Part shown: in pieces, positions 1 to 64,000 of the stretch
Layout of the letters: the number at the start of each line of letters is the position of its first letter
How positions within the stretch are numbered: position 1 is the first letter of the stretch
From: a virus
Strand: one strand, 5' to 3'
Length of the DNA: 64,000 nt
IMG/VR virus record: IMGVR_UViG_3300033144_007170
Coordinates: 29,557-93,556 of that record
Position numbers and translations under genes: made by a program
The notes under the pieces: generated by a model
The model's input: the letters and a program-made list of their open reading frames with translations, nothing else
What the model was told of the DNA's origin: nothing
Databases searched by the model: none

Positions 1-174
1 TTCATATAAAACATCTTCCATAACTTTATTTATGGCTAAAGTTATCTTAGCCCTCGTAGTAGGATCTTGTTTTAATTCATTCACCTTTTTTTCTAATTCC
101 CCACTCATTTTACTAATAAGTACCTTCGCTAATTTATTATGCAAAGCATCTTTGATGCTATTTTTAGAATTCCT

Positions 175-390
175 CTAAATAGCTTCTTTAAAAAGTAAAG
201 ACCATTCTCCCACATAGTATAAACCTCTGGGACCCCGCCCAGTAGTATAATAATTCGGAATTTTATCCCTGCCGTCTATAGATACAGCTTCCCCTTTTTT
301 GTTTAATATATATTGTACTCTGGTAAATTCACTCTGTATTCCCCTACAATTGCCGTTTTTAAGTTCTATTAAAGCTTCTTTTATTTTCAT
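175..390 (-). CDS. hypothetical phage protein
   Basis: 71-aa ORF, ATGA overlap with upstream gene; no recognisable motif. Confidence 0.55.
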   Translation of the reverse strand: MKIKEALIELKNGNCRGIQSEFTRVQYILNKKGEAVSIDGRDKIPNYYTTGRGPRGLYYVGEWSLLFKEAI

Positions 391-881
391 CTAAATAATT
401 CCTTCATCCAATAGGGAATTAATATTATAGGTTCGTCTATTGTCCTTACTGCTTCAAGGTATTTTCTTTTTCCGCCCAAAGCCCAAACTCCTTTTACTTC
501 AACAAAAGTTCTTGCTGCTGGAATATAAAAATCCGGAGTCCAATGTTTTGTTCCGTCAAATAAATCCAAAGTTACTTTCTCATACCAAAACCCAATCCCC
601 TTTTTTATAAAATATTTTGCTACTAAAACCTCAAATTGGGATCTAAATAGCTTTTTTAAAGAATAAGAATATACGGGATATTCATCAGAAACCATAGGAT
701 TTTTTGTATGCTTTCTTAAAAGACGTTCTGTTCCCGCTTCTGTATATTTCCTAAGTAATCTATTCGATATACAATCGGGACTACAGTATACATCAGCTTG
801 CCCTGGAGTATCCTTCCATACTTTAGGGGATCTTATTATAGGATTCCCACATACACTGCATATTTTTTCGGGTGATTTCAT
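387..881 (-). CDS. PD-(D/E)XK endonuclease (T7 endonuclease I-like resolvase) with N-terminal Zn finger
   Basis: YE...WTPDFYIP...FVEVKG catalytic motif; CxxC...CxxxC at N-terminus; downstream of recA. Confidence 0.75.
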   Translation of the reverse strand: MKSPEKICSVCGNPIIRSPKVWKDTPGQADVYCSPDCISNRLLRKYTEAGTERLLRKHTKNPMVSDEYPVYSYSLKKLFRSQFEVLVAKYFIKKGIGFWYEKVTLDLFDGTKHWTPDFYIPAARTFVEVKGVWALGGKRKYLEAVRTIDEPIILIPYWMKELFR

Positions 882-893
882 TTTAATTAGATT

Positions 894-1115
894 TTATTTA
901 ACGACCAAGGAGTCGCCTGAACGTTTAAGTTTCATTACCGCCTTCTGTGCTTCTTCAATAGATATAGATTCCTTTATAAGAGATACTTTTTTCCACAAGG
1001 ATATATTCTCTTCTTGGAATGCCCTAAAACAAAATAATTTTATTTCTAATCCATGTTCGGGACACTGAAACCCATACCCCAAATCCTGTAATTCCCCTGA
1101 AGATTTCTTTTCCAT
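894..1115 (-). CDS. hypothetical protein
   Basis: 73-aa ORF starting 1 nt after recA stop. Confidence 0.45.
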   Translation of the reverse strand: MEKKSSGELQDLGYGFQCPEHGLEIKLFCFRAFQEENISLWKKVSLIKESISIEEAQKAVMKLKRSGDSLVVK

Positions 1116-1116
1116 T

Positions 1117-2202
1117 TTACCCCCTATTTAAAATCAAAGATTTTGCCTTATCTATTATTTGTTTTTGGAGAGAATAATATACTTTTTCATCCGCTCTAAA
1201 AAGAGATAGAATATCGGATTTAGTATACTCAGTTCCTTTATAGGAATATTTTTTCTTACTCCCGTTAGATATAAAATCAAATTGTATAGCTTTGCTTAAT
1301 ACAGTCTCCCAATCCATTACAGTACCTCTTCTGAACTCGTGTTCATTTGAAGTAACTACTGTAAATTCCGCCGCCCCTGCCAAAACCAAAAGTTTCTTCT
1401 TACTGGCAGCGCTTCCCAGAGATACACTAATTTTTGTATGTTCAGGGAGTCCGGTAGAATCTATAAGTTTAACTGCCCTTCTCCCAGTTCTTCCTGATAA
1501 TGTAAAATCATGTTTACTCGCATTACCACCTGGAGCTTCTTCGGAAGGCTGCCCAAACTTAGCAGGTTTTGCTCTTAATTGGTTTAACATTAAAACAGCC
1601 ACCCTATGCCCAATTTTTCTTTCCTTCATTAATAGGGTTTTGCCTTTTCTTATCATATAGGAAACAAGACGGGCTTGGGTCATAACATAATTATCTTCAG
1701 CACTTCCCGCCATTTCTGCGTTTGGAGTCAGGTCTGCAATACTATCTAAGATTATAAGTCCTACATCCTCCGCCCGTATTGCAGAATGATAAATATCTAC
1801 ATACTCTTCCCCTGTAAGACCGTAAACTATATCTGTGTCTTCCGGAACTCCTATATCCTCTGCCCAACTCCAATCAAATGACCCTTCTGCGTCAATAAAT
1901 AAAGTCTTTAATTTTAAAGATCTTTCCTTACACGTACAGTCCCACTCATAGTTATAACACCTGTGACAGAGCAAATTGGACTGTATAATCATCTTTTGTG
2001 CTATATAGGTCTTCGAGCTTGACGGCGGCCCCCAATAGGAAGAAGTGGACCCTACAGGCGCCCCGCCCCCTATACAAAAATCAAGAGCAAAAATTCCGGT
2101 AGGTATCCTTGGAAAATCTCTTGGAGCAGAATTTGCTTTGAGAAAAGTACCTTTTCCGTATTTCTCTTCCCCTGCTTTAATAACATTAGATAATTTAGCC
2201 AC
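1117..2202 (-). CDS. recA: RecA/UvsX-family recombinase
   Basis: IPTGIFALD..IGGG, Walker A GPPSSSKT, FIDAE, Walker B IILDSIADL, QARLVS, NQLR, PGGNA motifs. Confidence 0.92.
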   Translation of the reverse strand: MAKLSNVIKAGEEKYGKGTFLKANSAPRDFPRIPTGIFALDFCIGGGAPVGSTSSYWGPPSSSKTYIAQKMIIQSNLLCHRCYNYEWDCTCKERSLKLKTLFIDAEGSFDWSWAEDIGVPEDTDIVYGLTGEEYVDIYHSAIRAEDVGLIILDSIADLTPNAEMAGSAEDNYVMTQARLVSYMIRKGKTLLMKERKIGHRVAVLMLNQLRAKPAKFGQPSEEAPGGNASKHDFTLSGRTGRRAVKLIDSTGLPEHTKISVSLGSAASKKKLLVLAGAAEFTVVTSNEHEFRRGTVMDWETVLSKAIQFDFISNGSKKKYSYKGTEYTKSDILSLFRADEKVYYSLQKQIIDKAKSLILNRG

Positions 2203-2361
2203 TTTCTTTTCCTTTTTTTCTCTTTAATAAAAAATAAGCGGCTATGCCCCCTCCCGATATTCTATAATAAAGCTTACAACGATCTGGAAAAGGGGCTTTG
2301 CCATAGAAAACACAATCGACTATACAAAAAAAATAAATAAAATACTAAATAAAATAAACAT
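2195..2361 (-). pseudogene. small membrane protein, frameshifted in a T8 run
   Basis: SD GGAGG + ATG at 2361; hydrophobic start stops after 13 codons, but one extra T in the T8 run gives a 55-aa ORF overlapping the recA start. Confidence 0.4.
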
Positions 2362-2445
2362 ATCCTCCCTCCCTATACTACTTTATAGGATTCCTTTTCC
2401 TTCCATACGACCACTGTCTTCATATTTTTCAGGCCCTTTTGCTAC

Positions 2446-2676
2446 CTATACCTTGATCTTCCGTCGGGGCTTCTCTTTCAATACTGTTTCTAATTGAGGC
2501 TCGTCAAAAGACACCTCCTTAGGTAATTCACCGTCTTTGTTTATCACTGGTTGAACGCTAATTCTATCGCACCCCTGTAAATAACTATGACGGGCGACTG
2601 CAATTCCCTTAAATCCAGATACACTATCTTCTACTCTCTCTCCTAAAGTTACCATAATACATTCCTCCTTTTTCAT
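2446..2676 (-). CDS. phage hypothetical protein, paralogue of 61062-61349, probably truncated by a premature TAG
   Basis: LGERVEDSVSGFKGIAVA..YLQGC motif shared with 61062-61349; frame stays open past TAG to 2383. Confidence 0.6.
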   Translation of the reverse strand: MKKEECIMVTLGERVEDSVSGFKGIAVARHSYLQGCDRISVQPVINKDGELPKEVSFDEPQLETVLKEKPRRKIKV

Positions 2677-2679
2677 AAT

Positions 2680-3045
2680 TTATTTTCCCTCTATTTCAAT
2701 TCCTAATATTTCCGCTGCTCCCCTTAATTGATATAGAGTAAACCTCCCGCTATTACCTGAATAATCGAATGTTTTTTGGAAAGCTTCTCTATAGACTACA
2801 GCTTTTTTCTCCTCTTCCCATACTTGACGATTTTCATATAAGGCATAGTTAGAACTGTAATCTGTCTTTTCTCTCCAAGTATCAATATAAAATTGTAGCT
2901 CAAAATAGGAATCGACTTTTTCTTTCGTAGAAAAATATTTTCTACCCACTTTAACGACAATACAATTTCGGGGTTCCTTGGCATTTCTTACATTAATGCC
3001 AGCATTAACAAGAAATAATACATCCCCCTTTTTTGGTTTTCTCAT
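2680..3045 (-). CDS. hypothetical phage protein
   Basis: 121-aa ORF with VVKVGRKYF motif common in small phage proteins. Confidence 0.6.
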   Translation of the reverse strand: MRKPKKGDVLFLVNAGINVRNAKEPRNCIVVKVGRKYFSTKEKVDSYFELQFYIDTWREKTDYSSNYALYENRQVWEEEKKAVVYREAFQKTFDYSGNSGRFTLYQLRGAAEILGIEIEGK

Positions 3046-3056
3046 AATCCTTTACC

Positions 3057-3380
3057 CTATACTACTTTATTTGCACGGCCCAATTCGGATAATTTCTTAT
3101 CCATTTTATTATCCATCCATCCTGCAACTTGTTGCTCTACGTTATCTATTTCTTCTACATAACAAGGAATTTTAGCCGTAATATCCAACCGAATAAACTC
3201 AAAATTCCCCATATTTTTTGTAATTCCCATACTTCCGCCAATATATGCGGGATCTGTCTCAAATTTTCTGACTAATATAGTTTCCTCTTCAGAATAATCT
3301 TCTAATACTTTATCCAATCTTGTTCTTCGTACTGTAATTAATGCTTTTCCTTCTAAAATCTTATTCTCATTTTCTTTCAT
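3057..3380 (-). CDS. conserved phage protein (replication region)
   Basis: 107 aa, GITKNMGNFEFIRLD motif; SD present. Confidence 0.65.
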   Translation of the reverse strand: MKENENKILEGKALITVRRTRLDKVLEDYSEEETILVRKFETDPAYIGGSMGITKNMGNFEFIRLDITAKIPCYVEEIDNVEQQVAGWMDNKMDKKLSELGRANKVV

Positions 3381-3403
3381 ATCTCAGTTCCTTTTTTTGT
3401 ATG

Positions 3404-3751
3404 TGTCAGGGAGCAGGACTCGAACCTGCACGAGATACTGCCCTCCGCGGACAGCCTCTCTTTTACACTGTAGTTTTGCAATATTTTTTATGCTTTTTCA
3501 CTGATTAGGCTACTTCGGCATATCAATATTGGGGCCTCTTACGGCCCCTCCTAGACTCAAGTAATCAACTCTATATCCTTCGCAGCAATGTACTTATTGC
3601 GTATACCAATAACAAATTGAATCGAAAACTCGTAATGTATCCGTTTAGCAGCCTAAGATACGTCTGTTTTCGCTCGTTATAGTTACTGCTCCTATTACTC
3701 TTAAAGGGAATTGTGACCCCAACTCAATTTATTAATTCCGCCATCCCCGAC
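3404..3751 (-). ncRNA. tRNA-scaffolded structured RNA (tRNA-Leu-like ends with two large insertions)
   Basis: 5' GTCGGGGATGGCGGAAT pairs with 3' TCCCTGACA; perfect T-arm GCAGG-TTCGAGT-CCTGC; split D-arm GGCGGAA..TTGGTATACGC; fills the intergenic gap. Confidence 0.7.
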
Positions 3752-3754
3752 ATA

Positions 3755-4423
3755 TTAAAATTTTGCTCTAAGCTGTACTGTTTTTTTATCCGCTCTCAAT
3801 GCTGTCTTCTCCATCCACTTCATAGCCTGCACTAAACTCGCATCCGAAGTCGCTTTCATAGCAACTTCTGGTTTTTCCCAAAAACAAAATAATACTGCCT
3901 GCATACGGTATGGAGTTGTATACTGACGATGATACTCGGAAGCTCTTTGTAATAATCTTAATTGATCTTTAGTATACATTCTCCAGCGCCCCACTGCTTT
4001 GTAAGATGCTTCGGGAACTAATCCGTTTCTGATAAGGTCTCTAAAATAAGATATTGAAATCCCCATTGCATCGGCGGCATACCGAATACTGTACAGTCTT
4101 TGTCCTTTTTTCGTCCGTACAATAGTACGGTTGCTCTTTCCGACGTTTACTTTATTTCTATGGTACCACTCTGTTGACTTTTTTCTGTGGTATTCTCGAA
4201 CCTCCTCCGATTCATTATATCGTTTTGCCTTTTGTACTTTTATTCGTTCCTTGTTGGTTTGATAATATTCAGAATGATAGGAACTCCTGTCAGAAAGACA
4301 TTTTTTATCATTATCTAATTTTATTGAGGGCCGGAGAGAATGACGTATTTTTTTCGGCGGTATTATCTCCATATTCGATTGTTGACTTGATGCAGTTGTG
4401 ACTTCTTTTTCCATTATATCCAT
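3755..4423 (-). CDS. MerR-like HTH DNA-binding protein
   Basis: YSIRYAADAMGISISYFRDLIRNGLVP...WRMYTKDQL winged-HTH pattern. Confidence 0.65.
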   Translation of the reverse strand: MDIMEKEVTTASSQQSNMEIIPPKKIRHSLRPSIKLDNDKKCLSDRSSYHSEYYQTNKERIKVQKAKRYNESEEVREYHRKKSTEWYHRNKVNVGKSNRTIVRTKKGQRLYSIRYAADAMGISISYFRDLIRNGLVPEASYKAVGRWRMYTKDQLRLLQRASEYHRQYTTPYRMQAVLFCFWEKPEVAMKATSDASLVQAMKWMEKTALRADKKTVQLRAKF

Positions 4424-4427
4424 ACCT

Positions 4428-5774
4428 TTATGCTATAATTAATTCCCCTTTTACATCAGAATGTCGATACTCCGACATTCTGCCACGATACCAATTTTGA
4501 CATTCGTTAATATCATTATCTACCAAATCTATAATAACAGGACGTTTCTTACCTTTATATAATCTTGAAATTCTTCCTATGGATTGACGTACTCTTGATT
4601 GAGGCGTAGCAAATACTAATCCGGCTAAATCTGGAACATCCATACCTGTAGAAAACATGCCGAATGTAGCGTAGATTATTCCACAGGTTTCAAGGATATC
4701 TCGTTTTTCCTCTTTTGTAGTTTTACTTATAAATAATCCCGGTTTATGTGCAGGATGTGTTTTATTTAACATATATTTTAATTGTTCTATTCTATCTGAC
4801 AAAACCAATACCCTCCTACCAGATAGAGCTAATTTTATAATTAAAGAAACTAAAATATCACTCCGATCTGTGTCTTCAGCCAAAGCACTTATAATAACTC
4901 CCCTTTTTCGTACCTTAGCTAATTGATATGTCCAACTTGGAATAAATCTGTTCGCCCCTTTATATCCGATAACTATAATTTTAGGTCTATTCTCTTCTTC
5001 TCTATCCGATTCTAAAGAAATTAGCTTTTCTCCAAGATGAAGACGAAAAACTATATCCATCCCATCAGGTCTATCTAAGGTTCCGGAAGCTCCTATCCGA
5101 TACTTAGCAGAAAACATTGAAACTGCTTTACTGAATTGCTCAGCCCCAGTCCTATGTAATTCATCGTATACAATTACACCGAAATGTTTCTTAAAATCTT
5201 CTCCGTATTTATCTTTACACACAGACTGGATAGTCGCTAATGTTATTGGTTTATCTTCATAATCTATTATATCGGCTTGTACATGCCCGATATCTTGTTT
5301 ACAGTGTTTAGTATGCTCTACTATCATATCCTTCCATTGCTCCAGAAGGCTGGTAGTAGGAACTACCACAAGAACATTCATCCCTATATGCTCAAGGAAT
5401 TTAAGAAGCATGACCGTCTTCCCGCTTCCTGTGCGTGCTTTTAGAATAAATCCAGTTTTCCCAATTGCTACAGAATCCATAAATTCTTGGTATAGCGGCA
5501 GTTGATTATCCCTAAGCTGAGAAATGAACTCGTGTTCAGAAAAAACGCCCTCGGAGATATCTATCTTTAGGTCTTCTATTTGAGCACAATCTACTCCATA
5601 ATACCGAGGTATGCCGAAATAGCCCTTCTTGCTTTCATCATACATAGGAACAGAAGCTAAATCTTCATACTTCGGCCTTGCTGTTAATTTAGCTCTTAGC
5701 TTTTTTATCGGGGCCTGCAATTCATCTATAGAAAGAAATAAATGGGTCCCCAATATTCCTTTTGTATAACTCAT
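4428..5774 (-). CDS. superfamily 2 (DExH, UvsW/ResIII-like) DNA helicase
   Basis: TGSGKT, DELH, SGT, TGMDVP, QSIGRISR motifs. Confidence 0.92.
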   Translation of the reverse strand: MSYTKGILGTHLFLSIDELQAPIKKLRAKLTARPKYEDLASVPMYDESKKGYFGIPRYYGVDCAQIEDLKIDISEGVFSEHEFISQLRDNQLPLYQEFMDSVAIGKTGFILKARTGSGKTVMLLKFLEHIGMNVLVVVPTTSLLEQWKDMIVEHTKHCKQDIGHVQADIIDYEDKPITLATIQSVCKDKYGEDFKKHFGVIVYDELHRTGAEQFSKAVSMFSAKYRIGASGTLDRPDGMDIVFRLHLGEKLISLESDREEENRPKIIVIGYKGANRFIPSWTYQLAKVRKRGVIISALAEDTDRSDILVSLIIKLALSGRRVLVLSDRIEQLKYMLNKTHPAHKPGLFISKTTKEEKRDILETCGIIYATFGMFSTGMDVPDLAGLVFATPQSRVRQSIGRISRLYKGKKRPVIIDLVDNDINECQNWYRGRMSEYRHSDVKGELIIA

Positions 5775-5776
5775 TA

Positions 5777-6043
5777 CTATTCAAAAATTCCTAATTTTTC
5801 ATACATTTCAGTTAATGCGGGATATAATGCATTATACAATTTTTCGATTGCCCTAAGTTGTGCTATCTCTAAAGTTTTTGCCGGAAGACGTACCCACTCA
5901 AACAGTCCATCACAATAACACACCCAAGGATTTTCCTCTCTGATAACAAGTCGGAATCTTCCGAAATATATCTCAGAGTATTGTTTTCTATTAATTGAGG
6001 ATATCGTATCTTTCCATTTAGGTTGTATAAATTTTGTATGCAT
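5777..6043 (-). CDS. hypothetical protein, tandem paralogue 3
   Basis: shares KW..FG.F.L..W..CDGLF..A..KL pattern with the two upstream ORFs. Confidence 0.6.
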   Translation of the reverse strand: MHTKFIQPKWKDTISSINRKQYSEIYFGRFRLVIREENPWVCYCDGLFEWVRLPAKTLEIAQLRAIEKLYNALYPALTEMYEKLGIFE

Positions 6044-6336
6044 TACTCATAGCCTTCGGATAATTCAGTAAGAGCTCCCTGTAAAATTTTCTGCAATTCC
6101 ATCACAGCATATTTTTTTCTTTCTAAAAGATCTTTGCCTTTTATAGGCAAATCGTAAGGCAAACCTTCACAAGAAAGCAACCAACATTTTTTATTAAATT
6201 GAATACCTGGCCGAAGATATAAATCAATGTCTCCGAAAGTAGCTACAGTAATCTCGGTCCCTTCTTCAGTTTCCCATTTGGCCATTATAAATTCCTCCAT
6301 TTTGTATACATTACTTACAGCCCTTCGATATTTCAT
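6043..6336 (-). CDS. hypothetical protein, tandem paralogue 2
   Basis: MAKW...WLLSCEGL...LQKILQGAL; probable start at MAKW. Confidence 0.6.
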   Translation of the reverse strand: MKYRRAVSNVYKMEEFIMAKWETEEGTEITVATFGDIDLYLRPGIQFNKKCWLLSCEGLPYDLPIKGKDLLERKKYAVMELQKILQGALTELSEGYE

Positions 6337-6595
6337 CTAAAGCTTCTCGGAGAACGATTTGTAATTTTGCTATAGCTTCGCATTTGGCTTCCGAAAGTTT
6401 TTTTCTTTTTGAATAGGCAAAAGTATTAAAACATAGATAAGTATTATCAAATAAACTATCACAAGATAAATACCAAATAAAATTCCGTTTATCTTGTGAC
6501 ATATAATGATGAACTCTAAGAATAAAGGCTCCTATTATAGCCTCAGAACATATAATACCACCGTGTCCGTCTTTATAATTCACCCACTTAGCCAT
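6311..6595 (-). CDS. hypothetical protein, tandem paralogue 1
   Basis: MAKW...WYLSCDSLF...LQIVLREAL. Confidence 0.6.
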   Translation of the reverse strand: MAKWVNYKDGHGGIICSEAIIGAFILRVHHYMSQDKRNFIWYLSCDSLFDNTYLCFNTFAYSKRKKLSEAKCEAIAKLQIVLREALDEISKGCK

Positions 6596-7365
6596 TACAA
6601 GAATCTCCCTATGTCTGCTTTTTCCGAAGGAGTTGCATTACTATCACTTTCGGTACTCTCACTCCCAACAGGAGGTGTACCACCAATAATAGCCAAAAGA
6701 TCGGCGGCGGGTTTGGGATTAAATACTTCCCTACAATTAAAGGGTTTAATCCATTCGTTTGAATCTATTTCTTCCATTCCATTTTTACCCATAACTGTTT
6801 CAGGGGCAAAAGCTTTTAATTCCTCTTCCGTACATCTTTTAATAAACTCAAAATCAGAACCGGAGTTATTATCTTTATCCCCAAATCTTGATATCTCAAA
6901 AGTACACCCAGTCAGATTACTCTCTCTCTGCTCTTTCTTTTTAAGAATTTTATTTCGAGCCGAAGATTTAAACACAGCAAGGCGTTTTGAGTTTTTGATC
7001 CGCATTCCTGCATTAGGCCCCTTTTTAAGTATGTATTCCGAATGATCTATGCCTGTAAATACTACGGCATAATAGCATATATTGCCCGCATCGCATAAAG
7101 GACAATTATCGAAATCTGAAAGACAGGTCTCGAAGTTAACCCAAGATCCAGCTATAAACAATTGGTGTTCCCTAATAAAAAAGCCTTTGGTATCCAAAAA
7201 AGTAAATTTTATAGAACTGTCTGGAGGCATCCATAACCTTCTCTTTTTGGCTATTACATTTTCATCTCTGGATTCCGCCCGTCTCTTGGCAGCTTCCTCA
7301 TCTACTTTTTTTCCTTCTATCTCCCCTTCCTCTCCTGTCTTAAACCAATTTTTATTACCACTCAT
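6595..7365 (-). CDS. single-stranded DNA-binding protein (gp32-like, Zn-binding)
   Basis: EH..TC..CPLC Zn motif, FEISRFG OB-fold motif, acidic tail; start refined to ATG at 7365; between primase and helicase. Confidence 0.75.
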   Translation of the reverse strand: MSGNKNWFKTGEEGEIEGKKVDEEAAKRRAESRDENVIAKKRRLWMPPDSSIKFTFLDTKGFFIREHQLFIAGSWVNFETCLSDFDNCPLCDAGNICYYAVVFTGIDHSEYILKKGPNAGMRIKNSKRLAVFKSSARNKILKKKEQRESNLTGCTFEISRFGDKDNNSGSDFEFIKRCTEEELKAFAPETVMGKNGMEEIDSNEWIKPFNCREVFNPKPAADLLAIIGGTPPVGSESTESDSNATPSEKADIGRFL

Positions 7366-7555
7366 GTATTTTCCCCTTTTCTTTTGTTTGTCGAAGATCT
7401 CTACCGCATATCCCACAATACCGAGATCCTACCTTTTCTGTTTGACCCTTGCACTGAGCGCAAGGAGCTTTAGTGCAAGATTGCTCAAATAATCTATCAA
7501 TATACATTTCATATCCAAAATCATCGTGAAAATCTTCTCGTTGTTCTCTCTTCAT
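7355..7555 (-). CDS. small Zn-ribbon protein
   Basis: CxxC...CxxC, SD GAGG upstream. Confidence 0.5.
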   Translation of the reverse strand: MKREQREDFHDDFGYEMYIDRLFEQSCTKAPCAQCKGQTEKVGSRYCGICGRDLRQTKEKGKIHEW

Positions 7556-7590
7556 CTGATCTATCCTCTTTAACTATAAAGGTATAATAA

Positions 7591-7721
7591 TGTGCGCCAC
7601 CCTGCCAAAAAGTGATGGAATCGAACCACCGTAAAACGTAATAATTTCGGTAATGATCACTCCCGCCATTATCCAATAGCTTATTTCCTCAATATACGGG
7701 ATCGAACCGTAATGGCGCACA
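7591..7721 (-). ncRNA. putative structured RNA with two tRNA T-arm motifs
   Basis: 9-bp closing stem TGTGCGCCA/TGGCGCACA; hairpins TACGG-TTCGATC-CCGTA and GGTGG-TTCGATT-CCATC. Confidence 0.55.
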
Positions 7722-7853
7722 AAGTTACAATAAAATTTTTGTTATGCACTATATCAAAAATTTTAGGGGGTCTGTAGCGCAAAGGGTACATGGTGCCCCA
7801 AGCTAACCGTTTAAAGTTTCCCATGAAGTTTTAAAAAGTTCCGACCCCCTTCT

Positions 7854-8900
7854 TCATAATAAAATTTTCTTACTATACACTTTATCGAAATCTGCTTTTG
7901 ATTCCAATCCCCCGGCGTCTTTTATCCCTACTATTTTCCAATCTAAAGCGAATAAAGTGGAATACCCCTTAAGATATTTTTTTGCTTTTATTTGATTTTT
8001 TAATCCTGGAATATCCGCATCAAATCCTAAAATAACTACATTATGGTAAAGCCGGTCAAGTTGTGCTTTTTGTATGCCTCCTCCAGAAGCTATTGCGTTA
8101 TATATTCCAAGAGTATGTAATCTTAATACGTCCGTTTCGGATTCTACTATAATAACAGGTTCTTTTGTAAGAAACTGTTCTCCAAAAAATCTTGAGGAGT
8201 CTCCCCAAAAGTCCCTGCTGGCTTTTGGTTTCCGCATCGCCTCATCTTTCCATTTATTTTGTGCATATGTATGCGATATAGAAAAAAACACTTTCGATAA
8301 TCTTGATCTTGCTCGTAACCACCAAACTTTATTTTCTCTGTCTATTCGGGGAAATATTATTAAACTATCCTCATTGTCGCATCTTAAATTAAAATGTTCT
8401 TGCGTGGCTCTACCTATGCCTCTCTTATCGCTTAAAAAAGAACTGCATTTTTTTACTATGAACCCACAGTGACTTTTCAACAAAGGGAACTTATCTAAAA
8501 CTATCTCAGGTACTTCTGTTTTCTGCACTGTTTTCTCCCCCCTATTTTCCCATTGCGGTAAAGATGCAAAAACTTTATCTGTATTTGAAAAAATCTCCTG
8601 TTTCCCGTATATCTCCATTGCTTCCGGCCACCCTGGGATATCAAGCATCCAAAGATTATGAATTAACCCAGAAAGAGGAGCTGGATCGGTGCAGGTAAAA
8701 CATCTATATAAAGATTCCCCTTCCCGATTGACTAAAATACCGAAAGAGGGATGCCTATCTGTACCTTTTTCATGGGAAACAGAAGCTAAGGGACAGGAGG
8801 AATTAACCCAATCCCATTGATAGGAATTCCAATTATCCAAAACAGAAGTCCTTCCCATACCCAACGCATGCAATAACTGCACAATGCCGCCTTTATTCAT
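7854..8900 (-). CDS. dnaG: DNA primase (Zn-finger + TOPRIM)
   Basis: CP..H..D.HPSF..CFTC Zn domain; IIVESETD and GFDAD TOPRIM motifs; IKDAG. Confidence 0.88.
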   Translation of the reverse strand: MNKGGIVQLLHALGMGRTSVLDNWNSYQWDWVNSSCPLASVSHEKGTDRHPSFGILVNREGESLYRCFTCTDPAPLSGLIHNLWMLDIPGWPEAMEIYGKQEIFSNTDKVFASLPQWENRGEKTVQKTEVPEIVLDKFPLLKSHCGFIVKKCSSFLSDKRGIGRATQEHFNLRCDNEDSLIIFPRIDRENKVWWLRARSRLSKVFFSISHTYAQNKWKDEAMRKPKASRDFWGDSSRFFGEQFLTKEPVIIVESETDVLRLHTLGIYNAIASGGGIQKAQLDRLYHNVVILGFDADIPGLKNQIKAKKYLKGYSTLFALDWKIVGIKDAGGLESKADFDKVYSKKILL

Positions 8901-9341
8901 TTATTTCTTTTTACCTATTTTGACTGTAATGCTGGCATTAGGTATTGTTTCCGCTATTTTATCAAAAAAAACAGTGCCTAATTTCTTCCGGGCATCCGCT
9001 ACTTTTACAGACACCATACCTAAAAATTCAGGGCTTCGTCCCAACTCCTCTAAAAGATTTCGCAGATCGAGAGGTTCCATAGTTGAAGTCGCCCTACCTA
9101 AAAGTTTTACCGTCCCCTTTTCCCCGTAAAAAGATTCTCCAGGTACCCCCGCCCCCCTAAAAAAACTTTTAAAGGCTTTTGCCTTTTTTTCTATTCTATC
9201 TAAATCCTCTTTAACGGAAAGAGCCATATCAACTATATCTGATACAGACATATCCTTTTCTATTCCTATAGATTTAAGAAACCTAATCTTAGCCCTCTGG
9301 ATATTAATAATTTCTTCTTTTGTCACTTTCTTTTGTTCCAT
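8901..9341 (-). CDS. hypothetical protein
   Basis: 146-aa ORF with strong SD AAGGAGG, abuts primase. Confidence 0.65.
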   Translation of the reverse strand: MEQKKVTKEEIINIQRAKIRFLKSIGIEKDMSVSDIVDMALSVKEDLDRIEKKAKAFKSFFRGAGVPGESFYGEKGTVKLLGRATSTMEPLDLRNLLEELGRSPEFLGMVSVKVADARKKLGTVFFDKIAETIPNASITVKIGKKK

Positions 9342-9356
9342 TTCCGCCTCCTTAAT

Positions 9357-9548
9357 TTATTCTAATACTTCTACTTCATGGATATGCCAATACGCTGCAC
9401 GACTATATTCTTTATAATCTGTGTAATACCAAGAAATCGCTTCCCAATACTTTTTCTTGGAATTCTCCATTTCCGTTATGGCTTTTGCTTCATCCTTTAA
9501 AACAACCGCCTGCATACTGTCATTCATACAAATTATATAGGCTATCAA
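9357..9548 (-). CDS. hypothetical protein
   Basis: 63-aa ORF downstream of promoter 9586-9614. Confidence 0.55.
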   Translation of the reverse strand: MIAYIICMNDSMQAVVLKDEAKAITEMENSKKKYWEAISWYYTDYKEYSRAAYWHIHEVEVLE

Positions 9549-9585
9549 GGCAATTCCCTTTTTTATTTATTTTTGATTGAAATTA

Positions 9586-9614
9586 TGTATAGCATAGGAT
9601 TAAATTTAAGTCAA
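9586..9614 (-). promoter_or_regulatory. sigma70-like promoter
   Basis: TTGACT-17 nt-TATACA with TGn extension; same motif recurs in other intergenic gaps. Confidence 0.65.
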
Positions 9615-9622
9615 CATCTATT

Positions 9623-10933
9623 TTAAATAAAAGCAATAGGCATATTATCTCTTTCATTACCGAAATTTTCTTCCGCATCTTCGAGTTCAAAATCATTAGT
9701 CATGCCAGATAAAACTGTGTTTTGGGAAAAGACCATCCTATTGAAATCCAATTCTATTCGTATTTTTCCGGTCTCCCCTTCTCTCCCCTTTAATAATTTT
9801 AAAGTACGGTATTGTACAGGCAAACTTAATGTAGAATCCTCCACTCCTTCAGTATCAAGAGATATTGCTATGGAAGACAATTGCGCTACCCCGTCACTAT
9901 ACGCCACTCCTTCCAAAGTCCCAGGGGCTGTTTTATTGAATTGAAAAGTTATATATATCGGTATATTTTCGGTTAAAGCTATTTGTTTTAATACTTCTAA
10001 TACGTGTAAAATCCGCTCCCATCTCTGCCCCCCTTTTGCGGAAGTTCTAATTAAATAAGCACCGTCTATATAAACAATACTTGGGTGATAATGTTTTATT
10101 TGAGCGTATATTCTATCTATCGTTCCAAAAATACCCCCTGACAGCCATTGAAAGGACTCTTGAGAATCCATAAAAACTACATCTTCCTCTAATCTCCGTA
10201 TCCCAAAAGAAGACACCCGTCCAAATCTCAATCTATTATAATTCAGCCCTGTCCGTAATGCAGATAATCTTCTTGCGCATTGGGATATAGGCATTTCCAT
10301 ACTTATAAAAAGAACCTTCTCCCCTATACTATGTGCATGCCTTGCCTCGTCCAATATAACATAACTCTTACACGTCGAGGGTCTGCCAATTAAAGAAATT
10401 ATGTCCCCGCCGCCCATTCCTCCAGAAACGAGGTTTAAATAAGGAAAAGCAAAAGGGATTCCTGGTATTTCTATAGGGTTTTGTTGTACTCTATTATGTA
10501 AATCGATTACTTCTTGAGCGGCCTCCTTTATAGATTGTACGGAATAATCATTTCTGCTTTCTTCTAATTGGATATAAACATTTTGAATGCATTCTCTGAG
10601 TCGTAATAAATCCCTACGCCCCATCGCATCTTGAGCTTGGGATAGTATAGTCCCAGCTTGTAACAATAACGATCTTTCTTTTACTTGATCTATCCAATAA
10701 TCTAACGGTTCTATTGGAAAATTGTCCCACGGAACCTTAATGCCAGAAGAGACTTCTATTGTATCTAAAGTAGGGAGTTCTCCATAAGAAAGATAAAATT
10801 GCTCTATCGCCGAAAATACAATACGCTCCTCTCCTTGGAAAATATCATTAGTTATACCTTTATCAGATAGGGATACTAAAGCTCCAGGACCTTGATGGAT
10901 AACAGATTTTAAAAGACCATACCCTACACTCAT
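9623..10933 (-). CDS. dnaB: DnaB-like replicative helicase
   Basis: GRPSTCKS Walker A variant, LFISMEM, VYIDGAYL, QFNK, LKGREGE motifs. Confidence 0.88.
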   Translation of the reverse strand: MSVGYGLLKSVIHQGPGALVSLSDKGITNDIFQGEERIVFSAIEQFYLSYGELPTLDTIEVSSGIKVPWDNFPIEPLDYWIDQVKERSLLLQAGTILSQAQDAMGRRDLLRLRECIQNVYIQLEESRNDYSVQSIKEAAQEVIDLHNRVQQNPIEIPGIPFAFPYLNLVSGGMGGGDIISLIGRPSTCKSYVILDEARHAHSIGEKVLFISMEMPISQCARRLSALRTGLNYNRLRFGRVSSFGIRRLEEDVVFMDSQESFQWLSGGIFGTIDRIYAQIKHYHPSIVYIDGAYLIRTSAKGGQRWERILHVLEVLKQIALTENIPIYITFQFNKTAPGTLEGVAYSDGVAQLSSIAISLDTEGVEDSTLSLPVQYRTLKLLKGREGETGKIRIELDFNRMVFSQNTVLSGMTNDFELEDAEENFGNERDNMPIAFI

Positions 10934-11436
10934 ATATTATCACCGGATTTTAAAAATTCCCTAATTGAAATCATTTCTTCGCATCGGAATAAAGAGGTTA
11001 CATAAATAAAGGGTTCATTCAAATTATGCCCGTTTATACGAATGTGCTCTCTTGCGGCCTTTTCTGTAAAATGAGCATTTACAAATTTATTTTCATCTAT
11101 ATAATAAAGTTTTTCATAACCACATACTTCCGCCGCCCCCTTAGATAAACTACCCGCCTCTTCTATACGATTATCGGAAGAACGGTACCATTCAAAGGTA
11201 TCGGAATACTCCTCAGTTAGACCATAGATACGTTCTTTTTCAAAAACACAGAATAAAGGATTGGCAGTTATTCGATTATCTTGTGTTTTTATTTCATGAG
11301 CGATCCCTCTAAAATCTATTTTTGTCTTTCTTTCCGGAATTCTCCGCTTAGAAGAAAAAAGCGAGGGCGGGGCGGGAGGCGGAGGGGGCTTCTTTTGTAT
11401 GTTCGGGGGTTGCGGATTAGATTCTTTTTTACTCAT
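10930..11436 (-). CDS. phage hypothetical protein (Ead/Ea22-associated type)
   Basis: QDNRITANPLFCV...AHFTE.AA..HIRINGHNL..P.IYV.S..R..EM phage motif; Pro-rich N-terminus. Confidence 0.6.
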   Translation of the reverse strand: MSKKESNPQPPNIQKKPPPPPAPPSLFSSKRRIPERKTKIDFRGIAHEIKTQDNRITANPLFCVFEKERIYGLTEEYSDTFEWYRSSDNRIEEAGSLSKGAAEVCGYEKLYYIDENKFVNAHFTEKAAREHIRINGHNLNEPFIYVTSLFRCEEMISIREFLKSGDNI

Positions 11437-12071
11437 TATTCTCCTTTCAAAACTATATATTTTGTCATTCTATCTCCAAATAAATCCCTTGCTTGCCACC
11501 CAAAAAAATCAACTAAAGGTGCAGAGTGTTCAAGTGCTTCTTTCTTATTTTTTGGCAATGTTTCACTGTATAAACTACATATAAAAGGTTTCTTTTGCAT
11601 TTTTCGATCAGTCAGTAATTCTATGATTTTAGGGCGAGCCTTTATATACCCCGGATGAATCGCTTCAAAACACGGAAACATTAATAAGGCACAGGTTTGT
11701 ATAGGTAGTTCATCGTCTGCGGGTAAAAAGGATTGCTTCCCAAAAGCAAATTCTATGAGCCCCTGCGGGCTTTTTATTTCGGCATTGAGATTTGTAGATA
11801 AGACAAAAGTTGCGGCGACATAGGCATACAATGTTCTAATATAAGTAATGGAATCGGAAAAGCAAACTACCCATTTTCTGCTTTTTGTACATATTTGAGT
11901 AATTAAGAACTCGATTCTCTCCTCCATTAATACTGAAGGTTTAGAAAATACAAAATCTGGAATTTTCCTATCTTTTAAATAATACAATGCCCATCTATAG
12001 TTAGACAATTCTGTATCTATCTCCCAAGGTTTTACTACCTTAAACAGGAAAGATTTGTTTTCGTTCTGCAT
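11436..12071 (-). CDS. hypothetical protein, possible degenerate helicase loader (DnaC-like)
   Basis: near dnaB; ELLTDRKMQKKPFICS resembles DnaC/IstB C-terminal motif; no Walker A. Confidence 0.4.
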   Translation of the reverse strand: MQNENKSFLFKVVKPWEIDTELSNYRWALYYLKDRKIPDFVFSKPSVLMEERIEFLITQICTKSRKWVVCFSDSITYIRTLYAYVAATFVLSTNLNAEIKSPQGLIEFAFGKQSFLPADDELPIQTCALLMFPCFEAIHPGYIKARPKIIELLTDRKMQKKPFICSLYSETLPKNKKEALEHSAPLVDFFGWQARDLFGDRMTKYIVLKGE

Positions 12072-12495
12072 TCAGTAAAGAAGTCTCCTTTTTTCTATCT
12101 TCGGTTAAAAAAGAAATAATATCGTTTTTACAGTAAAGAAATGCTCTAAGATTTGGGCGAGTCGGCATAGCCATTTTTTTATTCTCTACTGTACTGAACT
12201 CGTGTTCAGCAATATCATCCACCCATCGGATTACCAAATCTTTTGCTATATCCGCAATTTTCTGTGTATCTGCTTTCTGAGAAAGTTGCTTAATAAGATG
12301 ATTTAACATCCCCTGATCTTTCTTTGTTATGCCTGCGGGAACCCCAAATCCTTCTTCTTTGAAGTGTCTCTCAAAAATACTAATAAATAATCGGGAAGTC
12401 ATAGGTTTTTGCAGTTTCTTTACAAATTTAGCAATTTTCGCATTCAATGCTTTCTGCTTTCCTTGGAGAATAGCCTCCCTTAGAGTAAGCTTCAA
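12040..12495 (-). CDS. hypothetical protein
   Basis: 151-aa ORF in coupled operon. Confidence 0.55.
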   Translation of the reverse strand: MKLTLREAILQGKQKALNAKIAKFVKKLQKPMTSRLFISIFERHFKEEGFGVPAGITKKDQGMLNHLIKQLSQKADTQKIADIAKDLVIRWVDDIAEHEFSTVENKKMAMPTRPNLRAFLYCKNDIISFLTEDRKKETSLLNAERKQIFPV

Positions 12496-12763
12496 TTATT
12501 TCCCCTAAATGCTTATTTAAATATTGTATTTCCCATTCTAATGCATCCGTTCTATTTATAAATCCATTTTGTAATAATATAACATTTGAAAAATAAGGAG
12601 GAATTCCCGCCACTGCCCAATATCCCCTATCGTTGTTGAAAGTAACAGCAGTTGCTCTTTTTATATTAGGCAAACCTATTCTCTGTAAATTCATTGTATC
12701 CGAATACACAGAAGTAACCGTTCCGTCTGGACTTATAATTATTTTAAAGGGTTTATTTTTCAT
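12428..12763 (-). CDS. hypothetical protein associated with DUF1257/DUF2997
   Basis: ISPDGTVTSVYSD..IKRATAV..W..F..R.DAL.WE pattern. Confidence 0.6.
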   Translation of the reverse strand: MKNKPFKIIISPDGTVTSVYSDTMNLQRIGLPNIKRATAVTFNNDRGYWAVAGIPPYFSNVILLQNGFINRTDALEWEIQYLNKHLGEIIEAYSKGGYSPRKAESIECENC

Positions 12764-12926
12764 GGCAATTATTCTTTTCTCTGAATTGGTATTCTTTATC
12801 CGCAGCCTTACAGATAGCAGAATTCCGGGGATCGTTTTCTTTTATATTCTCAGCCAGCCATCGTAAATAACCACTCGGCAAACTTGTAATATCTTGATTT
12901 CTATATTTACCGTAAGGCATAATCAT
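12753..12926 (-). CDS. DUF3820-like small protein
   Basis: 57-aa ORF below track cutoff: MIMPYGKYRNQDITSLPSGYLRWL matches MPFGKY..LP..YL.W signature. Confidence 0.65.
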   Translation of the reverse strand: MIMPYGKYRNQDITSLPSGYLRWLAENIKENDPRNSAICKAADKEYQFREKNNCHEK

Positions 12927-12966
12927 TTATCGTCTCCCTCTACCTTCATTTTATCTAATTCCTTTA

Positions 12967-13155
12967 TTAAATTTTTACTGTAATAGAATCAGGGGTTTCT
13001 ATATAAAATTCCGTTTTCTTTTCGGATACTGCACTTTGTCCGAGGTTATTAAATACTTCAGTTAGCTTTACACAAGAGGGGCCTACTATATCCCCCACAT
13101 CCACTTCCACCTTACTACCATCAGGCGAAATTGTTATTTTAAATGTTCCTTTCAT
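12967..13155 (-). CDS. DUF2997-family protein
   Basis: ITISPDG.KVEVDV...GPSCVKLTE...LG...KTEFY. Confidence 0.75.
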   Translation of the reverse strand: MKGTFKITISPDGSKVEVDVGDIVGPSCVKLTEVFNNLGQSAVSEKKTEFYIETPDSITVKI

Positions 13156-13532
13156 AAATAAACCCCCTGTAATACAACGCTACCGTCTTCTTGAATCTCT
13201 ACAAAATCCACCATTCCTACAGTATTAGCCTGCTGTATTACTGCTTCGGTTGTGTATTCCCGACATAGCTTTTCGCATTTATCCCCAATAACTTCAGAAA
13301 GTTGATTGCGATAATTATCCCACTGTATTTCATAACCTTCTAACGTTTGTACTATTGCAGCCTCGCCTCCTCGGTTATTCGTAACAACTGCTATACATTC
13401 TATTTCGGAAGTCCAAGCAGATATATACGTCTTTTGGGTTACATCTAAATATAGATCTAAATTCTCACATGCTTTCTTTAAAATAGATAAATCCGTTATC
13501 TCTATATTTGATATTCTTTCTATACAACTCAT
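13152..13532 (-). CDS. DUF1257 (Ycf35-like) protein
   Basis: MS..I...EITDL..LKKAC..L...YEIQWD.Y...EDGSVVL; adjacent to DUF2997. Confidence 0.72.
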   Translation of the reverse strand: MSCIERISNIEITDLSILKKACENLDLYLDVTQKTYISAWTSEIECIAVVTNNRGGEAAIVQTLEGYEIQWDNYRNQLSEVIGDKCEKLCREYTTEAVIQQANTVGMVDFVEIQEDGSVVLQGVYL

Positions 13533-13649
13533 TTTATTTTCCTTTTTATAACGTTTAAACTGAGCTGCGGCGGTAAAGCCTGTGAATATCTATGGCCTAT
13601 CCGAAATGGCATGACATTCTTCCGTTGGCTCAAGTGATTGGTTATATAT

Positions 13650-14333
13650 CTATTCCTGATAAAAACACCCCTGCTTAAAAACAAAGCACTCTTGGCAATC
13701 GGCTGCTCTTGTTTCGTTTTTTGTCTCATCTAATGACAGCCAATCGCACCATATCCCGCAGCATCTTGCTACTTTTCTTTGGTTAAAATAAAGTTCGGCT
13801 TTATTAACAGTTACATCAGGACAACATATTATTTTATTAATTGATAGCTTTTTAGCTTCTTCAACAGTGTCGGCATGAAGGCCAATTCTTAAATTATCTA
13901 TTTGTGGAAAGTTTATATTTCTCCAAAACGATTTGTTTCTTGTATAACCGTTTTGTAAAATTCCTATCGCTGATAGTTTTAACATTATATCACTTATTTT
14001 ATCTGCTATTTCTGGTAGACAATCCCCCCAAGGCCACCAGTATAAATGCATAAGATTATAATCACACATATCCTCTAATATTTTATTTATTATTGTAGTC
14101 GCACTATTATCCTCAAAAAATTTATATGCTCTTCTCTCATGCTTATTAGTTTCTTGTGTGGGACAATACAGAAGACAATGCTCGGTTAAATATGCACAAG
14201 TACCACCATCTTCCGGTAATCCTACAGGAAAGATTATAGCCGGGAACATACCATCTAAAAAAACTATTTTATTATTTACGTTCATAAAGTACACCACACT
14301 CCCATTGTTGGCAAAATACTGGCCTTTTTTCAT
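13650..14333 (-). CDS. phage Gp88-like Cys-cluster protein
   Basis: LPEDGGTC..C...C, WGD and YTR motifs, C-terminal CxxC...C. Confidence 0.5.
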   Translation of the reverse strand: MKKGQYFANNGSVVYFMNVNNKIVFLDGMFPAIIFPVGLPEDGGTCAYLTEHCLLYCPTQETNKHERRAYKFFEDNSATTIINKILEDMCDYNLMHLYWWPWGDCLPEIADKISDIMLKLSAIGILQNGYTRNKSFWRNINFPQIDNLRIGLHADTVEEAKKLSINKIICCPDVTVNKAELYFNQRKVARCCGIWCDWLSLDETKNETRAADCQECFVFKQGCFYQE

Positions 14334-14511
14334 AAATAGAACATCTGTTAGCTCGTGTTAAAAACTTACACTTTTTTTTAAAAATTATAGAGCAAGTTGC
14401 AAAAGAAATTCTCAATCTATCTATAAAAGACAGATTATCGCAACAACGAGCACAATAAGCGCACTGAAATAAAATTTTATTCCCTATTTCTATTTTGTGA
14501 TCACATAGCAT
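14272..14511 (-). CDS. YkgJ-family Zn/Fe-chelating (CxxCxxCC) protein
   Basis: FQCAYCARCC...CKFL...CSIYEKRPVFC. Confidence 0.78.
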   Translation of the reverse strand: MLCDHKIEIGNKILFQCAYCARCCDNLSFIDRLRISFATCSIIFKKKCKFLTRANRCSIYEKRPVFCQQWECGVLYERK

Positions 14512-14568
14512 AGTATCTAAAATATAACATCTGGCTGAACATATATGTGTCTAAAGTATAACCTAAAG

Positions 14569-14784
14569 CTATACACGCTTCTCAAAACCGGCGCAAAAAA
14601 AGTCTTGGTTTGTCCATATTTCATCAACAAATTCTCCCCCACAGCCATACCCCATACATCCTAAATCTATATCAAGTAAGTCCTTAATTTTTTCACACTC
14701 CGCATCATTCATTTCAGGTTGCTTTACGCCGGACTCAAATTGGTATTTTAATGCTTTCCAATGTAAACACTTTAAACACTTCAT
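14569..14784 (-). CDS. Cys-rich hypothetical protein
   Basis: CxxCxHW...C...FFCAGFE. Confidence 0.55.
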   Translation of the reverse strand: MKCLKCLHWKALKYQFESGVKQPEMNDAECEKIKDLLDIDLGCMGYGCGGEFVDEIWTNQDFFCAGFEKRV

Positions 14785-15302
14785 AGTCTTATTCTCCGTA
14801 TCTGCGAAGTTGCTGGGCTTATAATAGGGATTCCCTTATCTGATTCTCTAATAACCATACGCCTGAGCAGCGATTTAGATAACGGCATCTGCTGTTTGTA
14901 AAATCCATAGGATGCGGATTCTTTCCCTAAAAGCTCTTTTATTTCTCTATCCCCCATAAATCTACCTTTGCCCGAAAAATAAGTTTTAGTGTCTGCTTCA
15001 CATATAGGTAAGATTTTTGTTTCTCTTTCGTGTATATCCAATTTAAAATAAAAAGAAAAAAATTGTTTCTGTATCCCAAAACCTTCAGTAAGAGTAAATA
15101 TTTTGAAATAAGGATCATAGGCTTCAAAAAATTCATTCTTCTTAACTATTGCATGCCCTTCTCTCAAAGACTGAAAAAATATTTTTTCTTCCATTCCTAC
15201 GGTTGTAAAACTTGGCAAAAGATGAAATAACAGAAACTTAGACACCGATCTTTTTTCTGGGTATTTAGTTACCCCCCCTATAAAATTGAAAGAATACCTC
15301 AA
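14781..15302 (-). CDS. hypothetical protein
   Basis: 173-aa ORF, coupled to next gene. Confidence 0.55.
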   Translation of the reverse strand: MRYSFNFIGGVTKYPEKRSVSKFLLFHLLPSFTTVGMEEKIFFQSLREGHAIVKKNEFFEAYDPYFKIFTLTEGFGIQKQFFSFYFKLDIHERETKILPICEADTKTYFSGKGRFMGDREIKELLGKESASYGFYKQQMPLSKSLLRRMVIRESDKGIPIISPATSQIRRIRL

Positions 15303-15340
15303 ATCAAAATTCCTTTTTTTATTTGAACACGTGTGCGGGA

Positions 15341-15706
15341 TTAAATAATATCAATATGCATAATGCCGACTTTATATTCCCCCTCCTGATAAAAATTCAA
15401 TACCCCTATTTTGTTGTCTATTCCTAAACCAAAAGAATCTTCGTATCCTATTGACTTAGCCCATTCTATTGCCAATTCAAAGTTATCCTCAGAGAAAACT
15501 TTATTTTGATCTGCATAACAAAGAATAGATTTATTTGTTACAACTATCCAAGCAGTTCTATTTTTTGGCGCTATATACCGTTTTTCATCTATATAACCCC
15601 TACATTTTGGATTACAAGTAGTAAATTTACATGGAAAATTCACACAGGTTATTTCTTCACAATCTTTATAGGAAGTCTCTAATATTTCTCCGTTTTTAGG
15701 TGACAA
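15341..15706 (-). CDS. hypothetical protein
   Basis: 121 aa, strong SD AAGGAGG, downstream of promoter. Confidence 0.55.
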   Translation of the reverse strand: MSPKNGEILETSYKDCEEITCVNFPCKFTTCNPKCRGYIDEKRYIAPKNRTAWIVVTNKSILCYADQNKVFSEDNFELAIEWAKSIGYEDSFGLGIDNKIGVLNFYQEGEYKVGIMHIDII

Positions 15707-15738
15707 TTATTTCTCCTCCTTAATTTTATTTTAAACCC

Positions 15739-15767
15739 TCTATAACATAGATAAAAACAAAAGTCAA
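15739..15767 (-). promoter_or_regulatory. sigma70-like promoter
   Basis: TTGACT-17 nt-TATAGA, TGn extension. Confidence 0.65.
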
Positions 15768-15902
15768 CAAGTAAAATATAAAGCGATTTAAAGAGACTTT
15801 TTTAGTGGAGATATAGTAGGATATGTAAAATATAAAAAGTCTGCTTATTTGATACAATGCCGTCCAATTTTTATAGAATTTATAGTTTGGCATTAAAGCA
15901 AA

Positions 15903-16814
15903 TTACGATTTAGGAATAATAGGCTTTCTGTTTTCAGGAGAAGTTTTCTTTGATTTTTTATTGTATCTAACCATTGCCGCTTCTATATTTGTGAATTTAT
16001 TATATAAATCATTGCCATTATGTATAGCGGGGGTGAATCTTTCTTTAACATGATTAGAATACCAATCTAATGCAGTATCAATTCGCTCTTCCGAAACTTC
16101 CTTATCCAAGACCAAAGTGCGTATAGAAAATAAAAATTTCTGTGTTTCAGGCACTGTGTATGCAATATTGTTATAGGGACTAAGAATATCTATTATTTTT
16201 CCAGTCAAACGGAAAAACAAAGTATCCTCTACTTTTTTTATATCCGGTATTAAATTTTCCGAAATATTTTTTTCTTTTTTCATATGAGAGGATTTTTTAG
16301 GGGAAAAATTTTTTTCGCTCTCTCTCTTTTTTTTATTAATATTCTTTTCTTTAATTTTTTTATTACTTAGTCTTTTTAGTGCGGTGTTTTCCGCCGCCGA
16401 GGTACCCGCTGGCGGGTTTTCAGGGCGTGGCTTTACGGCCTCAAGTCCTTTATTTTTTAGGGTATTCATATGGTTTTCTATATTAAATTGACCCTGTGCA
16501 TTAGCATACGCCCAAAACATTCCAACATACTGTTTTGTTTCAGCATCCCGATATCTAATCCGCCTTAAATAATCGTTTTGTTCCAATTCTCGAATTCCTG
16601 ACCTTATTGCATCCCTTCCTTCCTTCATTATTTTTTGTAAAGTAGTTATATAAGACCGCCAACCGTGCTTATTGGAGAGTAAAATACATAGTATAGCTTT
16701 CGCTTTACCGGAGATATCCGGATTTCGTAAAAGATCATTAGGTATCTGCGTAAATTTTTCTGTTGGGCTGCAATTAATCGCATCCATTAATCTATTTTCT
16801 TTTTTCATTTTCAA
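15903..16814 (-). CDS. phage replication initiator (winged HTH)
   Basis: FTQIPNDLLRNPDISGKAKAILCILLS...EGRDAIRSGIRELE..YL; Lys-rich linker. Confidence 0.75.
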   Translation of the reverse strand: MKMKKENRLMDAINCSPTEKFTQIPNDLLRNPDISGKAKAILCILLSNKHGWRSYITTLQKIMKEGRDAIRSGIRELEQNDYLRRIRYRDAETKQYVGMFWAYANAQGQFNIENHMNTLKNKGLEAVKPRPENPPAGTSAAENTALKRLSNKKIKEKNINKKKRESEKNFSPKKSSHMKKEKNISENLIPDIKKVEDTLFFRLTGKIIDILSPYNNIAYTVPETQKFLFSIRTLVLDKEVSEERIDTALDWYSNHVKERFTPAIHNGNDLYNKFTNIEAAMVRYNKKSKKTSPENRKPIIPKS

Positions 16815-16882
16815 TCTCCAAATTAGTATCTTAGTTTTAAATTAGTTAAGATTATCCAATAATTCGATCTCGTATTCTTTTT

Positions 16883-17260
16883 TTAAGAACTCCCTGTTCT
16901 CCAATATCTGCATCTTGTACAACTAAGTATATTATCAAAAACAGATTGTATTAGAGATGCTCCGCACTCAGGGCATAGGTTTGTATTTTCTTTTTCTTTT
17001 TTCTTATCTTGCATTTCATTCCAAGGATTTATTGTGGGGGCGGTAATTGCACCATTATTTTTGATGCTGGCCCAAGACCACGATTCTGCCCCCTCTACAT
17101 GCAATAAAAATTTAATTTCCCCGTCCGGTAGTTCTGGATGATTAGTAGCCCTGAGAATTTTTTGTACTGCATCGGATATATCTCTTTTTTGCTGTACTGA
17201 AAACATTATGCTCTCCTTTCTTTCTTCTCTTCCCAAGACGGTTGGGTCCACTCTATACAA
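16883..17260 (-). CDS. hypothetical protein with C-terminal Zn ribbon
   Basis: MFSVQQKRDIS..VQKILRATNHPELP phage motif (probable start 17206); CPECG...CTRC. Confidence 0.6.
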   Translation of the reverse strand: MYRVDPTVLGREERKESIMFSVQQKRDISDAVQKILRATNHPELPDGEIKFLLHVEGAESWSWASIKNNGAITAPTINPWNEMQDKKKEKENTNLCPECGASLIQSVFDNILSCTRCRYWRTGSS

Positions 17261-17433
17261 AACGCCTTAATTAATATTAATCCTTGATCTATATCTATTT
17301 TAGAAGTTGGGCTAATTCTATACTCCTTGTTTTTAAATATAATTCTTTCTATGTTATTATAGATATTATAGCTTGTTATTTTAGTGTATACATATACCCC
17401 CGTATAATCATAAAAATCTATTTGGGTTTGCAT
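17206..17433 (-). CDS. hypothetical protein, paralogue of 19881-20075
   Basis: TQI.FYD...IT.YNIY..I.RIIF..KEYRI.P...D.GL.LIKA shared. Confidence 0.65.
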   Translation of the reverse strand: MQTQIDFYDYTGVYVYTKITSYNIYNNIERIIFKNKEYRISPTSKIDIDQGLILIKAFCIEWTQPSWEEKKERRA

Positions 17434-17452
17434 ATTTTATTCCTCCTTCCAA

Positions 17453-17539
17453 AACAAAATACCCCCAAGGAATTTATGTACGGCCTGAATAAACCGTCAA
17501 ATAGCATTACTACTATTTGATTCCTTGAGGGTATTTTGT
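17453..17539 (-). other. 20-bp inverted repeat / leader hairpin
   Basis: ACAAAATACCCTCAAGGAAT...ATTCCTTGGGGGTATTTTGT on minus strand (single non-WC pair is G-U), inner hairpin TCAAATAG/CTATTTGA. Confidence 0.6.
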
Positions 17540-17599
17540 ATGCCTCTTTAACATTACAGAAATATTTAGTCGAGTCTATTCAGTTTTTACATAGTTAGG

Positions 17600-17628
17600 C
17601 TTATAACAAATATAGATAAGATTGTCAA
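17600..17628 (-). promoter_or_regulatory. sigma70-like promoter
   Basis: TTGACA-17 nt-TATAAG, TGn extension. Confidence 0.6.
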
Positions 17629-17997
17629 TACAATTATTGCTTTTTAATACTTACCTTTTCTTTTCCTATATAAAAAATATGTTTTCCTGGTTTTAATTTA
17701 GATAAAGTTGTTTTTATAAAATCGGATGCTTTCTCACAAGCCGTTATAGTATCGTATCCTTGATTTTGTAGTATTTTAACTAATTGTTCTTTTACCATAA
17801 TAGGAACACGTGTGCCTTTTATTTTCTTGTGGGGATTATATAATCTATTTCGGTATCTCTTAAAGTTATGGAATAAAACCCCCAGCAAAATATTATAGCA
17901 TAACCCTCCGGGAATAAAATTGTATATAAAGAGGGCAACCAATAAAAGATCTTTCTATTTTTTTGTAATACACTTTTAAAGTTTTCTATTTTCATAA

Positions 17998-19812
17998 TTA
18001 TTTTTCCGGTTCTACTTCAACTTTATTTTTATTGTTTTCAGCTCTTATTTTATTAGAGAGAAGCTGATCTTTTGCTTTATTTAAAATTGAATTTAAAGCT
18101 TTATTTATATCGGTATTCAAATCCTCAGAATTTTCAGCAGCGGGCCCTTCTAATAAAACTGTTGGGTTATTAGTGGCGGAAGCGTTACCCTCAAGAACAT
18201 CTATAAGTTGTTGTAAATCGGCAAAAAATCCTCTATCTAAGAGTCTGGTAACAATAGCGAGGGGATAATCCCCCCATTCTTCGTCAATTTCTTCAAAGTC
18301 TAAGCCTAATGCTCGGTTTGCTATTTCGAGAGATTGGTTAATTGTGAGTATTCCGGCATTAGACACGGAGTCGAAACCTCTCATCAACCCCTCACCGGTA
18401 ACTAACGGCGGGCCGCCAGACTTAAATGCCCAATACTTGCTATCGAGTTCTGTCATTATAGTATTATTATAGATCTCATCTTCAATATTCCGTTCCGGCT
18501 CAAATACTTGTTCTTCCGCAATTATACGTGAGTGTTCTATAACGGCCCTATTATAATCACTTGACCGGCCCACATAGATCATCGGAAGTCTAAAATCCAT
18601 ACGAAGCTTTTCTTCTGTGGATTCTATATATTTTTGGAACATGGCATCTTCAGCTCTCGCTTCGTTCAGAGGTTTTAAATCTATTCTTGGAACTAATTTA
18701 TCATCAATTCCGCCCTCCGCTTGGGCTTCCAATAAAAGAATACGATTGAAGTTTTGGTATCCTTTTGCTTGTCTCAGCAATCCCTCAATAGTATCCATAC
18801 TATCCTGAGTCAGTATTCCTCCGGATATCATAATCACCAAAGGGGGGATGCCTTGGGAGTCGAACAGATCATAATTTATATAATCCGCACTTCTGACTCC
18901 AATGACTCCAAGTACATTTCCTATCCATCTCGGAAGTCCATAAGTATCTGCCCCATTTTTAAAGTGAATAAGTTCTGAAGCAATCTCTTTAACCGGAGCC
19001 TCATCTTCAAATTTACCTGTTATAGCATCCATCTGTCGAGGATCTCCGTATTCCTTGAACCATCTTATATTACCTTTAGCGGCTCCGGGGAGTACCTGAG
19101 CAAACCTCCTGAATTTTTTCCGTATAGTTATTGGCTTATCTTTCCCATTACGGGGAAGTTTTACTGTAATTTCCTGCGGTATTTCCTTTGTGAGAGTTGC
19201 AAGACGTATATACTTTGCTTGTGTTGAATATATACAAGCGATTTCTCCATCTTGAGATCGGGTCACTTCCATATACGCATAACCTAAAACCTCATAATCC
19301 ACCCGCATTGTTCTCCGTACAGTTTTAAAAGATTGACGTTCGTTTGCTTTGCGGAAAAAATCCGTAAGTCTTTTTTTATCTTTTTTAGCGTCGTCGGAAT
19401 CTTTCTTTCCTGTAGGTCCTATATATTTAAAGATAATATCAAACCCATCTATATTTTGTACATACGCATCTATATGCGGGGACAGAATAGAACTGGACTC
19501 ATACATAGAATAAAGCTGTGTCGGGGAGTAAGGAGGTACCATAAGACCGTATAGATCATAAGAACCCAAAAAGATATCGTCGGGTTGAAGCTGCCGGGAA
19601 TATACAACTTTTTCCGTAGAGTTAGTTACAGGCGCAGAAGAATAAAAAGGAGCGGGCAAAGGCAAATTTCTATCTCTTTGTTTTGCTTTGTATGAAGATA
19701 TATCATTCAATCTCCTATTTAGTCTATGTACTTGACTTTCTTTTATTGGTTCTTCCCTATTATCTTTTTGTTTATCTTTTTGTTTAGTTTTTTGTTTAGT
19801 TTTCCGTTTCAT
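17998..19812 (-). CDS. phage portal protein (PBSX/XkdE-like)
   Basis: PPY.P..L..., D..VLGYAYMEV.R, ELIHFK...YGLPRW, F...GIP..I...GG, ILTIN motifs. Confidence 0.9.
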   Translation of the reverse strand: MKRKTKQKTKQKDKQKDNREEPIKESQVHRLNRRLNDISSYKAKQRDRNLPLPAPFYSSAPVTNSTEKVVYSRQLQPDDIFLGSYDLYGLMVPPYSPTQLYSMYESSSILSPHIDAYVQNIDGFDIIFKYIGPTGKKDSDDAKKDKKRLTDFFRKANERQSFKTVRRTMRVDYEVLGYAYMEVTRSQDGEIACIYSTQAKYIRLATLTKEIPQEITVKLPRNGKDKPITIRKKFRRFAQVLPGAAKGNIRWFKEYGDPRQMDAITGKFEDEAPVKEIASELIHFKNGADTYGLPRWIGNVLGVIGVRSADYINYDLFDSQGIPPLVIMISGGILTQDSMDTIEGLLRQAKGYQNFNRILLLEAQAEGGIDDKLVPRIDLKPLNEARAEDAMFQKYIESTEEKLRMDFRLPMIYVGRSSDYNRAVIEHSRIIAEEQVFEPERNIEDEIYNNTIMTELDSKYWAFKSGGPPLVTGEGLMRGFDSVSNAGILTINQSLEIANRALGLDFEEIDEEWGDYPLAIVTRLLDRGFFADLQQLIDVLEGNASATNNPTVLLEGPAAENSEDLNTDINKALNSILNKAKDQLLSNKIRAENNKNKVEVEPEK

Positions 19813-19880
19813 AATGACTCTCCAATTATCTGTTTGTGTATATCCCTTGTTAATTCCCTGTATTTTTTACAGGCTCTTTT

Positions 19881-20075
19881 TTAATCTTCAGTTATTCTAG
19901 AGGCCTTAATTAATACTAAGCCTTTATCCCTGTCCATAATGGCAGGATGGATTCTATATTCTTTACCTCTAAAAATAATTCTATCGATGCCCACATAAAT
20001 ATTATATTCTGTTATTTCGGTTACATAAAGCTTGTTCTTACAATCATAAAAAGATATCTGGGTTTCCATTTTCAA
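19881..20075 (-). CDS. hypothetical protein, paralogue of 17206-17433
   Basis: clear visual alignment with 17206-17433. Confidence 0.65.
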   Translation of the reverse strand: MKMETQISFYDCKNKLYVTEITEYNIYVGIDRIIFRGKEYRIHPAIMDRDKGLVLIKASRITED

Positions 20076-20129
20076 TCCCCCATAGCTATTTGTTTAGTTT
20101 TTTGTTTGGGCTGTTGTTTTCTCATAATT

Positions 20130-20315
20130 TTATTCCTTAAATTTTAAAGGGCATAAATCCGGAGTACAATTTCCTTCATAGAGATTTGGGTTATCTAGAT
20201 TAGTGCAGAATTTCAATACGGGTTCTTGTTCTCTATAGTTTTTGCCTCCGGTTATTTCATTTTCTTCCCATCGAGCACTTAAATACGTGCATCCTTTTCC
20301 ATACCATGCTTTCAT
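20130..20315 (-). CDS. Cys-rich hypothetical protein
   Basis: 61 aa, FC....EGNC...CP motif. Confidence 0.55.
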   Translation of the reverse strand: MKAWYGKGCTYLSARWEENEITGGKNYREQEPVLKFCTNLDNPNLYEGNCTPDLCPLKFKE

Positions 20316-20356
20316 AATTTCAGTTCCTCCATAGAATAAAGATTATCCCCTATCTG
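20312..20356 (-). repeat. duplicate of the DNA polymerase 3' end
   Basis: 39/45 nt identical to 20610-20654; encodes QIGDNLYSMEELKL* versus QIGDTLYSMKEMKL*. Confidence 0.85.
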
Positions 20357-20373
20357 AAATATTGTTTTCTTTT

Positions 20374-20613
20374 TCACAATTTAATTTCTTTTAAAATATC
20401 TACCCCTATACATACCGCATTAACCGTAGCAATTAAAGCAGCAATACATAGAAGAGAAAGACTTAGAGTTGCAAATCCGAAAACCCACAGGTCCATATAG
20501 GGTACATAAATTAAAGAGTTCCCAATTATTCGGATAAAGAAAAGACCTGTATAATAGGGGAGAAAGATTATCGTCGAAACTAATAGTATAGAAACTACTG
20601 TTTTTCTTATCAT
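20374..20613 (-). CDS. small membrane protein (2 TM)
   Basis: two long hydrophobic segments. Confidence 0.55.
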   Translation of the reverse strand: MIRKTVVSILLVSTIIFLPYYTGLFFIRIIGNSLIYVPYMDLWVFGFATLSLSLLCIAALIATVNAVCIGVDILKEIKL

Positions 20614-23195
20614 AATTTCATTTCCTTCATGGAATAAAGAGTATCCCCAATTTGTATATCAACTTTCATGGGAACACTTAATTCAAACCCAAAATCTGTA
20701 AGAGTATCTACATGCTCCATTCTATATTTTAATTCTTTTGCATAATATTCTATTTTATCTTCTTTAACTTCATAAACTAAAGAATCGTGGACAAAATTAA
20801 CTTCTTTTATGTTTATTTCATCTATAAAACCGCTTTTATACATTTGGCATCCGCCAAGAAGAGTATAATCAGAACTTGGTCCTTGTATTTTTACATTCAC
20901 TCCTTCTCTCTCTGTCCTTTTTACTGTTTTTTCATCTTTGGAGCTGAGATTTCTAAGATATCTATTTCGTCCGAAAATAGTCCGTACTTTACCATCTCTG
21001 TACATTTCTTGAATACATTTATCTTGCCATTCTTTTACTTTAGGGTATAAAGTATGCCAAGCTTCCCACATTTCTTTTGCTTCTTGTATAGATAATTTTA
21101 TTCCGTAATCATTAAGGGCATATTCTTTCAATCCCGGCACACTTAGAAGGTAAGAAAGGCCGAAATTAGCAGGCTTGGCTTTTTGCCGTGCTGTTTTTTG
21201 CCCAGCTTGGCTTAATTCCTCCCATTTCTTTCCTGTCCGCTCCACAAATGTTTTTGCAGTAATTATATGTATATCTTCATTATTTCTATAAGCTTCGAGC
21301 ATTCTTTCATCTTGAGATTCATGGGCTATAAAACGTAACTCCGCTTGGGATAAATCTATATTTAATAATTTATATCCCTTCGGGGCTATAAATAAACTCT
21401 TAACTATCTTTTTTTGTTTTTTATTTCTGGAAGGAAATACCATAGTGTTTGGCTTGCGAGCGCCCACACGCCCTGTTACAGTAAAACATATACTCATAGA
21501 AGTATGTAATCTGTCGTCGGAAGCTATGTGCTCTTGATAACTTTTTAGATAGTGCGTTTGGATAGTATGTAGTTCTTCCCTGTTTTCTCTCCATTCTATG
21601 AATTCCCGGACTCCTTTTTTGGAATTGTTTTTTATTTGTTTTAAAACCTCTTTACTTACTTGAGGTACTTTTTTGTTCGGAGTACTCTTTGCTGTAAATG
21701 CTTTGGGAGTTAGCCCAAAACCTTCTTCTGAAAAAAGAATATCTATTATTAATCTGCTTCTATTCAAATTTAAAACACCTTTTTCATTTACAAATTTGGC
21801 ATGTTTGTCTTGAATAGCTTGCGGTATTCTTTTTACGCATTCTTTTTCGCAAATATCTAATTCTTCAAGGACTTCAAGTTCTGCTTTTCTAATGCCCTTT
21901 TTATCTATTAGAATCCCATTTTTGGAAATATTATATAAAACAGTCTCGGATACCGGATGTACTAATTTCATATAATAGTTTGCAGTTCTTGGATCCTTCA
22001 TCATTTCTTCTCTGACGGCGAGTCCTACTCTTCTCGTACCGTCTGCGTCCTTAATAGCGTAGAGATTAAACGCTTCTCGATTCTCTCTTAAGGAAAACAA
22101 CATATCCTCTTTTTTGTAGGTTGCTGAGAATTCTTCTTTCCAGGCAGGCATTGTTGTAAAGGATTGTACAAGAGATTCCAAAGAATTGTTTAGATGTAAT
22201 TCTGGATCCAGAGCATGACTTGCAATTTGTGTATCCATTACGTGATTAATAATGGGGGGGAATCTGCCAGATTCAAATACATGGCAATCATACCCTATAC
22301 CGTTTTTGGTATATTTTTTTATGTCGCTACGAATTAAAAGTTCATGCAATTCTTTAACTTTAGTATCGTAATTATCCGACTTTCTGAGAAAAACAGGTAC
22401 GTCTTCTTTATCCCGATTCCAGACAATACATTTATCATGCTTTGGTATTTCATCCTCAAGGGGTAGGACTTCCTCCCATAAAACTATGTTATACCCAGTT
22501 CTCTCTTCATCTGAAATTGAATAGGATATAAAAACAAAATTGTCATCGAACCATCGCAGCCCCTGAGTTTCGGTATCTATCCCGATTGTTATATCTTTTT
22601 TATCTAAGATAAACTGAATAGAATTAACTTCTTTATAAGAAGTTTCTTCGGAAGGGACAGTAAAATTGTTATCTATAAAGTTTCTGAGGGTTCTTAAATC
22701 TTGCTGGAATTTCGGCAGATCGCTTTCATTCCGCAATGTTGCCGAGGGATGCAAAGTATATAATACTTGGCAATTAAACTCTTCGGAGAAGGCCCAATTA
22801 CCCCGTCTTTTCTTTATCCCGGTTATAGGTGTACCCATAACGGAATGAGAAGCGATCCCCCCGCAAGCAACAATAACTTTGGGTTTTATATATTCTATAG
22901 TAGTTTTAAGGGCGCCTCTACAACTTTTTAAGATTTGTTTGATTTGAGAATCAGAAAGAGAGTTTTTATTTAGTATGCACCGTGAGGCATTCAATACAAA
23001 TACTTCTTCTCTTTTGAGTCCTATTTTATTAAGTTCCGTTTCCCATCTCTTTCCTGCTTTGCCCACAACAGGTCTTTTTTCCTGAAGTTCGGTATAGCCG
23101 GGAGATTCAAAAGTAAATAGGATGTCTGCTTCCAGATTGCCCTCGAACTTCACTTCTTGATTTCCGGCTGATATACAATCGCAATTTTTTGACAC
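20610..23195 (-). CDS. polA: family A DNA polymerase with N-terminal UDG-like domain and 3'-5' exonuclease (SPO1-type)
   Basis: ESPG..E..RPVVG.AG and LHPS UDG-4 motifs; DTET exo I; TGR; DLSQAELR, RQKAKPANFGLSY, VHDS pol motifs A/B/C. Confidence 0.95.
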   Translation of the reverse strand: MSKNCDCISAGNQEVKFEGNLEADILFTFESPGYTELQEKRPVVGKAGKRWETELNKIGLKREEVFVLNASRCILNKNSLSDSQIKQILKSCRGALKTTIEYIKPKVIVACGGIASHSVMGTPITGIKKRRGNWAFSEEFNCQVLYTLHPSATLRNESDLPKFQQDLRTLRNFIDNNFTVPSEETSYKEVNSIQFILDKKDITIGIDTETQGLRWFDDNFVFISYSISDEERTGYNIVLWEEVLPLEDEIPKHDKCIVWNRDKEDVPVFLRKSDNYDTKVKELHELLIRSDIKKYTKNGIGYDCHVFESGRFPPIINHVMDTQIASHALDPELHLNNSLESLVQSFTTMPAWKEEFSATYKKEDMLFSLRENREAFNLYAIKDADGTRRVGLAVREEMMKDPRTANYYMKLVHPVSETVLYNISKNGILIDKKGIRKAELEVLEELDICEKECVKRIPQAIQDKHAKFVNEKGVLNLNRSRLIIDILFSEEGFGLTPKAFTAKSTPNKKVPQVSKEVLKQIKNNSKKGVREFIEWRENREELHTIQTHYLKSYQEHIASDDRLHTSMSICFTVTGRVGARKPNTMVFPSRNKKQKKIVKSLFIAPKGYKLLNIDLSQAELRFIAHESQDERMLEAYRNNEDIHIITAKTFVERTGKKWEELSQAGQKTARQKAKPANFGLSYLLSVPGLKEYALNDYGIKLSIQEAKEMWEAWHTLYPKVKEWQDKCIQEMYRDGKVRTIFGRNRYLRNLSSKDEKTVKRTEREGVNVKIQGPSSDYTLLGGCQMYKSGFIDEINIKEVNFVHDSLVYEVKEDKIEYYAKELKYRMEHVDTLTDFGFELSVPMKVDIQIGDTLYSMKEMKL

Positions 23196-23443
23196 TATAG
23201 AACCCCTTTAAAATTTCTATAAAGGATTTCGTTTTTAGAAATACATTTTTCGTTCCTTACAATAGTATTTAATTCTGAAATAGAATTAAAAGAAGCGCAA
23301 CCCTTCCCCACATGAATAAAGCCATGCAGTTTTGAGTCCCCCCCATCATAAGTTGTGACGTCAAAGGATAAATCATGTAATTTAGGTACTTGTTTTTGAA
23401 TGTCTTTGTAAATTGCCATAAGGTAACTTTCTATTTTATCCAT
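23195..23443 (-). CDS. hypothetical protein
   Basis: 82-aa ORF with SD AAGGAG. Confidence 0.55.
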   Translation of the reverse strand: MDKIESYLMAIYKDIQKQVPKLHDLSFDVTTYDGGDSKLHGFIHVGKGCASFNSISELNTIVRNEKCISKNEILYRNFKGVL

Positions 23444-23467
23444 GTTTTCTTTTCTCCTTTTTGTTTT

Positions 23468-23637
23468 ATTATCTATCTAAAAAGGAGCACGACCACACAT
23501 ATCTTGGTTTTTGCTGCGGCATGACTTGACCGAATATACCAAGTTTTCGACCCCCGTCCAGACTTTCGTTGCTGACCTTCCCAGCAAGATCTGTGAAAAT
23601 TTTTTTTAATGTCTGCGCTCCTTTTTAGATAGATAAT
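23468..23637 (-). ncRNA. putative 170-nt rod-shaped RNA
   Basis: perfect 21-bp terminal inverted repeat plus inner stems; begins just after promoter 23650-23678. Confidence 0.55.
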
Positions 23638-23649
23638 TAATTTAAAGAC

Positions 23650-23678
23650 TACTTAACATAGATAAAACTAAAAGTCAA
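23650..23678 (-). promoter_or_regulatory. sigma70-like promoter
   Basis: TTGACT-17 nt-TAAGTA, spacer nearly identical to 15739-15767. Confidence 0.6.
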
Positions 23679-23682
23679 CAAA

Positions 23683-23952
23683 TTATTTCAGCCAAATTTC
23701 ATCTTCCACCATTATTTTTAAAATATCGCCGTGGCACGCTAATGGCTTACACCAACACCCTAATGTTTTTCCTATAAGCTCAGGCAAGGCTTGAATAAGG
23801 TCGGATCTGTACATTATATAGGCTTCGTATTTAGATATAACTTCGTCTCTCGTTCCGTCTTTACCTATTCTAAATGGATTTTCCCATTTAGAAGGTCTTC
23901 CGATATAAACATCATAAGGTTCTTTTTTACAGTGTACGACTTTTATAGACAT
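23683..23952 (-). CDS. DUF4326 protein
   Basis: VVHCKKEPYDVYIGRPSKW.NPF...L.GKTLGCWCKP..CHGDIL. Confidence 0.9.
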   Translation of the reverse strand: MSIKVVHCKKEPYDVYIGRPSKWENPFRIGKDGTRDEVISKYEAYIMYRSDLIQALPELIGKTLGCWCKPLACHGDILKIMVEDEIWLK

Positions 23953-23973
23953 ATATGTACTCCTTTCTATATC

Positions 23974-25086
23974 TTAAGATTTTTCTTTCTTTTTCTTGCA
24001 GAGTTCTTTGGCTGTGCGTATCGCCCCCATCCATTTTGGGGTTAATAATTCCGCCCTGTATTTTTGTACTACAGCTTCTCTTGCGGCAGTCCCTAAAAAC
24101 TTTCGTTGTTTTTCATTGTCTATTAAAGCTTTTATATTATTAACCCAATCTTCGTTAACATTTTGTACAGCAAGTATGGGGAAATTATCTTCGTATGCTC
24201 TTTTATAAGGACCGAAATTAGAGGCTATTGTCGGGATTGAAAGTAAAGAATAATGAAGCAGTCGAATATTGGATCTTGCGTTTGAAAAATCAGATTCAGA
24301 TAAAGGGGCAAGCCCTATCGAAAATTGGAGCTTATGCATTAAATCCGGGAATTCTGCTACATCAGTGAATTCATAGAAAAATACTTGTTCCGGAAAATCT
24401 TTAAGTAGGGAGTCTATTTTATCTCCGATGGTTACAAATTTAACATCCGGATAATCGGTTAAAATTTTATGCATGGGTTCTTCAAGAATCTTTAAATCTT
24501 CGGAATGATAGTGGCCGCCTGCCCAGCCCACTATAAAATCCGGTTGATTGTAGTTTTTCTTTTTTGGCGCATCCCACATTTCAATATCAATATAATTAGG
24601 AATAACCTGGATAGGGGTTATAGTATACTCTTCTGCGGATTCTTTTATCTTTTCCTCAGTAACTACAATTACATCGACAAGTTGCATCATGTTTCTTATA
24701 TCTTCGGCTACTCTTTCAGTATCCGTGGCTTCATATTCTTTAGCTTCCGGATAATTAAAAATGTCATCGTCGATATCGAACAGGGTAGCCGTATTTGTCA
24801 TCCTACAATACTGCACCAGGGCTTCCATAGATCTACCGCCCACTCTTTGAAACACTACAACATCTGCCCAGTCAATGGTTTCCTTGGTAAATTTAGCAAA
24901 CATTACGCCACAGTTTGCAGCTTTGGCTCTCGAAAGATACTTACTTGGAATTAAAGCTCTTTGATGGACAATAGCCCGTGAGCCCGAACCAAGAAAAAAT
25001 ACATTAGGTACAGAGGGAGAAGATCTATGGAAAAGATCAGAAACAGGGTTTGCGGATTGACCGCCGAAAGTAGATTTATTTTTCAT
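23974..25086 (-). CDS. glycosyltransferase, GT-B fold (GT4-like)
   Basis: DVVVFQR, FDIDDD, VIPNYID, VGWAGG..H..DL, IGLAPL..FSNARS, PTIAS. Confidence 0.85.
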   Translation of the reverse strand: MKNKSTFGGQSANPVSDLFHRSSPSVPNVFFLGSGSRAIVHQRALIPSKYLSRAKAANCGVMFAKFTKETIDWADVVVFQRVGGRSMEALVQYCRMTNTATLFDIDDDIFNYPEAKEYEATDTERVAEDIRNMMQLVDVIVVTEEKIKESAEEYTITPIQVIPNYIDIEMWDAPKKKNYNQPDFIVGWAGGHYHSEDLKILEEPMHKILTDYPDVKFVTIGDKIDSLLKDFPEQVFFYEFTDVAEFPDLMHKLQFSIGLAPLSESDFSNARSNIRLLHYSLLSIPTIASNFGPYKRAYEDNFPILAVQNVNEDWVNNIKALIDNEKQRKFLGTAAREAVVQKYRAELLTPKWMGAIRTAKELCKKKKEKS

Positions 25087-25101
25087 TTGATTTCCTTAAT
25101 G

Positions 25102-26079
25102 TTATAAAGAGTTTTCATATAAAGTTAGACTATTAAAAATTCGATTCTGTCTATTTTTCCCTGTGTGTCTCTTTTTTAAAAAAGAAGAGAAATTCATTTT
25201 TTTAAATATATTAGGCTGATTGCACCAAGCTGCAAGGTCGATATAAAAATCTGAGTATTCATTATCCCAGCAACTAATATCTCTCATTATGTAAGGCAAA
25301 CATTGCCATTTTTTTAAATATTTTATTCTTAAAACAGTTTCAGAAAGGTTCATATTTGGATGGATATAGACAAAAAATTTCAATTGGAACGCTTTTCTCC
25401 AACTAAGAAATTTTAATTTATTTTCTATGACCTTTTTATATTCAATAGAATCGAAAGCGAATGTATAATCCCCTAAATAATTTAATTTATTTAATAGTTC
25501 GCTATTTTCTTTATCTATCAATCTAATATCTAAGCCTTGATTAAATTGACAATTGATTTTTTTTGTAATTAATTCTCGCAGAAGAATTTTGTGATTCGGT
25601 AAAGCTAAAAAATTATTATCTAAAAATTTAACTTTTTTATGCTTTACAATATCGTCTATAGTATTTACTTGTCTTAATTTACCCTCTTTTTTAGGTACAC
25701 AGCAGAAAAAACAATTTCGGATACACCCTCTGGAGATAAAACCATAGGAAATATCACACTCAGGGTATAGGGAGTAATCAGGGGCAAGGTTTTCTATTTT
25801 ATCCGGTAAAGTTTTATAAAGATTTACTCCCGTACCTCCAAAATTAATATTTCTACCCCAAATATATTTAGCATTATCTTTAAAAATAACACTACAAAAT
25901 GCTAAATCTACATTATTTGTTTCTTTTATCTTATGATCAATCTTTTTTTTATTTGGGTAATATGGAATATTAAGTCGAATTAACTTAACCGTAGCCCCTT
26001 TATTTTTATAATATTGTGACAATTTCATTAAAACTATATTGGGAATAACTGAATCGGCGTCTATCAATAAGACCTTCAT
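25102..26079 (-). CDS. radical SAM protein (phage-type)
   Basis: SRGCIRNCFFCCVP CxxxCxxC motif; DADS.IPN..LMKLS, PDYSLYP, DNNFLA, FNQGLD.RL. Confidence 0.88.
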   Translation of the reverse strand: MKVLLIDADSVIPNIVLMKLSQYYKNKGATVKLIRLNIPYYPNKKKIDHKIKETNNVDLAFCSVIFKDNAKYIWGRNINFGGTGVNLYKTLPDKIENLAPDYSLYPECDISYGFISRGCIRNCFFCCVPKKEGKLRQVNTIDDIVKHKKVKFLDNNFLALPNHKILLRELITKKINCQFNQGLDIRLIDKENSELLNKLNYLGDYTFAFDSIEYKKVIENKLKFLSWRKAFQLKFFVYIHPNMNLSETVLRIKYLKKWQCLPYIMRDISCWDNEYSDFYIDLAAWCNQPNIFKKMNFSSFLKKRHTGKNRQNRIFNSLTLYENSL

Positions 26080-26082
26080 TTT

Positions 26083-26835
26083 TTATACCTGTGTTTTTTG
26101 TTTTGCAAGATTCTTCCGTGAGGAAGCACTACCTTCCATATTAATAGAATCGCCTTTTATTTTTCTTCCCTGAGCAAGATACTCAGGAAAATATGCAAAC
26201 TTTTCTTCAAGAGATAAAGCTCTAAGCAGAAAGCCCCAATCCGAGGCTCTTCTAAATGCGGCATCCTCTTCCCATAAATAATTTTTATCCCTATGGACAA
26301 ATGCGATATGGTCTATCCTATTATATAAATGCTCTATCCAGAATTGGGTTGCTTTTGTCCATTCTTCTTTTAGATCTAAAAGTTTCCCTGTTAAATTTCC
26401 TTCTTGGTCGCATTGATGTATTTCCATAAAATGGAAAGCCAAAAAAATATGTGGATTTTCGTCGAGATAGGTGACCATTTTTTCGCAACGGTTTGAAAAA
26501 TATAAATCATCATCTCCGAGATAGCTTAGATATTCAGGGCGTTCTTCTTGGGGGAGCTTCCATATATACCGAAGTCCTTGATTCACCCCAATAGCTACTC
26601 TGTTTGTTTGAGTTCTTTCAGATTCATCTTGGATGGGAATACTATTCACAAGCTTAAAAGCAGCAAATTTATCAGAGTAGCTATTTATAATATCCTTAAC
26701 TTCTTGAATACTCCCATCATCGACAACCACAACCAAAATTTGATCTGCAATAGTTTGATTTGCAATACTATTTAGAGCCTCTTTTATAAATCTTGGCCTA
26801 TTATAACTCGATACAATTACACCCAATTTAACCAT
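26083..26835 (-). CDS. glycosyltransferase family 2
   Basis: VIVSSYNR...S..NQT, VVDDGS, YLGDDD. Confidence 0.88.
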   Translation of the reverse strand: MVKLGVIVSSYNRPRFIKEALNSIANQTIADQILVVVVDDGSIQEVKDIINSYSDKFAAFKLVNSIPIQDESERTQTNRVAIGVNQGLRYIWKLPQEERPEYLSYLGDDDLYFSNRCEKMVTYLDENPHIFLAFHFMEIHQCDQEGNLTGKLLDLKEEWTKATQFWIEHLYNRIDHIAFVHRDKNYLWEEDAAFRRASDWGFLLRALSLEEKFAYFPEYLAQGRKIKGDSINMEGSASSRKNLAKQKTQV

Positions 26836-27047
26836 CTACTACATCTCCTTTTAAAATTTCTGAATAATATTTCTTGGTATTTTGCATCTTCTTTAGATTG
26901 ATGAACAATATAGGTCTTAGCAGGAATCCTATCATTTGACTTTATAGCAAGATAAAACCCATCACGGAAATACAAAACTTTAATCCACCAACAATTCTGA
27001 GCAAATAATCTATCCCCGAATATTAAAACATCAAACACTGTCAACAT
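26817..27047 (-). CDS. hypothetical protein
   Basis: 76-aa ORF ending EILFRNF motif. Confidence 0.45.
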   Translation of the reverse strand: MLTVFDVLIFGDRLFAQNCWWIKVLYFRDGFYLAIKSNDRIPAKTYIVHQSKEDAKYQEILFRNFKRRCSRWLNWV

Positions 27048-27227
27048 CTCCTTTACTTAATAATTTGCGGTATTCCTCTATTAAACAATATGCCCCAATA
27101 ACCTCAGCGTCGTCCCACTGCGGTAATTTAGTAATATCGGTAATTGTAATTAACTGCATAATTCTACTCTCAAATGCATCTATAACTCTATCCTTTAAAT
27201 CCTTCACCCTTTATTACATCTCCTTTT

Positions 27228-27539
27228 TTACATTCTAATTCTTCTCATTGTATTTATTTTTTCTGGAATTGTTACAGATTGTTTAGATTTAATAAGGATA
27301 TTACCGTAGTTTTTTTTGAATACTTTATACCCACGCATAAAATCAGATAAATCAATAAGTTTTGTTTTAGGAATAATCATAATTTCCTCTTCTCCGTGAC
27401 ATTGGAGAGTGCACCATGTAAAATTTTCGTATATGTTCCTTCTAAAAAAGATACAATCTACAGGTTTATTGCAGACACTACAAATAAAAAGACATTTTTT
27501 TGCATTTACTATATTATTACACTTTATTTTAAAGGTCAT
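27228..27539 (-). CDS. Zn-finger protein, paralogue of 27622-27915
   Basis: CSVCNKPVD...CHGEEE. Confidence 0.6.
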   Translation of the reverse strand: MTFKIKCNNIVNAKKCLFICSVCNKPVDCIFFRRNIYENFTWCTLQCHGEEEIMIIPKTKLIDLSDFMRGYKVFKKNYGNILIKSKQSVTIPEKINTMRRIRM

Positions 27540-27621
27540 AAAAAATATTTTGATCTATTTTTAATAATTGAGGAGCTCTTTCTTCGCTCTGTAGTTTTTT
27601 TGCCATCTACAACATCTCCTT

Positions 27622-27915
27622 TCAGAATTTTCGGTATAGTATTTCTTCTTTTGGCTTACGAAATTTTCGGAATAGTATTTTTCGGCGGTTAAGGCTTCCC
27701 ACAAAAACAAATTTAGGAATTATATTTTTTGATTGCTCCAATTCCGTTCTATTATACTCTATGTCGAATTCTTCTATTTCGCTATGACAAAATACGGTGA
27801 CGTGTTCTATCCTACAGATAATATCTCTATATACTGTAATTTTATCTATGTATTTATTGCATAGAGCACAAATGGGCCTTTGTATAAATTCAAAGTAATT
27901 TTTATATACAATCAT
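27622..27915 (-). CDS. Zn-finger protein, paralogue of 27228-27539
   Basis: CALCNKYID...CHSEIEE; ATG 6 nt after a -10 box (probably leaderless). Confidence 0.6.
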   Translation of the reverse strand: MIVYKNYFEFIQRPICALCNKYIDKITVYRDIICRIEHVTVFCHSEIEEFDIEYNRTELEQSKNIIPKFVFVGSLNRRKILFRKFRKPKEEILYRKF

Positions 27916-27921
27916 AAAAAA

Positions 27922-27950
27922 TATATAGCATAGGATTAACTATATGTCAA
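27922..27950 (-). promoter_or_regulatory. sigma70-like promoter
   Basis: TTGACA-17 nt-TATATA, TGn extension; spacer related to 9586-9614. Confidence 0.65.
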
Positions 27951-27955
27951 CATGT

Positions 27956-28648
27956 TTAAAGCAGAAAATTCCGTACCGGAATAATATTGCTTTGGGTAAT
28001 ATCAAAATCGCTACCCACTGTGACTATCCCTACGGGTTTAAAGTCTGAAGAATAAGAAGAAGGGATTCGTGCGGCATCATATTTAGGAACTGCAACTCCT
28101 TCTTCGATAGCTATTTCTGCGAGAGTTGTATCTATACCGATTAATACTTTTTTAAAGTACCCTTCGGTTAAAGAAATTGCAAAATTCCCATTCGGCCCGA
28201 AGTCCAAAAACAATTCCTTTTTGGTATATATAGTAGTTCCGGATATTAATTTTCCGCCGTATAGTCTGACTTTACTGCCGGAATACGCTTCAAGTCTAAA
28301 TGCAAATATAGAATCTTTAAGATTAGCGAATAAAGAAGAGAATCTGTTCAGATCGTCTGCGATTATCGGAGAACCTAAACCATAATACGATATGGTAATA
28401 TCTTCCCCCGCTTTGTTTAAATGAAAATAAACTATCGATAAATCATAATCGATATAGAATTCTGTTTCTGAAGTCGGAGCAGATGTGGATTCCGTATATC
28501 CAGGAATTGTAATATCGTAATCTTCGCTTGGTTTCTCTTTTAAAGTAATAGAGTAAGGCACACTGGTTTTGATCGTATGCTCCTCATTTGATATAGAAAC
28601 AGCGGAACTTCTTTGGGGGTATTTAATATCGCAAATTAAAGATGTCAT
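27956..28648 (-). CDS. virion structural protein, paralogue of 28693-29454
   Basis: shared PY...L.E.P...FY.DY..S..YF...AGE...I.YYG.GS...A.D.NRF. Confidence 0.65.
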   Translation of the reverse strand: MTSLICDIKYPQRSSAVSISNEEHTIKTSVPYSITLKEKPSEDYDITIPGYTESTSAPTSETEFYIDYDLSIVYFHLNKAGEDITISYYGLGSPIIADDLNRFSSLFANLKDSIFAFRLEAYSGSKVRLYGGKLISGTTIYTKKELFLDFGPNGNFAISLTEGYFKKVLIGIDTTLAEIAIEEGVAVPKYDAARIPSSYSSDFKPVGIVTVGSDFDITQSNIIPVRNFLL

Positions 28649-28692
28649 ATCTTATATACCAATTTGTTACCAATTTTATAAAATTAGTAGTA

Positions 28693-29454
28693 TTAATTGT
28701 GTATTATCGCTCTTACGTCCTCTATGTTTGAAGAAGATATAGTTTGTATGGTACCAGCTCCAGCATTTCCATCATCCTGCACAGATACAACGGCACACGG
28801 TTTGCAATTCGCCGGAACCGAAGGGATTGTTGCACCGGCTTTTGTTGAGGCTTCAGACCCCTCAGTAACTATCATATCTTCAGTTGAGGTATTCACTGAA
28901 ACTAATAATTTTCTCCAATAGAAAACAGTCATAGCAGATACTACATATTCTTGTCCTGCCCCGAATTTCATAATTTCATCAGGAATGAACACAAGTTCAG
29001 TTCCGGTATTTATATACCCGCCGGTTAGATTTACATTTGTATCTACAGGGTCGCTCGGTTCTATAAGAAAGGAAGTCAGATAATCTTTCACAGAACACAG
29101 AAAGTTTGCAAATCTATTCATATCCTCAGCAGCTACTACCGAACCCATGCCGTAATAATAAATAGTTACAAGCTCCCCTGCTTGGCCTGAATAGAAATAT
29201 ATAGTAGAATCTTCATAATCGACATAGAATTGATTATCGTTTGTAGGCATAACAAGGACTTCTGTGAAATCTGTAATGGTAATTCCGGCAGTTTCATACG
29301 GTCTTTCCTCAAGATTTACCACATAAGGATAGGCCGAACCAATTACTTTTAGTTCAGGGCTGATAAGTTCGTAGGTACTTCTCTTGTCGGTTTTTTCTGT
29401 ACCGACCGTCCATTTTATTGCTGTTATTTCAGATCCTAAATCATAAATCGGCAT
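28693..29454 (-). CDS. virion structural protein, paralogue of 27956-28648
   Basis: acidic beta-rich protein at end of tail module. Confidence 0.65.
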   Translation of the reverse strand: MPIYDLGSEITAIKWTVGTEKTDKRSTYELISPELKVIGSAYPYVVNLEERPYETAGITITDFTEVLVMPTNDNQFYVDYEDSTIYFYSGQAGELVTIYYYGMGSVVAAEDMNRFANFLCSVKDYLTSFLIEPSDPVDTNVNLTGGYINTGTELVFIPDEIMKFGAGQEYVVSAMTVFYWRKLLVSVNTSTEDMIVTEGSEASTKAGATIPSVPANCKPCAVVSVQDDGNAGAGTIQTISSSNIEDVRAIIHN

Positions 29455-29463
29455 GATGTTTTC

Positions 29464-29844
29464 CTATTTTACAGATATTTTATAAAACTGTTTTTTTCCT
29501 CTTTGTAGTAACAGCTCCCCATCAACTGCATCCCTCTTGGACACGGTATAGGCTATGTCAGTTATAAGTTTTTTGTTAATCCTTAGCCCCTTTTGTTTTA
29601 TAAGTTTTTTTGCTTCGTTTAAAGATTTGCATAATCCAGAATCTTTAAACATCTTACAGACCCAAACAGGAAGTTCGAGCTTATATTCTGCCGTTGGATC
29701 CTTGGTCTGTTCGGTCGATTCTTTACTGTTTTGAATTTTACGGAACTCAACTTTAGTTGTCAGCTCAGCTATTTTTAAATTAGCTTTCCTGTATTCCTTT
29801 TTCTCATCCTCAGTCAAAAAATTTATATCTAAAGTAACCTCCAT
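29464..29844 (-). CDS. stand-alone S4 RNA-binding domain resembling the TyrRS C-terminal domain
   Basis: GL..S..EAKKLIKQ.GLRIN...ITD....LLLQRGKKQF. Confidence 0.75.
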   Translation of the reverse strand: MEVTLDINFLTEDEKKEYRKANLKIAELTTKVEFRKIQNSKESTEQTKDPTAEYKLELPVWVCKMFKDSGLCKSLNEAKKLIKQKGLRINKKLITDIAYTVSKRDAVDGELLLQRGKKQFYKISVK

Positions 29845-29847
29845 GAT

Positions 29848-31770
29848 TTACCCCACTACGTAAAGCCGACAAATAAAATTGTTTGATTCATAATCATCCA
29901 TCGTGCCTTCAAAATATTGAGTGCCGTCGCCGTACACAACAGGAGCACCATAAAGAGCCTCTTGATAATCTCCGGTAACTATCAAGCGAAAGAATACGAG
30001 CCCACGAGTAAGGGAGCAGTCCCGGCAATCTACTGTTAACTCTATATCTAATTTAGAATCGCAGGGCATGTCTCCTAAATCTAAAGGAGTTGCATTTATG
30101 GTTTGTTCAGCCCCCCCGTCTATTGAACAAGTTAGCCAATCGCAAGTAACTACCTCGTACCCGCCGGAAAATTGAGTATTTACATACTCAGCTTTTATCT
30201 TAGCATTCTTTAAAGGCTTTTTTCCCACCTGCCCACGGGCCCACCATAACTCAAAATTATACACATTAGAAGTTCCTACTCTAAGATAATCTAAAAACAA
30301 AGTTCTTAGCGGCCAAGAGTATCCAGAAAGGAGTATTTCTATTTCGGAACTTGTTGCGGTGTAACTACTTCCTGTCTTTGTCTTAAAACTGAAAGTGTAT
30401 GGTTTTTTCGCTGCAATATCCGTATTTAGAAATCTATTTGGGTCCCACTCTGTATTAAAGCTCCAGCGAGCATAACTTAGGGCTTCTACTTCTGTATCAA
30501 GCCAATACTTAGAACGGATAGCTGATATTTCAATGCTTAGATCGTAATAAATATCAGCAGAAATTGCCTGAATATCCGTATTTAAATCATAAAAAGTATC
30601 CCCTCTTGCTCGGATATCCGTATTTAAGTCCGATACAATCTGAGCATTCGTTATTATTTCTGTGTTTAAATCGTAAAGGCTCGATTTCGATGCCTTTATT
30701 TCTGTGTTTAAATCGTAAAATACAAAATCAGAGTTCGCTGATATTTCTGTATTTAGATCTACATAAGATCTTGCTACGGCCTGAATATCAGTGTTTAAGT
30801 CTTCAAAAGAAATATTAAAAGCTGCCGCAATTTCGGTGTTTAAATCTAATATCGTTTGTACTGTTGTGGCGGATATTTCTGTTTCTAAATCAAAAAAGAT
30901 CTCATCACTTGCTTGTATATCCGTTATTAAATCTTGTAGTGATTCAGAACCGCCAGATATTTCAGTATTTAAGTCGCTAAACTCAGTAAACGGTCCGGGT
31001 GCGGCCTGCAATAAATAAACTGGCCTTGATACTTTTTGATATAAGCCATAGGGCAAATCATTAAATAATGCTACTTGATCTGCCGATGGAGCAAAATCAA
31101 AAATACTACTACACTTAATAGTTCCGTCAAAAAATCTACCATTAGCTAAAACATCTCTGCCAAATCGTAGAGGTTGGGCAGTTGCATATAAAATACTTAA
31201 TTCGATACTTTTCGTATCAGCCTCTTCACCATCTACATATATTTTTTGGTCTTTTAAGTCATAAGTCCCAAATAATGTATGATCTCTATGGGTACTTAAT
31301 GCAGATGTACCATGAACTTCATACCAAGTAACAGAATTCAAAAAATAAAAATAGGGAATAGCCTCTGTGCAACGTAAAAAAAATCCTCGAAATGGTTTAC
31401 TTACAATATGGACTTTATTAGCATCAGCGTCAGTCCAATTATTAGCGTTGAACTTAACAAAAACCCCAAGTTTGGCTGGCGTGTAATCAGTCCCAATTCC
31501 TATTTCTGAATATTGAGAAAAAGCATCGTCTAAAACAATTCCTTGATCATTAAAAACTGCCCCATTTTTAAGGCTTCCCGCCCGATGAGGATTAACTAAA
31601 TCACTAAATACATCTCCATATCTTTCCCACATTGGGGATGTGAAAATAAGTCTGTCAGAATCTATCCCATAAATCTGCTCACAGTTTTTCTGGACAGCAT
31701 ACTGAACATTGGCAGGAGACCCCCAACGAACAGGCGGGATATTATAACTATGTCTTAGAAATATTGCCAT
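29848..31770 (-). CDS. tail/fibre protein with LamG (ConA-like) domain and DLNTEI repeats
   Basis: H.LFGTYD....IYVDG...LRFGR...FFDGTI LamG motif; about a dozen 14-15-aa DLNT(E/D)IxA repeats. Confidence 0.72.
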   Translation of the reverse strand: MAIFLRHSYNIPPVRWGSPANVQYAVQKNCEQIYGIDSDRLIFTSPMWERYGDVFSDLVNPHRAGSLKNGAVFNDQGIVLDDAFSQYSEIGIGTDYTPAKLGVFVKFNANNWTDADANKVHIVSKPFRGFFLRCTEAIPYFYFLNSVTWYEVHGTSALSTHRDHTLFGTYDLKDQKIYVDGEEADTKSIELSILYATAQPLRFGRDVLANGRFFDGTIKCSSIFDFAPSADQVALFNDLPYGLYQKVSRPVYLLQAAPGPFTEFSDLNTEISGGSESLQDLITDIQASDEIFFDLETEISATTVQTILDLNTEIAAAFNISFEDLNTDIQAVARSYVDLNTEISANSDFVFYDLNTEIKASKSSLYDLNTEIITNAQIVSDLNTDIRARGDTFYDLNTDIQAISADIYYDLSIEISAIRSKYWLDTEVEALSYARWSFNTEWDPNRFLNTDIAAKKPYTFSFKTKTGSSYTATSSEIEILLSGYSWPLRTLFLDYLRVGTSNVYNFELWWARGQVGKKPLKNAKIKAEYVNTQFSGGYEVVTCDWLTCSIDGGAEQTINATPLDLGDMPCDSKLDIELTVDCRDCSLTRGLVFFRLIVTGDYQEALYGAPVVYGDGTQYFEGTMDDYESNNFICRLYVVG

Positions 31771-32415
31771 TTAGATTCCAGTACACAAAGTATATGCACA
31801 AAAAGTATAAACATCAGGACCATCTACATCGTTGTTGGCATTGTAGATAATTCTAATACGACTAATTGCTAAACAATCTATGGTGATTGCCCACTGAGCG
31901 ACTACCTCTAAATCCGGATCATCTATATCCATAATGTATGATGTAGTAATATCCTGTTCATTAGCAAGTCCATCAAGAATTGTAATAGTATCACCACCAT
32001 CACCTGAATTAGATACTTGAAAAACTACTTCTGAATCGGCCACAACAGTGTTTAAAATAAATTTAAACTTTCCATCGTTATCTATCCCTGCTGTTTCAGG
32101 ATTTGTACATGCAATAACAGTTTCCGCAGCAGGTTCCGTAGCATCAAAGGCAAGCGGTGTAACTGGTGTTCCTTGCGGGCCTACCAGCGGCATTTCTATA
32201 GTCCAGTCATCTTTAGCTGGCGAGGCTTTCCCTGTAGTCTGGATTATAATTTCTGGTTGACCGGTACTTGCAACTGCTTCTCCTAATACCGCCTTAATAT
32301 ATAGCTTGCATTGATACGCAGAACTTACATCAAGTTCGGCCCCTAACCTAACTGCCCCATTCGCAGTCAGTGCCCATTCATCGAGAGTTGTTTGATCCCC
32401 TTTTGTTAATGCCAT
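31771..32415 (-). CDS. virion structural protein
   Basis: acidic, Thr/Gly-rich 214 aa in tail module; SD AAGGAGG. Confidence 0.55.
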   Translation of the reverse strand: MALTKGDQTTLDEWALTANGAVRLGAELDVSSAYQCKLYIKAVLGEAVASTGQPEIIIQTTGKASPAKDDWTIEMPLVGPQGTPVTPLAFDATEPAAETVIACTNPETAGIDNDGKFKFILNTVVADSEVVFQVSNSGDGGDTITILDGLANEQDITTSYIMDIDDPDLEVVAQWAITIDCLAISRIRIIYNANNDVDGPDVYTFCAYTLCTGI

Positions 32416-32424
32416 ATTTCCTCC

Positions 32425-32709
32425 TTATATTACCAATTCTGCTTGAACATCTGTAACAGATATATCCATTTGTGGATGGTTTAAAATATCTTGTTCTGAT
32501 TTATAGGCATCTATACAATATTGCATTTGATCAATAAATCCAGCTTCAACACGTGAAGGAGGATCACCTGTTTTATAGTCCTCATTAAAGCTTTGAGAGA
32601 ATAATTCCTCAGCTTCATCAAAACCCTTTAGTTCCCATACTACAGAATACTGCCCTTTCATGACTTGATTAACTGATTGTTTTATTATTAATATAGATGT
32701 TAATGCCAT
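32425..32709 (-). CDS. hypothetical (tail module) protein
   Basis: 94-aa ORF with SD GAGGA. Confidence 0.55.
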   Translation of the reverse strand: MALTSILIIKQSVNQVMKGQYSVVWELKGFDEAEELFSQSFNEDYKTGDPPSRVEAGFIDQMQYCIDAYKSEQDILNHPQMDISVTDVQAELVI

Positions 32710-32726
32710 AGCATCCTCCTTATTTT

Positions 32727-33245
32727 CTAAACTGTTAAATCTACAATTCCAGGATTCCCAGCTCTGTCTTTAATGAAAACAGATACCGTAATCTCACTGT
32801 TTAAATCCCAAGCCGTACTTGGAATAAATCTAATTGCATATCTGTATGGAATCGTTATCGGTAAAAATGTTATTTCGGAACTTTCGGAATTATAGACCAC
32901 TGAGTTTACTGTTAATTCCAATGATGTTAAATCTATTCCAGAAATCAAATCCTCAACAACTACATAGATAGGCCCATAAATACTTATTCCCCCTTCTCCG
33001 TCTAATGGGTATGTTTCTGGAAGGATATGAGGGCCTACAGCATCCACAGGAAATTTAGCCGCTATAGAGGTATTCAAATCCGTATAATAGAATCCTGCGG
33101 CTATATCAGAGCTTAGATCATTATATTCTGTATGATAATACTGGGCGGCAATTTCAGAGGATAGGTCGGCGAGAGAAATGAACTCGTGTGCAGCAGAAAT
33201 CTCGGTATTTAAAGAAATTAATCGAATACATAATGCCACTATCAA
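32727..33245 (-). CDS. structural protein with DLNTEI repeats and Ig-like domain
   Basis: LNTEISA/DLSSEIAA/DLNTSIAA repeats; SGIDLTSLELTVN...DRAGN Ig-like pattern. Confidence 0.6.
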   Translation of the reverse strand: MIVALCIRLISLNTEISAAHEFISLADLSSEIAAQYYHTEYNDLSSDIAAGFYYTDLNTSIAAKFPVDAVGPHILPETYPLDGEGGISIYGPIYVVVEDLISGIDLTSLELTVNSVVYNSESSEITFLPITIPYRYAIRFIPSTAWDLNSEITVSVFIKDRAGNPGIVDLTV

Positions 33246-33571
33246 AGAATCTCCAGTAGAATTCCGGGGTTTCCAGAATCATCTCCGCAGTATAGTTCCA
33301 CATTTATTTCGGTGTCATACTCAAAAGCAGGGGGATTGAAATAAATGTGATGTTCCTGTGCCGATATAGTGGTAAAAGTAAGTCGGGAATTACCGTATTC
33401 GTACCAAACTCCTGCGTTAAATCTTACTTTAAATGTTGTATCGTCTATTCCGAAATTTGAGTCAGGGTTGTATAAACGAAATTTCATAGGTCGAGCTACC
33501 GGGACATTTTGTTCGTTCCGTCCCGGACTATGATCATGTCTTAATAATAGTGGATCAATAAAAACAGGCAT
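33242..33571 (-). CDS. Ig-like structural protein
   Basis: GID..TF.V...D.SGNPGI, similar to C-terminal domain of 32727-33245. Confidence 0.55.
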   Translation of the reverse strand: MPVFIDPLLLRHDHSPGRNEQNVPVARPMKFRLYNPDSNFGIDDTTFKVRFNAGVWYEYGNSRLTFTTISAQEHHIYFNPPAFEYDTEINVELYCGDDSGNPGILLEIL

Positions 33572-33833
33572 TTTTATTCTCCAGTAAAAACTTTAAATAT
33601 TTTTCGTTTGATATCAAGTAAAGCCTGGATACAGCGCATTATTTGATACCCAACTTCTATCAAGAGTTTTTCTTTAAGAGGGAAGGGCAATAATCTTCCT
33701 AATTTCAATTTTGCCGGGATATACATTTTTCCAAATCCACTATCTTTTTCTTTAGATCTTTAACTTCTTTTACTAATCCGAATACGATTCGTTTGTAGAA
33801 AGCATATTCTGTTTCCCTATATACCCCCATCCC

Positions 33834-34322
33834 TTATTCCTTTTTACGAGGTTGGCCACCAAACTTTGCCATAGCTCCCTGTACAATGCTTCCCATGTAC
33901 GGTGCTGCAAAATAAAAACCCAAAATGAGCATGACTGCCCCATTCATTTTTTCAGCAAAGACCCCGATGACTTGGGCAGATTCTAATAGAGGATTAACAT
34001 ATATGGCATTATCTCCAATTGTTTGCCTCATGGGTTCTACCCATATTCCGGCCACGCTTAAACCCATACAACTTAAATATTGCAATAGCCAAACCACCAC
34101 GATGCACAGAGCAATTAATCGCCTGGCAAGGTTTTGACCTTTCGTGCTATCCATCCATGCGATTATCATACTACGTGCAGCCGCACGATCTTTTGCCGCT
34201 GCCCCGGCTTTTTCCTCGTCCGTATAGATCAGGGCATCAATCCCTTTACTAACATTATCTATGACAGCCGTAATCGCTTTATCCGTACCAAATATTTTGC
34301 CTAATGTTGATCCTAAAAACAT
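33834..34322 (-). CDS. holin-like membrane protein (3TM/GTA type)
   Basis: IDALIYTDEEKA...ARR + TM helix...ILGFYF motif. Confidence 0.6.
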   Translation of the reverse strand: MFLGSTLGKIFGTDKAITAVIDNVSKGIDALIYTDEEKAGAAAKDRAAARSMIIAWMDSTKGQNLARRLIALCIVVVWLLQYLSCMGLSVAGIWVEPMRQTIGDNAIYVNPLLESAQVIGVFAEKMNGAVMLILGFYFAAPYMGSIVQGAMAKFGGQPRKKE

Positions 34323-34326
34323 ATTA

Positions 34327-35100
34327 TTAATACCCCAATATATTGAATTCTGAGCAGACCGCCCTTAATCCTCCATCTACTTCCGATATGGCCGTCAAGC
34401 TTATATATCTTACAGATTGTTCAGCAAACTCCACCAACTGTTCATCTCTGGTTTTCGATAGTTCCCCGAAGGCAAGTTCCGTCCAGCTTATTCCATCCAT
34501 ACTGCCAAAAATGGTAAATTCCTTGATGGTCCCGTTCCATTTTGCGTCTTGCCTTGCCAGATAATAAAATCCGGAAATACGATATATTTCCCCCAAATCA
34601 ATGTGAATTTCATGCGGATAATTCACATCCGTGCGCCAATATGTGTTTATGTTTCCGTCTATGGCCAGTCGGGCGAACTTTCCTTTTTCTGAATCCTCGC
34701 TACTTACATAAGTTATTTCCCAATTGTCTCTGGAAATCCTCATTGGGTCTTCTGTAGGTTCTTCTATTACCCCTCCACAAAATAAATAAATATTCTCAGG
34801 GGTTGGAACGCCTCTATAAAATGTAAGGCTTTTCGACCAATCACTCCATTCTCCTTCAGCATTACCTGCGGCGGCAGCAACGATATGCCTACCATCACTA
34901 AGATGATCTATATTGTAATATATCTGAACTTGGCCCCCAACATTTTCTATATCAGCAGACCGGACTTCCCCATTAAGATCTATCCTGTATTTAATTATAT
35001 CATTTGGTTGCGGATCGGCAGTTAAATGATCAGCGAAACTTATAGATGCTACCAATATCCCCATTACCACCATTAATGAAATAGAAATTTTTTTAAACAT
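34327..35100 (-). CDS. exported protein with Fn3-like and F5/8 type C (discoidin) domains
   Basis: signal peptide MFKKISISL..SFA; AIDGNINTYW, IDLGE, YLARQD, S.DG..W, RYI.L. Confidence 0.8.
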   Translation of the reverse strand: MFKKISISLMVVMGILVASISFADHLTADPQPNDIIKYRIDLNGEVRSADIENVGGQVQIYYNIDHLSDGRHIVAAAAGNAEGEWSDWSKSLTFYRGVPTPENIYLFCGGVIEEPTEDPMRISRDNWEITYVSSEDSEKGKFARLAIDGNINTYWRTDVNYPHEIHIDLGEIYRISGFYYLARQDAKWNGTIKEFTIFGSMDGISWTELAFGELSKTRDEQLVEFAEQSVRYISLTAISEVDGGLRAVCSEFNILGY

Positions 35101-35146
35101 TTTTATCTCCTTTTTATTTGAAAATAATGTAGTTTCCAAATTATTT

Positions 35147-35428
35147 TTAAGGTAAACTGTTTCCAAAAATAATCAGCTTCCAGAAAATAGCCATGAGTGA
35201 TGCTAAGCCTACTGTCGAGGCCGCCCGGACAATCCACTTCCAGTAATCCGTGTTTTTTTGATCTCGTTCACGCAGTGCTTTTTTGATTGCAATTATTGTT
35301 TCAACTTCTCCAAGTCTTTTATCGCAAACTGTAAATCTCTCATCAATCTTGCTGTAAACAGCAGCAAAGCCTTCATTCATATTTTTATTTAGGTCAGTTA
35401 TGGCCTCAAAGATTTTTACGGCTTCCAT
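35147..35428 (-). CDS. coiled-coil + single TM protein (XhlA/holin-like)
   Basis: coiled coil followed by WKWIVR and C-terminal TM helix. Confidence 0.5.
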   Translation of the reverse strand: MEAVKIFEAITDLNKNMNEGFAAVYSKIDERFTVCDKRLGEVETIIAIKKALRERDQKNTDYWKWIVRAASTVGLASLMAIFWKLIIFGNSLP

Positions 35429-35506
35429 TGTTAATCTCCATTCATTAAATTAATACTATGGGACTTTCTATCCCATTCGATATGTAGTTTTTGGACATCC
35501 TTCTTT

Positions 35507-36394
35507 TTATTCTAATTTATAGATTTTACCTGAAGTACTTACAGGAGCATAAAGAGCGCCATTGAAGACGGACAGTGTGTATATAAATGTTCCAGTTAAA
35601 GGCCCCGAAGCGGCCCAAGTAGTTCCATCTGAGCTTTTATATAAATCTCCGTCATTACCAGTACCTACATAAAGAACATTATTAAAAACTGCAAATGATC
35701 TTACCCAATCTCCAGAAGCGTCATAGACTTCTGCCCAATCTGTTCCATTTTGGGATCTTCGTATTTTATCGTCAATCCCTGCATAGATATAACCGTCGAA
35801 CTCCAATAGTGCCGTAACCGAATCTTCAGCAGAATCATCGACTTCCGCCCAATTCTTCCCGTTTGAACTTCTGAATATTTTACCAGATTCGCCAGTTCCG
35901 GCATAAATATAATTTCCGAAAGTCCCTAAAGAATAAACAATATTGGTTCCAGTATCTTCTACTTCGGCCCAGACGGTTCCATTAACGGTCCGATAAATTT
36001 TACCCTCGCCCCATCCAGTTCCGGCGTAAAGATACCCATCAAAAACACACAAACATCTTACGGAAGGTTGCGTTGTATCGTATACTTCAGCCCAATCTGT
36101 GCCGTTTAAGCTTCTATATATTTTACCGTCCTTACACCCATAATATAGATAACTCCCGAAAACAGCTAATGCCATAACATCCGCAGGTGTGCTTTCTACA
36201 TCTGTCCATGTATCTCCATCAGAGCTTCTATATATTTTATCGGCAGTTGCAGTTCCTGCGTATAAATATCCATCAAAAACAGCAGAGGCATAGATATAAG
36301 CTACGGCAAGATCTTCTACTTCCGTCCAAACATCAGGGGGAGCTTCTCCATTAGATTGTCCTATCATTAAGTGATATACTCGTTGAATGGTCAT
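35507..36394 (-). CDS. beta-propeller repeat protein (receptor-binding candidate)
   Basis: about seven ~40-aa repeats L.VF.GYLYAGT...GKIYRS.(D/N)GT.W.EV. Confidence 0.8.
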   Translation of the reverse strand: MTIQRVYHLMIGQSNGEAPPDVWTEVEDLAVAYIYASAVFDGYLYAGTATADKIYRSSDGDTWTDVESTPADVMALAVFGSYLYYGCKDGKIYRSLNGTDWAEVYDTTQPSVRCLCVFDGYLYAGTGWGEGKIYRTVNGTVWAEVEDTGTNIVYSLGTFGNYIYAGTGESGKIFRSSNGKNWAEVDDSAEDSVTALLEFDGYIYAGIDDKIRRSQNGTDWAEVYDASGDWVRSFAVFNNVLYVGTGNDGDLYKSSDGTTWAASGPLTGTFIYTLSVFNGALYAPVSTSGKIYKLE

Positions 36395-36849
36395 TATTTA
36401 CTATCCTCCCAAGATCTTCCACCATAAACAATAGTTCCATTGTCTCCGGACATAAATAAGGCGAAATCAGTACCCGCAGCAGTCCAAGAAGGCTCAGTTC
36501 CCCCAGGCCAATCCACAGAGGCGGGCCAGGAAAGGGTGTGAGCTCCGGCATTGATAAGTTTTAAAGTAAAAGAGGCCACTAAACCAGCATCAGGCCATCC
36601 AGTAAAAGCTACAGTAAAATCTCCCCCGACTGTAACTATATGATAAGTGCCTTGATTAAGTTTAAATTGTTCGGTGCCGGAAGATACTGTACCGTGGTCT
36701 TTTACCTTCTCAACAAAATCTTCTGTGGTTTCTATTCTCGTAAACTTACCCTTATTAGGTTTATCTTGTCCTATAGGGGTATCTTCTATTTCTCCGCCGT
36801 CTATATGAATAATCTGAGCTTTGGTCTCGGCTCTTTTTACGTGTATCAT
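36394..36849 (-). CDS. small tail-fibre-associated protein
   Basis: FT..P.....F.L.L...G.....WPASVDWPGGTEPSWTAAGTD...F...DNGT motif common in phage fibres. Confidence 0.7.
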   Translation of the reverse strand: MIHVKRAETKAQIIHIDGGEIEDTPIGQDKPNKGKFTRIETTEDFVEKVKDHGTVSSGTEQFKLNQGTYHIVTVGGDFTVAFTGWPDAGLVASFTLKLINAGAHTLSWPASVDWPGGTEPSWTAAGTDFALFMSGDNGTIVYGGRSWEDSK

Positions 36850-36853
36850 GATA

Positions 36854-37204
36854 TTACCTTTCAACCCCAACAGTAACTTCAATATCTACTCCAGCGCTTC
36901 CAGCAGAACCAGATAAAGTTACTTTAAGATATTCAGTAGCAACTCCGAATAGAATAAACTCATTCCTAATCAACGTGATGTCGTATTCCTCATCATGGAA
37001 CATTGCATCAGATTCAAATATTTCTTTACCATTTTGATTCCATCCTGTAACAGTAGCGGAACCGGGATTTGCAAATTCAGGAAGAGTAACCAGCATTTTG
37101 ATAACCTCCCCTCGAATATGTTTTGCGGGATCGAAATTTGAAGTTTTGCTGGTATCCCCTGATCCAAAACTAAAAGTATAGGCAGACTCCCGTATATCTT
37201 TCAT
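36854..37204 (-). CDS. structural protein
   Basis: 116-aa beta-rich ORF in tail module. Confidence 0.55.
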   Translation of the reverse strand: MKDIRESAYTFSFGSGDTSKTSNFDPAKHIRGEVIKMLVTLPEFANPGSATVTGWNQNGKEIFESDAMFHDEEYDITLIRNEFILFGVATEYLKVTLSGSAGSAGVDIEVTVGVER

Positions 37205-37207
37205 AAT

Positions 37208-37618
37208 TTACTCCTTTCTTTTTAATCCAGGCAGCCATCCAGATGTAGTACCACCTCGGTATTCTTTTCCTTTTTGCAAAACTCTGACTGTAATATCGCC
37301 GATTCTGTATCTGTTCACAGATTTTCGCTGTAAAATAGTTATCCGATAAGAAACAATTTTATTCCCGATTCTTCCCATTAAATACACATTTTCGATAAGT
37401 GCATTCCGTCCCATAGGTATAACAGCTTCGATCATATGGAGATATTCTTCGTATCCAGATAATTTTATGGAATCGTTTGCTTGAGGAAGTAAATATTCAA
37501 GAGCTTTGATAGGTTTATTAGGAAGGGATGTCCAAAGAGAATCCTTTGACCCTAAAGGGTTCCCTTGAACAGTTTCATCATTTTCGTAGTGCGCTATAAA
37601 GCTTAATTTTTTAATCAT
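37208..37618 (-). CDS. hypothetical protein
   Basis: 136-aa ORF with SD AAGGAG. Confidence 0.55.
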   Translation of the reverse strand: MIKKLSFIAHYENDETVQGNPLGSKDSLWTSLPNKPIKALEYLLPQANDSIKLSGYEEYLHMIEAVIPMGRNALIENVYLMGRIGNKIVSYRITILQRKSVNRYRIGDITVRVLQKGKEYRGGTTSGWLPGLKRKE

Positions 37619-37714
37619 TCTACTCCTTTATTATCTTTTTTGATTTTTAGCAAGGAGTTAAAAATTGAACACGAGTTCAATTATCGCATAATACACCATA
37701 AGTATCTGGAATTA

Positions 37715-38377
37715 TTATGTATATGTGAACCTCAAACTGGTTTTGGGCAAAGAACTGAAAGGTGTAGCTGTAGAGGGAATACGAATACACATATTCCAAT
37801 AAACATTATCCCCGGCGCTTCCGATTGCTGATCCTGTGTTCAGGTCGAGTCTATTACTATCGCCAGAACCTGCCATAGCTACAGCATCCGCATGCCCTAC
37901 CCAATTTGCACTTCCAGGGGCACCTTCTGTGGTAACTATCCCTTTTACCATAGAATCTGCCGGTGTTCCTGCACCTAAAGGCTGTAAAGCAATAGAATCG
38001 TGATCGGCATCGTCCCACATTTCCAAATACGGAGCTGATGCAGTATCTCCATCAAAATAGATACAAAAGACATACTGATTGTCTCCACCACTCTGTTGTC
38101 CTTGATCTGTTCCCGCTAAGGGAACTTGTTCCACAGTAGAGCCATCATCAATAAATGTTTTGTCTACTTCGAGACTATCGGCGGCAGGGATTATTACAGT
38201 ATCTCTTTCTCCAGTAGCATCGCCATCTGTAACAGCATCGCCTGTGAAAACAAGAGAATGTCCTGCACTTCCTACTGTAATTGCTGCCCAATCATCATTT
38301 GCCCCACTGCCATCTTCGTGGGCAGTCGCATCTCCACTTCCTGAATTATAAAACCAAAATACACTGGGTTCTGCCAT
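37715..38377 (-). CDS. virion structural protein
   Basis: Gly/Asp/Ala-rich 220 aa, SD AAGGAG. Confidence 0.6.
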   Translation of the reverse strand: MAEPSVFWFYNSGSGDATAHEDGSGANDDWAAITVGSAGHSLVFTGDAVTDGDATGERDTVIIPAADSLEVDKTFIDDGSTVEQVPLAGTDQGQQSGGDNQYVFCIYFDGDTASAPYLEMWDDADHDSIALQPLGAGTPADSMVKGIVTTEGAPGSANWVGHADAVAMAGSGDSNRLDLNTGSAIGSAGDNVYWNMCIRIPSTATPFSSLPKTSLRFTYT

Positions 38378-38427
38378 GATAAGCTCCTTATGCTATATAA
38401 TTTATTATTTTGATATTGTATCATACT

Positions 38428-39696
38428 TTAATTTAAGTTCGGCGTAGCCCCTACACCATATATTAATCTAAAAACTTCAAAGGTTAAAGGAAACTCTACC
38501 GTACCGTCATTGCAAAGCCTTGGGAGATCATAAGGATCGTTTCCCGTATAAAAAGCGTCTATTCTGTAGGTATTTGTTTCTACCGTATAAGGTACGGGAG
38601 TTATACTCTCTTCGCTATCTATAGGATTTGTAACTATATTATTGCTAATATCTCCTTTTGAGGTAGTAACTGTAACCCATGCAGGTATATAAACTTTGTC
38701 TAATCGTTCAATTTCCGGGCTCGTATAATCCGCTCCTGGCGTATATACAGAACCGCCTTCGGCATACCAATCGCTTTGGTACCAGTGCTCATATGCAGCA
38801 GCAAGACATTCTTCCATAGTTCTACCCGAATCATAATAAATATGAGTGCCGTGATAAAAGGCCGAGGGTGTGCCACTAGTATTGTATTTTACTGTATAAT
38901 CTATCGAAGACTCAACTGTCATTATTAGAGCTTGTTCTTTTGCTGCATTACAACACCCATAGGACTGTGAAGCATATATACCACAAGGAGTCCCAAAGCC
39001 CCCGTCTGGAAAATCAGGCGAAGGTACTCTAGTATCTAAAAGCGTTGTTTTATAATAAGGTGCTCTAACTTCATAAAAACCAGGCCTAATACTAACCCCT
39101 GCTGAAATATAAGGATGTTTGTAATTATATTCTGGATTGTCTTTTGGGGATTTAACATAAATACACTGTTTACTATCCTTACAGAAAAAATAGGCTATGA
39201 ACTTTTTTCCTCTTCTAATTGGATACCAATCTTCACTTCCCCAAGTATAATACGGTATTGTCCAAATATGGGTTACGGTATTGTAAGAAAACTCAACGGG
39301 AAAACCTTCATATTTATCCCGTCTGTAGTACCAAGTATCCCCGATTTTATTCCAAAAAGGTATTTCATCCGGGTAATCTTCTGGTTCATATGCATGCGCC
39401 TCCCCGATAAGCACGTATCCCGGAGCATCCGGGTTTTCTTCCATCAAAGATATTCCATCGTATCTGCCAGACAATAATGTATGGTCTATTATAGTTCCAT
39501 CGTCTCTTGTAATTCTGAATTGAAAAAACCCTATTCTTCTATCCCCTCTTTTACTCCACACATGCCGAAAGGCTTTTTCACGAGAGGCGGAAGCCATACC
39601 GCCAAACTTAGGTACCCACCTTCCGCTGGAAACACGAGTTTGGATCTTTTTTTGATATTTAAGCCCTTTTGGAACTATAGCTATTCTAGTAGTCAT
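38428..39696 (-). CDS. tail tip / minor tail protein
   Basis: Tyr-rich 422 aa downstream of tape measure and hub. Confidence 0.5.
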   Translation of the reverse strand: MTTRIAIVPKGLKYQKKIQTRVSSGRWVPKFGGMASASREKAFRHVWSKRGDRRIGFFQFRITRDDGTIIDHTLLSGRYDGISLMEENPDAPGYVLIGEAHAYEPEDYPDEIPFWNKIGDTWYYRRDKYEGFPVEFSYNTVTHIWTIPYYTWGSEDWYPIRRGKKFIAYFFCKDSKQCIYVKSPKDNPEYNYKHPYISAGVSIRPGFYEVRAPYYKTTLLDTRVPSPDFPDGGFGTPCGIYASQSYGCCNAAKEQALIMTVESSIDYTVKYNTSGTPSAFYHGTHIYYDSGRTMEECLAAAYEHWYQSDWYAEGGSVYTPGADYTSPEIERLDKVYIPAWVTVTTSKGDISNNIVTNPIDSEESITPVPYTVETNTYRIDAFYTGNDPYDLPRLCNDGTVEFPLTFEVFRLIYGVGATPNLN

Positions 39697-39908
39697 ACCC
39701 GCCAGTTGTTGTTTTTGTGTCCGTTTATAGGAATAATAAATATTGTGGATTTAGCATTTTGAGAAGCTCCAGGATTTGCATATATTCTTCCATATTTACA
39801 GAAATTACCCGCTGTAACTCGTACTATTTTGGGCATCATCATTTTTAGTAAACCTCTTGATCTTCGGGCATTATCATTACGGATTGCCCTTGATATTTTT
39901 CTATGCAC
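39693..39908 (-). CDS. small basic tail protein
   Basis: coupled ORF between tail genes. Confidence 0.5.
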   Translation of the reverse strand: MHRKISRAIRNDNARRSRGLLKMMMPKIVRVTAGNFCKYGRIYANPGASQNAKSTIFIIPINGHKNNNWRV

Positions 39909-41589
39909 GTCTCGCCTCCAAATCTAATTCAGTAGTATAGCCGTTAGAGTCTATATTAATAGTATACCCTTTTACATAATTATATCCGATTATTCCAGAT
40001 TCTATTATTGAACCCAGCCCAAATACTGCCATCAAAGGAATAGGGTCTATAAGGGGAGTCGAAGCTCGTACGGCTTGGAACTCATAAGCCACCAAAGCAG
40101 ATAAATAAGTGTAACAATCTTCTATAGAATTCCAATCGGGCGTATTGATGCTAAAAACTAAAGGAGGTTCATCTTTTACAGTAAGCATTGGACGTAATGG
40201 ACAATCCCCGGCGAATACCTGCATCGTTTTCTCTGCTCCATCAGTTCCGCCACTATTAAGATGTTGCTGTCCTCCTGCCTCTACAATATCATGCTCAAAA
40301 GTATAAGAAGTTTGCCACTCTTCTTCTTCGATATTCCACATCTTTGTAGCTATGATTGTATCAACACCGTAGGTCTCTGAACTTATTCTTGAATATCGAG
40401 ATGTACGGATTTCGGACATAATTAAAACAGCACTTTCATAGGATTCTAACCCCGACAATTTATAATCCCTTGCATCATATTTTGTATATGCGCCATCATC
40501 GGAATCATAAATATATAATTCCTGTTTGGATGTAACCTGTCCTTTGAGATGCAGTGTCAAATCATGTTCGTATGCTGTGGATATTATGCTATATGTAACT
40601 ATAGTCTCCCCTATTAGAGTTTTGCACGTTTCTGTTTCAGATTCTATTACCTGGCTCCATGCGTATACAATATCGGCTGAAGTTTCAAAATAACTCGTGT
40701 ATCCAAGGACGTCAGTTAGGGTTGATTGTTGAGTTCGATTAGTTAAAACCGATTCTCCTACTGCTATTCCTGTACGGGTTTCTGTTATAGCATAAACTTC
40801 ATAAGAACCGTCTGGTGCCACAACCATACCTGAATGTTCAGAATAACTACTTTGTCCTATACCGCTTACAAAATCAGGATCTAATGTAGGATCTAAATCT
40901 TCTCGATATTGGCCTTCCTGACCTTCTACTTTAATGCATCCAGGGACAGGGGCGTATTCGGTATCTACTGATTTTGAAGTTGTTCCTGTTAAGGTTAAAG
41001 GAAAACTCATTAAAGTTCCTGCGCCATTTCTCTCTAGAACATATAAAGTTCCCCCAGATAAAACTATCAAGGGCTCAAATGTAGAAATAAGTCCGGTAAG
41101 TGCTTCAAAGAAAGTCGAACCTATACCTATTGTAAAATCTCCCACCCAAAAATCGGGGAGGGTATTCTCAACCTCTAATCCCATCCACTCAATTACAATT
41201 TTTTCTATGATACTGTGCATGGACCAGCCCATTGAACCATATTGATCGCCAATTCGGATATATACTTGGGAATCAGGATATGGATTTTCTGTCATATAAG
41301 ATGCCTGATCTTCGGCAGTCATTGTAAAGAAAGAAATATCACAATCGGGCGATTTTCGAGTATAGGCATATTCCGTGGAGAACCCCGAAACTGTTGTAAT
41401 TAATCCACCTTCGGCATCTTCTGTATAGTTTATAGTTCGGATAGTCATTGTCCGATCTCTCCATAATCTCGGATCAGACAAAGATATAGTCGAACCTAAA
41501 ACATATACCTGTTCCCCCGGCTCACTGAAACTAATCTCTTCACAAAGCGTATTCTCATTAAAATTTATATTTATATTAATGTAGGCCAT
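39901..41589 (-). CDS. minor tail / hub protein
   Basis: directly after tape measure; C-terminal YVKGYTINIDSNGYTTELDL typical of tail hub proteins. Confidence 0.6.
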   Translation of the reverse strand: MAYINININFNENTLCEEISFSEPGEQVYVLGSTISLSDPRLWRDRTMTIRTINYTEDAEGGLITTVSGFSTEYAYTRKSPDCDISFFTMTAEDQASYMTENPYPDSQVYIRIGDQYGSMGWSMHSIIEKIVIEWMGLEVENTLPDFWVGDFTIGIGSTFFEALTGLISTFEPLIVLSGGTLYVLERNGAGTLMSFPLTLTGTTSKSVDTEYAPVPGCIKVEGQEGQYREDLDPTLDPDFVSGIGQSSYSEHSGMVVAPDGSYEVYAITETRTGIAVGESVLTNRTQQSTLTDVLGYTSYFETSADIVYAWSQVIESETETCKTLIGETIVTYSIISTAYEHDLTLHLKGQVTSKQELYIYDSDDGAYTKYDARDYKLSGLESYESAVLIMSEIRTSRYSRISSETYGVDTIIATKMWNIEEEEWQTSYTFEHDIVEAGGQQHLNSGGTDGAEKTMQVFAGDCPLRPMLTVKDEPPLVFSINTPDWNSIEDCYTYLSALVAYEFQAVRASTPLIDPIPLMAVFGLGSIIESGIIGYNYVKGYTINIDSNGYTTELDLEARRA

Positions 41590-41591
41590 GA

Positions 41592-44500
41592 TTATCCAGC
41601 CGCCATAGCTTCCCAAATATAACCCCCTTGCTCAAAGGTTACTGTTTTGGGATTCGATTGAGTAATTTTACTGTTTCCTATTTGAGCAGAAGGGATAGTA
41701 GAAGTCTGAGGTATTCTATTGGAACTCAGACTGCCTCTAATCCCCGATGCTATGTTCTCTAACCATCTTGCAACTGTATCTGATTTAGATAAAGCCATTT
41801 TGGTATTGGCGACATTATTTCTTAATTCTTTCAACTGATCTTGTTGCATTTTTATATCAGCTCTGACTGTTTCCATAGTAGCTTTCATAAGATCTGTCTG
41901 CGCTCCTGCCATTTTTGCATAAAGACCGGCTCTTTCTTCGGATCTATGTTTAGTAAAAGGGACAGCCTTTTCGAGAAGAGCCATTCTCATTTCAGCTAAA
42001 GCTTTTCTGCCTCCCGGAAATTCCCCCGCACCTTTTCTTTCAACTACTGCTTTTTGAATTCCTTGTAATATATAGCTTATATAAGGAGGTACTTTCTTGC
42101 CTTCTCCTGCCCCCAAACCTTCTCTATAAGTCATACCCGCACGGCCCATTCCAAACATGCCTTTAGGGACCATAGATACATCACCTATTTTTTCCATGAC
42201 CATTCTACGAAAATCCCACTCCCTGCCTTCGCTTCTTGCTTTTATACTTTTTTGTCTTAATTCTTCATAACGGTCCTGTTTAGTTTTCCGTTTCGTGGGT
42301 ATCCCAGTCAAATCGGGCGGGGGTGCGGCTTCCTCCCCGCCATATTTAGCTATTCCTATGAAAGCCCCCTGTAATTTACTGGCGAAAGATAATATAGTAG
42401 ATTGTATCCCCCCAGCTAAGTTTGCCAAATTCTTAGCTATATTTCGAGGTATTTTAGCTAATTCTTTCTTATATTTTTTTTCTTTTTTTGTAGCCTCTTC
42501 CGTTAATTCTATTCTCTTTTTTAATAGCTCTATATAATCTTCTCTTTTAATATCGGGGACTTTTCCTTCAGCTACCTCCTGTAATTTTTTGACTACCAGC
42601 AATAAGGCTCCGGCATCTTTTTTTGCCATCTTATATTTATCTAACCAATCTTTAAGGCTATCAGGAGCAGCTTTTACCATAGAAACCAAATCGGTCCACG
42701 CATTTTTCTGATCTACGGTTTTATCGTACATCTCAGCGAGGGCATCTAATTTTTCTTGCAAATCGAACTTCTTTATATAAATTCCTAAATCTACTTTTTT
42801 GCCTGATTTAGCCGCTTTGAGAATAGCCTTATCGTATCCCTCCATTTGTTTTTGTGCCTCTTCTTGCTCTTTACCTCCTGTTTTCCTCCACTCCTCTAAA
42901 GCCCTAGCTCGTGTTAGATTTTTCTCTGCTTCAGCCAGTGAGTTGGTTATACCTTTTAAATCTTTTTTAGAAGTACCTATCATTTTATAGGCAAGTAATT
43001 GCTGTTTAAGACTTTCCAGATGGTATTTATGTTCTTTTAAGCTTAATTCTGGAGTTACTATTTCCTTCTTATCTCTTCCTAATTCATAATCAAAAATACC
43101 CTTCGCACGGGCCCCCAAGTCTTTAAATTTATCAGTTATCCCTTTATCCCCTTTTGCCTCTTTTTTAGCTTTACGCCGCTTGCCCCATCCCTCACTCATA
43201 GCTTCGGGCAGTCCCCGTGGCAAAACCCCTTTAACAAGAGTACTGAGCAGCCCTCCCATAAAAGCCTTACCGGAAGCTTTACCGGCAGCGACCATCCCTT
43301 CATAAAATAAAGCACCGAGAGTTTTAACAACATCTTTAATTATAGGGGGGAGACCCTCCATTAAAACCTTAGCTATTTTAGATACAAAAGTAAGAAAAGG
43401 ACTTTTCCATTCCTCTATTATAGTTCGTAGAACAATAGAGATTCTTTTGGCCGCTTCTACCACTCCCCCTAATAGATCCCCTTCTTTTAAGTATTTAGTC
43501 CAATCTACTTCGGATAAAATAGTTTTTAAAGTCGCCACGAATGCTCGCATATGCTTTCCAGCGTCCATTGCCCATTCTTTTACTATAGGGGAAGCAAACA
43601 CTTTCGTAAGCCAATCGTTCAAACTGGAAATAGCAGTAACTACTTCCCAATAAGCTCCAGTAGATTTCATCATATCATTTACAAAGGATCTATATTGATC
43701 CCTTAAATTCCCAATCTGGATACCAATATTCATGGCTGCATCGGCCATTGATTTGGCCGGGACATTTAATTTGACAAACTCCCCAAAAGCTTTAAGAGCT
43801 TTTTGTGAATCTTTGGTTATTTCATTTAAAGTATATCCTCCAGCTTCCGCTATTGCGTGTGCCGAAATCTCAAATCGTCTTCGTATAGATCTCATATCTC
43901 CAGACAAAGCTTCTCTAAGAGCAATGCCTGCCCCTTTAACTCCCTGTATCGGGTCAAGAGTAGCAAAACCTTGTATAATATTCATAATGTTTTTAAGGTC
44001 TTTTTCATCCGCCCGGCGGAACATAGGCTTTAAGGCCGGGAGAGCGGCAAGAGATCGGAAAGTATCCAGTACCTCCTCAAACATAGCGGGGTATTCTGCG
44101 GCATATTTGGTGGCAAACTTCATCATTTTGCCAAGAGCATAAGTATTTTTTATTATACCTCCAAGACTGATCTCATAAGATCTAAAAGCCTCTCTAATGG
44201 ACATAAAATCAACGACCATTCTTTTGGCAAACTGAGCAGTTTTATACCCTATATAAACAAAGGCCGCACCCCCTGCTACAGATACGGCAACAAAAGCAGC
44301 TACTAAAACGGTTAAGGCATTTTTTAAATTAAAAATCTTTTTAGCTACCGAAGAAAGTGCACGCCCTCCTCCAGATAACATATTCAGGAATCTTCCCCAA
44401 ACAGAAGTAGCCTTCTCTACCCCTTTGATATCCTGTTTAGGGGCTTTTACTCCCGGAATATCAGGCTTAGGGACTTTTGCTCTTGGAATATCCGGTCGGA

Positions 44501-45233
44501 GGAATTTTTTACTTAGTAGGGCTCGACGTTTACGTTCTGCGGAGTCAGCCTCGAATTTTTTACTTAGTAAAGCTCGACGTTTATGTTCTATCGCTTCCGC
44601 CATTGACGAAGGGTCGAATTTTCTGTATATAATCTTCTCTTTTTTAGGAAGATTATATTTTCTCGATAAAAGTTTTGTTCTTGCTTTAACGGCTTCCCGA
44701 AAAGCCTTCTTTTCTAAATCAGCTTTTAGACGTGCTGTTTCCACTATAAGACGTCTTTCTATAGCGGCCTTACGGCGGGCATTTCTTTCCTCTTGAGTAT
44801 GAATGCTTCTAAATAAATCTCCATCCTTAGTACGTCTGACCTTCTCTGATTTACCCTTCGGCTTTTTCTCCCCCATAGCCCACGTTACTGGAGCGGCTAA
44901 TTTCTGTCCGGCGAATTTAAAGAAATAATATTGCCGTCTAAGTTCTGAAAATTTCTTGGATAAACCAGATAACGCAGTAACCGAACCATCAGCAAAGCCT
45001 TTAATGTCTCTTTTCGATTCGGAAGCACTTTTACCCATTTTTTGGACACCGGCGCTGAACATAGTTATACGCCCTACATTGCGCATAATTTTGTAAAAAG
45101 CGCCGCCCGCCGAAGTTCCGAATTTCCCGACTCTCCCCCCAGCACTACCAGCAGCTCCGCCAACCTTATTGAAGGCTCCGGTTACTTTACCTGCACCACT
45201 GGTAGAAAATCTAATTCGTGCTCTGGCTGCCAC
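41592..45233 (-). CDS. tail tape measure protein
   Basis: 1213 aa, helical, Ala/Gly/Lys-rich with TM-like segment; FATKYAAEYP...ALREALSGD core; follows tail chaperones. Confidence 0.88.
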   Translation of the reverse strand: MAARARIRFSTSGAGKVTGAFNKVGGAAGSAGGRVGKFGTSAGGAFYKIMRNVGRITMFSAGVQKMGKSASESKRDIKGFADGSVTALSGLSKKFSELRRQYYFFKFAGQKLAAPVTWAMGEKKPKGKSEKVRRTKDGDLFRSIHTQEERNARRKAAIERRLIVETARLKADLEKKAFREAVKARTKLLSRKYNLPKKEKIIYRKFDPSSMAEAIEHKRRALLSKKFEADSAERKRRALLSKKFLRPDIPRAKVPKPDIPGVKAPKQDIKGVEKATSVWGRFLNMLSGGGRALSSVAKKIFNLKNALTVLVAAFVAVSVAGGAAFVYIGYKTAQFAKRMVVDFMSIREAFRSYEISLGGIIKNTYALGKMMKFATKYAAEYPAMFEEVLDTFRSLAALPALKPMFRRADEKDLKNIMNIIQGFATLDPIQGVKGAGIALREALSGDMRSIRRRFEISAHAIAEAGGYTLNEITKDSQKALKAFGEFVKLNVPAKSMADAAMNIGIQIGNLRDQYRSFVNDMMKSTGAYWEVVTAISSLNDWLTKVFASPIVKEWAMDAGKHMRAFVATLKTILSEVDWTKYLKEGDLLGGVVEAAKRISIVLRTIIEEWKSPFLTFVSKIAKVLMEGLPPIIKDVVKTLGALFYEGMVAAGKASGKAFMGGLLSTLVKGVLPRGLPEAMSEGWGKRRKAKKEAKGDKGITDKFKDLGARAKGIFDYELGRDKKEIVTPELSLKEHKYHLESLKQQLLAYKMIGTSKKDLKGITNSLAEAEKNLTRARALEEWRKTGGKEQEEAQKQMEGYDKAILKAAKSGKKVDLGIYIKKFDLQEKLDALAEMYDKTVDQKNAWTDLVSMVKAAPDSLKDWLDKYKMAKKDAGALLLVVKKLQEVAEGKVPDIKREDYIELLKKRIELTEEATKKEKKYKKELAKIPRNIAKNLANLAGGIQSTILSFASKLQGAFIGIAKYGGEEAAPPPDLTGIPTKRKTKQDRYEELRQKSIKARSEGREWDFRRMVMEKIGDVSMVPKGMFGMGRAGMTYREGLGAGEGKKVPPYISYILQGIQKAVVERKGAGEFPGGRKALAEMRMALLEKAVPFTKHRSEERAGLYAKMAGAQTDLMKATMETVRADIKMQQDQLKELRNNVANTKMALSKSDTVARWLENIASGIRGSLSSNRIPQTSTIPSAQIGNSKITQSNPKTVTFEQGGYIWEAMAAG

Positions 45234-45936
45234 TGTTTTGTATCCTTTGGGTCAATGTATTCAATCGTTGTAAAATATCAGTATATTTACCGGATCTTTT
45301 TAACTCCTCTATATAAACTTTTGGGGGATCGGCATCGGGATGCCCTTTGTAATCTTTTGGGTATAATTCCCGACGAATTGCATCAAACTCCACCATAGCT
45401 TTTACTGCATCTAAAGGTAAAGGACGTCCCGCTTCCGCAGAAGTTAAATATCGTCCCCACAAAGTATTGTTCATAGAACAACGCTTTGCTACATTTCCGT
45501 ATTTTCCTAAACAACAATCTTTTCGATAAGTATCCCATTTCTGTTTAAAAGGTAATTTAAGCTTTGGATTGTTAGTTAGTCTAATTTTTACTTCACAATC
45601 AGCGGCGTTCAAATAATCAATATCATTAGGAAAATCGCGTAACGGGTCTTTTAATTTATCCTTAGCTCTATTCAATTTCTCTTCCGGATCTCCTTCGCTC
45701 TTGTCTTCATCTAAATTTATCCCGGCAAACGCTGCTTGCGTTTTTAATTCCTGCAAATTGCGCTCTTGCAGTTTATTCCAATAAAGTCTTAATAAAGGAC
45801 GGGTAAACCCTGTTAATCTTCCGTTTTCCCAATTTCCTTGGATATATTCTCTGGTGTACCCATATTCTTTGGCGAAGTGCTCATAGATGGCTCCAATTGA
45901 ACTGGTTCTCGACTCTCTGTTCTGATCTCCATCCAC
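45211..45936 (-). CDS. tail assembly chaperone, frameshift extension (gpT-like)
   Basis: in the -1 frame of 45813-46418 and open from the slippery site. Confidence 0.7.
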   Translation of the reverse strand: MDGDQNRESRTSSIGAIYEHFAKEYGYTREYIQGNWENGRLTGFTRPLLRLYWNKLQERNLQELKTQAAFAGINLDEDKSEGDPEEKLNRAKDKLKDPLRDFPNDIDYLNAADCEVKIRLTNNPKLKLPFKQKWDTYRKDCCLGKYGNVAKRCSMNNTLWGRYLTSAEAGRPLPLDAVKAMVEFDAIRRELYPKDYKGHPDADPPKVYIEELKRSGKYTDILQRLNTLTQRIQNSGSQSTN

Positions 45937-46418
45937 TCCATGAGCCCCTTGAAGTTTTTTTCCGTACCTTCTGGGGCAGTGTCATAACTAAAATTTTGAA
46001 CAAAAATTAAACTCGCTATATACCGAAGTTGCTGTATCGTAGCTCTTTTAACGTCAACTTCTGGTATTTTAAAAAGCTCAGATAGCATAACCCTTAATCT
46101 TCCGCTTCCAAGAATAGCAGGTAAAGCATCCTGTTGAAGTGCTTCCAATACAGCATTTTTACAGGATTCGTTTATGCAAACTACTTGCTCTCCTAATGCT
46201 TCTTTATAGACTTTACCACATACTGGACATTTCATATCTGTTGTATATAAAGCATACAGAATTTTAGATATGGTCTTAGACAGCTTCTCAGCTTGCCCTT
46301 CCGTAAGAGGATACAAAGTATGTACTTTAGATCCTATCAAAATAGGCCTCGCTTGCCATTCCGGATTCAGTATCTCAAGTTCTTTAGGTATATCTATTGT
46401 TTCCGTCATCTTCGCCAT
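45813..46418 (-). CDS. tail assembly chaperone (gpG-like)
   Basis: between tail tube and tape measure; EKN slippery codons; CxxC..C...C insert. Confidence 0.72.
   Translation of the reverse strand: MAKMTETIDIPKELEILNPEWQARPILIGSKVHTLYPLTEGQAEKLSKTISKILYALYTTDMKCPVCGKVYKEALGEQVVCINESCKNAVLEALQQDALPAILGSGRLRVMLSELFKIPEVDVKRATIQQLRYIASLIFVQNFSYDTAPEGTEKNFKGLMEWMEIRTESREPVQLEPSMSTSPKNMGTPENISKEIGKTED
45954..45960 (-). other. -1 programmed ribosomal frameshift site A AAA AAC
   Basis: X XXY YYZ heptamer in correct phase joining gpG-like and gpT-like frames. Confidence 0.75.
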
Positions 46419-46423
46419 CTCCT

Positions 46424-46702
46424 TTAAGTTTCAGTGTGTTTATGCGCTGTAATTTCAGCATTATAAAGATCTAAGGGTGGGTATATAGGAGATATGCTGG
46501 GATCTCCTTCTAATACCCACCCACTTCCAACTATTTCTGTAATTTTCGTATTGACCTCTGCTTCGGTAGCCCAGAACATTCTCCAAGATTTTGAAGTAAA
46601 GTATCCCAGTTCCTGCACTTCAGCACTGCCTCCAACAAGTACAAATTCTGCTTGTCTTAGACGTTTTATTTCAGGACTATCCACTACAAAAGGTCTGCTC
46701 AT
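46424..46702 (-). CDS. hypothetical tail protein
   Basis: 92-aa ORF between tube and chaperone. Confidence 0.55.
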   Translation of the reverse strand: MSRPFVVDSPEIKRLRQAEFVLVGGSAEVQELGYFTSKSWRMFWATEAEVNTKITEIVGSGWVLEGDPSISPIYPPLDLYNAEITAHKHTET

Positions 46703-46716
46703 TTATATTTTCCTTA

Positions 46717-47445
46717 TTAGGCTGACCCCTCGAAAATTTCTATCGTCTCTTCAAAATCCGCCCTATCCTCAGCGTTGAGGGTCATGGTCTTACGAATAGT
46801 ATACTGATTCGCAGATCCGATTTCTGCACTACCGAACAGATCAGAGGTTAGTACATTATCGCACGCATTTCCTGCTGTATTCCCTGTATACTTGATAAAC
46901 TCGCAAGTAAACGTTTCCCATTCAGTAGACTCTTTTACTACATCCACCCGACGGCACATAAAATCGTCTCCATAAACTTCTGCTCCGCTTGACAGACAAT
47001 CTACAGCGGCTTTGATTCCTGAGCCGGCGGCGGCTCCAAGATCCAAATATTCACCACGAGCCCAAGGCGCTCCGCCTGCCGGGGAATAACCTTCGATTGT
47101 AAGAGTTTCTGCTACACGGAAAACAATAAGCCCATCTGTATAAGTAAGCAGATCGCTACTTCCGGGAACCTCCCCAGGACTGAACGGAATATTGTGAGGG
47201 TCCGTTGCTTCTTCGGATCTTTCCCATGTTACTGTTTTAAGGGTTCGTCCGGTCGGATTATCAGCGGAACCCTCGATGCCGTATGTTAATGCATAAGAAG
47301 ACGGCGCACTTCTTGTTAAGGTTTTTGAATGCTTTAAATCAAAAACTGTGGTTGAAAATCCATCTCTGAACTCTAACTCTTCCATTGTTTGGGAATCTTC
47401 GTCTCTCTCAACGTTCCCAGATGCCCCGAATAGCGGAAAACCCAT
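46717..47445 (-). CDS. putative major tail (tube) protein
   Basis: position after tail terminator, strong SD AAGGAGG, acidic Thr/Gly-rich 242 aa. Confidence 0.5.
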   Translation of the reverse strand: MGFPLFGASGNVERDEDSQTMEELEFRDGFSTTVFDLKHSKTLTRSAPSSYALTYGIEGSADNPTGRTLKTVTWERSEEATDPHNIPFSPGEVPGSSDLLTYTDGLIVFRVAETLTIEGYSPAGGAPWARGEYLDLGAAAGSGIKAAVDCLSSGAEVYGDDFMCRRVDVVKESTEWETFTCEFIKYTGNTAGNACDNVLTSDLFGSAEIGSANQYTIRKTMTLNAEDRADFEETIEIFEGSA

Positions 47446-47487
47446 GATATCCTCCTTTTGTAAAGATAAAAAATACTAATAGTTTTA

Positions 47488-47961
47488 TTACGGCAAAATG
47501 CCGTCTCTACTCATGTGAAGTAAATAATCAGACCGAAACCCCCGATTTGGGGTTTCGTCTGGAAAATTAAGCATACCCGAATCGTCGAATCTTGGTATTA
47601 AACAATAAGGTGTTAAGTCTATGATGTTGGAAGTATCTGCAAAATCATAGAGAGGTATTGTATTATAATTTAACGCTTCTGTAACATAATCAGCAAGCTC
47701 AGAAGCGTTGTTCCCATACAGATCGTTTTGTATCTTACTCATTATATTGATTTGTACTCTGATATTGGTGAAGATAGCCCCTTTGAAAGTTAGCCAGAAT
47801 ATAGTGAGCCATAAGTCAGTTCCTTGGGGAACAGCTCCTGCTATCTCCCCATAATTAATAAAACAGCGAGGCGTTGACGGCTCAGTAACTAATTTTAGAT
47901 GCAGCCATTTATTAAAACTTCTTTTAATATTAAGAAGTTTTGAGTTTGCAGGAAGAGTCAT
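47488..47961 (-). CDS. putative tail terminator/completion protein
   Basis: synteny; VQINI..., TIPLYDF pattern. Confidence 0.5.
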   Translation of the reverse strand: MTLPANSKLLNIKRSFNKWLHLKLVTEPSTPRCFINYGEIAGAVPQGTDLWLTIFWLTFKGAIFTNIRVQINIMSKIQNDLYGNNASELADYVTEALNYNTIPLYDFADTSNIIDLTPYCLIPRFDDSGMLNFPDETPNRGFRSDYLLHMSRDGILP

Positions 47962-48003
47962 TTCTCTCGACTCCTTATCTTGAATCTATTTTGAAAAATC
48001 TGT

Positions 48004-48465
48004 TTATTGCCAATGCTTCTCTATTGGAGCATCGAATACTTTTTTTGCCCATGAAGGCACTTCCTGATCCATTTCGTCCTGAACTTCTCTAACGAAGCCC
48101 ATTTCTTTTATTCCTGGATGATTTACATAGGGGGCAAGTACAATATCCCCATCCCACTCAAAACGTAATGCTTTTTTGGTCTTGGGGAAAATCATATGCG
48201 GGGCTGTACCGTATTCCACATAATCTATTCTGTCGTGGGGATTTGTTATCTCAAACCCTGTGATAAATCCCATGCTTCTTTCATATTCTATCTCCCATGC
48301 ATCTCCTGCATGTTCTGTAGTATTTTCATTTCTGGGCGTTACTTTCTGTAATTCTTTTTTCTGTGCTTCTGCATACGCTTTTATTGCGCCTTGTCTAAAT
48401 CCGTATTTGAAAGTTCTTACCGATTTTTTACAAGCCTCTGAAACATTTTCTACCAGTTTAAACAT
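48004..48465 (-). CDS. HK97 gp10-like neck/tail completion protein
   Basis: VTP...AW, YVEYGTAPH.I.PK...L.F...VNHPG. Confidence 0.82.
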   Translation of the reverse strand: MFKLVENVSEACKKSVRTFKYGFRQGAIKAYAEAQKKELQKVTPRNENTTEHAGDAWEIEYERSMGFITGFEITNPHDRIDYVEYGTAPHMIFPKTKKALRFEWDGDIVLAPYVNHPGIKEMGFVREVQDEMDQEVPSWAKKVFDAPIEKHWQ

Positions 48466-48826
48466 CTTCGGATTTCTTTCCTATCACTCTGTATTTATTA
48501 AAGGCTTTTCTGTCTGTAATAGCAAAGATCTCATACAGATCTGCTCCCTTGCGTATTAAATAGCTTGTCTTTAATCCTATATCTGTTCCAAACAAGAATT
48601 TTTGTACGTCAAAACCAAAGCCTGTTCCGTAGATTTCTTTTTCTTTTACAGATACTGGAAATACTAATGCTTTTATATCTTTATCTAAATCCTCTACGCT
48701 TCCTTGAATTAATAAATAAGGGTCTCCCGAACCCTGCTCCACTATATCTATTACCGCTCCATATATAGGATAGAGTTGATCAAAACCAGAAGTAAAAAGA
48801 GCATCCAAGTCTGTTTGAAGACTCAT
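48458..48826 (-). CDS. putative head closure protein
   Basis: synteny between adaptor and gp10-like gene. Confidence 0.5.
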   Translation of the reverse strand: MSLQTDLDALFTSGFDQLYPIYGAVIDIVEQGSGDPYLLIQGSVEDLDKDIKALVFPVSVKEKEIYGTGFGFDVQKFLFGTDIGLKTSYLIRKGADLYEIFAITDRKAFNKYRVIGKKSEDV

Positions 48827-49341
48827 ATTAAAGCCCCTCTTTTTATATAGGGCTTCATTGTAAACAGAACTATAGTACGGGCAGGTGCTCCGGAAGGAGC
48901 CATAAGACTGGCACCGGAAACATATTTTGCAGTAAAATCTCCCCGCACAGTCAGCTCCCCGATTTTTAAAGCATCAGGATTGGACTGGGCATAATCGTTT
49001 GCTGCAAAATAAACTAATTCTGACTGAGAATCTTTTACTTCCGTAGGTATAGTATCAGAACCGTAAATAGGTTGGCTATCTTCATCCCTGGGGAATTTTA
49101 AAGCTTGGGGTACATGATCTTCTTCCCAATTATCTTTATTAGCATCGTCGGCAGAAGATCCTATGATGGGAAAGGAATCCAGGATCTTACAGCCTATTTT
49201 GGTAAGCCTTTCTTTTGCGGCGGAACCAAAAGCAGACCAAGCAGTAAGATCATATCCTGTAGTAGCAAGATAAGTGTCTATTTCAGCTACGGTGGCATAG
49301 CTATTTGAAGCACTGCCACCGATAGTTGTGATAAGTGCCAT
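48823..49341 (-). CDS. head-tail adaptor (family often labelled DnaT-like)
   Basis: SNSYATVAE.D.Y...QALKFPR...IP.EVK..Q.EL. Confidence 0.78.
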   Translation of the reverse strand: MALITTIGGSASNSYATVAEIDTYLATTGYDLTAWSAFGSAAKERLTKIGCKILDSFPIIGSSADDANKDNWEEDHVPQALKFPRDEDSQPIYGSDTIPTEVKDSQSELVYFAANDYAQSNPDALKIGELTVRGDFTAKYVSGASLMAPSGAPARTIVLFTMKPYIKRGALI

Positions 49342-49358
49342 ACCAGCATCCTTTTAGC

Positions 49359-49706
49359 CTATTGTTTCACCGAAGTATTGTCCTGGTCGAACCAAAATAC
49401 AAGCAAATCCCCCGCACTAAGATTCGAAGTCATTGCAATATTATTTGTAGATCCCGCCACAAGGGAACAAACATCAGTTTCTATAGAAAAAGATCCTGTA
49501 TCTTTTATGTAAGTGGCAGCCAATAGGGTATCGTTGGCTGTAATAGTGGCGGAACCGTCGGTTAGAGTAGAACTGCCAGCGTTTACGCCTGTTGCGAAAG
49601 ATACCCGCAATCCTTGTAATTCAGTGAGGATATTTTTAAGTCCTGCACCTTGCTGATCTGTAAGCTTGGCCCCGCCCTGTCCAAAATGATTAGCGATTGT
49701 TCTCAT
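49359..49706 (-). CDS. head decoration/fibre-like protein
   Basis: small Thr/Gly-rich protein downstream of capsid. Confidence 0.45.
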   Translation of the reverse strand: MRTIANHFGQGGAKLTDQQGAGLKNILTELQGLRVSFATGVNAGSSTLTDGSATITANDTLLAATYIKDTGSFSIETDVCSLVAGSTNNIAMTSNLSAGDLLVFWFDQDNTSVKQ

Positions 49707-49738
49707 AATATATTTCCTCCATCATAAATGGAATACCT

Positions 49739-50077
49739 TCACTCAGTATTTAACTTTACAGGCTTTCTTTTTAAACTCTCAAGCCTTTCTTTTTTAAATT
49801 TTTTAGATTTTTTATTCATTTTTATTCTCAGAGCTTCATCTTCATTAGTAGCTTCTACGGTCTTTTCTGTAGTTACTTTTACGGTCTTAAATCTATGCTC
49901 TATCTCGAATAAAAAGACACCTTTATCGTCTTTTAAGGTAGCCAGATGTGCAGAAAAACTGGGATGTACATCTTTATATTCAATTCCTCTTTCAAACGCC
50001 CACTTTTTATCTGCGTAAATTACCTTAATCTTTTCTCGGCCTATTAATCTTACTATAGGAAGCTTCATCCCCAACAC
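49739..50077 (-). CDS. hypothetical basic protein
   Basis: ORF after capsid gene. Confidence 0.5.
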   Translation of the reverse strand: MLGMKLPIVRLIGREKIKVIYADKKWAFERGIEYKDVHPSFSAHLATLKDDKGVFLFEIEHRFKTVKVTTEKTVEATNEDEALRIKMNKKSKKFKKERLESLKRKPVKLNTE

Positions 50078-50090
50078 CGTCCTTTATATA

Positions 50091-51005
50091 TTATTCACCA
50101 ATTCCGGTAATAACCGTCAAGGCATCTTCTGTTTCTGTAGCGATTGCAATCCGGAGAGTTACGACAAATTTAACTACTCTCTCGGAGATGAGCCGTTCGG
50201 ACTCCATCATAATCTGTCTTTGTACTCCTAAGATCAGATTTTTGGGATCTACAAAAATCATCTTAGTATCTGGAATATGAATATCGTGTTTAATATCTAC
50301 CCCAAATACCATTACAGGCTTATGTCCTTGTAAAGTATTATCCCCATATCCGGTCTGCCTATCTGCCGTTATATCTCTATATTCCGTCTCATTATCTGGA
50401 GAGATATAAAAGTTCATTGCATTACGATTTCTGAGATATTTGGTAGGCATCTCCAAAATAGCTTGTTTAAAAATGTTTTTGCCCACAGCACTATTATCCC
50501 CCGCAATGCTTGCGGTATGGGAAGTAGCCATTTGTAAAGCGCCGTCAAATAGTGCAAGATAGGTATCTTCGCTTTCTGTATCCCCAAGCACCAACAGCTC
50601 TCCTAAGTCCAAAGCAATTCTTTCTGCAATCATAGCCATAAGAGAATCTTCAAAATTATCTTGTTCTATATTATCTTCCAGAACATCATAGGGAATATGT
50701 ACTTCTGCGATTGTCTCTTTCGTAGTAAGTGTGATCTTGCCTGTCGTAGGAGCGGATCTATCGGCAGACCCTAAAGCGGTTCCTGACGCTGGAGCGGCTT
50801 TAAGAATACGAGAACCAAATCCTATATTTTCTATTATTCTCACCGGGGCATTCATTTTTACGAAACGGACGTCATTTATTAAAGTAGGGGCATCCTGAAC
50901 ATCACGCAAGAATGCATCAGCCTGTTCCGGATTAAGATAACCGCCGTCCGATATTAAATCGGCTACCGTGATCATTGCTTTTTCTACAATTTGTCTTTGG
51001 TTCAT
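50091..51005 (-). CDS. major capsid protein (HK97 fold, XkdG/P2-like)
   Basis: GGYLNPEQADAF, IGFGSRIL, DVLEDNIE, GDT, MPTKY, PKNLILG; strong SD AGGAGG. Confidence 0.92.
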   Translation of the reverse strand: MNQRQIVEKAMITVADLISDGGYLNPEQADAFLRDVQDAPTLINDVRFVKMNAPVRIIENIGFGSRILKAAPASGTALGSADRSAPTTGKITLTTKETIAEVHIPYDVLEDNIEQDNFEDSLMAMIAERIALDLGELLVLGDTESEDTYLALFDGALQMATSHTASIAGDNSAVGKNIFKQAILEMPTKYLRNRNAMNFYISPDNETEYRDITADRQTGYGDNTLQGHKPVMVFGVDIKHDIHIPDTKMIFVDPKNLILGVQRQIMMESERLISERVVKFVVTLRIAIATETEDALTVITGIGE

Positions 51006-51049
51006 TTTATCCTCCTAAATATACAGTGAATACGTGTTCTTATTCATAA

Positions 51050-52105
51050 TTACATAGACCCACTAATTCCAGGATGCGTACCTTTTTTAGTGAATAATCC
51101 TGAATATACACTTTCTTTTTTTAGTGTATTTGGATTATTGGGATCGTCTATAACGGTTTTAGATACTACAGTACCGGACATTTTTTCCAATTTCTCAGTT
51201 ACTTCTTTTACAGAAGTCTTTAAATCGTCGATCTCTTTCTCTTTAGCAAGACGCTCGTCTTCTGCCTTCTTAGTAGCAGCTTGAGTCTCTGCACTTTTCG
51301 CATCCTCTTCCGCTTTCTGTGTTATTGCTTTCGTAACAACATCAGCGATAATTCCAGTCAGTTCCTCTTTGCTTTCTAATTCAAACATAGTACCCTCCTT
51401 GTTTGCTTTTTTAATAGGTATTTGTTTCTGTAACATTTCTATGAATTTAGCGGCTCGTTCTCCCACAGGAGGAGTACCGTTAGATTTTGCTTCTGAAAAG
51501 ATAGTTTCACAAAAGGATCTGAAATTATCTATGGCTAAAAGAACCGTTTTTTTCATATCCGATTCTTCCATATCCGATTCTTTCATATTACTCTGGGACA
51601 TAGAACCCGATATAAGATCCATCATTGCGTACATCTCCTCCCAGACGGTCCAAGTGTCCACTTCTTTAATATCTTCTTTTAATACTATTGTCTTAGGGGG
51701 ATCATTCAGATTTTTTTCATCTTTTTCTTTTTTATCTGCAAGTAAATCATAAGTAATCGCATACACATGATTTTCAGGGTCTATAGCAACAATTGATTTG
51801 GTATCAAGAGCACAGGCAGATTTATCGACCTGTTCATAAATAAGATAATTGCCGTCTTCCTTTATTGTATCCTTTCTAAAATCTTTCCCTACTAAAGTTT
51901 CAAGATCAGCTTTACTATCTTTTTCAATTCTTATTGCCTGAACTACTTTATTCATCTTCTCCCCCTTATTCCCTTTCACTACCCGAAAGGGAGTATTATT
52001 TGCACCATGCCTTACCAAAGATACAAAAGTAACTTCCGGCTCTTTTAAAAAATCTACCGTAGTTTCTTTTGGTACGGTTATAACGTCCTTACTTATTTTT
52101 TTCAT
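51050..52105 (-). CDS. head scaffold-like protein with N-terminal protease-type strand
   Basis: EVTFVSLVRHGAN at N-terminus; C-terminal coiled coil; precedes capsid. Confidence 0.65.
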   Translation of the reverse strand: MKKISKDVITVPKETTVDFLKEPEVTFVSLVRHGANNTPFRVVKGNKGEKMNKVVQAIRIEKDSKADLETLVGKDFRKDTIKEDGNYLIYEQVDKSACALDTKSIVAIDPENHVYAITYDLLADKKEKDEKNLNDPPKTIVLKEDIKEVDTWTVWEEMYAMMDLISGSMSQSNMKESDMEESDMKKTVLLAIDNFRSFCETIFSEAKSNGTPPVGERAAKFIEMLQKQIPIKKANKEGTMFELESKEELTGIIADVVTKAITQKAEEDAKSAETQAATKKAEDERLAKEKEIDDLKTSVKEVTEKLEKMSGTVVSKTVIDDPNNPNTLKKESVYSGLFTKKGTHPGISGSM

Positions 52106-52109
52106 AGTA

Positions 52110-52745
52110 TTACTCAACAAAATATCTATGGGAATGTTCCATTGCTTTTTCCGTAGCCGAAGTTAATAAGATTGTGTGTTGATGGTTATGGTCAAAAGAA
52201 GTATATCCGGAAACTACACCGCCTTTGGAGTCCAATCGGATAACATAGGTATGTTCGTGGGGTTCTACATCTTTCTCCGATGATTGGCCTTCTTCTGTAT
52301 TACCGGTGGCTAAGGTAACCACATCCACCACTACAGAAACAGGCTGTTTTATGCTGGTGCCATAAAAAGAAAAAGCATTTAACTCTCCAGATTTAACATT
52401 TTTCCAGACATCGTCCGGAACCCACACCCCCATAACCCAAGCCCCTTCTGTATATAGAGGATCATCGGGAGTTCGGACTATATAACTCTCGACTACAACA
52501 GCTCCGCTTTTTTCGAGATTATGCCCTACATCAATATTATCAAGATAATTATTTTTCAGGAAAGTATGGGCGGCGTATTCTACATCTTCTGGGGTCATTG
52601 CTTCCCAATCAGTATCTACCATATTAGGAGCATAAACCTCCCCAAATACTAATTGTTTGTCCTCAACTAAATGTTTAAATACTACTTTAAGAAGTTCTTC
52701 TGAAGTTTCGGATTTTGTTGAAGATTTTTTTATTTGGAAGGCCAT
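52110..52745 (-). CDS. XkdF-like prohead serine protease
   Basis: LVFGEVYAP..VD, AAH.F, D..H, VVESY, GAWVMG, W..VKSGELNAFS; His-rich C-terminus. Confidence 0.88.
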   Translation of the reverse strand: MAFQIKKSSTKSETSEELLKVVFKHLVEDKQLVFGEVYAPNMVDTDWEAMTPEDVEYAAHTFLKNNYLDNIDVGHNLEKSGAVVVESYIVRTPDDPLYTEGAWVMGVWVPDDVWKNVKSGELNAFSFYGTSIKQPVSVVVDVVTLATGNTEEGQSSEKDVEPHEHTYVIRLDSKGGVVSGYTSFDHNHQHTILLTSATEKAMEHSHRYFVE

Positions 52746-52752
52746 GACATGC

Positions 52753-52782
52753 TCTATAATAAATAAATAGGATGCAGGTCAA
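52753..52782 (-). promoter_or_regulatory. sigma70-like promoter of head operon
   Basis: TTGACC-18 nt-TATAGA, 7 nt before ATG, no SD. Confidence 0.5.
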
Positions 52783-52814
52783 TAAGGTAGGGTATTTTGG
52801 TAGAATATAATAGA

Positions 52815-53042
52815 CTAAGGTGTACTATCTGTACTAAAAAATCGAACTAAATCGTCGGAATATACTTTTCTTGCGGGGGATATAGGAAGTTTGCCTTGTT
52901 TTTGATAACGTCTTACTGTATGTCGATGCACTCCTAAAATTTGAGACACTTCTGTAAGATTATAGGTGCCTTTCTTGGGCAGTCCAACAGAAGGAAGTAT
53001 TGTATTTTCAAAATAGTTAGTATTATTTTTGGAATCTGACAT
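52815..53042 (-). CDS. HTH DNA-binding protein (MerR/excisionase-like)
   Basis: YNLTEVSQILGVHRHTVRRY..QGKL. Confidence 0.75.
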   Translation of the reverse strand: MSDSKNNTNYFENTILPSVGLPKKGTYNLTEVSQILGVHRHTVRRYQKQGKLPISPARKVYSDDLVRFFSTDSTP

Positions 53043-53043
53043 T

Positions 53044-53259
53044 TTATCGAGTTATTGCTCTATTTGTTTTTGGGGGGAGGGGTTCTAATTCAAAAGAATA
53101 AAACTCTACCTCCTTTAATTTTTTAGTTCTGCATTTTATTATTTGAGCAGAACCGGGCACATTAGATATAGACAATACCAGTACCCATTCTTTTTGAAGA
53201 ATATGCTGTACTGTTTTTCCTGGTATAATTTTTTCGATCTTCATAATTAAGATTACCAC
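53044..53259 (-). CDS. hypothetical protein
   Basis: 71-aa SH3-like small ORF. Confidence 0.5.
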   Translation of the reverse strand: MVILIMKIEKIIPGKTVQHILQKEWVLVLSISNVPGSAQIIKCRTKKLKEVEFYSFELEPLPPKTNRAITR

Positions 53260-54926
53260 ATAGGCTTGTCAAGCTTCTTTTGTTTTTTGGGCACCTTGTG
53301 CCTTCCTTGCCGTATCCTTTTTTCTTCTGCGCTCTCGATACGTTTTTCTGGTACTATATGCTCCAAAATACATTTAGTCATAATATCAATTACCATTTCT
53401 GGAGTAATTCCGGTAAGACAATAAACTTCGGGTTTTACACAATCTGTCCATTCTTTGTCTGTTCTTCCCCTACACCCGCCACATTCGAGATCTTCGATTC
53501 TAATTGGGTATTCTATAGCATCCGATGCCGGAGAGAAAGGATGCACGCATCCGTATATTACACAAGCTGGAGTACCTACCGCCTTTGCTATATGGGCACA
53601 ACCCGAATCTATTCCTAAAAACAAACAGCATTCTTTAATCAATGCGGCGGTTTGTTTTATAGGAAGCCCTCTGCAATCTTTGCCTACCCCGGTATATTGA
53701 GTTTGGGGGTTCCCTATCTCTAAGATCTCATAGCCTTTCTTTTTGTAATGAGAAGCAACTTTAACAAATCTATCCAACTCCCACTCTTTGCTTTTCCAGG
53801 CCCGCCCCGTATGGAATACAATATGTCTCTGGTTCGGTTTTAAAAAGCGTCGGATAGGATTTACATCGTCTTCGGTTAGGTATACTTGTAATTTAGCTTT
53901 CTTTAAAGTAACATTGCATTGATTGGCCATAGTTATTATGGCATTTTTTTCCATATCAACTTCATATCTTGGAGTTAAAACAATATCATATTTTTTTAGC
54001 TTTGGCTCTCTTCTGACAATCTCATTTATACAAGGGTTCCCTGTGAGGATCCCAGGGCAATCTGTTTCATATACTATATAGGAATTGGGGTATTTATTTT
54101 TTAATGCGAACAATATGGGGGTTGTTAATAAAACATCTCCCATAGCTCCCTTTCTTCTAAAAAGAATAGTGGGTTTGTCTGCTTCTATTTTAGATTCAAT
54201 CGGGCGCTTTCCTGTTACCCATTTACTAAACATTCTGTGCCTACTGGTGTTGTTTTGTTCTGGGGCAGTATGATCTAATTGTTTTTTAGACTTACTGCCG
54301 TAGTGTTTAATAGGAAGCTTCACAGTTTTGAGCTTTAGCCCCAATTCTTTAACCCTATAAGATAAATCTGCGTCTTCCCCATAAGCTGGATTAAACTGCA
54401 TATCAAACCCCTTTAATTCCTGAAACAATTTCCACTTTCCGAATAAGCACCAACCTTCTACGTAGCTCCAATCCTCCTCAATTTTGCTACTGCCTACATG
54501 ATTAACTGTTTCTTCTGCGTAATCGGGAGCTGCTTTATGGCACATAGTTCCTACTAACCCCACATTCTCTTCTTTGCTTGCCTGCATCAAAATAGGTAGC
54601 CAATTGTATCCTTTGATTTTACAATCGTTATTAAGGAAGAGGATATACTCGCACTCAGCTAATTTCAGAGCTTGGTTATTGCCTCCGGAAAATCCTCTGT
54701 TCCTCCGGTTTCTTACTATTAAATCCCGCTCCCCAGTCAATACTTCGTCTAAATATTTTAAAGTCCCGTCTTCCGATCCTTGATCGACTACAATTAAATC
54801 ATACTTATTTCTGTCTGTAAATTTTTTTATGGAATCTATACATATTTTAGTGTAGTGTACCTGATTCCATGCAAGTATTATAATAGCTACTTTATTTTTT
54901 TTCTGCTTCATCGTCATTATATCCAT
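53253..54926 (-). CDS. bifunctional glycosyltransferase GT2 + GT9 (heptosyltransferase-like)
   Basis: N-term VDQGSEDGT, GFSGGNN, FLNND, EDADL; C-term GAMGDVLLTTP, KEW, DSG.AH.A.AVG.P, CxxC..C..C. Confidence 0.88.
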   Translation of the reverse strand: MDIMTMKQKKNKVAIIILAWNQVHYTKICIDSIKKFTDRNKYDLIVVDQGSEDGTLKYLDEVLTGERDLIVRNRRNRGFSGGNNQALKLAECEYILFLNNDCKIKGYNWLPILMQASKEENVGLVGTMCHKAAPDYAEETVNHVGSSKIEEDWSYVEGWCLFGKWKLFQELKGFDMQFNPAYGEDADLSYRVKELGLKLKTVKLPIKHYGSKSKKQLDHTAPEQNNTSRHRMFSKWVTGKRPIESKIEADKPTILFRRKGAMGDVLLTTPILFALKNKYPNSYIVYETDCPGILTGNPCINEIVRREPKLKKYDIVLTPRYEVDMEKNAIITMANQCNVTLKKAKLQVYLTEDDVNPIRRFLKPNQRHIVFHTGRAWKSKEWELDRFVKVASHYKKKGYEILEIGNPQTQYTGVGKDCRGLPIKQTAALIKECCLFLGIDSGCAHIAKAVGTPACVIYGCVHPFSPASDAIEYPIRIEDLECGGCRGRTDKEWTDCVKPEVYCLTGITPEMVIDIMTKCILEHIVPEKRIESAEEKRIRQGRHKVPKKQKKLDKPMW

Positions 54927-54928
54927 AT

Positions 54929-55615
54929 TTAATAGTTCCTACGGCTGATGTTTACTTCCGTGATCCTCAAACTTTTATATTCTTTGCATACTTTATATAT
55001 TACATCCGCAACTTCTGTCGGGTCACTAAGTTTTTCTCTATTTTCTCTATCTAAGGTCATACCTGTTTTCATTGCTCCGGGATAAATATCAACGACCCTT
55101 ATATTATGTCTTGTAACATCGAATTGAAGAGCTTTAGAGAATCCTGCTAATCCATGCTTACTTGCGCAATATGCGGTTTCTCCGTCTCCGCCGGCTTTCC
55201 CCGCAATAGAATTAATATTAAGTATTAATCCGGATCTTTTTCTTTGGAACAATTTGAATATCCTTGTTGCCAAAAGCATGGGAGCTATTAAATTCGTATT
55301 AATTACTTCTTTAACTGTAGCGGAAGATAAATATAAAATTTCCCTATTTACATACATTGCTGCATTATTGATTAATATATCAATATCCCTTGTCTTTGCA
55401 ATGTCCGTCAGTAGAGCTATTGTGGAATCTACTTGGATATCCCCTTGTATGGTATCGCATACAATTTCATACGCTCCAGTAAGCTTCTTCTGCAAATCCA
55501 CCAAAGCCATAAGATTTCGGCCATGTAATATCAAATTGTATCCGTTTTTTGCAAATATACAAGACAGTGCTCTACCGAGTCCACCGCTTGCGCCTGTAAT
55601 AAGTACTGTGCTCAT
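54929..55615 (-). CDS. short-chain dehydrogenase/reductase (SDR)
   Basis: TGASGGLG, LINNA, YCASK, PG...T. Confidence 0.92.
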   Translation of the reverse strand: MSTVLITGASGGLGRALSCIFAKNGYNLILHGRNLMALVDLQKKLTGAYEIVCDTIQGDIQVDSTIALLTDIAKTRDIDILINNAAMYVNREILYLSSATVKEVINTNLIAPMLLATRIFKLFQRKRSGLILNINSIAGKAGGDGETAYCASKHGLAGFSKALQFDVTRHNIRVVDIYPGAMKTGMTLDRENREKLSDPTEVADVIYKVCKEYKSLRITEVNISRRNY

Positions 55616-55623
55616 TTGTGCTC

Positions 55624-56106
55624 CTAAAAAAAAGGCAGCCCCTCCCGCTTCAAGCAAATAATTGAAGGTGTTGCCATTAAATATGAATCAATCATGGCCT
55701 TTTCAGTCTCCACCATATTCCGGGGGAAGTACCCAAAAGTATTTTTAAGTAGTCCTACCAGACCTTCTGCGTTCAATGGCCTATGCGTAGGGCCGTGTGT
55801 GGGATAATCAGAATTCCCAACCAACATTACGGGTAAGTTTTGCTCATCTATGTCGATTTTAATTTGCTCAAAAGGACGTTCTATTAAAAAAGGAGTGAGC
55901 GTATAAACAACTGGTCTTAATCCTTCGATTGCCATTCCCGCAGCGATGCTTATCATACTCTGTTCGCAAAGACCGATATTAAAAAATCTATCTGGAAATT
56001 TCTCTACGAACTCATCCATTTCTTGGTATACATCCCCGATCAGGAGGACTATGCGCTCGTCTTTTTCAGCTAATCGTACAATGGTTTTTCCAAACTGACG
56101 CCTCAT
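55624..56106 (-). CDS. transketolase, pyrimidine-binding subunit (lacks C-terminal domain)
   Basis: FPDRFFNIGLCEQ, AAGMAIEG..P, ERPFEQIK.D, GPTH. Confidence 0.9.
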   Translation of the reverse strand: MRRQFGKTIVRLAEKDERIVLLIGDVYQEMDEFVEKFPDRFFNIGLCEQSMISIAAGMAIEGLRPVVYTLTPFLIERPFEQIKIDIDEQNLPVMLVGNSDYPTHGPTHRPLNAEGLVGLLKNTFGYFPRNMVETEKAMIDSYLMATPSIICLKREGLPFF

Positions 56107-56843
56107 TGTAATTCCTCCATTGCCTGTTTCAGTTCTTCGGGATTCGGAAATTTTGCATGCCATTCCGGGACGTTTTCCATAAAACTAACACCCTTTCCCT
56201 TTACTGTGCGTGCGATAATAAATCGGGGCATTTTTTCAATACTCCTTCTCACGCTATCGACAATATCGGCGCAATCGTGTCCATCTGCGGTCGAGGCATT
56301 CCAGCCAATTCTTGTTGCTATTCCACCCAAGTCGCCTATCGGAAGTATGTTGCTCAGGAATCCAGATCCCTGTAGTCTATTCCAATCCACGATCACAACG
56401 AGATTATCTAATTGATGATGTGTCGCTATAAGAAATGATTCCCATGTTGTTCCTTCTTGGCACTCGCCATCTCCCATAAGTACATAAACTTTCCCTGGTT
56501 TCTTAGCGATCTTTTTTGCCATCGCAATTCCTATTGCGGTAGGTAATCCGTGCCCCAGGCTTCCAGTAGTGCTGTGTATTCCATTATGCGGGTCTCGCTT
56601 TGGGTGTCCCTCTATAATAGGATTGTATCCCTTTTCCCGCAGAATAACATACAAAGGCCAACAACTATGCCCCTTACTGAGTATAAATTTATCGTCGTCA
56701 GTTAAAACATGGTCGTATAAAGCTATTAATATTTCCACCGCAGAGAAACTCCCTCCGAAATGGTATCCCCCATGTTTTAGAGATAATGTTATTGTATCTC
56801 TTCTTATTTGTTTTGATCTTGAATTCATTTTTTCCTTATACAT
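56103..56843 (-). CDS. transketolase, N-terminal ThDP-binding subunit
   Basis: H.GGS.S, ILSKGH, TGSLGHGL, GDGE..EG..WE, D.N, DGHD, TVKGKG, WH. Confidence 0.93.
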   Translation of the reverse strand: MYKEKMNSRSKQIRRDTITLSLKHGGYHFGGSFSAVEILIALYDHVLTDDDKFILSKGHSCWPLYVILREKGYNPIIEGHPKRDPHNGIHSTTGSLGHGLPTAIGIAMAKKIAKKPGKVYVLMGDGECQEGTTWESFLIATHHQLDNLVVIVDWNRLQGSGFLSNILPIGDLGGIATRIGWNASTADGHDCADIVDSVRRSIEKMPRFIIARTVKGKGVSFMENVPEWHAKFPNPEELKQAMEELQ

Positions 56844-56945
56844 AAAAGATTTGTGTAGTTGTTTTTTTCCGGGGTATATATTTTAAGTAATTCTGAAATG
56901 TTAACCGGTTTTATTTTTTTCTCTTTTTTGTGCATATTTTCACCT

Positions 56946-57758
56946 TTAACCCCCAAGCGGATAGGCTATTTCTATATCCGGCCTGTCTGTTTTGTTTGGA
57001 AAATCGAGTCCGATTACAGGAAAGTTTACATCTGTTTTTTTTACTCCGGCAACTAAATCTTTTCTAACAAAACTTAGCTCGATCAATGGGGGGAAGCGAT
57101 ATCCTTCACTCCCTATTTCGGATAAAGAATTATTTGCATGTATATGATAAATATAAAAATGTTTATTTAGCTTTTTTAAAGCTCGGTAATACAATTCAAA
57201 TATTTTGTCGTTGATTTTGTCGTAAACAGATTTGTAAAATTTACTAAAATAGGGAGTTAATATAAAGTGAGGACCTGCAAATCCTGGTCTTTTCATTTGC
57301 GAGAAGGTATCAATGCTAACTATATGGAATTCAACTAATAATTGATTGAATTGCGTAAGCACTTCATCTGGCGTAGATAACAAAGCCTCCCACTCATCCC
57401 ATTCTATATCCATTTTTAATAGTTTTGAACTGCTCACAATATCACCCAGCATTATACTTTGCAGGCTTTCGTGGTTCTGACCAACTCCAAGCTTGAAAAA
57501 GGTAAATCTTTTGTGGTCGCAAGGCAAAGAATCTATTGTAGGGTCAAACAACCTTACGTGTGAATTCGGAAATCTGTTTACAAATTCAAGCTCAAAGCCT
57601 ACATCGTTTTCTACCCCAAAACTATAGACAGTGTTTGTTTTTTCGCATAGTTCTTTCAGTGCCACATATCCACCATCAGATTCATTGCCAATTCTGACTT
57701 TGGTTAGATTACAGTCAAAAACTTCGATTTCTTTTAAAAATTTTTGTATGTTTTTCAT
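56946..57758 (-). CDS. FkbM-like / Methyltransf_22 methyltransferase
   Basis: R.G...DGGY, YSFGV..D..FE, FDPT, LKMDIE..EW, QL.VEFH, H.H.NN, P..IE.SF. Confidence 0.82.
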   Translation of the reverse strand: MKNIQKFLKEIEVFDCNLTKVRIGNESDGGYVALKELCEKTNTVYSFGVENDVGFELEFVNRFPNSHVRLFDPTIDSLPCDHKRFTFFKLGVGQNHESLQSIMLGDIVSSSKLLKMDIEWDEWEALLSTPDEVLTQFNQLLVEFHIVSIDTFSQMKRPGFAGPHFILTPYFSKFYKSVYDKINDKIFELYYRALKKLNKHFYIYHIHANNSLSEIGSEGYRFPPLIELSFVRKDLVAGVKKTDVNFPVIGLDFPNKTDRPDIEIAYPLGG

Positions 57759-57766
57759 ATGTCTCT

Positions 57767-58834
57767 CTATGGCGATAATATTGCTCGACCAAGGATTGTC
57801 CCAGAACGAAGCAAATCCATAGCCCTATTGATTTCAATGAGATCGTAAAAAACTACATCTTCCTTAAACCCAATAAGTTTTGAGGGATCAAATATTCCTT
57901 GGCGGTACAACTCCAAGTATTTCGGAATGTCTGTTGTTGGGTTGGTTTGTCCCCCTTCACTATCTATTAGGGTTTTGCCTTTGAAATGCTGATAGGCATT
58001 CTTAAAAACAATATCTTGGTCTGGTTTTGGCTGTCCGACCATTATCGTTTTACCTCCAGCCTTCGTCAGTATATGGGCCATCTCGATGCAATTAATGTTT
58101 CCCGTGGTGTCTACACAGACATCGGCGCCATCGCAGGTACCTATAATTTTTTTCACTTCTGAATATGTGGTATTTCTACCCATATTGCAGTTATATATTA
58201 CGTGAGACGCCCCGCATTCTTTTGCGAGAAACAGTTTATTGTCAGCAATGTCTATCGCTATAATAGGGTTACCCGACACCATCGAAGCGCCTTGAATTAC
58301 ACTCAAACCAACACCGCCACAACCTATTACAACTATAGATTGTCCTATTTTCAATTTTGCCTCATTGTTAATTAAGCCCAACCCTGTAGTAGTACAGCAT
58401 CCCATTAAAGCAGCTATTTCATAGGGAATGTCGTCTTCTATTTTAGTTAGTCTATTTTCAGAAATTACTGCATAATTATTAAATGTTGTTACAAGCCCTC
58501 CTCCAACTAAGGATCCATCTTTTCTTGTATATTTAGGGAACTCGGATTCAATACCCGCTCCAGGTCTCCAGTGTAAGACTACACGATCCCCAGGTTTTAC
58601 ATGTCGTACAGAATTTCCTACATCAACAACTTCTCCTCCGCCCTCATGCCCCAGCAAAAAAGGCAAGAATTCCTTCCTTGTCCCAATTCCCTCCATATGA
58701 TAAAGCTGTGCTCCGCAGATTCCGCTACAATGTATTCGTACAAGCACTTGTCCACACGTAAGAGAAGGAATCTCTAACTGCTCTACCTCAAGAGGTTTCC
58801 CGAATTCCACTACAACTGCTGCATTTGTTTTCAT
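57767..58834 (-). CDS. Zn-dependent alcohol dehydrogenase (MDR)
   Basis: GICG, LGHEGGG.V..VG, GCC..TG.G, GCGGVG. Confidence 0.92.
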   Translation of the reverse strand: MKTNAAVVVEFGKPLEVEQLEIPSLTCGQVLVRIHCSGICGAQLYHMEGIGTRKEFLPFLLGHEGGGEVVDVGNSVRHVKPGDRVVLHWRPGAGIESEFPKYTRKDGSLVGGGLVTTFNNYAVISENRLTKIEDDIPYEIAALMGCCTTTGLGLINNEAKLKIGQSIVVIGCGGVGLSVIQGASMVSGNPIIAIDIADNKLFLAKECGASHVIYNCNMGRNTTYSEVKKIIGTCDGADVCVDTTGNINCIEMAHILTKAGGKTIMVGQPKPDQDIVFKNAYQHFKGKTLIDSEGGQTNPTTDIPKYLELYRQGIFDPSKLIGFKEDVVFYDLIEINRAMDLLRSGTILGRAILSP

Positions 58835-59571
58835 AAAGTTGTTACCCCCTGTTCCTGAATTACCTGCATTGCACATTTCTGTGCAAAATCTATAGCACTT
58901 TCAATATTCCCCTTTTTAACGTACTCAACGACAAGTCCCGCCAAAAAAGTATCGCCTGCGCCCGCAATACTTTTAACCTCAACTTCCCCCTCTACTGGAT
59001 ACCTTTTATTCCGATACCTACAACCCATAGGTCCGAGTGTAACTATTAGGCTACTTTTAATAAACTCGCTTTGTCTACTTAATACATGGTGTGTCCTTTC
59101 AAACTCAAGTTTATTAATCTTTATAAAATCAATTCCGAAACACCACTCGGAGAGCACTTTATTTGTTTGCATAAATGTTGTACACTCGGCTTCGCTTGCT
59201 ATAAAAGCTATATCTTCCTCATCTAAAAAACCCTTTCCGTAATCAGAAAGGACAATAGCATCATAGCCTTTAAGCCTTTTTATATCCCGTGTGTATCTGC
59301 ATCCCACAACATCATTCTCGTCCAGACGCATAAGCATTTGACCCGTCTTATCATCAATATATCTTGTCTTAACGATATTATCCACGCTTTCTATGCTATC
59401 ACAAGGATATCCAAGTGCTTTGAGGTTGTCGATAACATTGCCCGCCATGCCCCTGTTGGTCGTAGTCCTTAGGGGCAAAAACACAGGCACGGGGGCCTCT
59501 GGGCAAATTCTTTCGCAAGAACCATAAACAAAAACATCCGTGCATGTATCCCCAATTACCAGAAGTTTCAT
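58831..59571 (-). CDS. HldE/RfaE-type heptose-7-phosphate kinase domain (PfkB family)
   Basis: VIGD...D..VYG..ERICPEAPVPV, KTR, SDYGKG, VTLG..G, GAGDTF. Confidence 0.85.
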   Translation of the reverse strand: MKLLVIGDTCTDVFVYGSCERICPEAPVPVFLPLRTTTNRGMAGNVIDNLKALGYPCDSIESVDNIVKTRYIDDKTGQMLMRLDENDVVGCRYTRDIKRLKGYDAIVLSDYGKGFLDEEDIAFIASEAECTTFMQTNKVLSEWCFGIDFIKINKLEFERTHHVLSRQSEFIKSSLIVTLGPMGCRYRNKRYPVEGEVEVKSIAGAGDTFLAGLVVEYVKKGNIESAIDFAQKCAMQVIQEQGVTTL

Positions 59572-59574
59572 ATT

Positions 59575-60195
59575 CTACTCTTTCTCTTTAAGACAAAAAA
59601 TGTTCCAGCTTCCACCGCCCAACTTGTTCATTTTTGCAGCCATTTCTAAATCTTGAACCAAACCACATAATACAAACTGTTTATGCCACCATTCCCACGG
59701 TTTAATTGTGAGACGTCCGGGCTTTCCGTGAGGCAGCTTTTTCAATACTTCTGTCGTCACTATCCCAAACACAAGATGCCCTTTTGTCAGTCGCCTCATA
59801 GAATCGATAGCTTTTTTGACATCCTCTTCTACCAAATAAGCCAGTACATTCCATGCAAATACAACATCGTATTGGCCGTTTATGTGAGACAAATCCCGAA
59901 GATCCCCTTGTACTATATCGCTTACTATTGCCTTATCAACTGCATATTGAGACAATTCTACACCTTTCACGTCCTCGCCCAGCTCACGAAGGAATTTTAC
60001 AAACCATCCAACTCCGCATCCAACATCAAGAAAAGTTTTACCGTGAAATCCAGCAGACAGTACCGAGACAACGCCACGAACTACGCCGAGTCCTTTTGCG
60101 TGAACATTTATTCTATTTCCTCCCTTTTCTCCGGTTACTCCTTCAAAAAATTCCTCATCAAAATGTGAGACTTTATACTCTGGCTTCTTTGTCAT
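59575..60195 (-). CDS. class I SAM-dependent methyltransferase
   Basis: FLDVGCGVG, GVELS, GD...YDVV, KP.EWW..F. Confidence 0.85.
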   Translation of the reverse strand: MTKKPEYKVSHFDEEFFEGVTGEKGGNRINVHAKGLGVVRGVVSVLSAGFHGKTFLDVGCGVGWFVKFLRELGEDVKGVELSQYAVDKAIVSDIVQGDLRDLSHINGQYDVVFAWNVLAYLVEEDVKKAIDSMRRLTKGHLVFGIVTTEVLKKLPHGKPGRLTIKPWEWWHKQFVLCGLVQDLEMAAKMNKLGGGSWNIFCLKEKE

Positions 60196-60223
60196 TTTTT
60201 TATTCCTTTTTAGTTTCAAAACA

Positions 60224-60772
60224 TTAATAATATTTTTCATCCGCATCAAATATTGTGTGTGCAAGTTCCGCAGGAAAGTCTAATCCTGTCCATTCTTTTA
60301 GACCACACAAAGTTCTTTTTGGATTCATAAATAAACAGCTTGTAAATACCATATAAAATCTTCCTGTAAACCCCGTAAACATCTGCCCTATAAACATCCA
60401 TTCCGCAACCAGATTAGTCCGAGCCTCCAAGAGTACTTTAGCGTGCCCTACATTAAGCTTAGATCGTGTATTACACAGCCAATCCCGAAGGGTTATTATA
60501 TAGCATGGCCTATATCCTGCTTTTTGAAACTTAGCACCCATATCTAATATGTCCGGCCTGCGGGTTGGATAATGGGGGATACTACGCCTAAAAACTAAAT
60601 GCTCTGGAGTCTCGTCTAAAATAGATTCTATACTAATACCGTCTTCAAATATAAATCGGTCTAATCTCTGTTTATGCTCATAGTCCCCAACACATCCCGC
60701 AGAACAAAAGAGACGGGTCACGACTCTTGTTCCTGAGCTTTCGGGGCCTATTACTATAAATACTTTTTTAAT
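60224..60772 (-). CDS. sulfotransferase-like P-loop protein (ATT start)
   Basis: frame extends upstream to IKKVFIVIGPESSGTR (PAPS-binding loop), RD...S 3'-PB motif; SD AAGGAGG 6 nt before ATT. Confidence 0.65.
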   Translation of the reverse strand: MKKVFIVIGPESSGTRVVTRLFCSAGCVGDYEHKQRLDRFIFEDGISIESILDETPEHLVFRRSIPHYPTRRPDILDMGAKFQKAGYRPCYIITLRDWLCNTRSKLNVGHAKVLLEARTNLVAEWMFIGQMFTGFTGRFYMVFTSCLFMNPKRTLCGLKEWTGLDFPAELAHTIFDADEKYY

Positions 60773-60783
60773 GCGTAACCTCC

Positions 60784-61032
60784 TTATATTTTGGGTTTAA
60801 TTTCTTCGATAGCACAAATAAAGAAACTTTCATTATTATCCTTTACGGCATCATAAATTTGCTTTTCGGCCACACCCCAAAAAAACCTACCAAGAAATCC
60901 ACTGATTCGAGTTCTCTCCAGTTCATCTGGTATTGCTTTCAAATACTCATCCTCTGTCATTGTAAAAATACTTTCTGGATAAGGATTCTCAGGCCACCAA
61001 TCCGGTCTTTTTTCTTTATCTTTCATATACAA
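60784..61032 (-). CDS. hypothetical phage protein
   Basis: WWPENPYPESIF motif. Confidence 0.55.
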   Translation of the reverse strand: MYMKDKEKRPDWWPENPYPESIFTMTEDEYLKAIPDELERTRISGFLGRFFWGVAEKQIYDAVKDNNESFFICAIEEIKPKI

Positions 61033-61061
61033 CCTTTAATAACTCCTATGGAATAAGAAAG

Positions 61062-61349
61062 CTATATTTTTTCAGGTAAATTTGCGGGGCCTTTTTTACC
61101 TTCGGCAATCTCCCCCCATTCAAAATTTGGAACTTCCATCACGGGAGTTTTGCTTATAACTTCTAACCTACTGACATCTAACCAATGACCTCCAACGAGC
61201 TTTCCACTTTTATCCAGACCCGTCGGTCTTACATCTGCCTGGATACATCCGTATAGATCAAAAGACATAGATATCACAATTCCCTTAAAGTCAGAAACTT
61301 TGTCTTTTACTTTAAATCCCAATAAACCCAAATGTTTTTTAATAAGCAT
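61062..61349 (-). CDS. phage hypothetical protein, paralogue of 2446-2676
   Basis: LG..VKDKVS.FKGI...LYGC....P...KGP. Confidence 0.65.
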   Translation of the reverse strand: MLIKKHLGLLGFKVKDKVSDFKGIVISMSFDLYGCIQADVRPTGLDKSGKLVGGHWLDVSRLEVISKTPVMEVPNFEWGEIAEGKKGPANLPEKI

Positions 61350-61371
61350 TTTTACCCCCGTAGTATAGTAT

Positions 61372-61647
61372 TTAATTATCCCCGCAATTAAGCTTCGGCA
61401 ATCCTATATCCGATAAGATTTTTGAAATAAGACACCAACAGCCTTCCTTTCGTTTAAAATTTTTAAACTCCCCTTTTGTAAATATTTCTTGATTGTAGCT
61501 TTCCGCGGGAATATCAGAAATTTCATATTGGTAATTACCGTATTCTGGACGTTTGTCATTAGTCCCATCATTCCATATTTTTAATTCTCCGATCCGTTTT
61601 GATTTAGGGTCTCCAAAGGGATGGAAATCAATATGTAATTTTAGCAT
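61372..61647 (-). CDS. hypothetical phage protein
   Basis: I.NDGT...GNY...F.R....W.LI motif. Confidence 0.6.
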   Translation of the reverse strand: MLKLHIDFHPFGDPKSKRIGELKIWNDGTNDKRPEYGNYQYEISDIPAESYNQEIFTKGEFKNFKRKEGCWCLISKILSDIGLPKLNCGDN

Positions 61648-61832
61648 TTTTGTCTCTTTTTATAGGGTATAGCATCCGCTATACTCATTAAGGATCGGGC
61701 TTTAATAATCATTTTTTATCCCCGCAATTCTTACAAATATACTGGAAACCCCCTGCACTTTCCTCAATTAATTTCAAAGTCTTTCCGCATTTAGGGCATC
61801 TATGAAATGCCCATATTCCCTTTTCCGCCATA

Positions 61833-62597
61833 TTAATTCCTTTCGTATATAACTTTAGCGTTTTTATAATAAAACTCTCCGGGCTCTATTCCCTGAAATT
61901 TCCCAGTTCTACTGCAATAAAAATTACAAGTATCCGCTCTATGGCAGGGCAGTATTATTTTAGGGTGATATTGATGAATACTACGGACATAATTTAATAT
62001 ATTTGCATCAAACCCTAATTCTTTCATGGTCAGGCTGAGTCCTGCATCACAGCTACATTCTCGATATTTTACTAAACCCAAATCTTCTCTTAAAATACCC
62101 CCTAAATAAAATAACCAAGAATTTGGAAATTGAGCTCCTGTATATGTCTTATAATCATTTACAGATCTTGTATTCCATCCTCTAAGTAAATGTTGAGTTG
62201 TTCGATCATAATTTTTATGCATACACGGGGCCAGTTGCAGATTTCGCACTTCCGTATATACGACTTCTTTATGCTTAATATGCTTTACTATTTCTTCATA
62301 TGCGAATTCCTGTAAAGGAACTACTCCGACATGATGAATGATTACAAACTCTGTATCGGAAGACATCATATCTAAACAATGGACTTTAGCGTCTAAAAAT
62401 CCTTCATTCTTCTCTAATCGAAGGTATTTAGCTTTAGGAAGAAACTTTCGGATAATGGGTTCGGGGTCTATATCAGAATGATCATCAATTATGCACACCT
62501 CAAAAGGCTCAGAGGTCTTTTGGCGAGAAATTGCATATAATGTGTTCGGCAGATATTTATTTTTGTTATACGTAGCCAGAAAAACTGCTGTCTTCAT
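61833..62597 (-). CDS. glycosyltransferase family 2 (atypical)
   Basis: TYNK..L...L..I..Q, FEV.IIDD.S, N.G, HQYH; DxD position reads HHVG. Confidence 0.75.
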   Translation of the reverse strand: MKTAVFLATYNKNKYLPNTLYAISRQKTSEPFEVCIIDDHSDIDPEPIIRKFLPKAKYLRLEKNEGFLDAKVHCLDMMSSDTEFVIIHHVGVVPLQEFAYEEIVKHIKHKEVVYTEVRNLQLAPCMHKNYDRTTQHLLRGWNTRSVNDYKTYTGAQFPNSWLFYLGGILREDLGLVKYRECSCDAGLSLTMKELGFDANILNYVRSIHQYHPKIILPCHRADTCNFYCSRTGKFQGIEPGEFYYKNAKVIYERN

Positions 62598-62796
62598 TCC
62601 AATCCAATCAACAAATTATTTGCGATTATATTAATAAATTATTCTATAACTATAGCGACTATATATTTTATATTGATGGTATATTTGGAATCAAGTTTAT
62701 CAATAAAGCAGACCCAATTTTCGGATTCTTTCTCTTCTATCTGCTTACCCGTGAAAGTCAAACTCGGATTCCCCTCTAAAAGTATTGTTATTTTTT

Positions 62797-63480
62797 TCAT
62801 AGTTCTCCTTCTATTTCAATTATACATATTTGTCTACCGTTATAAAATAAAGTTTCTTTGCTGTCTAAAACAGAAAAATCGGGATCTATAATATTAGGCA
62901 GGTAGTCTATTAATATATCCCTTATATATTTGCCGGTATACGCCAAAAAACATAATCTCTCATCTCCCTCTATTCTTTTAGTCCTATAAAATTTTGGAGT
63001 ATTATAGTAAGTCAGGGATAAGATTATCTTATGGCTAACTTTTATGTACCTTTCCAGAAATATTCGCAATCTTTGGTCTATATTCGGGAAAATATCATTA
63101 GCTATTACTACATCGTATTCTGAAGGTTTATGTTTATACCAATCATCTCCTACTATAAAATTGGAATCTATGTTATTTCTTCGAGGGATGTCTTTATATT
63201 GATCCCCGTATAACGGGTCGATTAATTCATATTTTTGTGTATTTTTAATTAATAAGCGGGTCAGGGAACTGTATCCGCCCCCCACATCTAACATTTTCAC
63301 GTTAGATGTATTCTGTAAATATTCCCCATACATCAAATTATATACTGCTCTTTTTTGCGGGGAGTCCGCTAACCACATATGAGATTTGGATAAAGAATCA
63401 GGAAATACTGAAGTCTCCCGCAATACTTCTAAAATAGGCTTTTCGTATTTATCTACTAAATCTTGAGTTAAAAGAATCAT
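62797..63480 (-). CDS. SAM-dependent methyltransferase-like protein
   Basis: MLDVGGG, YELID, YDVVIAND.FP. Confidence 0.65.
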   Translation of the reverse strand: MILLTQDLVDKYEKPILEVLRETSVFPDSLSKSHMWLADSPQKRAVYNLMYGEYLQNTSNVKMLDVGGGYSSLTRLLIKNTQKYELIDPLYGDQYKDIPRRNNIDSNFIVGDDWYKHKPSEYDVVIANDIFPNIDQRLRIFLERYIKVSHKIILSLTYYNTPKFYRTKRIEGDERLCFLAYTGKYIRDILIDYLPNIIDPDFSVLDSKETLFYNGRQICIIEIEGEL

Positions 63481-63603
63481 TTATAGCCCCCATATAAAAT
63501 CTTTAAATTTAAGTCTACTATTTTCCACATATTTTATAATTTTATCTATGTTATAGAAAGCAATAGTATTTTACATTATAGTAAATAAAAAACAGGACAC
63601 TAA

Positions 63604-63795
63604 ATGAAAATTAAAGCTTCTATTCAATGTGTAAATTGTAATAAAGTCCACCAAGTCAAACTTGAAAAAATGCACACAGGCAATTCACTTAAGTGTTCTT
63701 GTGGTACAATAATTGAATTTGAAGGTGATGATATGCGTAAAGTACAAAAAGCATCAGACAACCTCGATAGAATCCTTAAGAACTTTGGAAAGTAA
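63604..63795 (+). CDS. small Zn-finger protein (only plus-strand gene)
   Basis: CxxC...CxCG, SD AGGA, upstream TTTATCTATGTTATAGA element. Confidence 0.6.
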   Translation: MKIKASIQCVNCNKVHQVKLEKMHTGNSLKCSCGTIIEFEGDDMRKVQKASDNLDRILKNFGK

Positions 63796-64000
63796 ATCCG
63801 CATTAGTTGTTAGAAGCTCTATGATTGCCTCATTATTTTTAGATAGTTTATCTATTACCGTGGATACTTCATCTGTAAATCTTACTGTCATATCAATGCT
63901 GCCCATAAATAACTCCTTTCCCATTTATTCTATATAATATAAAGCGTAGACTTAGTTGCGGCTTTGTTATGTGATTTTCTCCTCTGTTTCTATAACAGCC

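Follow-up and report, generated by a model that had tools for sequence, protein, structure and literature searches.

On the minus strand of the window (the 64,000-nt stretch analyzed here, from the complete 93.6-kb genome of an uncultured phage), positions 3404–3752 encode a genuine, strand-specific RNA that is built around a tRNA scaffold. The gene measures about 345–349 nt and retains the upper body of a leucine-type tRNA (class II), namely the terminal (acceptor-type) stem, the D-arm, a long variable hairpin and the T-arm. Sequence comparison places it in a recurrent, little-studied phage family of tRNA-Leu-type shells with exchangeable middles, among which its size and a 123-nt D-loop expansion are unusual. 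An earlier note, made from the sequence of this locus, had proposed an RNA on a tRNA scaffold in this orientation, and the sequence itself, the folding energy, a signature count and the homologues bear it out. Most probably, tRNA-processing enzymes cut the RNA out of the operon transcript, after which it would endure as a cargo-bearing tRNA mimic that is stable and does not decode.

The minus strand folds with a minimum free energy of −106.2 kcal/mol (z −4.26), a value as good as which was reached in 0 of 100 shuffles; the plus strand gives −77.9 kcal/mol and a z of −1.5. Six of the 17 pairs closing the D-loop insert are G-U and can pair on the minus strand only. A signature combining the T-arm, a 7/7 terminal stem and the D motif occurs once in the real genome, as compared with 0.0 times per genome in 100 dinucleotide shuffles. 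Folded alone, the two expansions described below reach only moderate z values (−2.45 for domain I and −2.0 for domain II). Both have a GC content of 0.36–0.38, equal to the genome average, and that of the shell is 0.61. No sequence similar to the inserts was found elsewhere in the genome or among the loci compared.

The RNA takes up 348 of the 374 nt of an intergenic gap, one of only three large ones, in a replication operon that is otherwise gap-free and where neighboring genes stand −26 to 12 nt apart. Upstream lies a gene of 222 aa with a weak HTH match (3755–4423, minus strand), whose stop codon comes 3 nt before G3751 and leaves no space for a promoter of the RNA's own. Downstream, the start codon of a 107-aa gene with no assigned function (3057–3380, minus strand) follows about 23 nt past the RNA 3′ end. 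Promoter-like or terminator-like sites adjoining the RNA on the minus strand were not found.

All features below are on the minus strand. In the terminal stem, GUCGGGGA (3751–3744) pairs with UCCCUGAC (3412–3405) in 8 bp with one G-U, as the earlier note had read. Its length may be taken as 7–9 bp: the canonical 7 bp begin at U3750, and addition of G3751:C3405 and U3752:A3404 extends it to 9 bp. The 5′ strand, U-G-UCGGGGA, occupies 3744–3752 with an ensemble pair probability of 0.98, and the 3′ strand, UCCCUGA followed by C73 and A74, occupies 3404–3412. CCA is not encoded, and the RNA ends in CACA at its 3′ side. Positions 3734–3743 hold U8-G9 together with the first (5′) half of a D-arm of the tRNA-Leu type (UGGCGGAAUU), and the shell model described below matches the 5′ piece of the RNA that includes them. 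The 3′ half, AUUGGUAUA with G18 and G19, continues into a CGC that pairs with G10-C11-G12 (3599–3610). Both halves of the split D-arm can thus be read in the sequence, as UGGCGGAAU(U) at 3743–3734 and (A)UUGGUAUACGC at 3610–3599.

Expansion domain I (3611–3733) is the 123-nt D-loop insert, which follows U17. It is closed by a helix of 17 consecutive pairs between 3733–3717 and 3627–3611; the earlier description of about 18 bp with all non-Watson-Crick pairs being G-U was essentially right, although this helix loses in the ensemble. The domain contains three to four predicted hairpins and a tag-like frame. Expansion domain II (3461–3598) places 138 nt at the position of the anticodon arm, the extent given before. 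When it is folded alone, UACAUUG (3592–3586) closes with CAGUGUA (3470–3464), and the hairpin GGGGCC-GUAAGA-GGCCCC lies within it at 3548–3531. An anticodon arm with a 5-bp stem and a 7-nt loop was sought in domain II and is absent, and the RNA is therefore unable to decode codons. The variable-arm hairpin (3432–3460; pair probability 0.98) consists of 4 bp, a G/A mismatch, 7 bp and the 5-nt loop GCGGA. After it come a GU linker and the T-arm GCAGG-UUCGAGU-CCUGC (3413–3431 together, the T-arm at 3429–3413; pair probability 0.82). The acceptor and T part accordingly has the 7-bp acceptor stem and the 5-bp T-stem with a UUCRANY loop of a canonical tRNA. These elements, the hairpin within domain II and the lack of an encoded CCA were all as first described.

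In the ensemble, the insert-closing helix has a mean pair probability of 0.008 and the D-stem one of about 0, and a long-range 10-bp pairing of 3656–3647 with 3514–3505 wins (p 0.94). The energy model charges a cloverleaf-type fold with a penalty of +5.1 kcal/mol. Since the energy model alone forms neither the D-stem nor the insert-closing helix, the cloverleaf-like core rests on comparison with relatives and not on folding. A kissing contact from a 10-bp complementarity between the inserts is not claimed, because a run at least as long occurs in 37% of shuffles.

Searches with ARAGORN and Rfam, which the earlier note had proposed, returned 0 genes in the window at default settings and 0 matches at the RNA at gathering scores, respectively. 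At E up to 10, the Rfam tRNA and tmRNA models match the 17-nt T-arm only. Matches to the PreQ1 riboswitch (14.6 bits) and the DLEU2 lncRNA (17.4 bits) are weak, lie far under the gathering scores and were rejected. As had been thought, the RNA belongs neither to the normal tRNAs nor to the canonical tmRNAs or the group I introns, and it is covered by no Rfam family.

A comparison of homologues and their covariation, also proposed earlier, yielded one clear relative and about 15 further shells, the stems of which covary. The relative is a 205-nt homologue at 5765–5970 of L062, from a phage whose helicase is 68% identical. It shares GGGGAUGGCGGAA, the split D-arm, the variable hairpin with GU and the T-arm, while the bases in its stems differ in compensatory fashion. 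Its D-arm is closed by the same ...ACGC, and its variable hairpin (7 bp, 5-nt loop) lies in the same place with the same GU linker. L062 and about 15 IMG/VR shells have the block GGGAUGGCGGAA unchanged. In the IMG/VR phages concerned the shell is the same and the middle differs, these RNAs being 79–193 nt long, and RNA 3404–3752 is the largest family member found here. The features that define the family are present in it: the 5′ block (A/G)UGGCGGAA with a D-stem partner ...CGC, and a hairpin with a 1–2-nt linker directly before a canonical T-arm. The middles are unrelated among family members, and an anticodon arm is recoverable from none of them.

A covariance model of the shell (R1) was built without L062 and without RNA 3404–3752. 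It aligns with L062 at full length (33.4 bits, E 6e-5), and its sole match in the 64-kb window is 3405–3504 (22.6 bits, E 0.0019). With filters off, over the 1.2-kb stretch 3000–4200, R1 gives 26.2 bits for the 3′ piece and 8.6 bits for the 5′ piece (3702–3750); it does not align the span of about 345 nt end to end, and the two ends score as separate pieces. Genuine tRNA-Leu genes are also scored by R1, so that a match shows a tRNA-Leu upper body and not the non-decoding state. Over 16 members, pairing in the acceptor and T stems is 99%, with both sides changed in 9 of 12 pairs, a result attained in 0 of 500 shuffles. Because the members of this set had been selected for a paired terminal stem, only the following figure is unbiased: in hits from a pattern blind to positions 1–3/70–72, 28 of 30 cells at these positions are Watson-Crick.

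The D-loop insert occurs at an identical point between identical flanks (GGCGGAAUU, insert, AUUGG) in RNA 3404–3752, L287 (58 nt) and L139 (about 35–37 nt). Other D-loop hairpins are present in L062, L280a, L282 and L283, and the insert is helix-closed in 6/6 insert-bearing members examined. A73 is kept in 11 of the 16 aligned shells. All four C73 members, RNA 3404–3752 being one of them, can form both G(-1):C73 and a −2:74 pair. An A19-U56 tertiary covariation considered for L062 was dropped, because L281 with the same D-loop carries C56.

No twin of RNA 3404–3752 was found in IMG/VR by the exact 3′ motif or a size-matched two-motif pattern. The closest helicase homologues (P0002–P0027, Logan/ENA contigs) are 54–76% identical. 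The phage collection gave no DNA match, and its protein search only helicases of at most 33% identity. No helicase relative above 36% was found in IMG/VR, and relatives in GTDB contigs reach at most 29% over most of the protein, the matches of 34–36% spanning about 70 residues only.

The only annotated family member found is RNA1 of phage T5 (NC_005859, 30501–30644), which carries the GenBank note "tRNA-like stable RNA with unknown functions". With the shell model it reaches 43.4 bits, as much as genuine tRNA-Leu genes from T4 and T5 do. Like RNA 3404–3752, it has a tRNA-Leu-type D-arm, a terminal stem closing the ends, other sequence in place of the anticodon arm, and a hairpin followed by GU before the T-arm; in T5 RNA1 the D-arm reads GCCGGAAUUGGUAGACGG, the replacement measures about 65 nt and the hairpin is GAGA...UCUC. 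It differs in its length (144 nt as against about 345 nt) and in having no D-loop expansion, and the cargo sequences of the two are unrelated. T5 RNA1 sits inside the T5 tRNA cluster, whereas RNA 3404–3752 stands alone in a replication operon. The proposal that the RNA is a new tRNA mimic thus holds in part: its size and D-loop expansion are unusual, yet the shell recurs in many phages and matches T5 RNA1. Species 1 RNA of T4 (rnaC, NC_000866, 70908–71046) is likewise a stable phage RNA with a canonical T-arm and paired ends, but it lacks the GGCGGAA-type D-arm, reaches only 17.7 bits with the shell model and is encoded at the end of the T4 tRNA cluster.

Class II bacterial and phage tRNA-Leu (RF00005) shares with RNA 3404–3752 the terminal stem, U8, the GCGG-AAUUGG-UAxA-CGC D-arm, the long variable arm and the GGUUCGAGUCC T-arm. 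Small family members even pass the gathering score of the Rfam tRNA model, doing so only by skipping the anticodon arm. RNA 3404–3752 differs from these tRNAs in lacking the anticodon stem-loop and CCA and in having the 123-nt D-loop insert and C73. YrlA-type bacterial and phage Y RNAs are also non-decoding and mimic the tRNA elbow. In YrlA the ends reportedly form part of the stem that Ro60 binds, on the side of the anticodon. A Y-RNA identity was rejected, as the ends of RNA 3404–3752 form an acceptor-type stem, no TROVE/Ro60 gene is found in the complete phage genome and no Rfam Y-RNA family matches the RNA.

A parallel to the proposed stable mimic comes from the laboratory. In the engineered "tRNA scaffold" of Ponchon and Dardel, the anticodon arm is replaced and the frame is processed and nuclease-protected in E. 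coli (PMC3753655). The acceptor, D and T arms are kept there and cargo takes the place of the anticodon arm, much as in RNA 3404–3752; the engineered frame is artificial and derives from tRNA-Lys3 or tRNA-Met, both of class I, whereas the phage RNA is natural, of class II and furnished with an extra D-loop domain. RNA 3404–3752 may be a natural counterpart of this scaffold. It would be transcribed within the replication-gene operon and excised by host tRNA-processing enzymes, presumably RNase P on the 5′ side and RNase Z or exonucleases on the 3′ side. The excised RNA would then persist as a stable species because the tRNA-like shell protects it. The shell would provide tRNA-like contacts for proteins, and the expansions would be the putative working part, such as a binding site, decoy or sponge. 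Counting against this scheme, a 9-bp terminal stem is possible and no CCA is encoded, which is unlike a standard substrate of RNase P or CCA addition. The moderate z values and genome-average GC of the two expansions, and the varying place of the RNA among related phages, weigh in the same direction.

Alternatively, the structure may act mainly in cis, as a tRNA-like processing or stability signal in the polycistronic replication mRNA, similar to tRNA punctuation and with no function in trans. RNase P and RNase Z would cut the downstream genes off from the helicase/222-aa message, or else the fold would modulate how ORF 3057–3380 is translated. The setting agrees with such a role, since the RNA is wedged between same-strand genes with spacers of 3 nt and about 23 nt and without a promoter or terminator of its own. 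The L062 copy is similarly wedged directly before the helicase start, and the other shells stand singly right behind a same-strand ORF and not in tRNA arrays. Nevertheless, a minimal tRNA-like fold suffices for this purpose, and 261 nt of extra sequence with strand-specific folding are difficult to account for where the genome is so tightly packed. Related phages do not share the location either: the RNA has a different position in this phage and in L062, and the same slot is empty in the sister contig L063, which indicates that the RNA is dispensable or mobile. T5 RNA1, moreover, accumulates as a stable RNA according to its annotation. We therefore consider a purely cis-acting element unlikely, although it has the best claim among the alternatives.

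The stable mimic can be extended to a more specific and still less likely form, in which the shell is a natural display and processing frame that phages load with exchangeable modules of functional RNA. Here the module grown from the D-loop and the one in place of the anticodon arm would fold together as one domain and bind or inhibit a host factor, for instance a tRNA-directed defense or translation enzyme. In its bolder version the shell would also be CCA-tailed and aminoacylated. If this were true, the G(-1):C73 pair in 4/4 C73 members, a hallmark of tRNA-His, would point to histidine and not leucine, and the shell would be a non-ribosomal aminoacyl carrier or sensor.

It is improbable that the shell is recognized by a synthetase or a tRNA-directed host defense enzyme, such as an acceptor-end nucleotidyltransferase toxin, and that the RNA serves as a decoy or a non-ribosomal aminoacyl carrier. 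The same G(-1):C73 pairs and the frequent A73 of other shells speak for this view. [quoted passage not shown] The A73C change, however, makes leucylation 48-fold lower (PMC2377443). RNA 3404–3752 has C73, and its −2:74 pair buries the would-be acceptor end; since −1:73 is paired as well, leucylation of this member is doubtful. No CCA-adding enzyme (PolyA_pol is absent) or synthetase gene was found in the phage, the sole synthetase-type match being a stand-alone TyrRS C-terminal/S4 domain. Neither this domain nor the ProQ-C-like protein of the phage co-occurs with shells elsewhere; they were sought in 9 and 10 other shell-bearing viral records, respectively, and not found.

Two further explanations treat the inserts as foreign to the tRNA, and we give both little credence. 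One holds that the inserts are intervening sequences whose removal yields a working class II tRNA. When the D-loop insert is deleted in silico, a textbook D-arm (GGCGGAAUUGGUAUACGC) reappears, and the intron mode of ARAGORN reports a class II tRNA whose "intron" measures 128 nt. But the anticodon stems that it forces are mismatched, their position shifts with the deletion boundary, and the flanks of domain II do not allow a 5-bp stem with a 7-nt loop to be reconstructed. In 3100–4100, neither group I introns nor other ribozymes were matched at E up to 10, and lengths of 123–138 nt are too short for a group I intron. The phage has no RtcB ligase gene, and the unrelated middles of the family, none giving an anticodon arm, likewise argue against splicing. 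The other holds that the locus is a decaying, functionless tRNA-Leu gene with junk insertions. It accords with the missing anticodon arm and CCA, with C73 in place of A73, with the genome-average GC of the inserts, and with an element that is present or absent and in different slots among related phages. However, the folding is strong and strand-specific, the shell is intact and shows compensatory changes when compared with L062 and the family at large, and inserts at the same D-loop point are always helix-closed. A dead spacer of 374 nt would also be out of character in an operon whose other gaps are at most 12 nt.

A tmRNA-like rescue RNA with an alanine-accepting tRNA-like domain and an internal tag frame is most improbable. 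The general plan is similar, in that tmRNA, too, is a large RNA with a tRNA-like acceptor/T-arm domain made up by its ends and an interior standing in place of the anticodon arm, and ARAGORN at an 80% threshold outputs a tmRNA at exactly 3405–3750 with the tag AVTITSENRRILGC*. The default setting finds nothing, though, and at 80% there are 10 other junk tmRNA calls in the same genome. The Rfam tmRNA match to the T-arm reaches 7.7 bits, where the gathering score is 47. The usual hydrophobic ...AA end is missing from the tag, and the ARAGORN output reads "Tag not identified". tmRNA depends on G3-U70, SmpB and a tag frame, which in RNA 3404–3752 are absent or not conserved. The earlier hints at a resume/tag region and an alanine identity element did not survive comparison: the frame exists and the wobble falls at G3-U70 in the 7-bp register of this member, but frame, resume context and G3-U70 are missing from L062 and L002, which have G3-C70 and C3-G70, respectively. 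To our knowledge, tmRNAs have neither a D-stem nor a variable arm.

Non-decoding tRNA-shaped RNAs, such as tmRNA, Y RNAs and viral tRNA-like ends, have each revealed a distinct biology. The "stable RNAs" of T5 and T4 have stood in genome annotations without an explanation. For annotation, genes of this kind are missed by tRNA finders and Rfam, and their small forms are mis-called as tRNAs. The present locus shows that the T5 RNA1-type shell is widespread in uncultured phages. It also shows that two defined points of the shell can accommodate very large expansions and that operons retain it even where genes are tightly packed. The function of the family thereby becomes experimentally approachable, beginning with the host enzymes that process these RNAs, their binding partners and whether they are charged.

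The 345–349-nt tRNA-shaped RNA at 3404–3752 (minus strand) is the product of a real RNA gene. It is an extreme form within a family of non-decoding tRNA-Leu-type shells that recurs among phages; by a shell we mean the upper body of the tRNA (terminal stem, D-arm, variable-arm hairpin and T-arm) with other sequence, the middle, in place of the anticodon arm. All structural elements listed in the earlier note were found in the sequence where it had placed them, with 123 nt inserted in the D-loop (3611–3733) and 138 nt replacing the anticodon arm (3461–3598). Seventeen consecutive pairs close the D-loop insert; as six of them are G-U, this helix can form on the minus strand only. The minimum free energy is −106.2 kcal/mol (z −4.26), a value that none of the shuffles equalled; for the complementary strand it is −77.9 (z −1.5). 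A combined signature, consisting of the T-loop motif, a 5-bp T-stem, a 7/7 terminal stem within 520 nt and the D-arm motif, occurs at one site in the real genome versus none in 100 dinucleotide shuffles. ARAGORN at default settings called nothing in the window, and Rfam 15 gave no match there at gathering thresholds. When 3100–4100 was scanned permissively with Rfam, the hits were limited to the 17-nt T-arm, recognised by the tmRNA model (7.7 bits), and two others at chance level. At 3386–3434 on the minus strand, the T-arm, an A-rich spacer and the ribosome-binding region of the next gene together weakly resemble a PreQ1-I riboswitch (14.6 bits; gathering score 39), probably by chance.

The window corresponds to bases 29557–93556 of an IMG/VR phage genome that is complete (93,556 bp, flanked by direct terminal repeats), and the RNA lies within the replication module, which includes a primase, an SSB-like gene, an SF2 helicase (4428–5774) and a UvsX-like recombinase. 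The gene product encoded at 3755–4423 (222 aa) weakly matches an HTH domain, and a 107-aa ORF (3057–3380) adjoins the RNA on its 3′ side. Intergenic distances in the block are −26 to 12 nt except for three gaps of 243, 374 and 437 nt, and the RNA occupies 348 of the 374 nt of the middle-sized gap. The stop codon of the upstream gene is 3 nt ahead of G3751, and the start codon of the following gene is about 23 nt past the 3′ end. On the same strand, no sites resembling a promoter or a terminator were found adjoining the RNA. Within the 437-nt gap (7417–7853, minus), which separates the primase from the SSB-like gene, a further RNA-like element lies at 7591–7721. Two of its hairpins have the form of canonical T-arms (UACGG-UUCGAUC-CCGUA and GGUGG-UUCGAUU-CCAUC), a 10-bp stem closes it, and it includes a AUGGCGGGA block resembling the shell D-arm motif; its folding support is weak (z −1.42). 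The 243-nt gap (2203–2445, minus), upstream of the recombinase, is T-rich with GGGAGGGAGG and GGGAGGGGGC...GCCGCUUAUUUUUU stretches and may be a terminator/promoter junction. The sole canonical tRNA of the whole phage genome, tRNA-Ile(UAU), lies outside the window (G000:C1:9854–9928).

Homologues of the helicase are many (54–76% identity), nearly all on Logan/ENA contigs. A JGI contig, L062, encodes a helicase 68% identical to that of the focal phage, and directly upstream of it lies a 205-nt RNA (5765–5970). The L062 RNA has the GGGGAUGGCGGAA block in common with the focal RNA, a D-arm split by a helix-closed insert ending ...ACGC, a 7-bp hairpin with a 5-nt loop followed by GU, and a T-arm, while the outer pairs of its terminal stem differ from those of the focal RNA on both sides. 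The RNA is missing from this slot in the sister contig L063, and the focal RNA lies on the opposite side of the helicase; the element is therefore facultative or mobile. Mobile elements reside in replication genes of this phage group, as a close helicase homologue (P0009, 726 aa) contains intein and HNH domains (PF14890, PF13392). A 123-nt shell is present in a phage with a 35%-identical helicase (L002), and pattern scans of IMG/VR yielded about 15 further distinct shells of 79–193 nt (L139, L146, L150, L152, L180, L225, L280a/b, L281, L282a/b, L283, L284, L286, L287). All have the 5′ block and T-arm in common and their middles are unrelated to one another, with the exception of two that recur across different shells, as in L283 and L280b, where the middle is nearly the same. 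Most shells stand singly behind a same-strand ORF and not within tRNA arrays. In some phages paired shells or tRNA-like genes lie side by side (L146:376–457; L280:6691–6799; L282:10467–10556); the neighbour of the L146 shell scores as a tRNA (48.9 bits), yet its anticodon loop is larger by about 9 nt. The 108-kb IMG/VR phage with the 87-nt shell L180 also encodes a permuted tmRNA (5388–5816; Rfam RF04321, 56.7 bits).

In an alignment of 16 members, all chosen beforehand for a paired stem, pairing in the acceptor and T stems is 99% and 9 of 12 pairs change on both sides, a level reached by 0 of 500 shuffles; sliding the stem partners lowers pairing to about 50%. An unbiased test on 10 distinct hits of patterns that leave positions 1–3 and 70–72 unspecified gave Watson-Crick pairs in 28 of 30 cells. 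Covariation, by which the earlier note had proposed to judge the structure, is thus supported for the shell stems. A covariance model built from nine shells, excluding the focal and L062 RNAs (R1), recovered the L062 RNA at full length (33.4 bits, E 6e-5 in 0.9 Mb), and its sole hit in the window was the focal locus (22.6 bits, E 0.0019). Run without filters on the 1.2-kb stretch 3000–4200, R1 aligned the 345-nt span not end to end but as separate pieces, with 26.2 bits for the 3′ piece and 8.6 bits for the 5′ piece. The Rfam tRNA model scores small shells above its gathering score (29.5–42.1 bits), only through local ends that skip the anticodon arm. After in silico deletion of the D-loop insert, ARAGORN in intron mode calls a class II tRNA, with "anticodon stems" that contain mismatches and move when the boundary of the deletion is changed.

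The D-loop insert is found at the identical point with identical flanks in three RNAs: the focal RNA (GGCGGAAUU / 123 nt / AUUGGUAUACGC), L287 (GGCGGAAUU / 58 nt / AUUGGUAGACGC) and L139 (GGCGGAAUU / about 35–37 nt / AUUGGAGA...). This site is that of the naturally length-variable D-loop positions 16/17. Hairpins of 17–67 nt lie a few bases away in L062, L280a, L282 and L283. A helix closes the insert in all six members examined (17, 9, 9, 9/10, 6 and 8 pairs), and the focal insert is the largest seen. The split D-arm of the earlier note is therefore a recurrent, structured expansion. In the focal RNA its closing helix is less secure in prediction, since the 17 pairs exist in the sequence but have a probability of only 0.008 in the unconstrained ensemble. 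The terminal stem (0.98), variable-arm hairpin (0.98) and T-arm (0.82) are robust in that ensemble, and the D-stem is near 0. Both weak helices are outcompeted by a 10-bp pairing between the two inserts (3656–3647 with 3514–3505, 0.94), an unremarkable complementarity, as a run at least equally long occurs in 37% of shuffles. Forcing the tRNA-type core costs 5.1 kcal/mol, and the case for this predicted core rests on comparison with relatives.

The annotated prototype of the family is RNA1 of phage T5 (30501–30644), described as a "tRNA-like stable RNA with unknown functions". Like the shells, it combines a tRNA-Leu-type D-arm with sequence replacing the anticodon arm (about 65 nt), and a GAGA...UCUC hairpin with GU precedes its T-arm. 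Its R1 score, 43.4 bits, is on a par with those of the genuine tRNA-Leu genes of T4 (44.4) and T5 (41.9). In contrast, T4 rnaC shares only the T-arm and paired ends with the shells (17.7 bits). A literature search found no paper describing the shell family.

Position 73 is A in 11 of 16 aligned shells and C in the focal RNA, L062, L002 and L180. In all four C73 members G(−1) pairs with C73 and −2 with 74, giving a 9-bp terminal stem and no CCA. A G(−1):C73 pair is a hallmark of tRNA-His, a likeness that is only a lead. Bacterial LeuRS depends on A73, with leucylation 48-fold lower for A73C, and on the D/T-loop core; it does not need the anticodon arm, whose stem-loop can be deleted with a loss of affinity of only 2.5-fold (PMC2377443). 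By this analogy, leucylation would be conceivable for the A73 shells and doubtful for the focal RNA. Neither a CCA-adding enzyme gene nor an RtcB gene was found in the focal phage. A stand-alone 126-aa protein of the phage (29464–29844, minus) has the C-terminal/S4 RNA-binding domain of TyrRS (E 6e-9 and 2e-8). Since TyrRS uses this domain to bind tRNA-Tyr, a class II tRNA, by its long variable arm, the protein is a tempting partner candidate; it was not found in nine other shell-bearing records. Two genes downstream of the RNA, a 121-aa ProQ-C-like protein (2680–3045, minus; Pfam Phage_ProQ_C_like, E 2.5e-14) has a domain that takes its name from an RNA chaperone; a search of 10 other shell-bearing viral records did not find this protein.

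The locus might also be read as a purely cis-acting processing signal or as a decaying gene, but neither accounts as well for the length of the RNA, for folding that is specific to one strand, or for a shell that is intact and covaries. The earlier note had rejected a canonical tmRNA and an obvious group I intron, rightly as it turned out. The ARAGORN threshold had to be lowered to 80% before a tmRNA was called here, and 10 junk calls came with it; the G3-U70 pair and tag frame, which the note took as Ala-identity and loosely tmRNA-like features, are not conserved in relatives, and the tag is atypical. The intron reading fails because no model matches, a group I intron would be longer than either insert, and the exons are not restorable. 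A Y-RNA is dismissed because the ends of the RNA lie on the wrong side and the phage has no Ro60 gene.

We propose that the focal RNA would be co-transcribed with its neighbours, excised by tRNA-processing enzymes and stable thereafter, with a role that may be cargo-presenting or mimicry. The engineered "tRNA scaffold", a man-made frame comparable to the natural shell, is processed and protected in bacteria (PMC3753655). The earlier note's proposal of a new tRNA-mimic phage RNA holds in that the gene is real, but not in that its kind is new, since the shell type recurs and has an annotated prototype in T5 RNA1. What the focal RNA newly brings to this family is its double expansion and the largest size seen in this analysis.

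Follow-up and report, generated by a model that had tools for sequence, protein, structure and literature searches.

A phage gene cluster for putative sugar tailoring and transfer adjoins the head genes

The virus record IMGVR_UViG_3300033144_007170 is the complete genome of an uncultured phage, 93,556 bp long, with a 114-bp terminal repeat and a completeness rating of 100%. The window analysed here is a stretch of 64,000 nucleotides (positions 29,557 to 93,556 of the record), to which all coordinates refer. At 53253-63480, the window contains a cluster of tightly packed genes, all on the minus strand, that overlap or are separated by gaps of 1-185 bp. An earlier note on this DNA had considered that the cluster might match a host LPS/O-antigen locus, as at a prophage boundary or in a chimeric assembly. 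Given the terminal repeat, the completeness rating, and the phage genes that flank the cluster both upstream and downstream, it is not a host fragment. The cluster and its surroundings comprise the following features.

62797..63480, minus strand: class I SAM-methyltransferase-fold protein, 227 aa, first of the run (Atlas structure search and features)
62639..62800, minus strand: 53-aa ORF with a 4-nt overlap with the upstream gene, no family match
61833..62597, minus strand: GT2 glycosyltransferase, 254 aa (PF00535, E 7.6e-14; no hydrophobic segment)
60784..61647, minus strand: three small ORFs of 91, 95, and 82 aa, no Pfam match
60224..60772, minus strand: minimal sulfotransferase-fold protein, 182 aa, ATT start codon (P-loop, homologs, AF2 and Foldseek)
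59575..60264, minus strand: SAM-dependent methyltransferase, 229 aa (Methyltransf_11, 1.8e-13; phrog_27380, 2.2e-14)
58831..59571, minus strand: short PfkB kinase of the viral HldA/RfaE-domain-I-like type, 246 aa (PfkB, 6e-16; phrog_8133, 3.5e-73)
57767..58876, minus strand: Zn-dependent medium-chain dehydrogenase (Zn-ADH), 369 aa as called (ADH_N and ADH_zinc_N; phrog_2640, 2.3e-72)
56946..57758, minus strand: FkbM-type methyltransferase, 270 aa (homolog-based)
56103..56843, minus strand: PP-domain subunit of a transketolase-like ThDP enzyme, 246 aa (Transketolase_N, 1.7e-24)
55624..56163, minus strand: transketolase-like Pyr-domain subunit, 179 aa as called (Transket_pyr, 3.7e-19)
54929..55657, minus strand: classical short-chain dehydrogenase/reductase (SDR), 242 aa (adh_short, 3.9e-43)
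53253..54926, minus strand: soluble GT2-GT9 fusion glycosyltransferase, 557 aa (PF00535, 2.5e-18; PF01075, 3.8e-12)
52815..53259, minus strand: two small ORFs between cluster and protease, one of 71 aa without assigned family and one of 75 aa of the HTH_17/MerR type
50091..52745, minus strand: head genes directly downstream (XkdF-type prohead protease, 356-aa scaffold-like protein, HK97-type major capsid protein)

All genes that the earlier note had listed (a GT2, three methyltransferases, a sulfotransferase-like protein, a kinase, a Zn-dehydrogenase, a two-subunit transketolase, an SDR, and a GT2-GT9 protein) are present at these coordinates. The cluster ends 507 bp from the prohead protease (52110-52745; Peptidase_S78_2, 3.5e-22), in agreement with the ~500 bp given before. 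The capsid protein matches Phage_capsid (1.4e-7) and shares 42-46% identity with proteins annotated as major capsid proteins in siphoviruses of Stenotrophomonas, Bacillus, Vibrio, and Rhizobium; the scaffold-like protein matches phrog_3017 weakly. No terminator-like site above chance is found between the cluster and the head genes, and the two are probably co-expressed. No transmembrane segment is found in any cluster protein, and the cluster enzymes all appear to be soluble.

Enzymes for methylation and sulfation are encoded, as proposed. The first methyltransferase has no match in Pfam, NCBIfam, or PHROG, and is assigned by an Atlas structure search (TM 0.57-0.62 to Methyltransf_11/25 clusters) and a feature score of 0.94. 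The protein at 56946..57758 has no match in a direct Pfam search, but counts as FkbM-type through its 174 homologs, several of which have PF13383 or PF05050. The sulfotransferase-like gene is real, but its called start is wrong: an ATT codon preceded by GGAGG at 6 nt recovers an in-frame GPESSGT P-loop upstream of the mis-called GTG. Its AF2 model has a pLDDT of 96.2, and nearly all PDB matches listed are PAPS sulfotransferases, the best Foldseek matches being TPST2, olefin-synthase ST, heparan sulfate 3-OST, and Stf0. Among its 238 relatives, Sulfotransfer_3 matches are found in 11 of 60.

The GT9 domain of the fusion protein is modelled with a pLDDT of 90, and Foldseek matches to 3tov, WaaF, TibC, and WaaC confirm the GT9 fold. 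Heptosyltransferases of LPS and those of proteins resemble the model about equally well. The PF01075 match exceeds the family cut-off, and the domain scores under every NCBIfam equivalog cut-off. The same GT2-GT9 fusion is found in ~40 metagenomic proteins, and the fusion family is known from metagenomes only.

The ThDP enzyme shares its two-subunit PP and Pyr architecture with the split transketolase of Carboxydothermus (EC 2.2.1.1; PDB 6yak/6yaj), and 6yak is the best PDB match of the PP subunit (2.4e-49). The Pyr subunit more likely starts at Met20 than at the called start. The phage pair has the GDG...N motif for ThDP binding, the activating Glu, and the donor-site histidines in common with canonical and split transketolases. 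The enzyme retains the equivalents of yeast H30, H69, H103, D157, N187, and H263, with ThDP and donor-site residues conserved among 116 PP-subunit homologs, and the Pyr subunit retains the equivalents of R359, E418, and H481. Unlike canonical and split transketolases, the phage pair is devoid of the C-terminal domain (107 of 113 Pyr-subunit homologs are 150-199 aa long), and nearly all of ~100 homologs carry other residues in place of yeast H469, D477, R528, and the S386 loop, as judged from the alignment to 6yaj and from family columns. Since the C-terminal domain and most sugar-phosphate-binding residues are lost, synthesis of sedoheptulose-7-P, the role assigned previously, is unlikely. Retention of the cofactor and donor residues, combined with the family-wide loss of the sugar-phosphate/acceptor residues and the C-terminal domain, indicates a non-canonical acceptor. 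A ThDP enzyme that acts with a reductase to build a branched or higher-carbon sugar fits the data better than the sedoheptulose-7-P/heptose logic.

The kinase carries a GAGD motif and matches TIGR02198 (rfaE_dom_I; 1.3e-28), with a score of 100 bits that is below the 345-bit cut-off. The earlier note had placed it, as an HldE-type enzyme, in a route through heptose-7-P, while pointing out that the window lacks GmhA, GmhB, and a nucleotidyltransferase. A search of all 93,556 bp of the genome, run with a positive control, shows that none of the three is encoded. The phage thus has the kinase alone of the four heptose-pathway activities, and there is no complete pathway. Other cassettes have small GmhA and nucleotidyltransferase families, to which the three small ORFs at 60784..61647 show no match. 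The proposal that the phage makes its own unusual glycan is supported in that the cluster is a multi-enzyme one for sugar tailoring and transfer, rather than a lone transferase; completeness of the heptose pathway is not supported.

The core cassette (ADH, FkbM-type methylase, transketolase-like pair, SDR, and sometimes the kinase) recurs in ~45 uncultured viral contigs. Of 49 viral loci, 34-45 combine ADH, the transketolase-like pair, and SDR, often with neither kinase nor nucleotidyltransferase, indicating a tailoring unit able to use host-supplied substrates; the FkbM-type methyltransferase is found in 22 cassette loci. The cassette is linked to head genes in other phages too: it lies beside recognised head genes in ~17 of the 49 viral loci, in two head-module types whose capsids have no detectable similarity. 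In the first type, the genes run portal, cassette, XkdF protease, scaffold, MCP; the loci L020 and L027 have the portal, which the present phage lacks there, and MCP identity is 24%. The second (L012/L014 group) has the order MCP, Maf/MptE-like protein, cassette, and small connector-sized ORFs, presumed to be head-tail connector genes. The L020 cassette contains an APS kinase and the L014 group contains sulfotransferase-like genes, in support of sulfation. Further cassettes sit in cyanophage-type "LPS" islands, distant from head genes, and homologous cassettes are also found in bacterial surface-glycan loci.

Taken together, the gene content suggests that ~12 soluble enzymes probably give rise to an unusual sugar, methylated and possibly sulfated, that is attached to a late-infection product. 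The starting compound would be a host sugar precursor, probably ADP/NDP-heptose or heptose phosphate. The Zn-ADH may oxidise a hydroxyl to a carbonyl, onto which the transketolase-like enzyme may transfer a two-carbon glycolaldehyde-type unit, giving a chain extension or a branch; the SDR would then reduce the new ketone. The FkbM-type and other methyltransferases would O-methylate the product, the short HldA-like kinase would phosphorylate a heptose-type intermediate, and the sulfotransferase would transfer sulfate from host PAPS. Finally, the GT2 and GT2-GT9 proteins may assemble a short glycan on a late-infection acceptor, most likely a virion protein, either the capsid or some other protein of the head or tail. 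If so, the particle would have a methylated, possibly sulfated coat.

Virion glycosylation is our leading, still tentative, reading of the target, which is deduced from context. It leads because the cluster proteins are soluble and the genome encodes neither an integrase nor hydroxymethyl-pyrimidine enzymes. The late-operon position is evidence of timing, not of target. Several observations count against virion glycosylation: GT9 enzymes act mainly on the LPS core, homologous cassettes are also found in cyanophage-type islands distant from head genes and in bacterial surface-glycan loci, the kinase is encoded without nucleotidyltransferase, GmhA, or GmhB, and no Ser/Thr-rich acceptor stretch is prominent in the structural proteins. 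Host-envelope remodelling is the usual assumed role of cyanomyovirus "LPS genes", and the enzymes could likewise act on the LPS core or a different surface glycan of the infected cell; one purpose might be to prevent superinfection or to keep progeny from sticking to debris. We consider this unlikely. It agrees with the membership of GT9 in the LPS heptosyltransferase family, with WaaF and WaaC being among the best structural matches, with the 38-42% identity of kinase and Zn-ADH to S-SM2 and P-SSM2 LPS-island genes, and with transketolase-like pairs that neighbour HldE-like, SIS, epimerase, and methylase genes in glycan loci of SAR11, Chlorobium, and Anaerolineales (partial transketolases are known in SAR11 hypervariable regions; 10.1101/672428). 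However, no integrase or resolvase is found in the genome, which makes lysogenic conversion unlikely, the cluster has no flippase, polymerase, polyprenyl-phosphate transferase, or other membrane protein, and the cassette is nested in head operons of both head-module types.

Transfer of the tailored sugar to a modified base of the phage DNA is improbable. Phage GT-B enzymes can add heptose and other sugars to 5hmC, and such clusters can adjoin structural genes (10.1101/2023.12.21.572611); a second module with a GT2, a radical-SAM-like protein, and a putative GT4 lies near the phage polymerase. But the whole genome contains no thymidylate-synthase-type hydroxymethylase, TET/JBP dioxygenase, or C5 cytosine methylase, and by fold the GT9 domain is nearest to heptosyltransferases of LPS and of proteins, not to DNA transferases of the T4 beta-GT type. 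The three GT domains (GT2, GT2, and GT9) in the same gene run, and the Maf-like or other transferase genes of head-operon-type cassettes, make it quite improbable that the product is a small soluble molecule (a methylated or sulfated sugar or polyol acting as osmolyte, signal, or inhibitor) rather than a macromolecular glycan, despite the TauE/SafE-type anion permease and APS kinase within the L020 and L027 cassettes and the lack of a phage-encoded nucleotidyltransferase. Least probable is a role of transketolase and PfkB kinase in raising the host's pentose-phosphate and glycolytic activity. A virome survey scores viral tkt as a pentose-phosphate gene and lists the P-SSM2 kinase AAX44687, the annotated feature beneath a 38%-identity match to the phage kinase, as "pfk" (Hurwitz et al. 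2013; PMC4053976). However, the transketolase-like pair has lost the C-terminal domain, D477, and the sugar-phosphate-binding residues, the kinase is nearest to heptose-7-P kinase models and not to phosphofructokinase models, and both genes always lie among methylases, reductases, and glycosyltransferases. Transketolase-like pairs of this type always occur in glycan clusters and not in a pentose-phosphate context.

The proposed chemistry resembles branched-sugar synthesis by YerE/YerF (yersiniose) and by the PDH-E1-like AviB1/B2 and AlmDI/DII (antibiotic sugars) in logic alone: a ThDP carboligase adds a two-carbon unit to a keto-sugar nucleotide, and a ketoreductase follows. The likeness is not based on homology; YerE resembles acetolactate synthase and AviB and AlmD resemble E1, whereas the phage enzyme is transketolase-like and would transfer glycolaldehyde, not acetyl. 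The GT9 domain shares the GT-B fold and the PF01075 match with known heptosyltransferases (WaaC, WaaF, and WaaQ for LPS; TibC/Aah for autotransporter proteins), but is fused behind a GT2 domain and scores below all NCBIfam equivalog cut-offs. The "LPS" islands of T4-like cyanophages (P-SSM2, S-SM2, S-CAM1, and P-TIM68) contain homologs of the short kinase (35-41% identity) and of the Zn-ADH (42% to that of the S-SM2 SSM2_197 region). In S-SM2, genes for the Zn-ADH, the kinase, a hypothetical protein of 270 aa, and a transketolase-central-region protein lie next to one another. Viral heptose enzymes are reported to produce ADP-heptose (Tang et al. 2024, Science; PMC11461863). The cyanophage islands lie in myovirus hypervariable regions and additionally encode small GmhA-like proteins, nucleotidyltransferases, and epimerases; in contrast, the present phage has the kinase alone of the four heptose activities, and its cluster abuts a siphovirus-type head module. 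Mycobacteriophages such as Che8, Corndog, and Myrna have a few transferases acting with host sugar nucleotides. In the account of Freeman et al. 2023 (Cell Host Microbe) given in PMC12619734 and PMC11256854, soluble glycosyltransferases encoded by mycobacteriophages, accompanied in some by a methyltransferase, add sugars to the phages' capsid and tail-tube proteins, in likeness to the role proposed for our cluster, and the virion glycans shield the particle from antibodies. Compared with these phages, the present phage encodes an additional, probable tailoring pathway of at least six enzymes (ThDP enzyme, MDR, SDR, kinase, three methylases, and sulfotransferase).

The cluster at window 53253-63480 lies directly ahead of the capsid-assembly genes. 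All the genes that the earlier note had listed for it are found, and the transcription order runs from 63480 to 53253.

Genes of the cluster in order of transcription, with the basis of each assignment
62797-63480, minus strand: class I methyltransferase fold, 227 aa (Atlas structure and features only)
61833-62597, minus strand: GT2 (family match)
60784-61647, minus strand: three small ORFs, no family assignment (ORF list)
60224-60772, minus strand: sulfotransferase-fold protein, 182 aa (relatives, fold)
59575-60264, minus strand: Methyltransf_11 methylase (family match)
58831-59571, minus strand: PfkB kinase, 246 aa (family and PHROG matches)
57767-58876, minus strand: Zn-ADH (family and PHROG matches)
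56946-57758, minus strand: FkbM-type methylase, 270 aa (PF13383 or PF05050 in several homologs)
56103-56843, minus strand: transketolase-like PP subunit (family match)
55624-56163, minus strand: transketolase-like Pyr subunit (family match)
54929-55657, minus strand: SDR (family match)
53253-54926, minus strand: GT2-GT9 fusion (family matches)

The genes overlap or lie 1-185 bp apart, and a gap of 507 bp, which holds two small ORFs, separates the end of the cluster from the protease gene. Between the cluster and the head genes, terminator-like sites do not rise above chance; the promoter and terminator scans are not better than shuffled sequence. Membrane segments are absent from all cluster proteins, and no flippase, polymerase, or polyprenyl-phosphate transferase family is found within the cluster.

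The window is the final 64 kb of a 93,556-bp IMG/VR virus record, which has a direct terminal repeat of 114 bp and a CheckV completeness of 100%. The minus strand holds almost all genes. The terminal repeat, the even GC content (0.32-0.41), and the phage genes on both sides of the cluster rule out host DNA, the edge of a prophage, or a chimera of assembly. Gene products identified in the genome include a UvsX-like recombinase, a DnaB-type helicase and two other helicases, a portal protein, a prohead protease of XkdF type, and a capsid protein of HK97 type. The last of these shares 42-46% identity with the major capsid proteins of siphoviruses of Stenotrophomonas, Bacillus, Vibrio, and Rhizobium. 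Searches for a tyrosine integrase and a serine recombinase detect neither in the genome. Given this absence, the terminal repeat, and the completeness, the record represents a complete phage genome without recognisable lysogeny genes. The portal gene (window 17998-19812) lies among replication genes, with ~30 kb between it and the genes for protease and capsid. Megablast of the 14-kb region against 50,697 phage records, a capsid query of IMG/VR for relatives, and an FkbM-based search of genome contigs give no match, and the metagenome search yields only relatives at ~50% identity and no sister phage.

In the PP subunit of the transketolase-like ThDP enzyme, H28, H59, H80, GSLGH98, D125, N155, and H229 are kept in 110-116 of 116 homologs. 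Its PP domain carries both the ThDP/Mg motif and the donor-site histidines of a transketolase, and the nearest solved structure is a split transketolase. The donor-site histidines of transketolase hold the C1 hydroxyl of the donor. The Pyr subunit ends after the Pyr domain at 179 aa (150-199 aa in 107 of 113 homologs), and the C-terminal (third) transketolase domain is absent from it. When residue equivalences are drawn from one HMMER alignment to the Carboxydothermus split transketolase 6yaj and from yeast numbering, H469 is replaced by S or A, D477 by H, L, or Q, and R528 by C or S, and the loop at S386 is shorter; R359, the activating Glu, and H481 remain. The same replacements occur across 101 family members. 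We take R359, S386, H469, R528, and D477 of the yeast enzyme to be the positions binding the phosphate of the substrate and the C2-OH of the acceptor, and R359 alone is retained among them.

The pair is thus no supported source of sedoheptulose-7-P, the role proposed for it in the earlier note, since the C-terminal domain is missing and the phosphate- and acceptor-binding residues are replaced. Judged from these residues, it is a distinct subfamily that would probably still carry out two-carbon transfer of the transketolase type, but to a different acceptor. The ~100 members of the subfamily in this analysis come from phages, SAR11, Chlorobium, and Anaerolineales. Being part of a catabolic operon, the split transketolase of Salmonella houtenae is irrelevant, and the transketolase matches in the 'phages' collection are mostly bacterial contigs or unannotated fragments.

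The kinase scores best by far with the heptose-7-P kinase model TIGR02198, at 100 bits with the cut-off at 345, and matches phrog_8133 at 3.5e-73. It has the short 246-aa form in common with cyanophage kinases. The earlier note had remarked that GmhA, GmhB, and a nucleotidyltransferase are absent from the window, and profile and motif searches extend this absence to the whole genome. PF13580 (GmhA, SIS) has no match in the 93.6 kb, nor do HMMs of the small GmhA/SIS family from other cassettes. TIGR00213 and PF13419 (HAD) for GmhB, PF01467 (cytidylyltransferase-like) and PF00483 (NTP_transferase) for the nucleotidyltransferase, and HMMs of viral small nucleotidyltransferases match no frame of the genome. 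Among nucleotidyltransferase motifs, HxGH is absent, and (F/L)xxGxSTT yields just two chance STT matches in tail-region frames. The same search recovers the PfkB kinase as a positive control. A small cluster ORF as a cryptic GmhA or nucleotidyltransferase is rejected, because the HMMs of the viral small forms match no genome frame. With the three other heptose-pathway activities absent, the phage must use host precursors. Among the bacterial neighbours of the transketolase-like pair at three comparison loci is a 'swapped' HldE, in which the cytidylyltransferase-like domain stands N-terminal to the PfkB kinase domain, the opposite of the order in E. coli HldE.

'Swapped' HldE genes next to bacterial transketolase-like pairs
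L094:6239-7765, strand not given: 'swapped' HldE
L078:5809-7335, strand not given: 'swapped' HldE
L087:3873-5306, strand not given: 'swapped' HldE

The sulfotransferase-fold gene was first called as a 165-aa ORF. Its relatives have ~18 extra N-terminal residues, including a GPESSGT loop, and in our phage this loop is encoded in frame upstream of the called start, following the first strand. The sequence before it (window 60700-60819, minus strand) reads TAA (the stop of the preceding gene), a perfect GGAGG, 6 nt, and ATT. Because the relatives' N-terminal loop lies in frame upstream, behind GGAGG and six bases, we place the start at an ATT at 60772, giving a 182-aa product. ORF calling with ATG, GTG, and TTG starts shortens the protein by 17 residues and deletes the P-loop. 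The AF2 model of the 182-aa protein has a pLDDT of 96 (70-sequence alignment), and nearly all PDB matches listed by Foldseek are PAPS sulfotransferases (E down to 8e-5, TMq 0.45-0.60). The protein therefore combines the PAPS-sulfotransferase fold with the N-terminal P-loop (5'-PSB). Pfam gives no match for the protein itself, and the family-level curated cut-off is not reached; Sulfotransfer_3 is matched by 11 of 60 homologs (best E 4.3e-5). Feature-based look-alike clusters suggest that a minimal sulfotransferase family may be common in viral contigs.

The cluster has three glycosyltransferase domains, and two GT2 genes lie elsewhere in the genome. The GT9 domain matches PF01075 at 46.5 bits (cut-off 22), and its AF2 model (pLDDT 90) matches 3tov, 1psw, 4rb4, and 2h1h at probability 1.00, so that a GT-B fold is joined to a PF01075 match above the gathering score. 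Superposition of the model on the protein heptosyltransferase TibC is as good as that on WaaC/WaaF or better, a modelled comparison that does not discriminate between targets. The GT2-GT9 fusion has ~40 relatives, all metagenomic. The closest (64%) is on the same 89,869-bp contig as the closest FkbM homolog (80%), and from these sequences the contig evidently belongs to a sister phage. Upstream of the cluster, at a distance of ~2.4 kb counted over the end of the contig (genome record L133:1976-2818, minus strand), lies the gene for another GT2, of 280 aa and with a weak Glyco_transf_7C match. Its neighbours are an orotate-PRTase-like protein (L133:2746-3354), a truncated Dam-like methylase, and a DUF5662 protein. 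The set of glycan genes may continue outside the window. A second module lies by the DNA polymerase, separate from the late cluster.

Second module, window 23974-26835
26083-26835, strand not given: GT2
25102-26079, strand not given: radical-SAM-like protein, weak
within 23974-26835, strand not given: 370-aa protein, no NCBIfam match

The Zn-ADH, FkbM-type methylase, transketolase-like pair, SDR, and sometimes the kinase recur as a cassette in other uncultured viral contigs. An IMG/VR search with the PP subunit yields 49 loci, which also carry Pyr (45), Zn-ADH (41), SDR (34), FkbM-type methylase (22), and kinase (21), at identities of 40-80%. Our phage has no further protein in common with them except for a protease match in two loci; therefore, the cassette is a mobile unit. 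In ~16 loci, its surroundings are an island that also holds several epimerase/dehydratases and small genes of GmhA-like and nucleotidyltransferase type. Cyanophage S-SM2 has an 'LPS' island of the same make-up, in which a Zn-ADH, a transketolase-central-region protein, a 270-aa hypothetical protein, and the kinase adjoin.

The earlier note had proposed looking for capsid-gene adjacency in related contigs, and it recurs: the cassette lies among head genes in ~17 of the 49 loci, a count built on BLAST families seeded from few annotated examples. Loci L020 and L027 run from large terminase through DNA methylase, portal, MuF-like protein, and cassette to a 522-aa protein with an XkdF protease end, a scaffold-like protein, and an MCP-like protein. 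The MCP is 24% identical to that of our phage (E 2e-19), and these loci share both the head-module type and the insertion site with our phage. The L012/L014 group has portal, protease, scaffold, MCP, Maf/MptE-like protein, and cassette in this order, followed by small connector-sized ORFs, assumed to be head-tail connector genes (one has a PHROG match of unknown function). No similarity is found between the MCP of this group and that of our phage. The cassette here is mixed with GIY-YIG endonucleases, methylases, and a sulfotransferase-like protein.

Several arrangements within these loci stand apart. The 522-aa protein directly after the cassette (L020:12826-14394) has its XkdF-type protease in the final ~120 residues and no family match in the first ~370. 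The portal of this distantly related phage adjoins cassette and protease on the upstream side. Three GIY-YIG/NUMOD3 homing-endonuclease genes lie inside a head-operon cassette (L014:12290-18386), one of them separating the two transketolase-like subunit genes. Between those subunits in L020 (10614-12347) are a TauE/SafE-type anion permease and an APS kinase, which ties the cassette to sulfation and suggests a phage-boosted PAPS supply.

In bacteria, the transketolase-like pair is common, with homes in SAR11, Chlorobium, Anaerolineales, and others; its neighbours include a long fused nucleotidyltransferase-kinase, SIS, APH-like kinases, methylases, radical SAM, and aminotransferases. A near-identical host locus, a possibility raised earlier, is not seen. 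The phage genes are at most ~59% identical to bacterial genes, indicating that the cluster was not recently copied from a host locus.

Together, the genes most likely form a coherent tailoring line, with families and folds observed, and step order and substrates inferred. The dehydrogenase would generate a carbonyl, the ThDP enzyme would add two carbons, and the reductase would act on the resulting ketone. The methylases and the sulfotransferase would decorate the product, and the three glycosyltransferase domains would attach it. The heptose-type kinase and the GT9 domain would link this chemistry to heptose.

As for what receives the product, genomic context inclines us, at slightly less than even confidence, to virion glycosylation. 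The setting comprises soluble proteins without flippase, polymerase, or polyprenyl-phosphate transferase, a genome with no lysogeny module, and a cassette kept or re-inserted among head genes of phages between whose capsid proteins no similarity is detected. Ser/Thr-rich acceptor stretches in the structural proteins show nothing distinctive. The same lack of membrane segments, of those three export and assembly families, and of a lysogeny module speaks against modification of the host envelope, which we regard as unlikely while still giving it appreciable weight. DNA as the acceptor is improbable, since no enzyme for synthesis of hydroxymethyl-pyrimidines or 5-methylcytosine is found in the genome, and a small-molecule product of the cluster is, if anything, slightly less probable still. 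A virome survey counts viral 'tkt' as a pentose-phosphate gene and lists the P-SSM2 homolog of our kinase as 'pfk' (PMC4053976). The present data speak against both assignments, and a central-carbon role of transketolase and kinase is very improbable.

Virion glycosylation by phages and phage 'LPS' islands with heptose genes are already known. Viral heptose enzymes reportedly produce ADP-heptose (Tang et al. 2024, cited in PMC11461863). Our literature searches found nothing relevant on transketolase in O-antigen or nucleotide-sugar branching, or on sulfotransferases with which phages would modify capsid glycans. In the searchable literature, no description was found of the transketolase-like subfamily with its fixed MDR (Zn-ADH), SDR, and FkbM partnership, of the minimal sulfotransferase, or of the nesting of the whole set in head operons.

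We tentatively propose, as a possibility more doubtful than not, that the transketolase-like pair, MDR, SDR, and FkbM methylase form an undescribed ThDP-dependent route that adds two carbons to a heptose-type sugar, as a chain extension or as a branch. With the phages' own methylases, sulfotransferases, and transferases, this route would coat capsids in phages of at least two head-module types with undetectably related capsids, a largely self-encoded virion glycan pathway, and many viral 'tkt' and 'pfk' genes would really be glycan-pathway genes. If so, virion glycosylation would extend past actinobacteriophages to abundant uncultured aquatic and soil phages, which would build rare sugars themselves and not borrow those of the host. 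A coat that is methylated and sulfated could influence the stability of the particles, their adsorption, grazing, and recognition by immune systems. With the transketolase-like subfamily, a new enzyme for C-C bond formation in carbohydrates, of biocatalytic interest, would be at hand, and the known sulfotransferases would gain a minimal family of ~180 aa. Viral 'tkt' and 'pfk' in ocean viromes should then not be read at face value as pentose-phosphate and glycolysis genes.

Mycobacteriophage capsids are glycosylated by the phages' own transferases (Freeman et al. 2023, as cited in PMC12619734 and PMC11256854), and phage-encoded glycosyltransferases are also present in our phage. Chloroviruses and mimiviruses glycosylate their capsids autonomously; the proposed phage pathway would be comparable to theirs.
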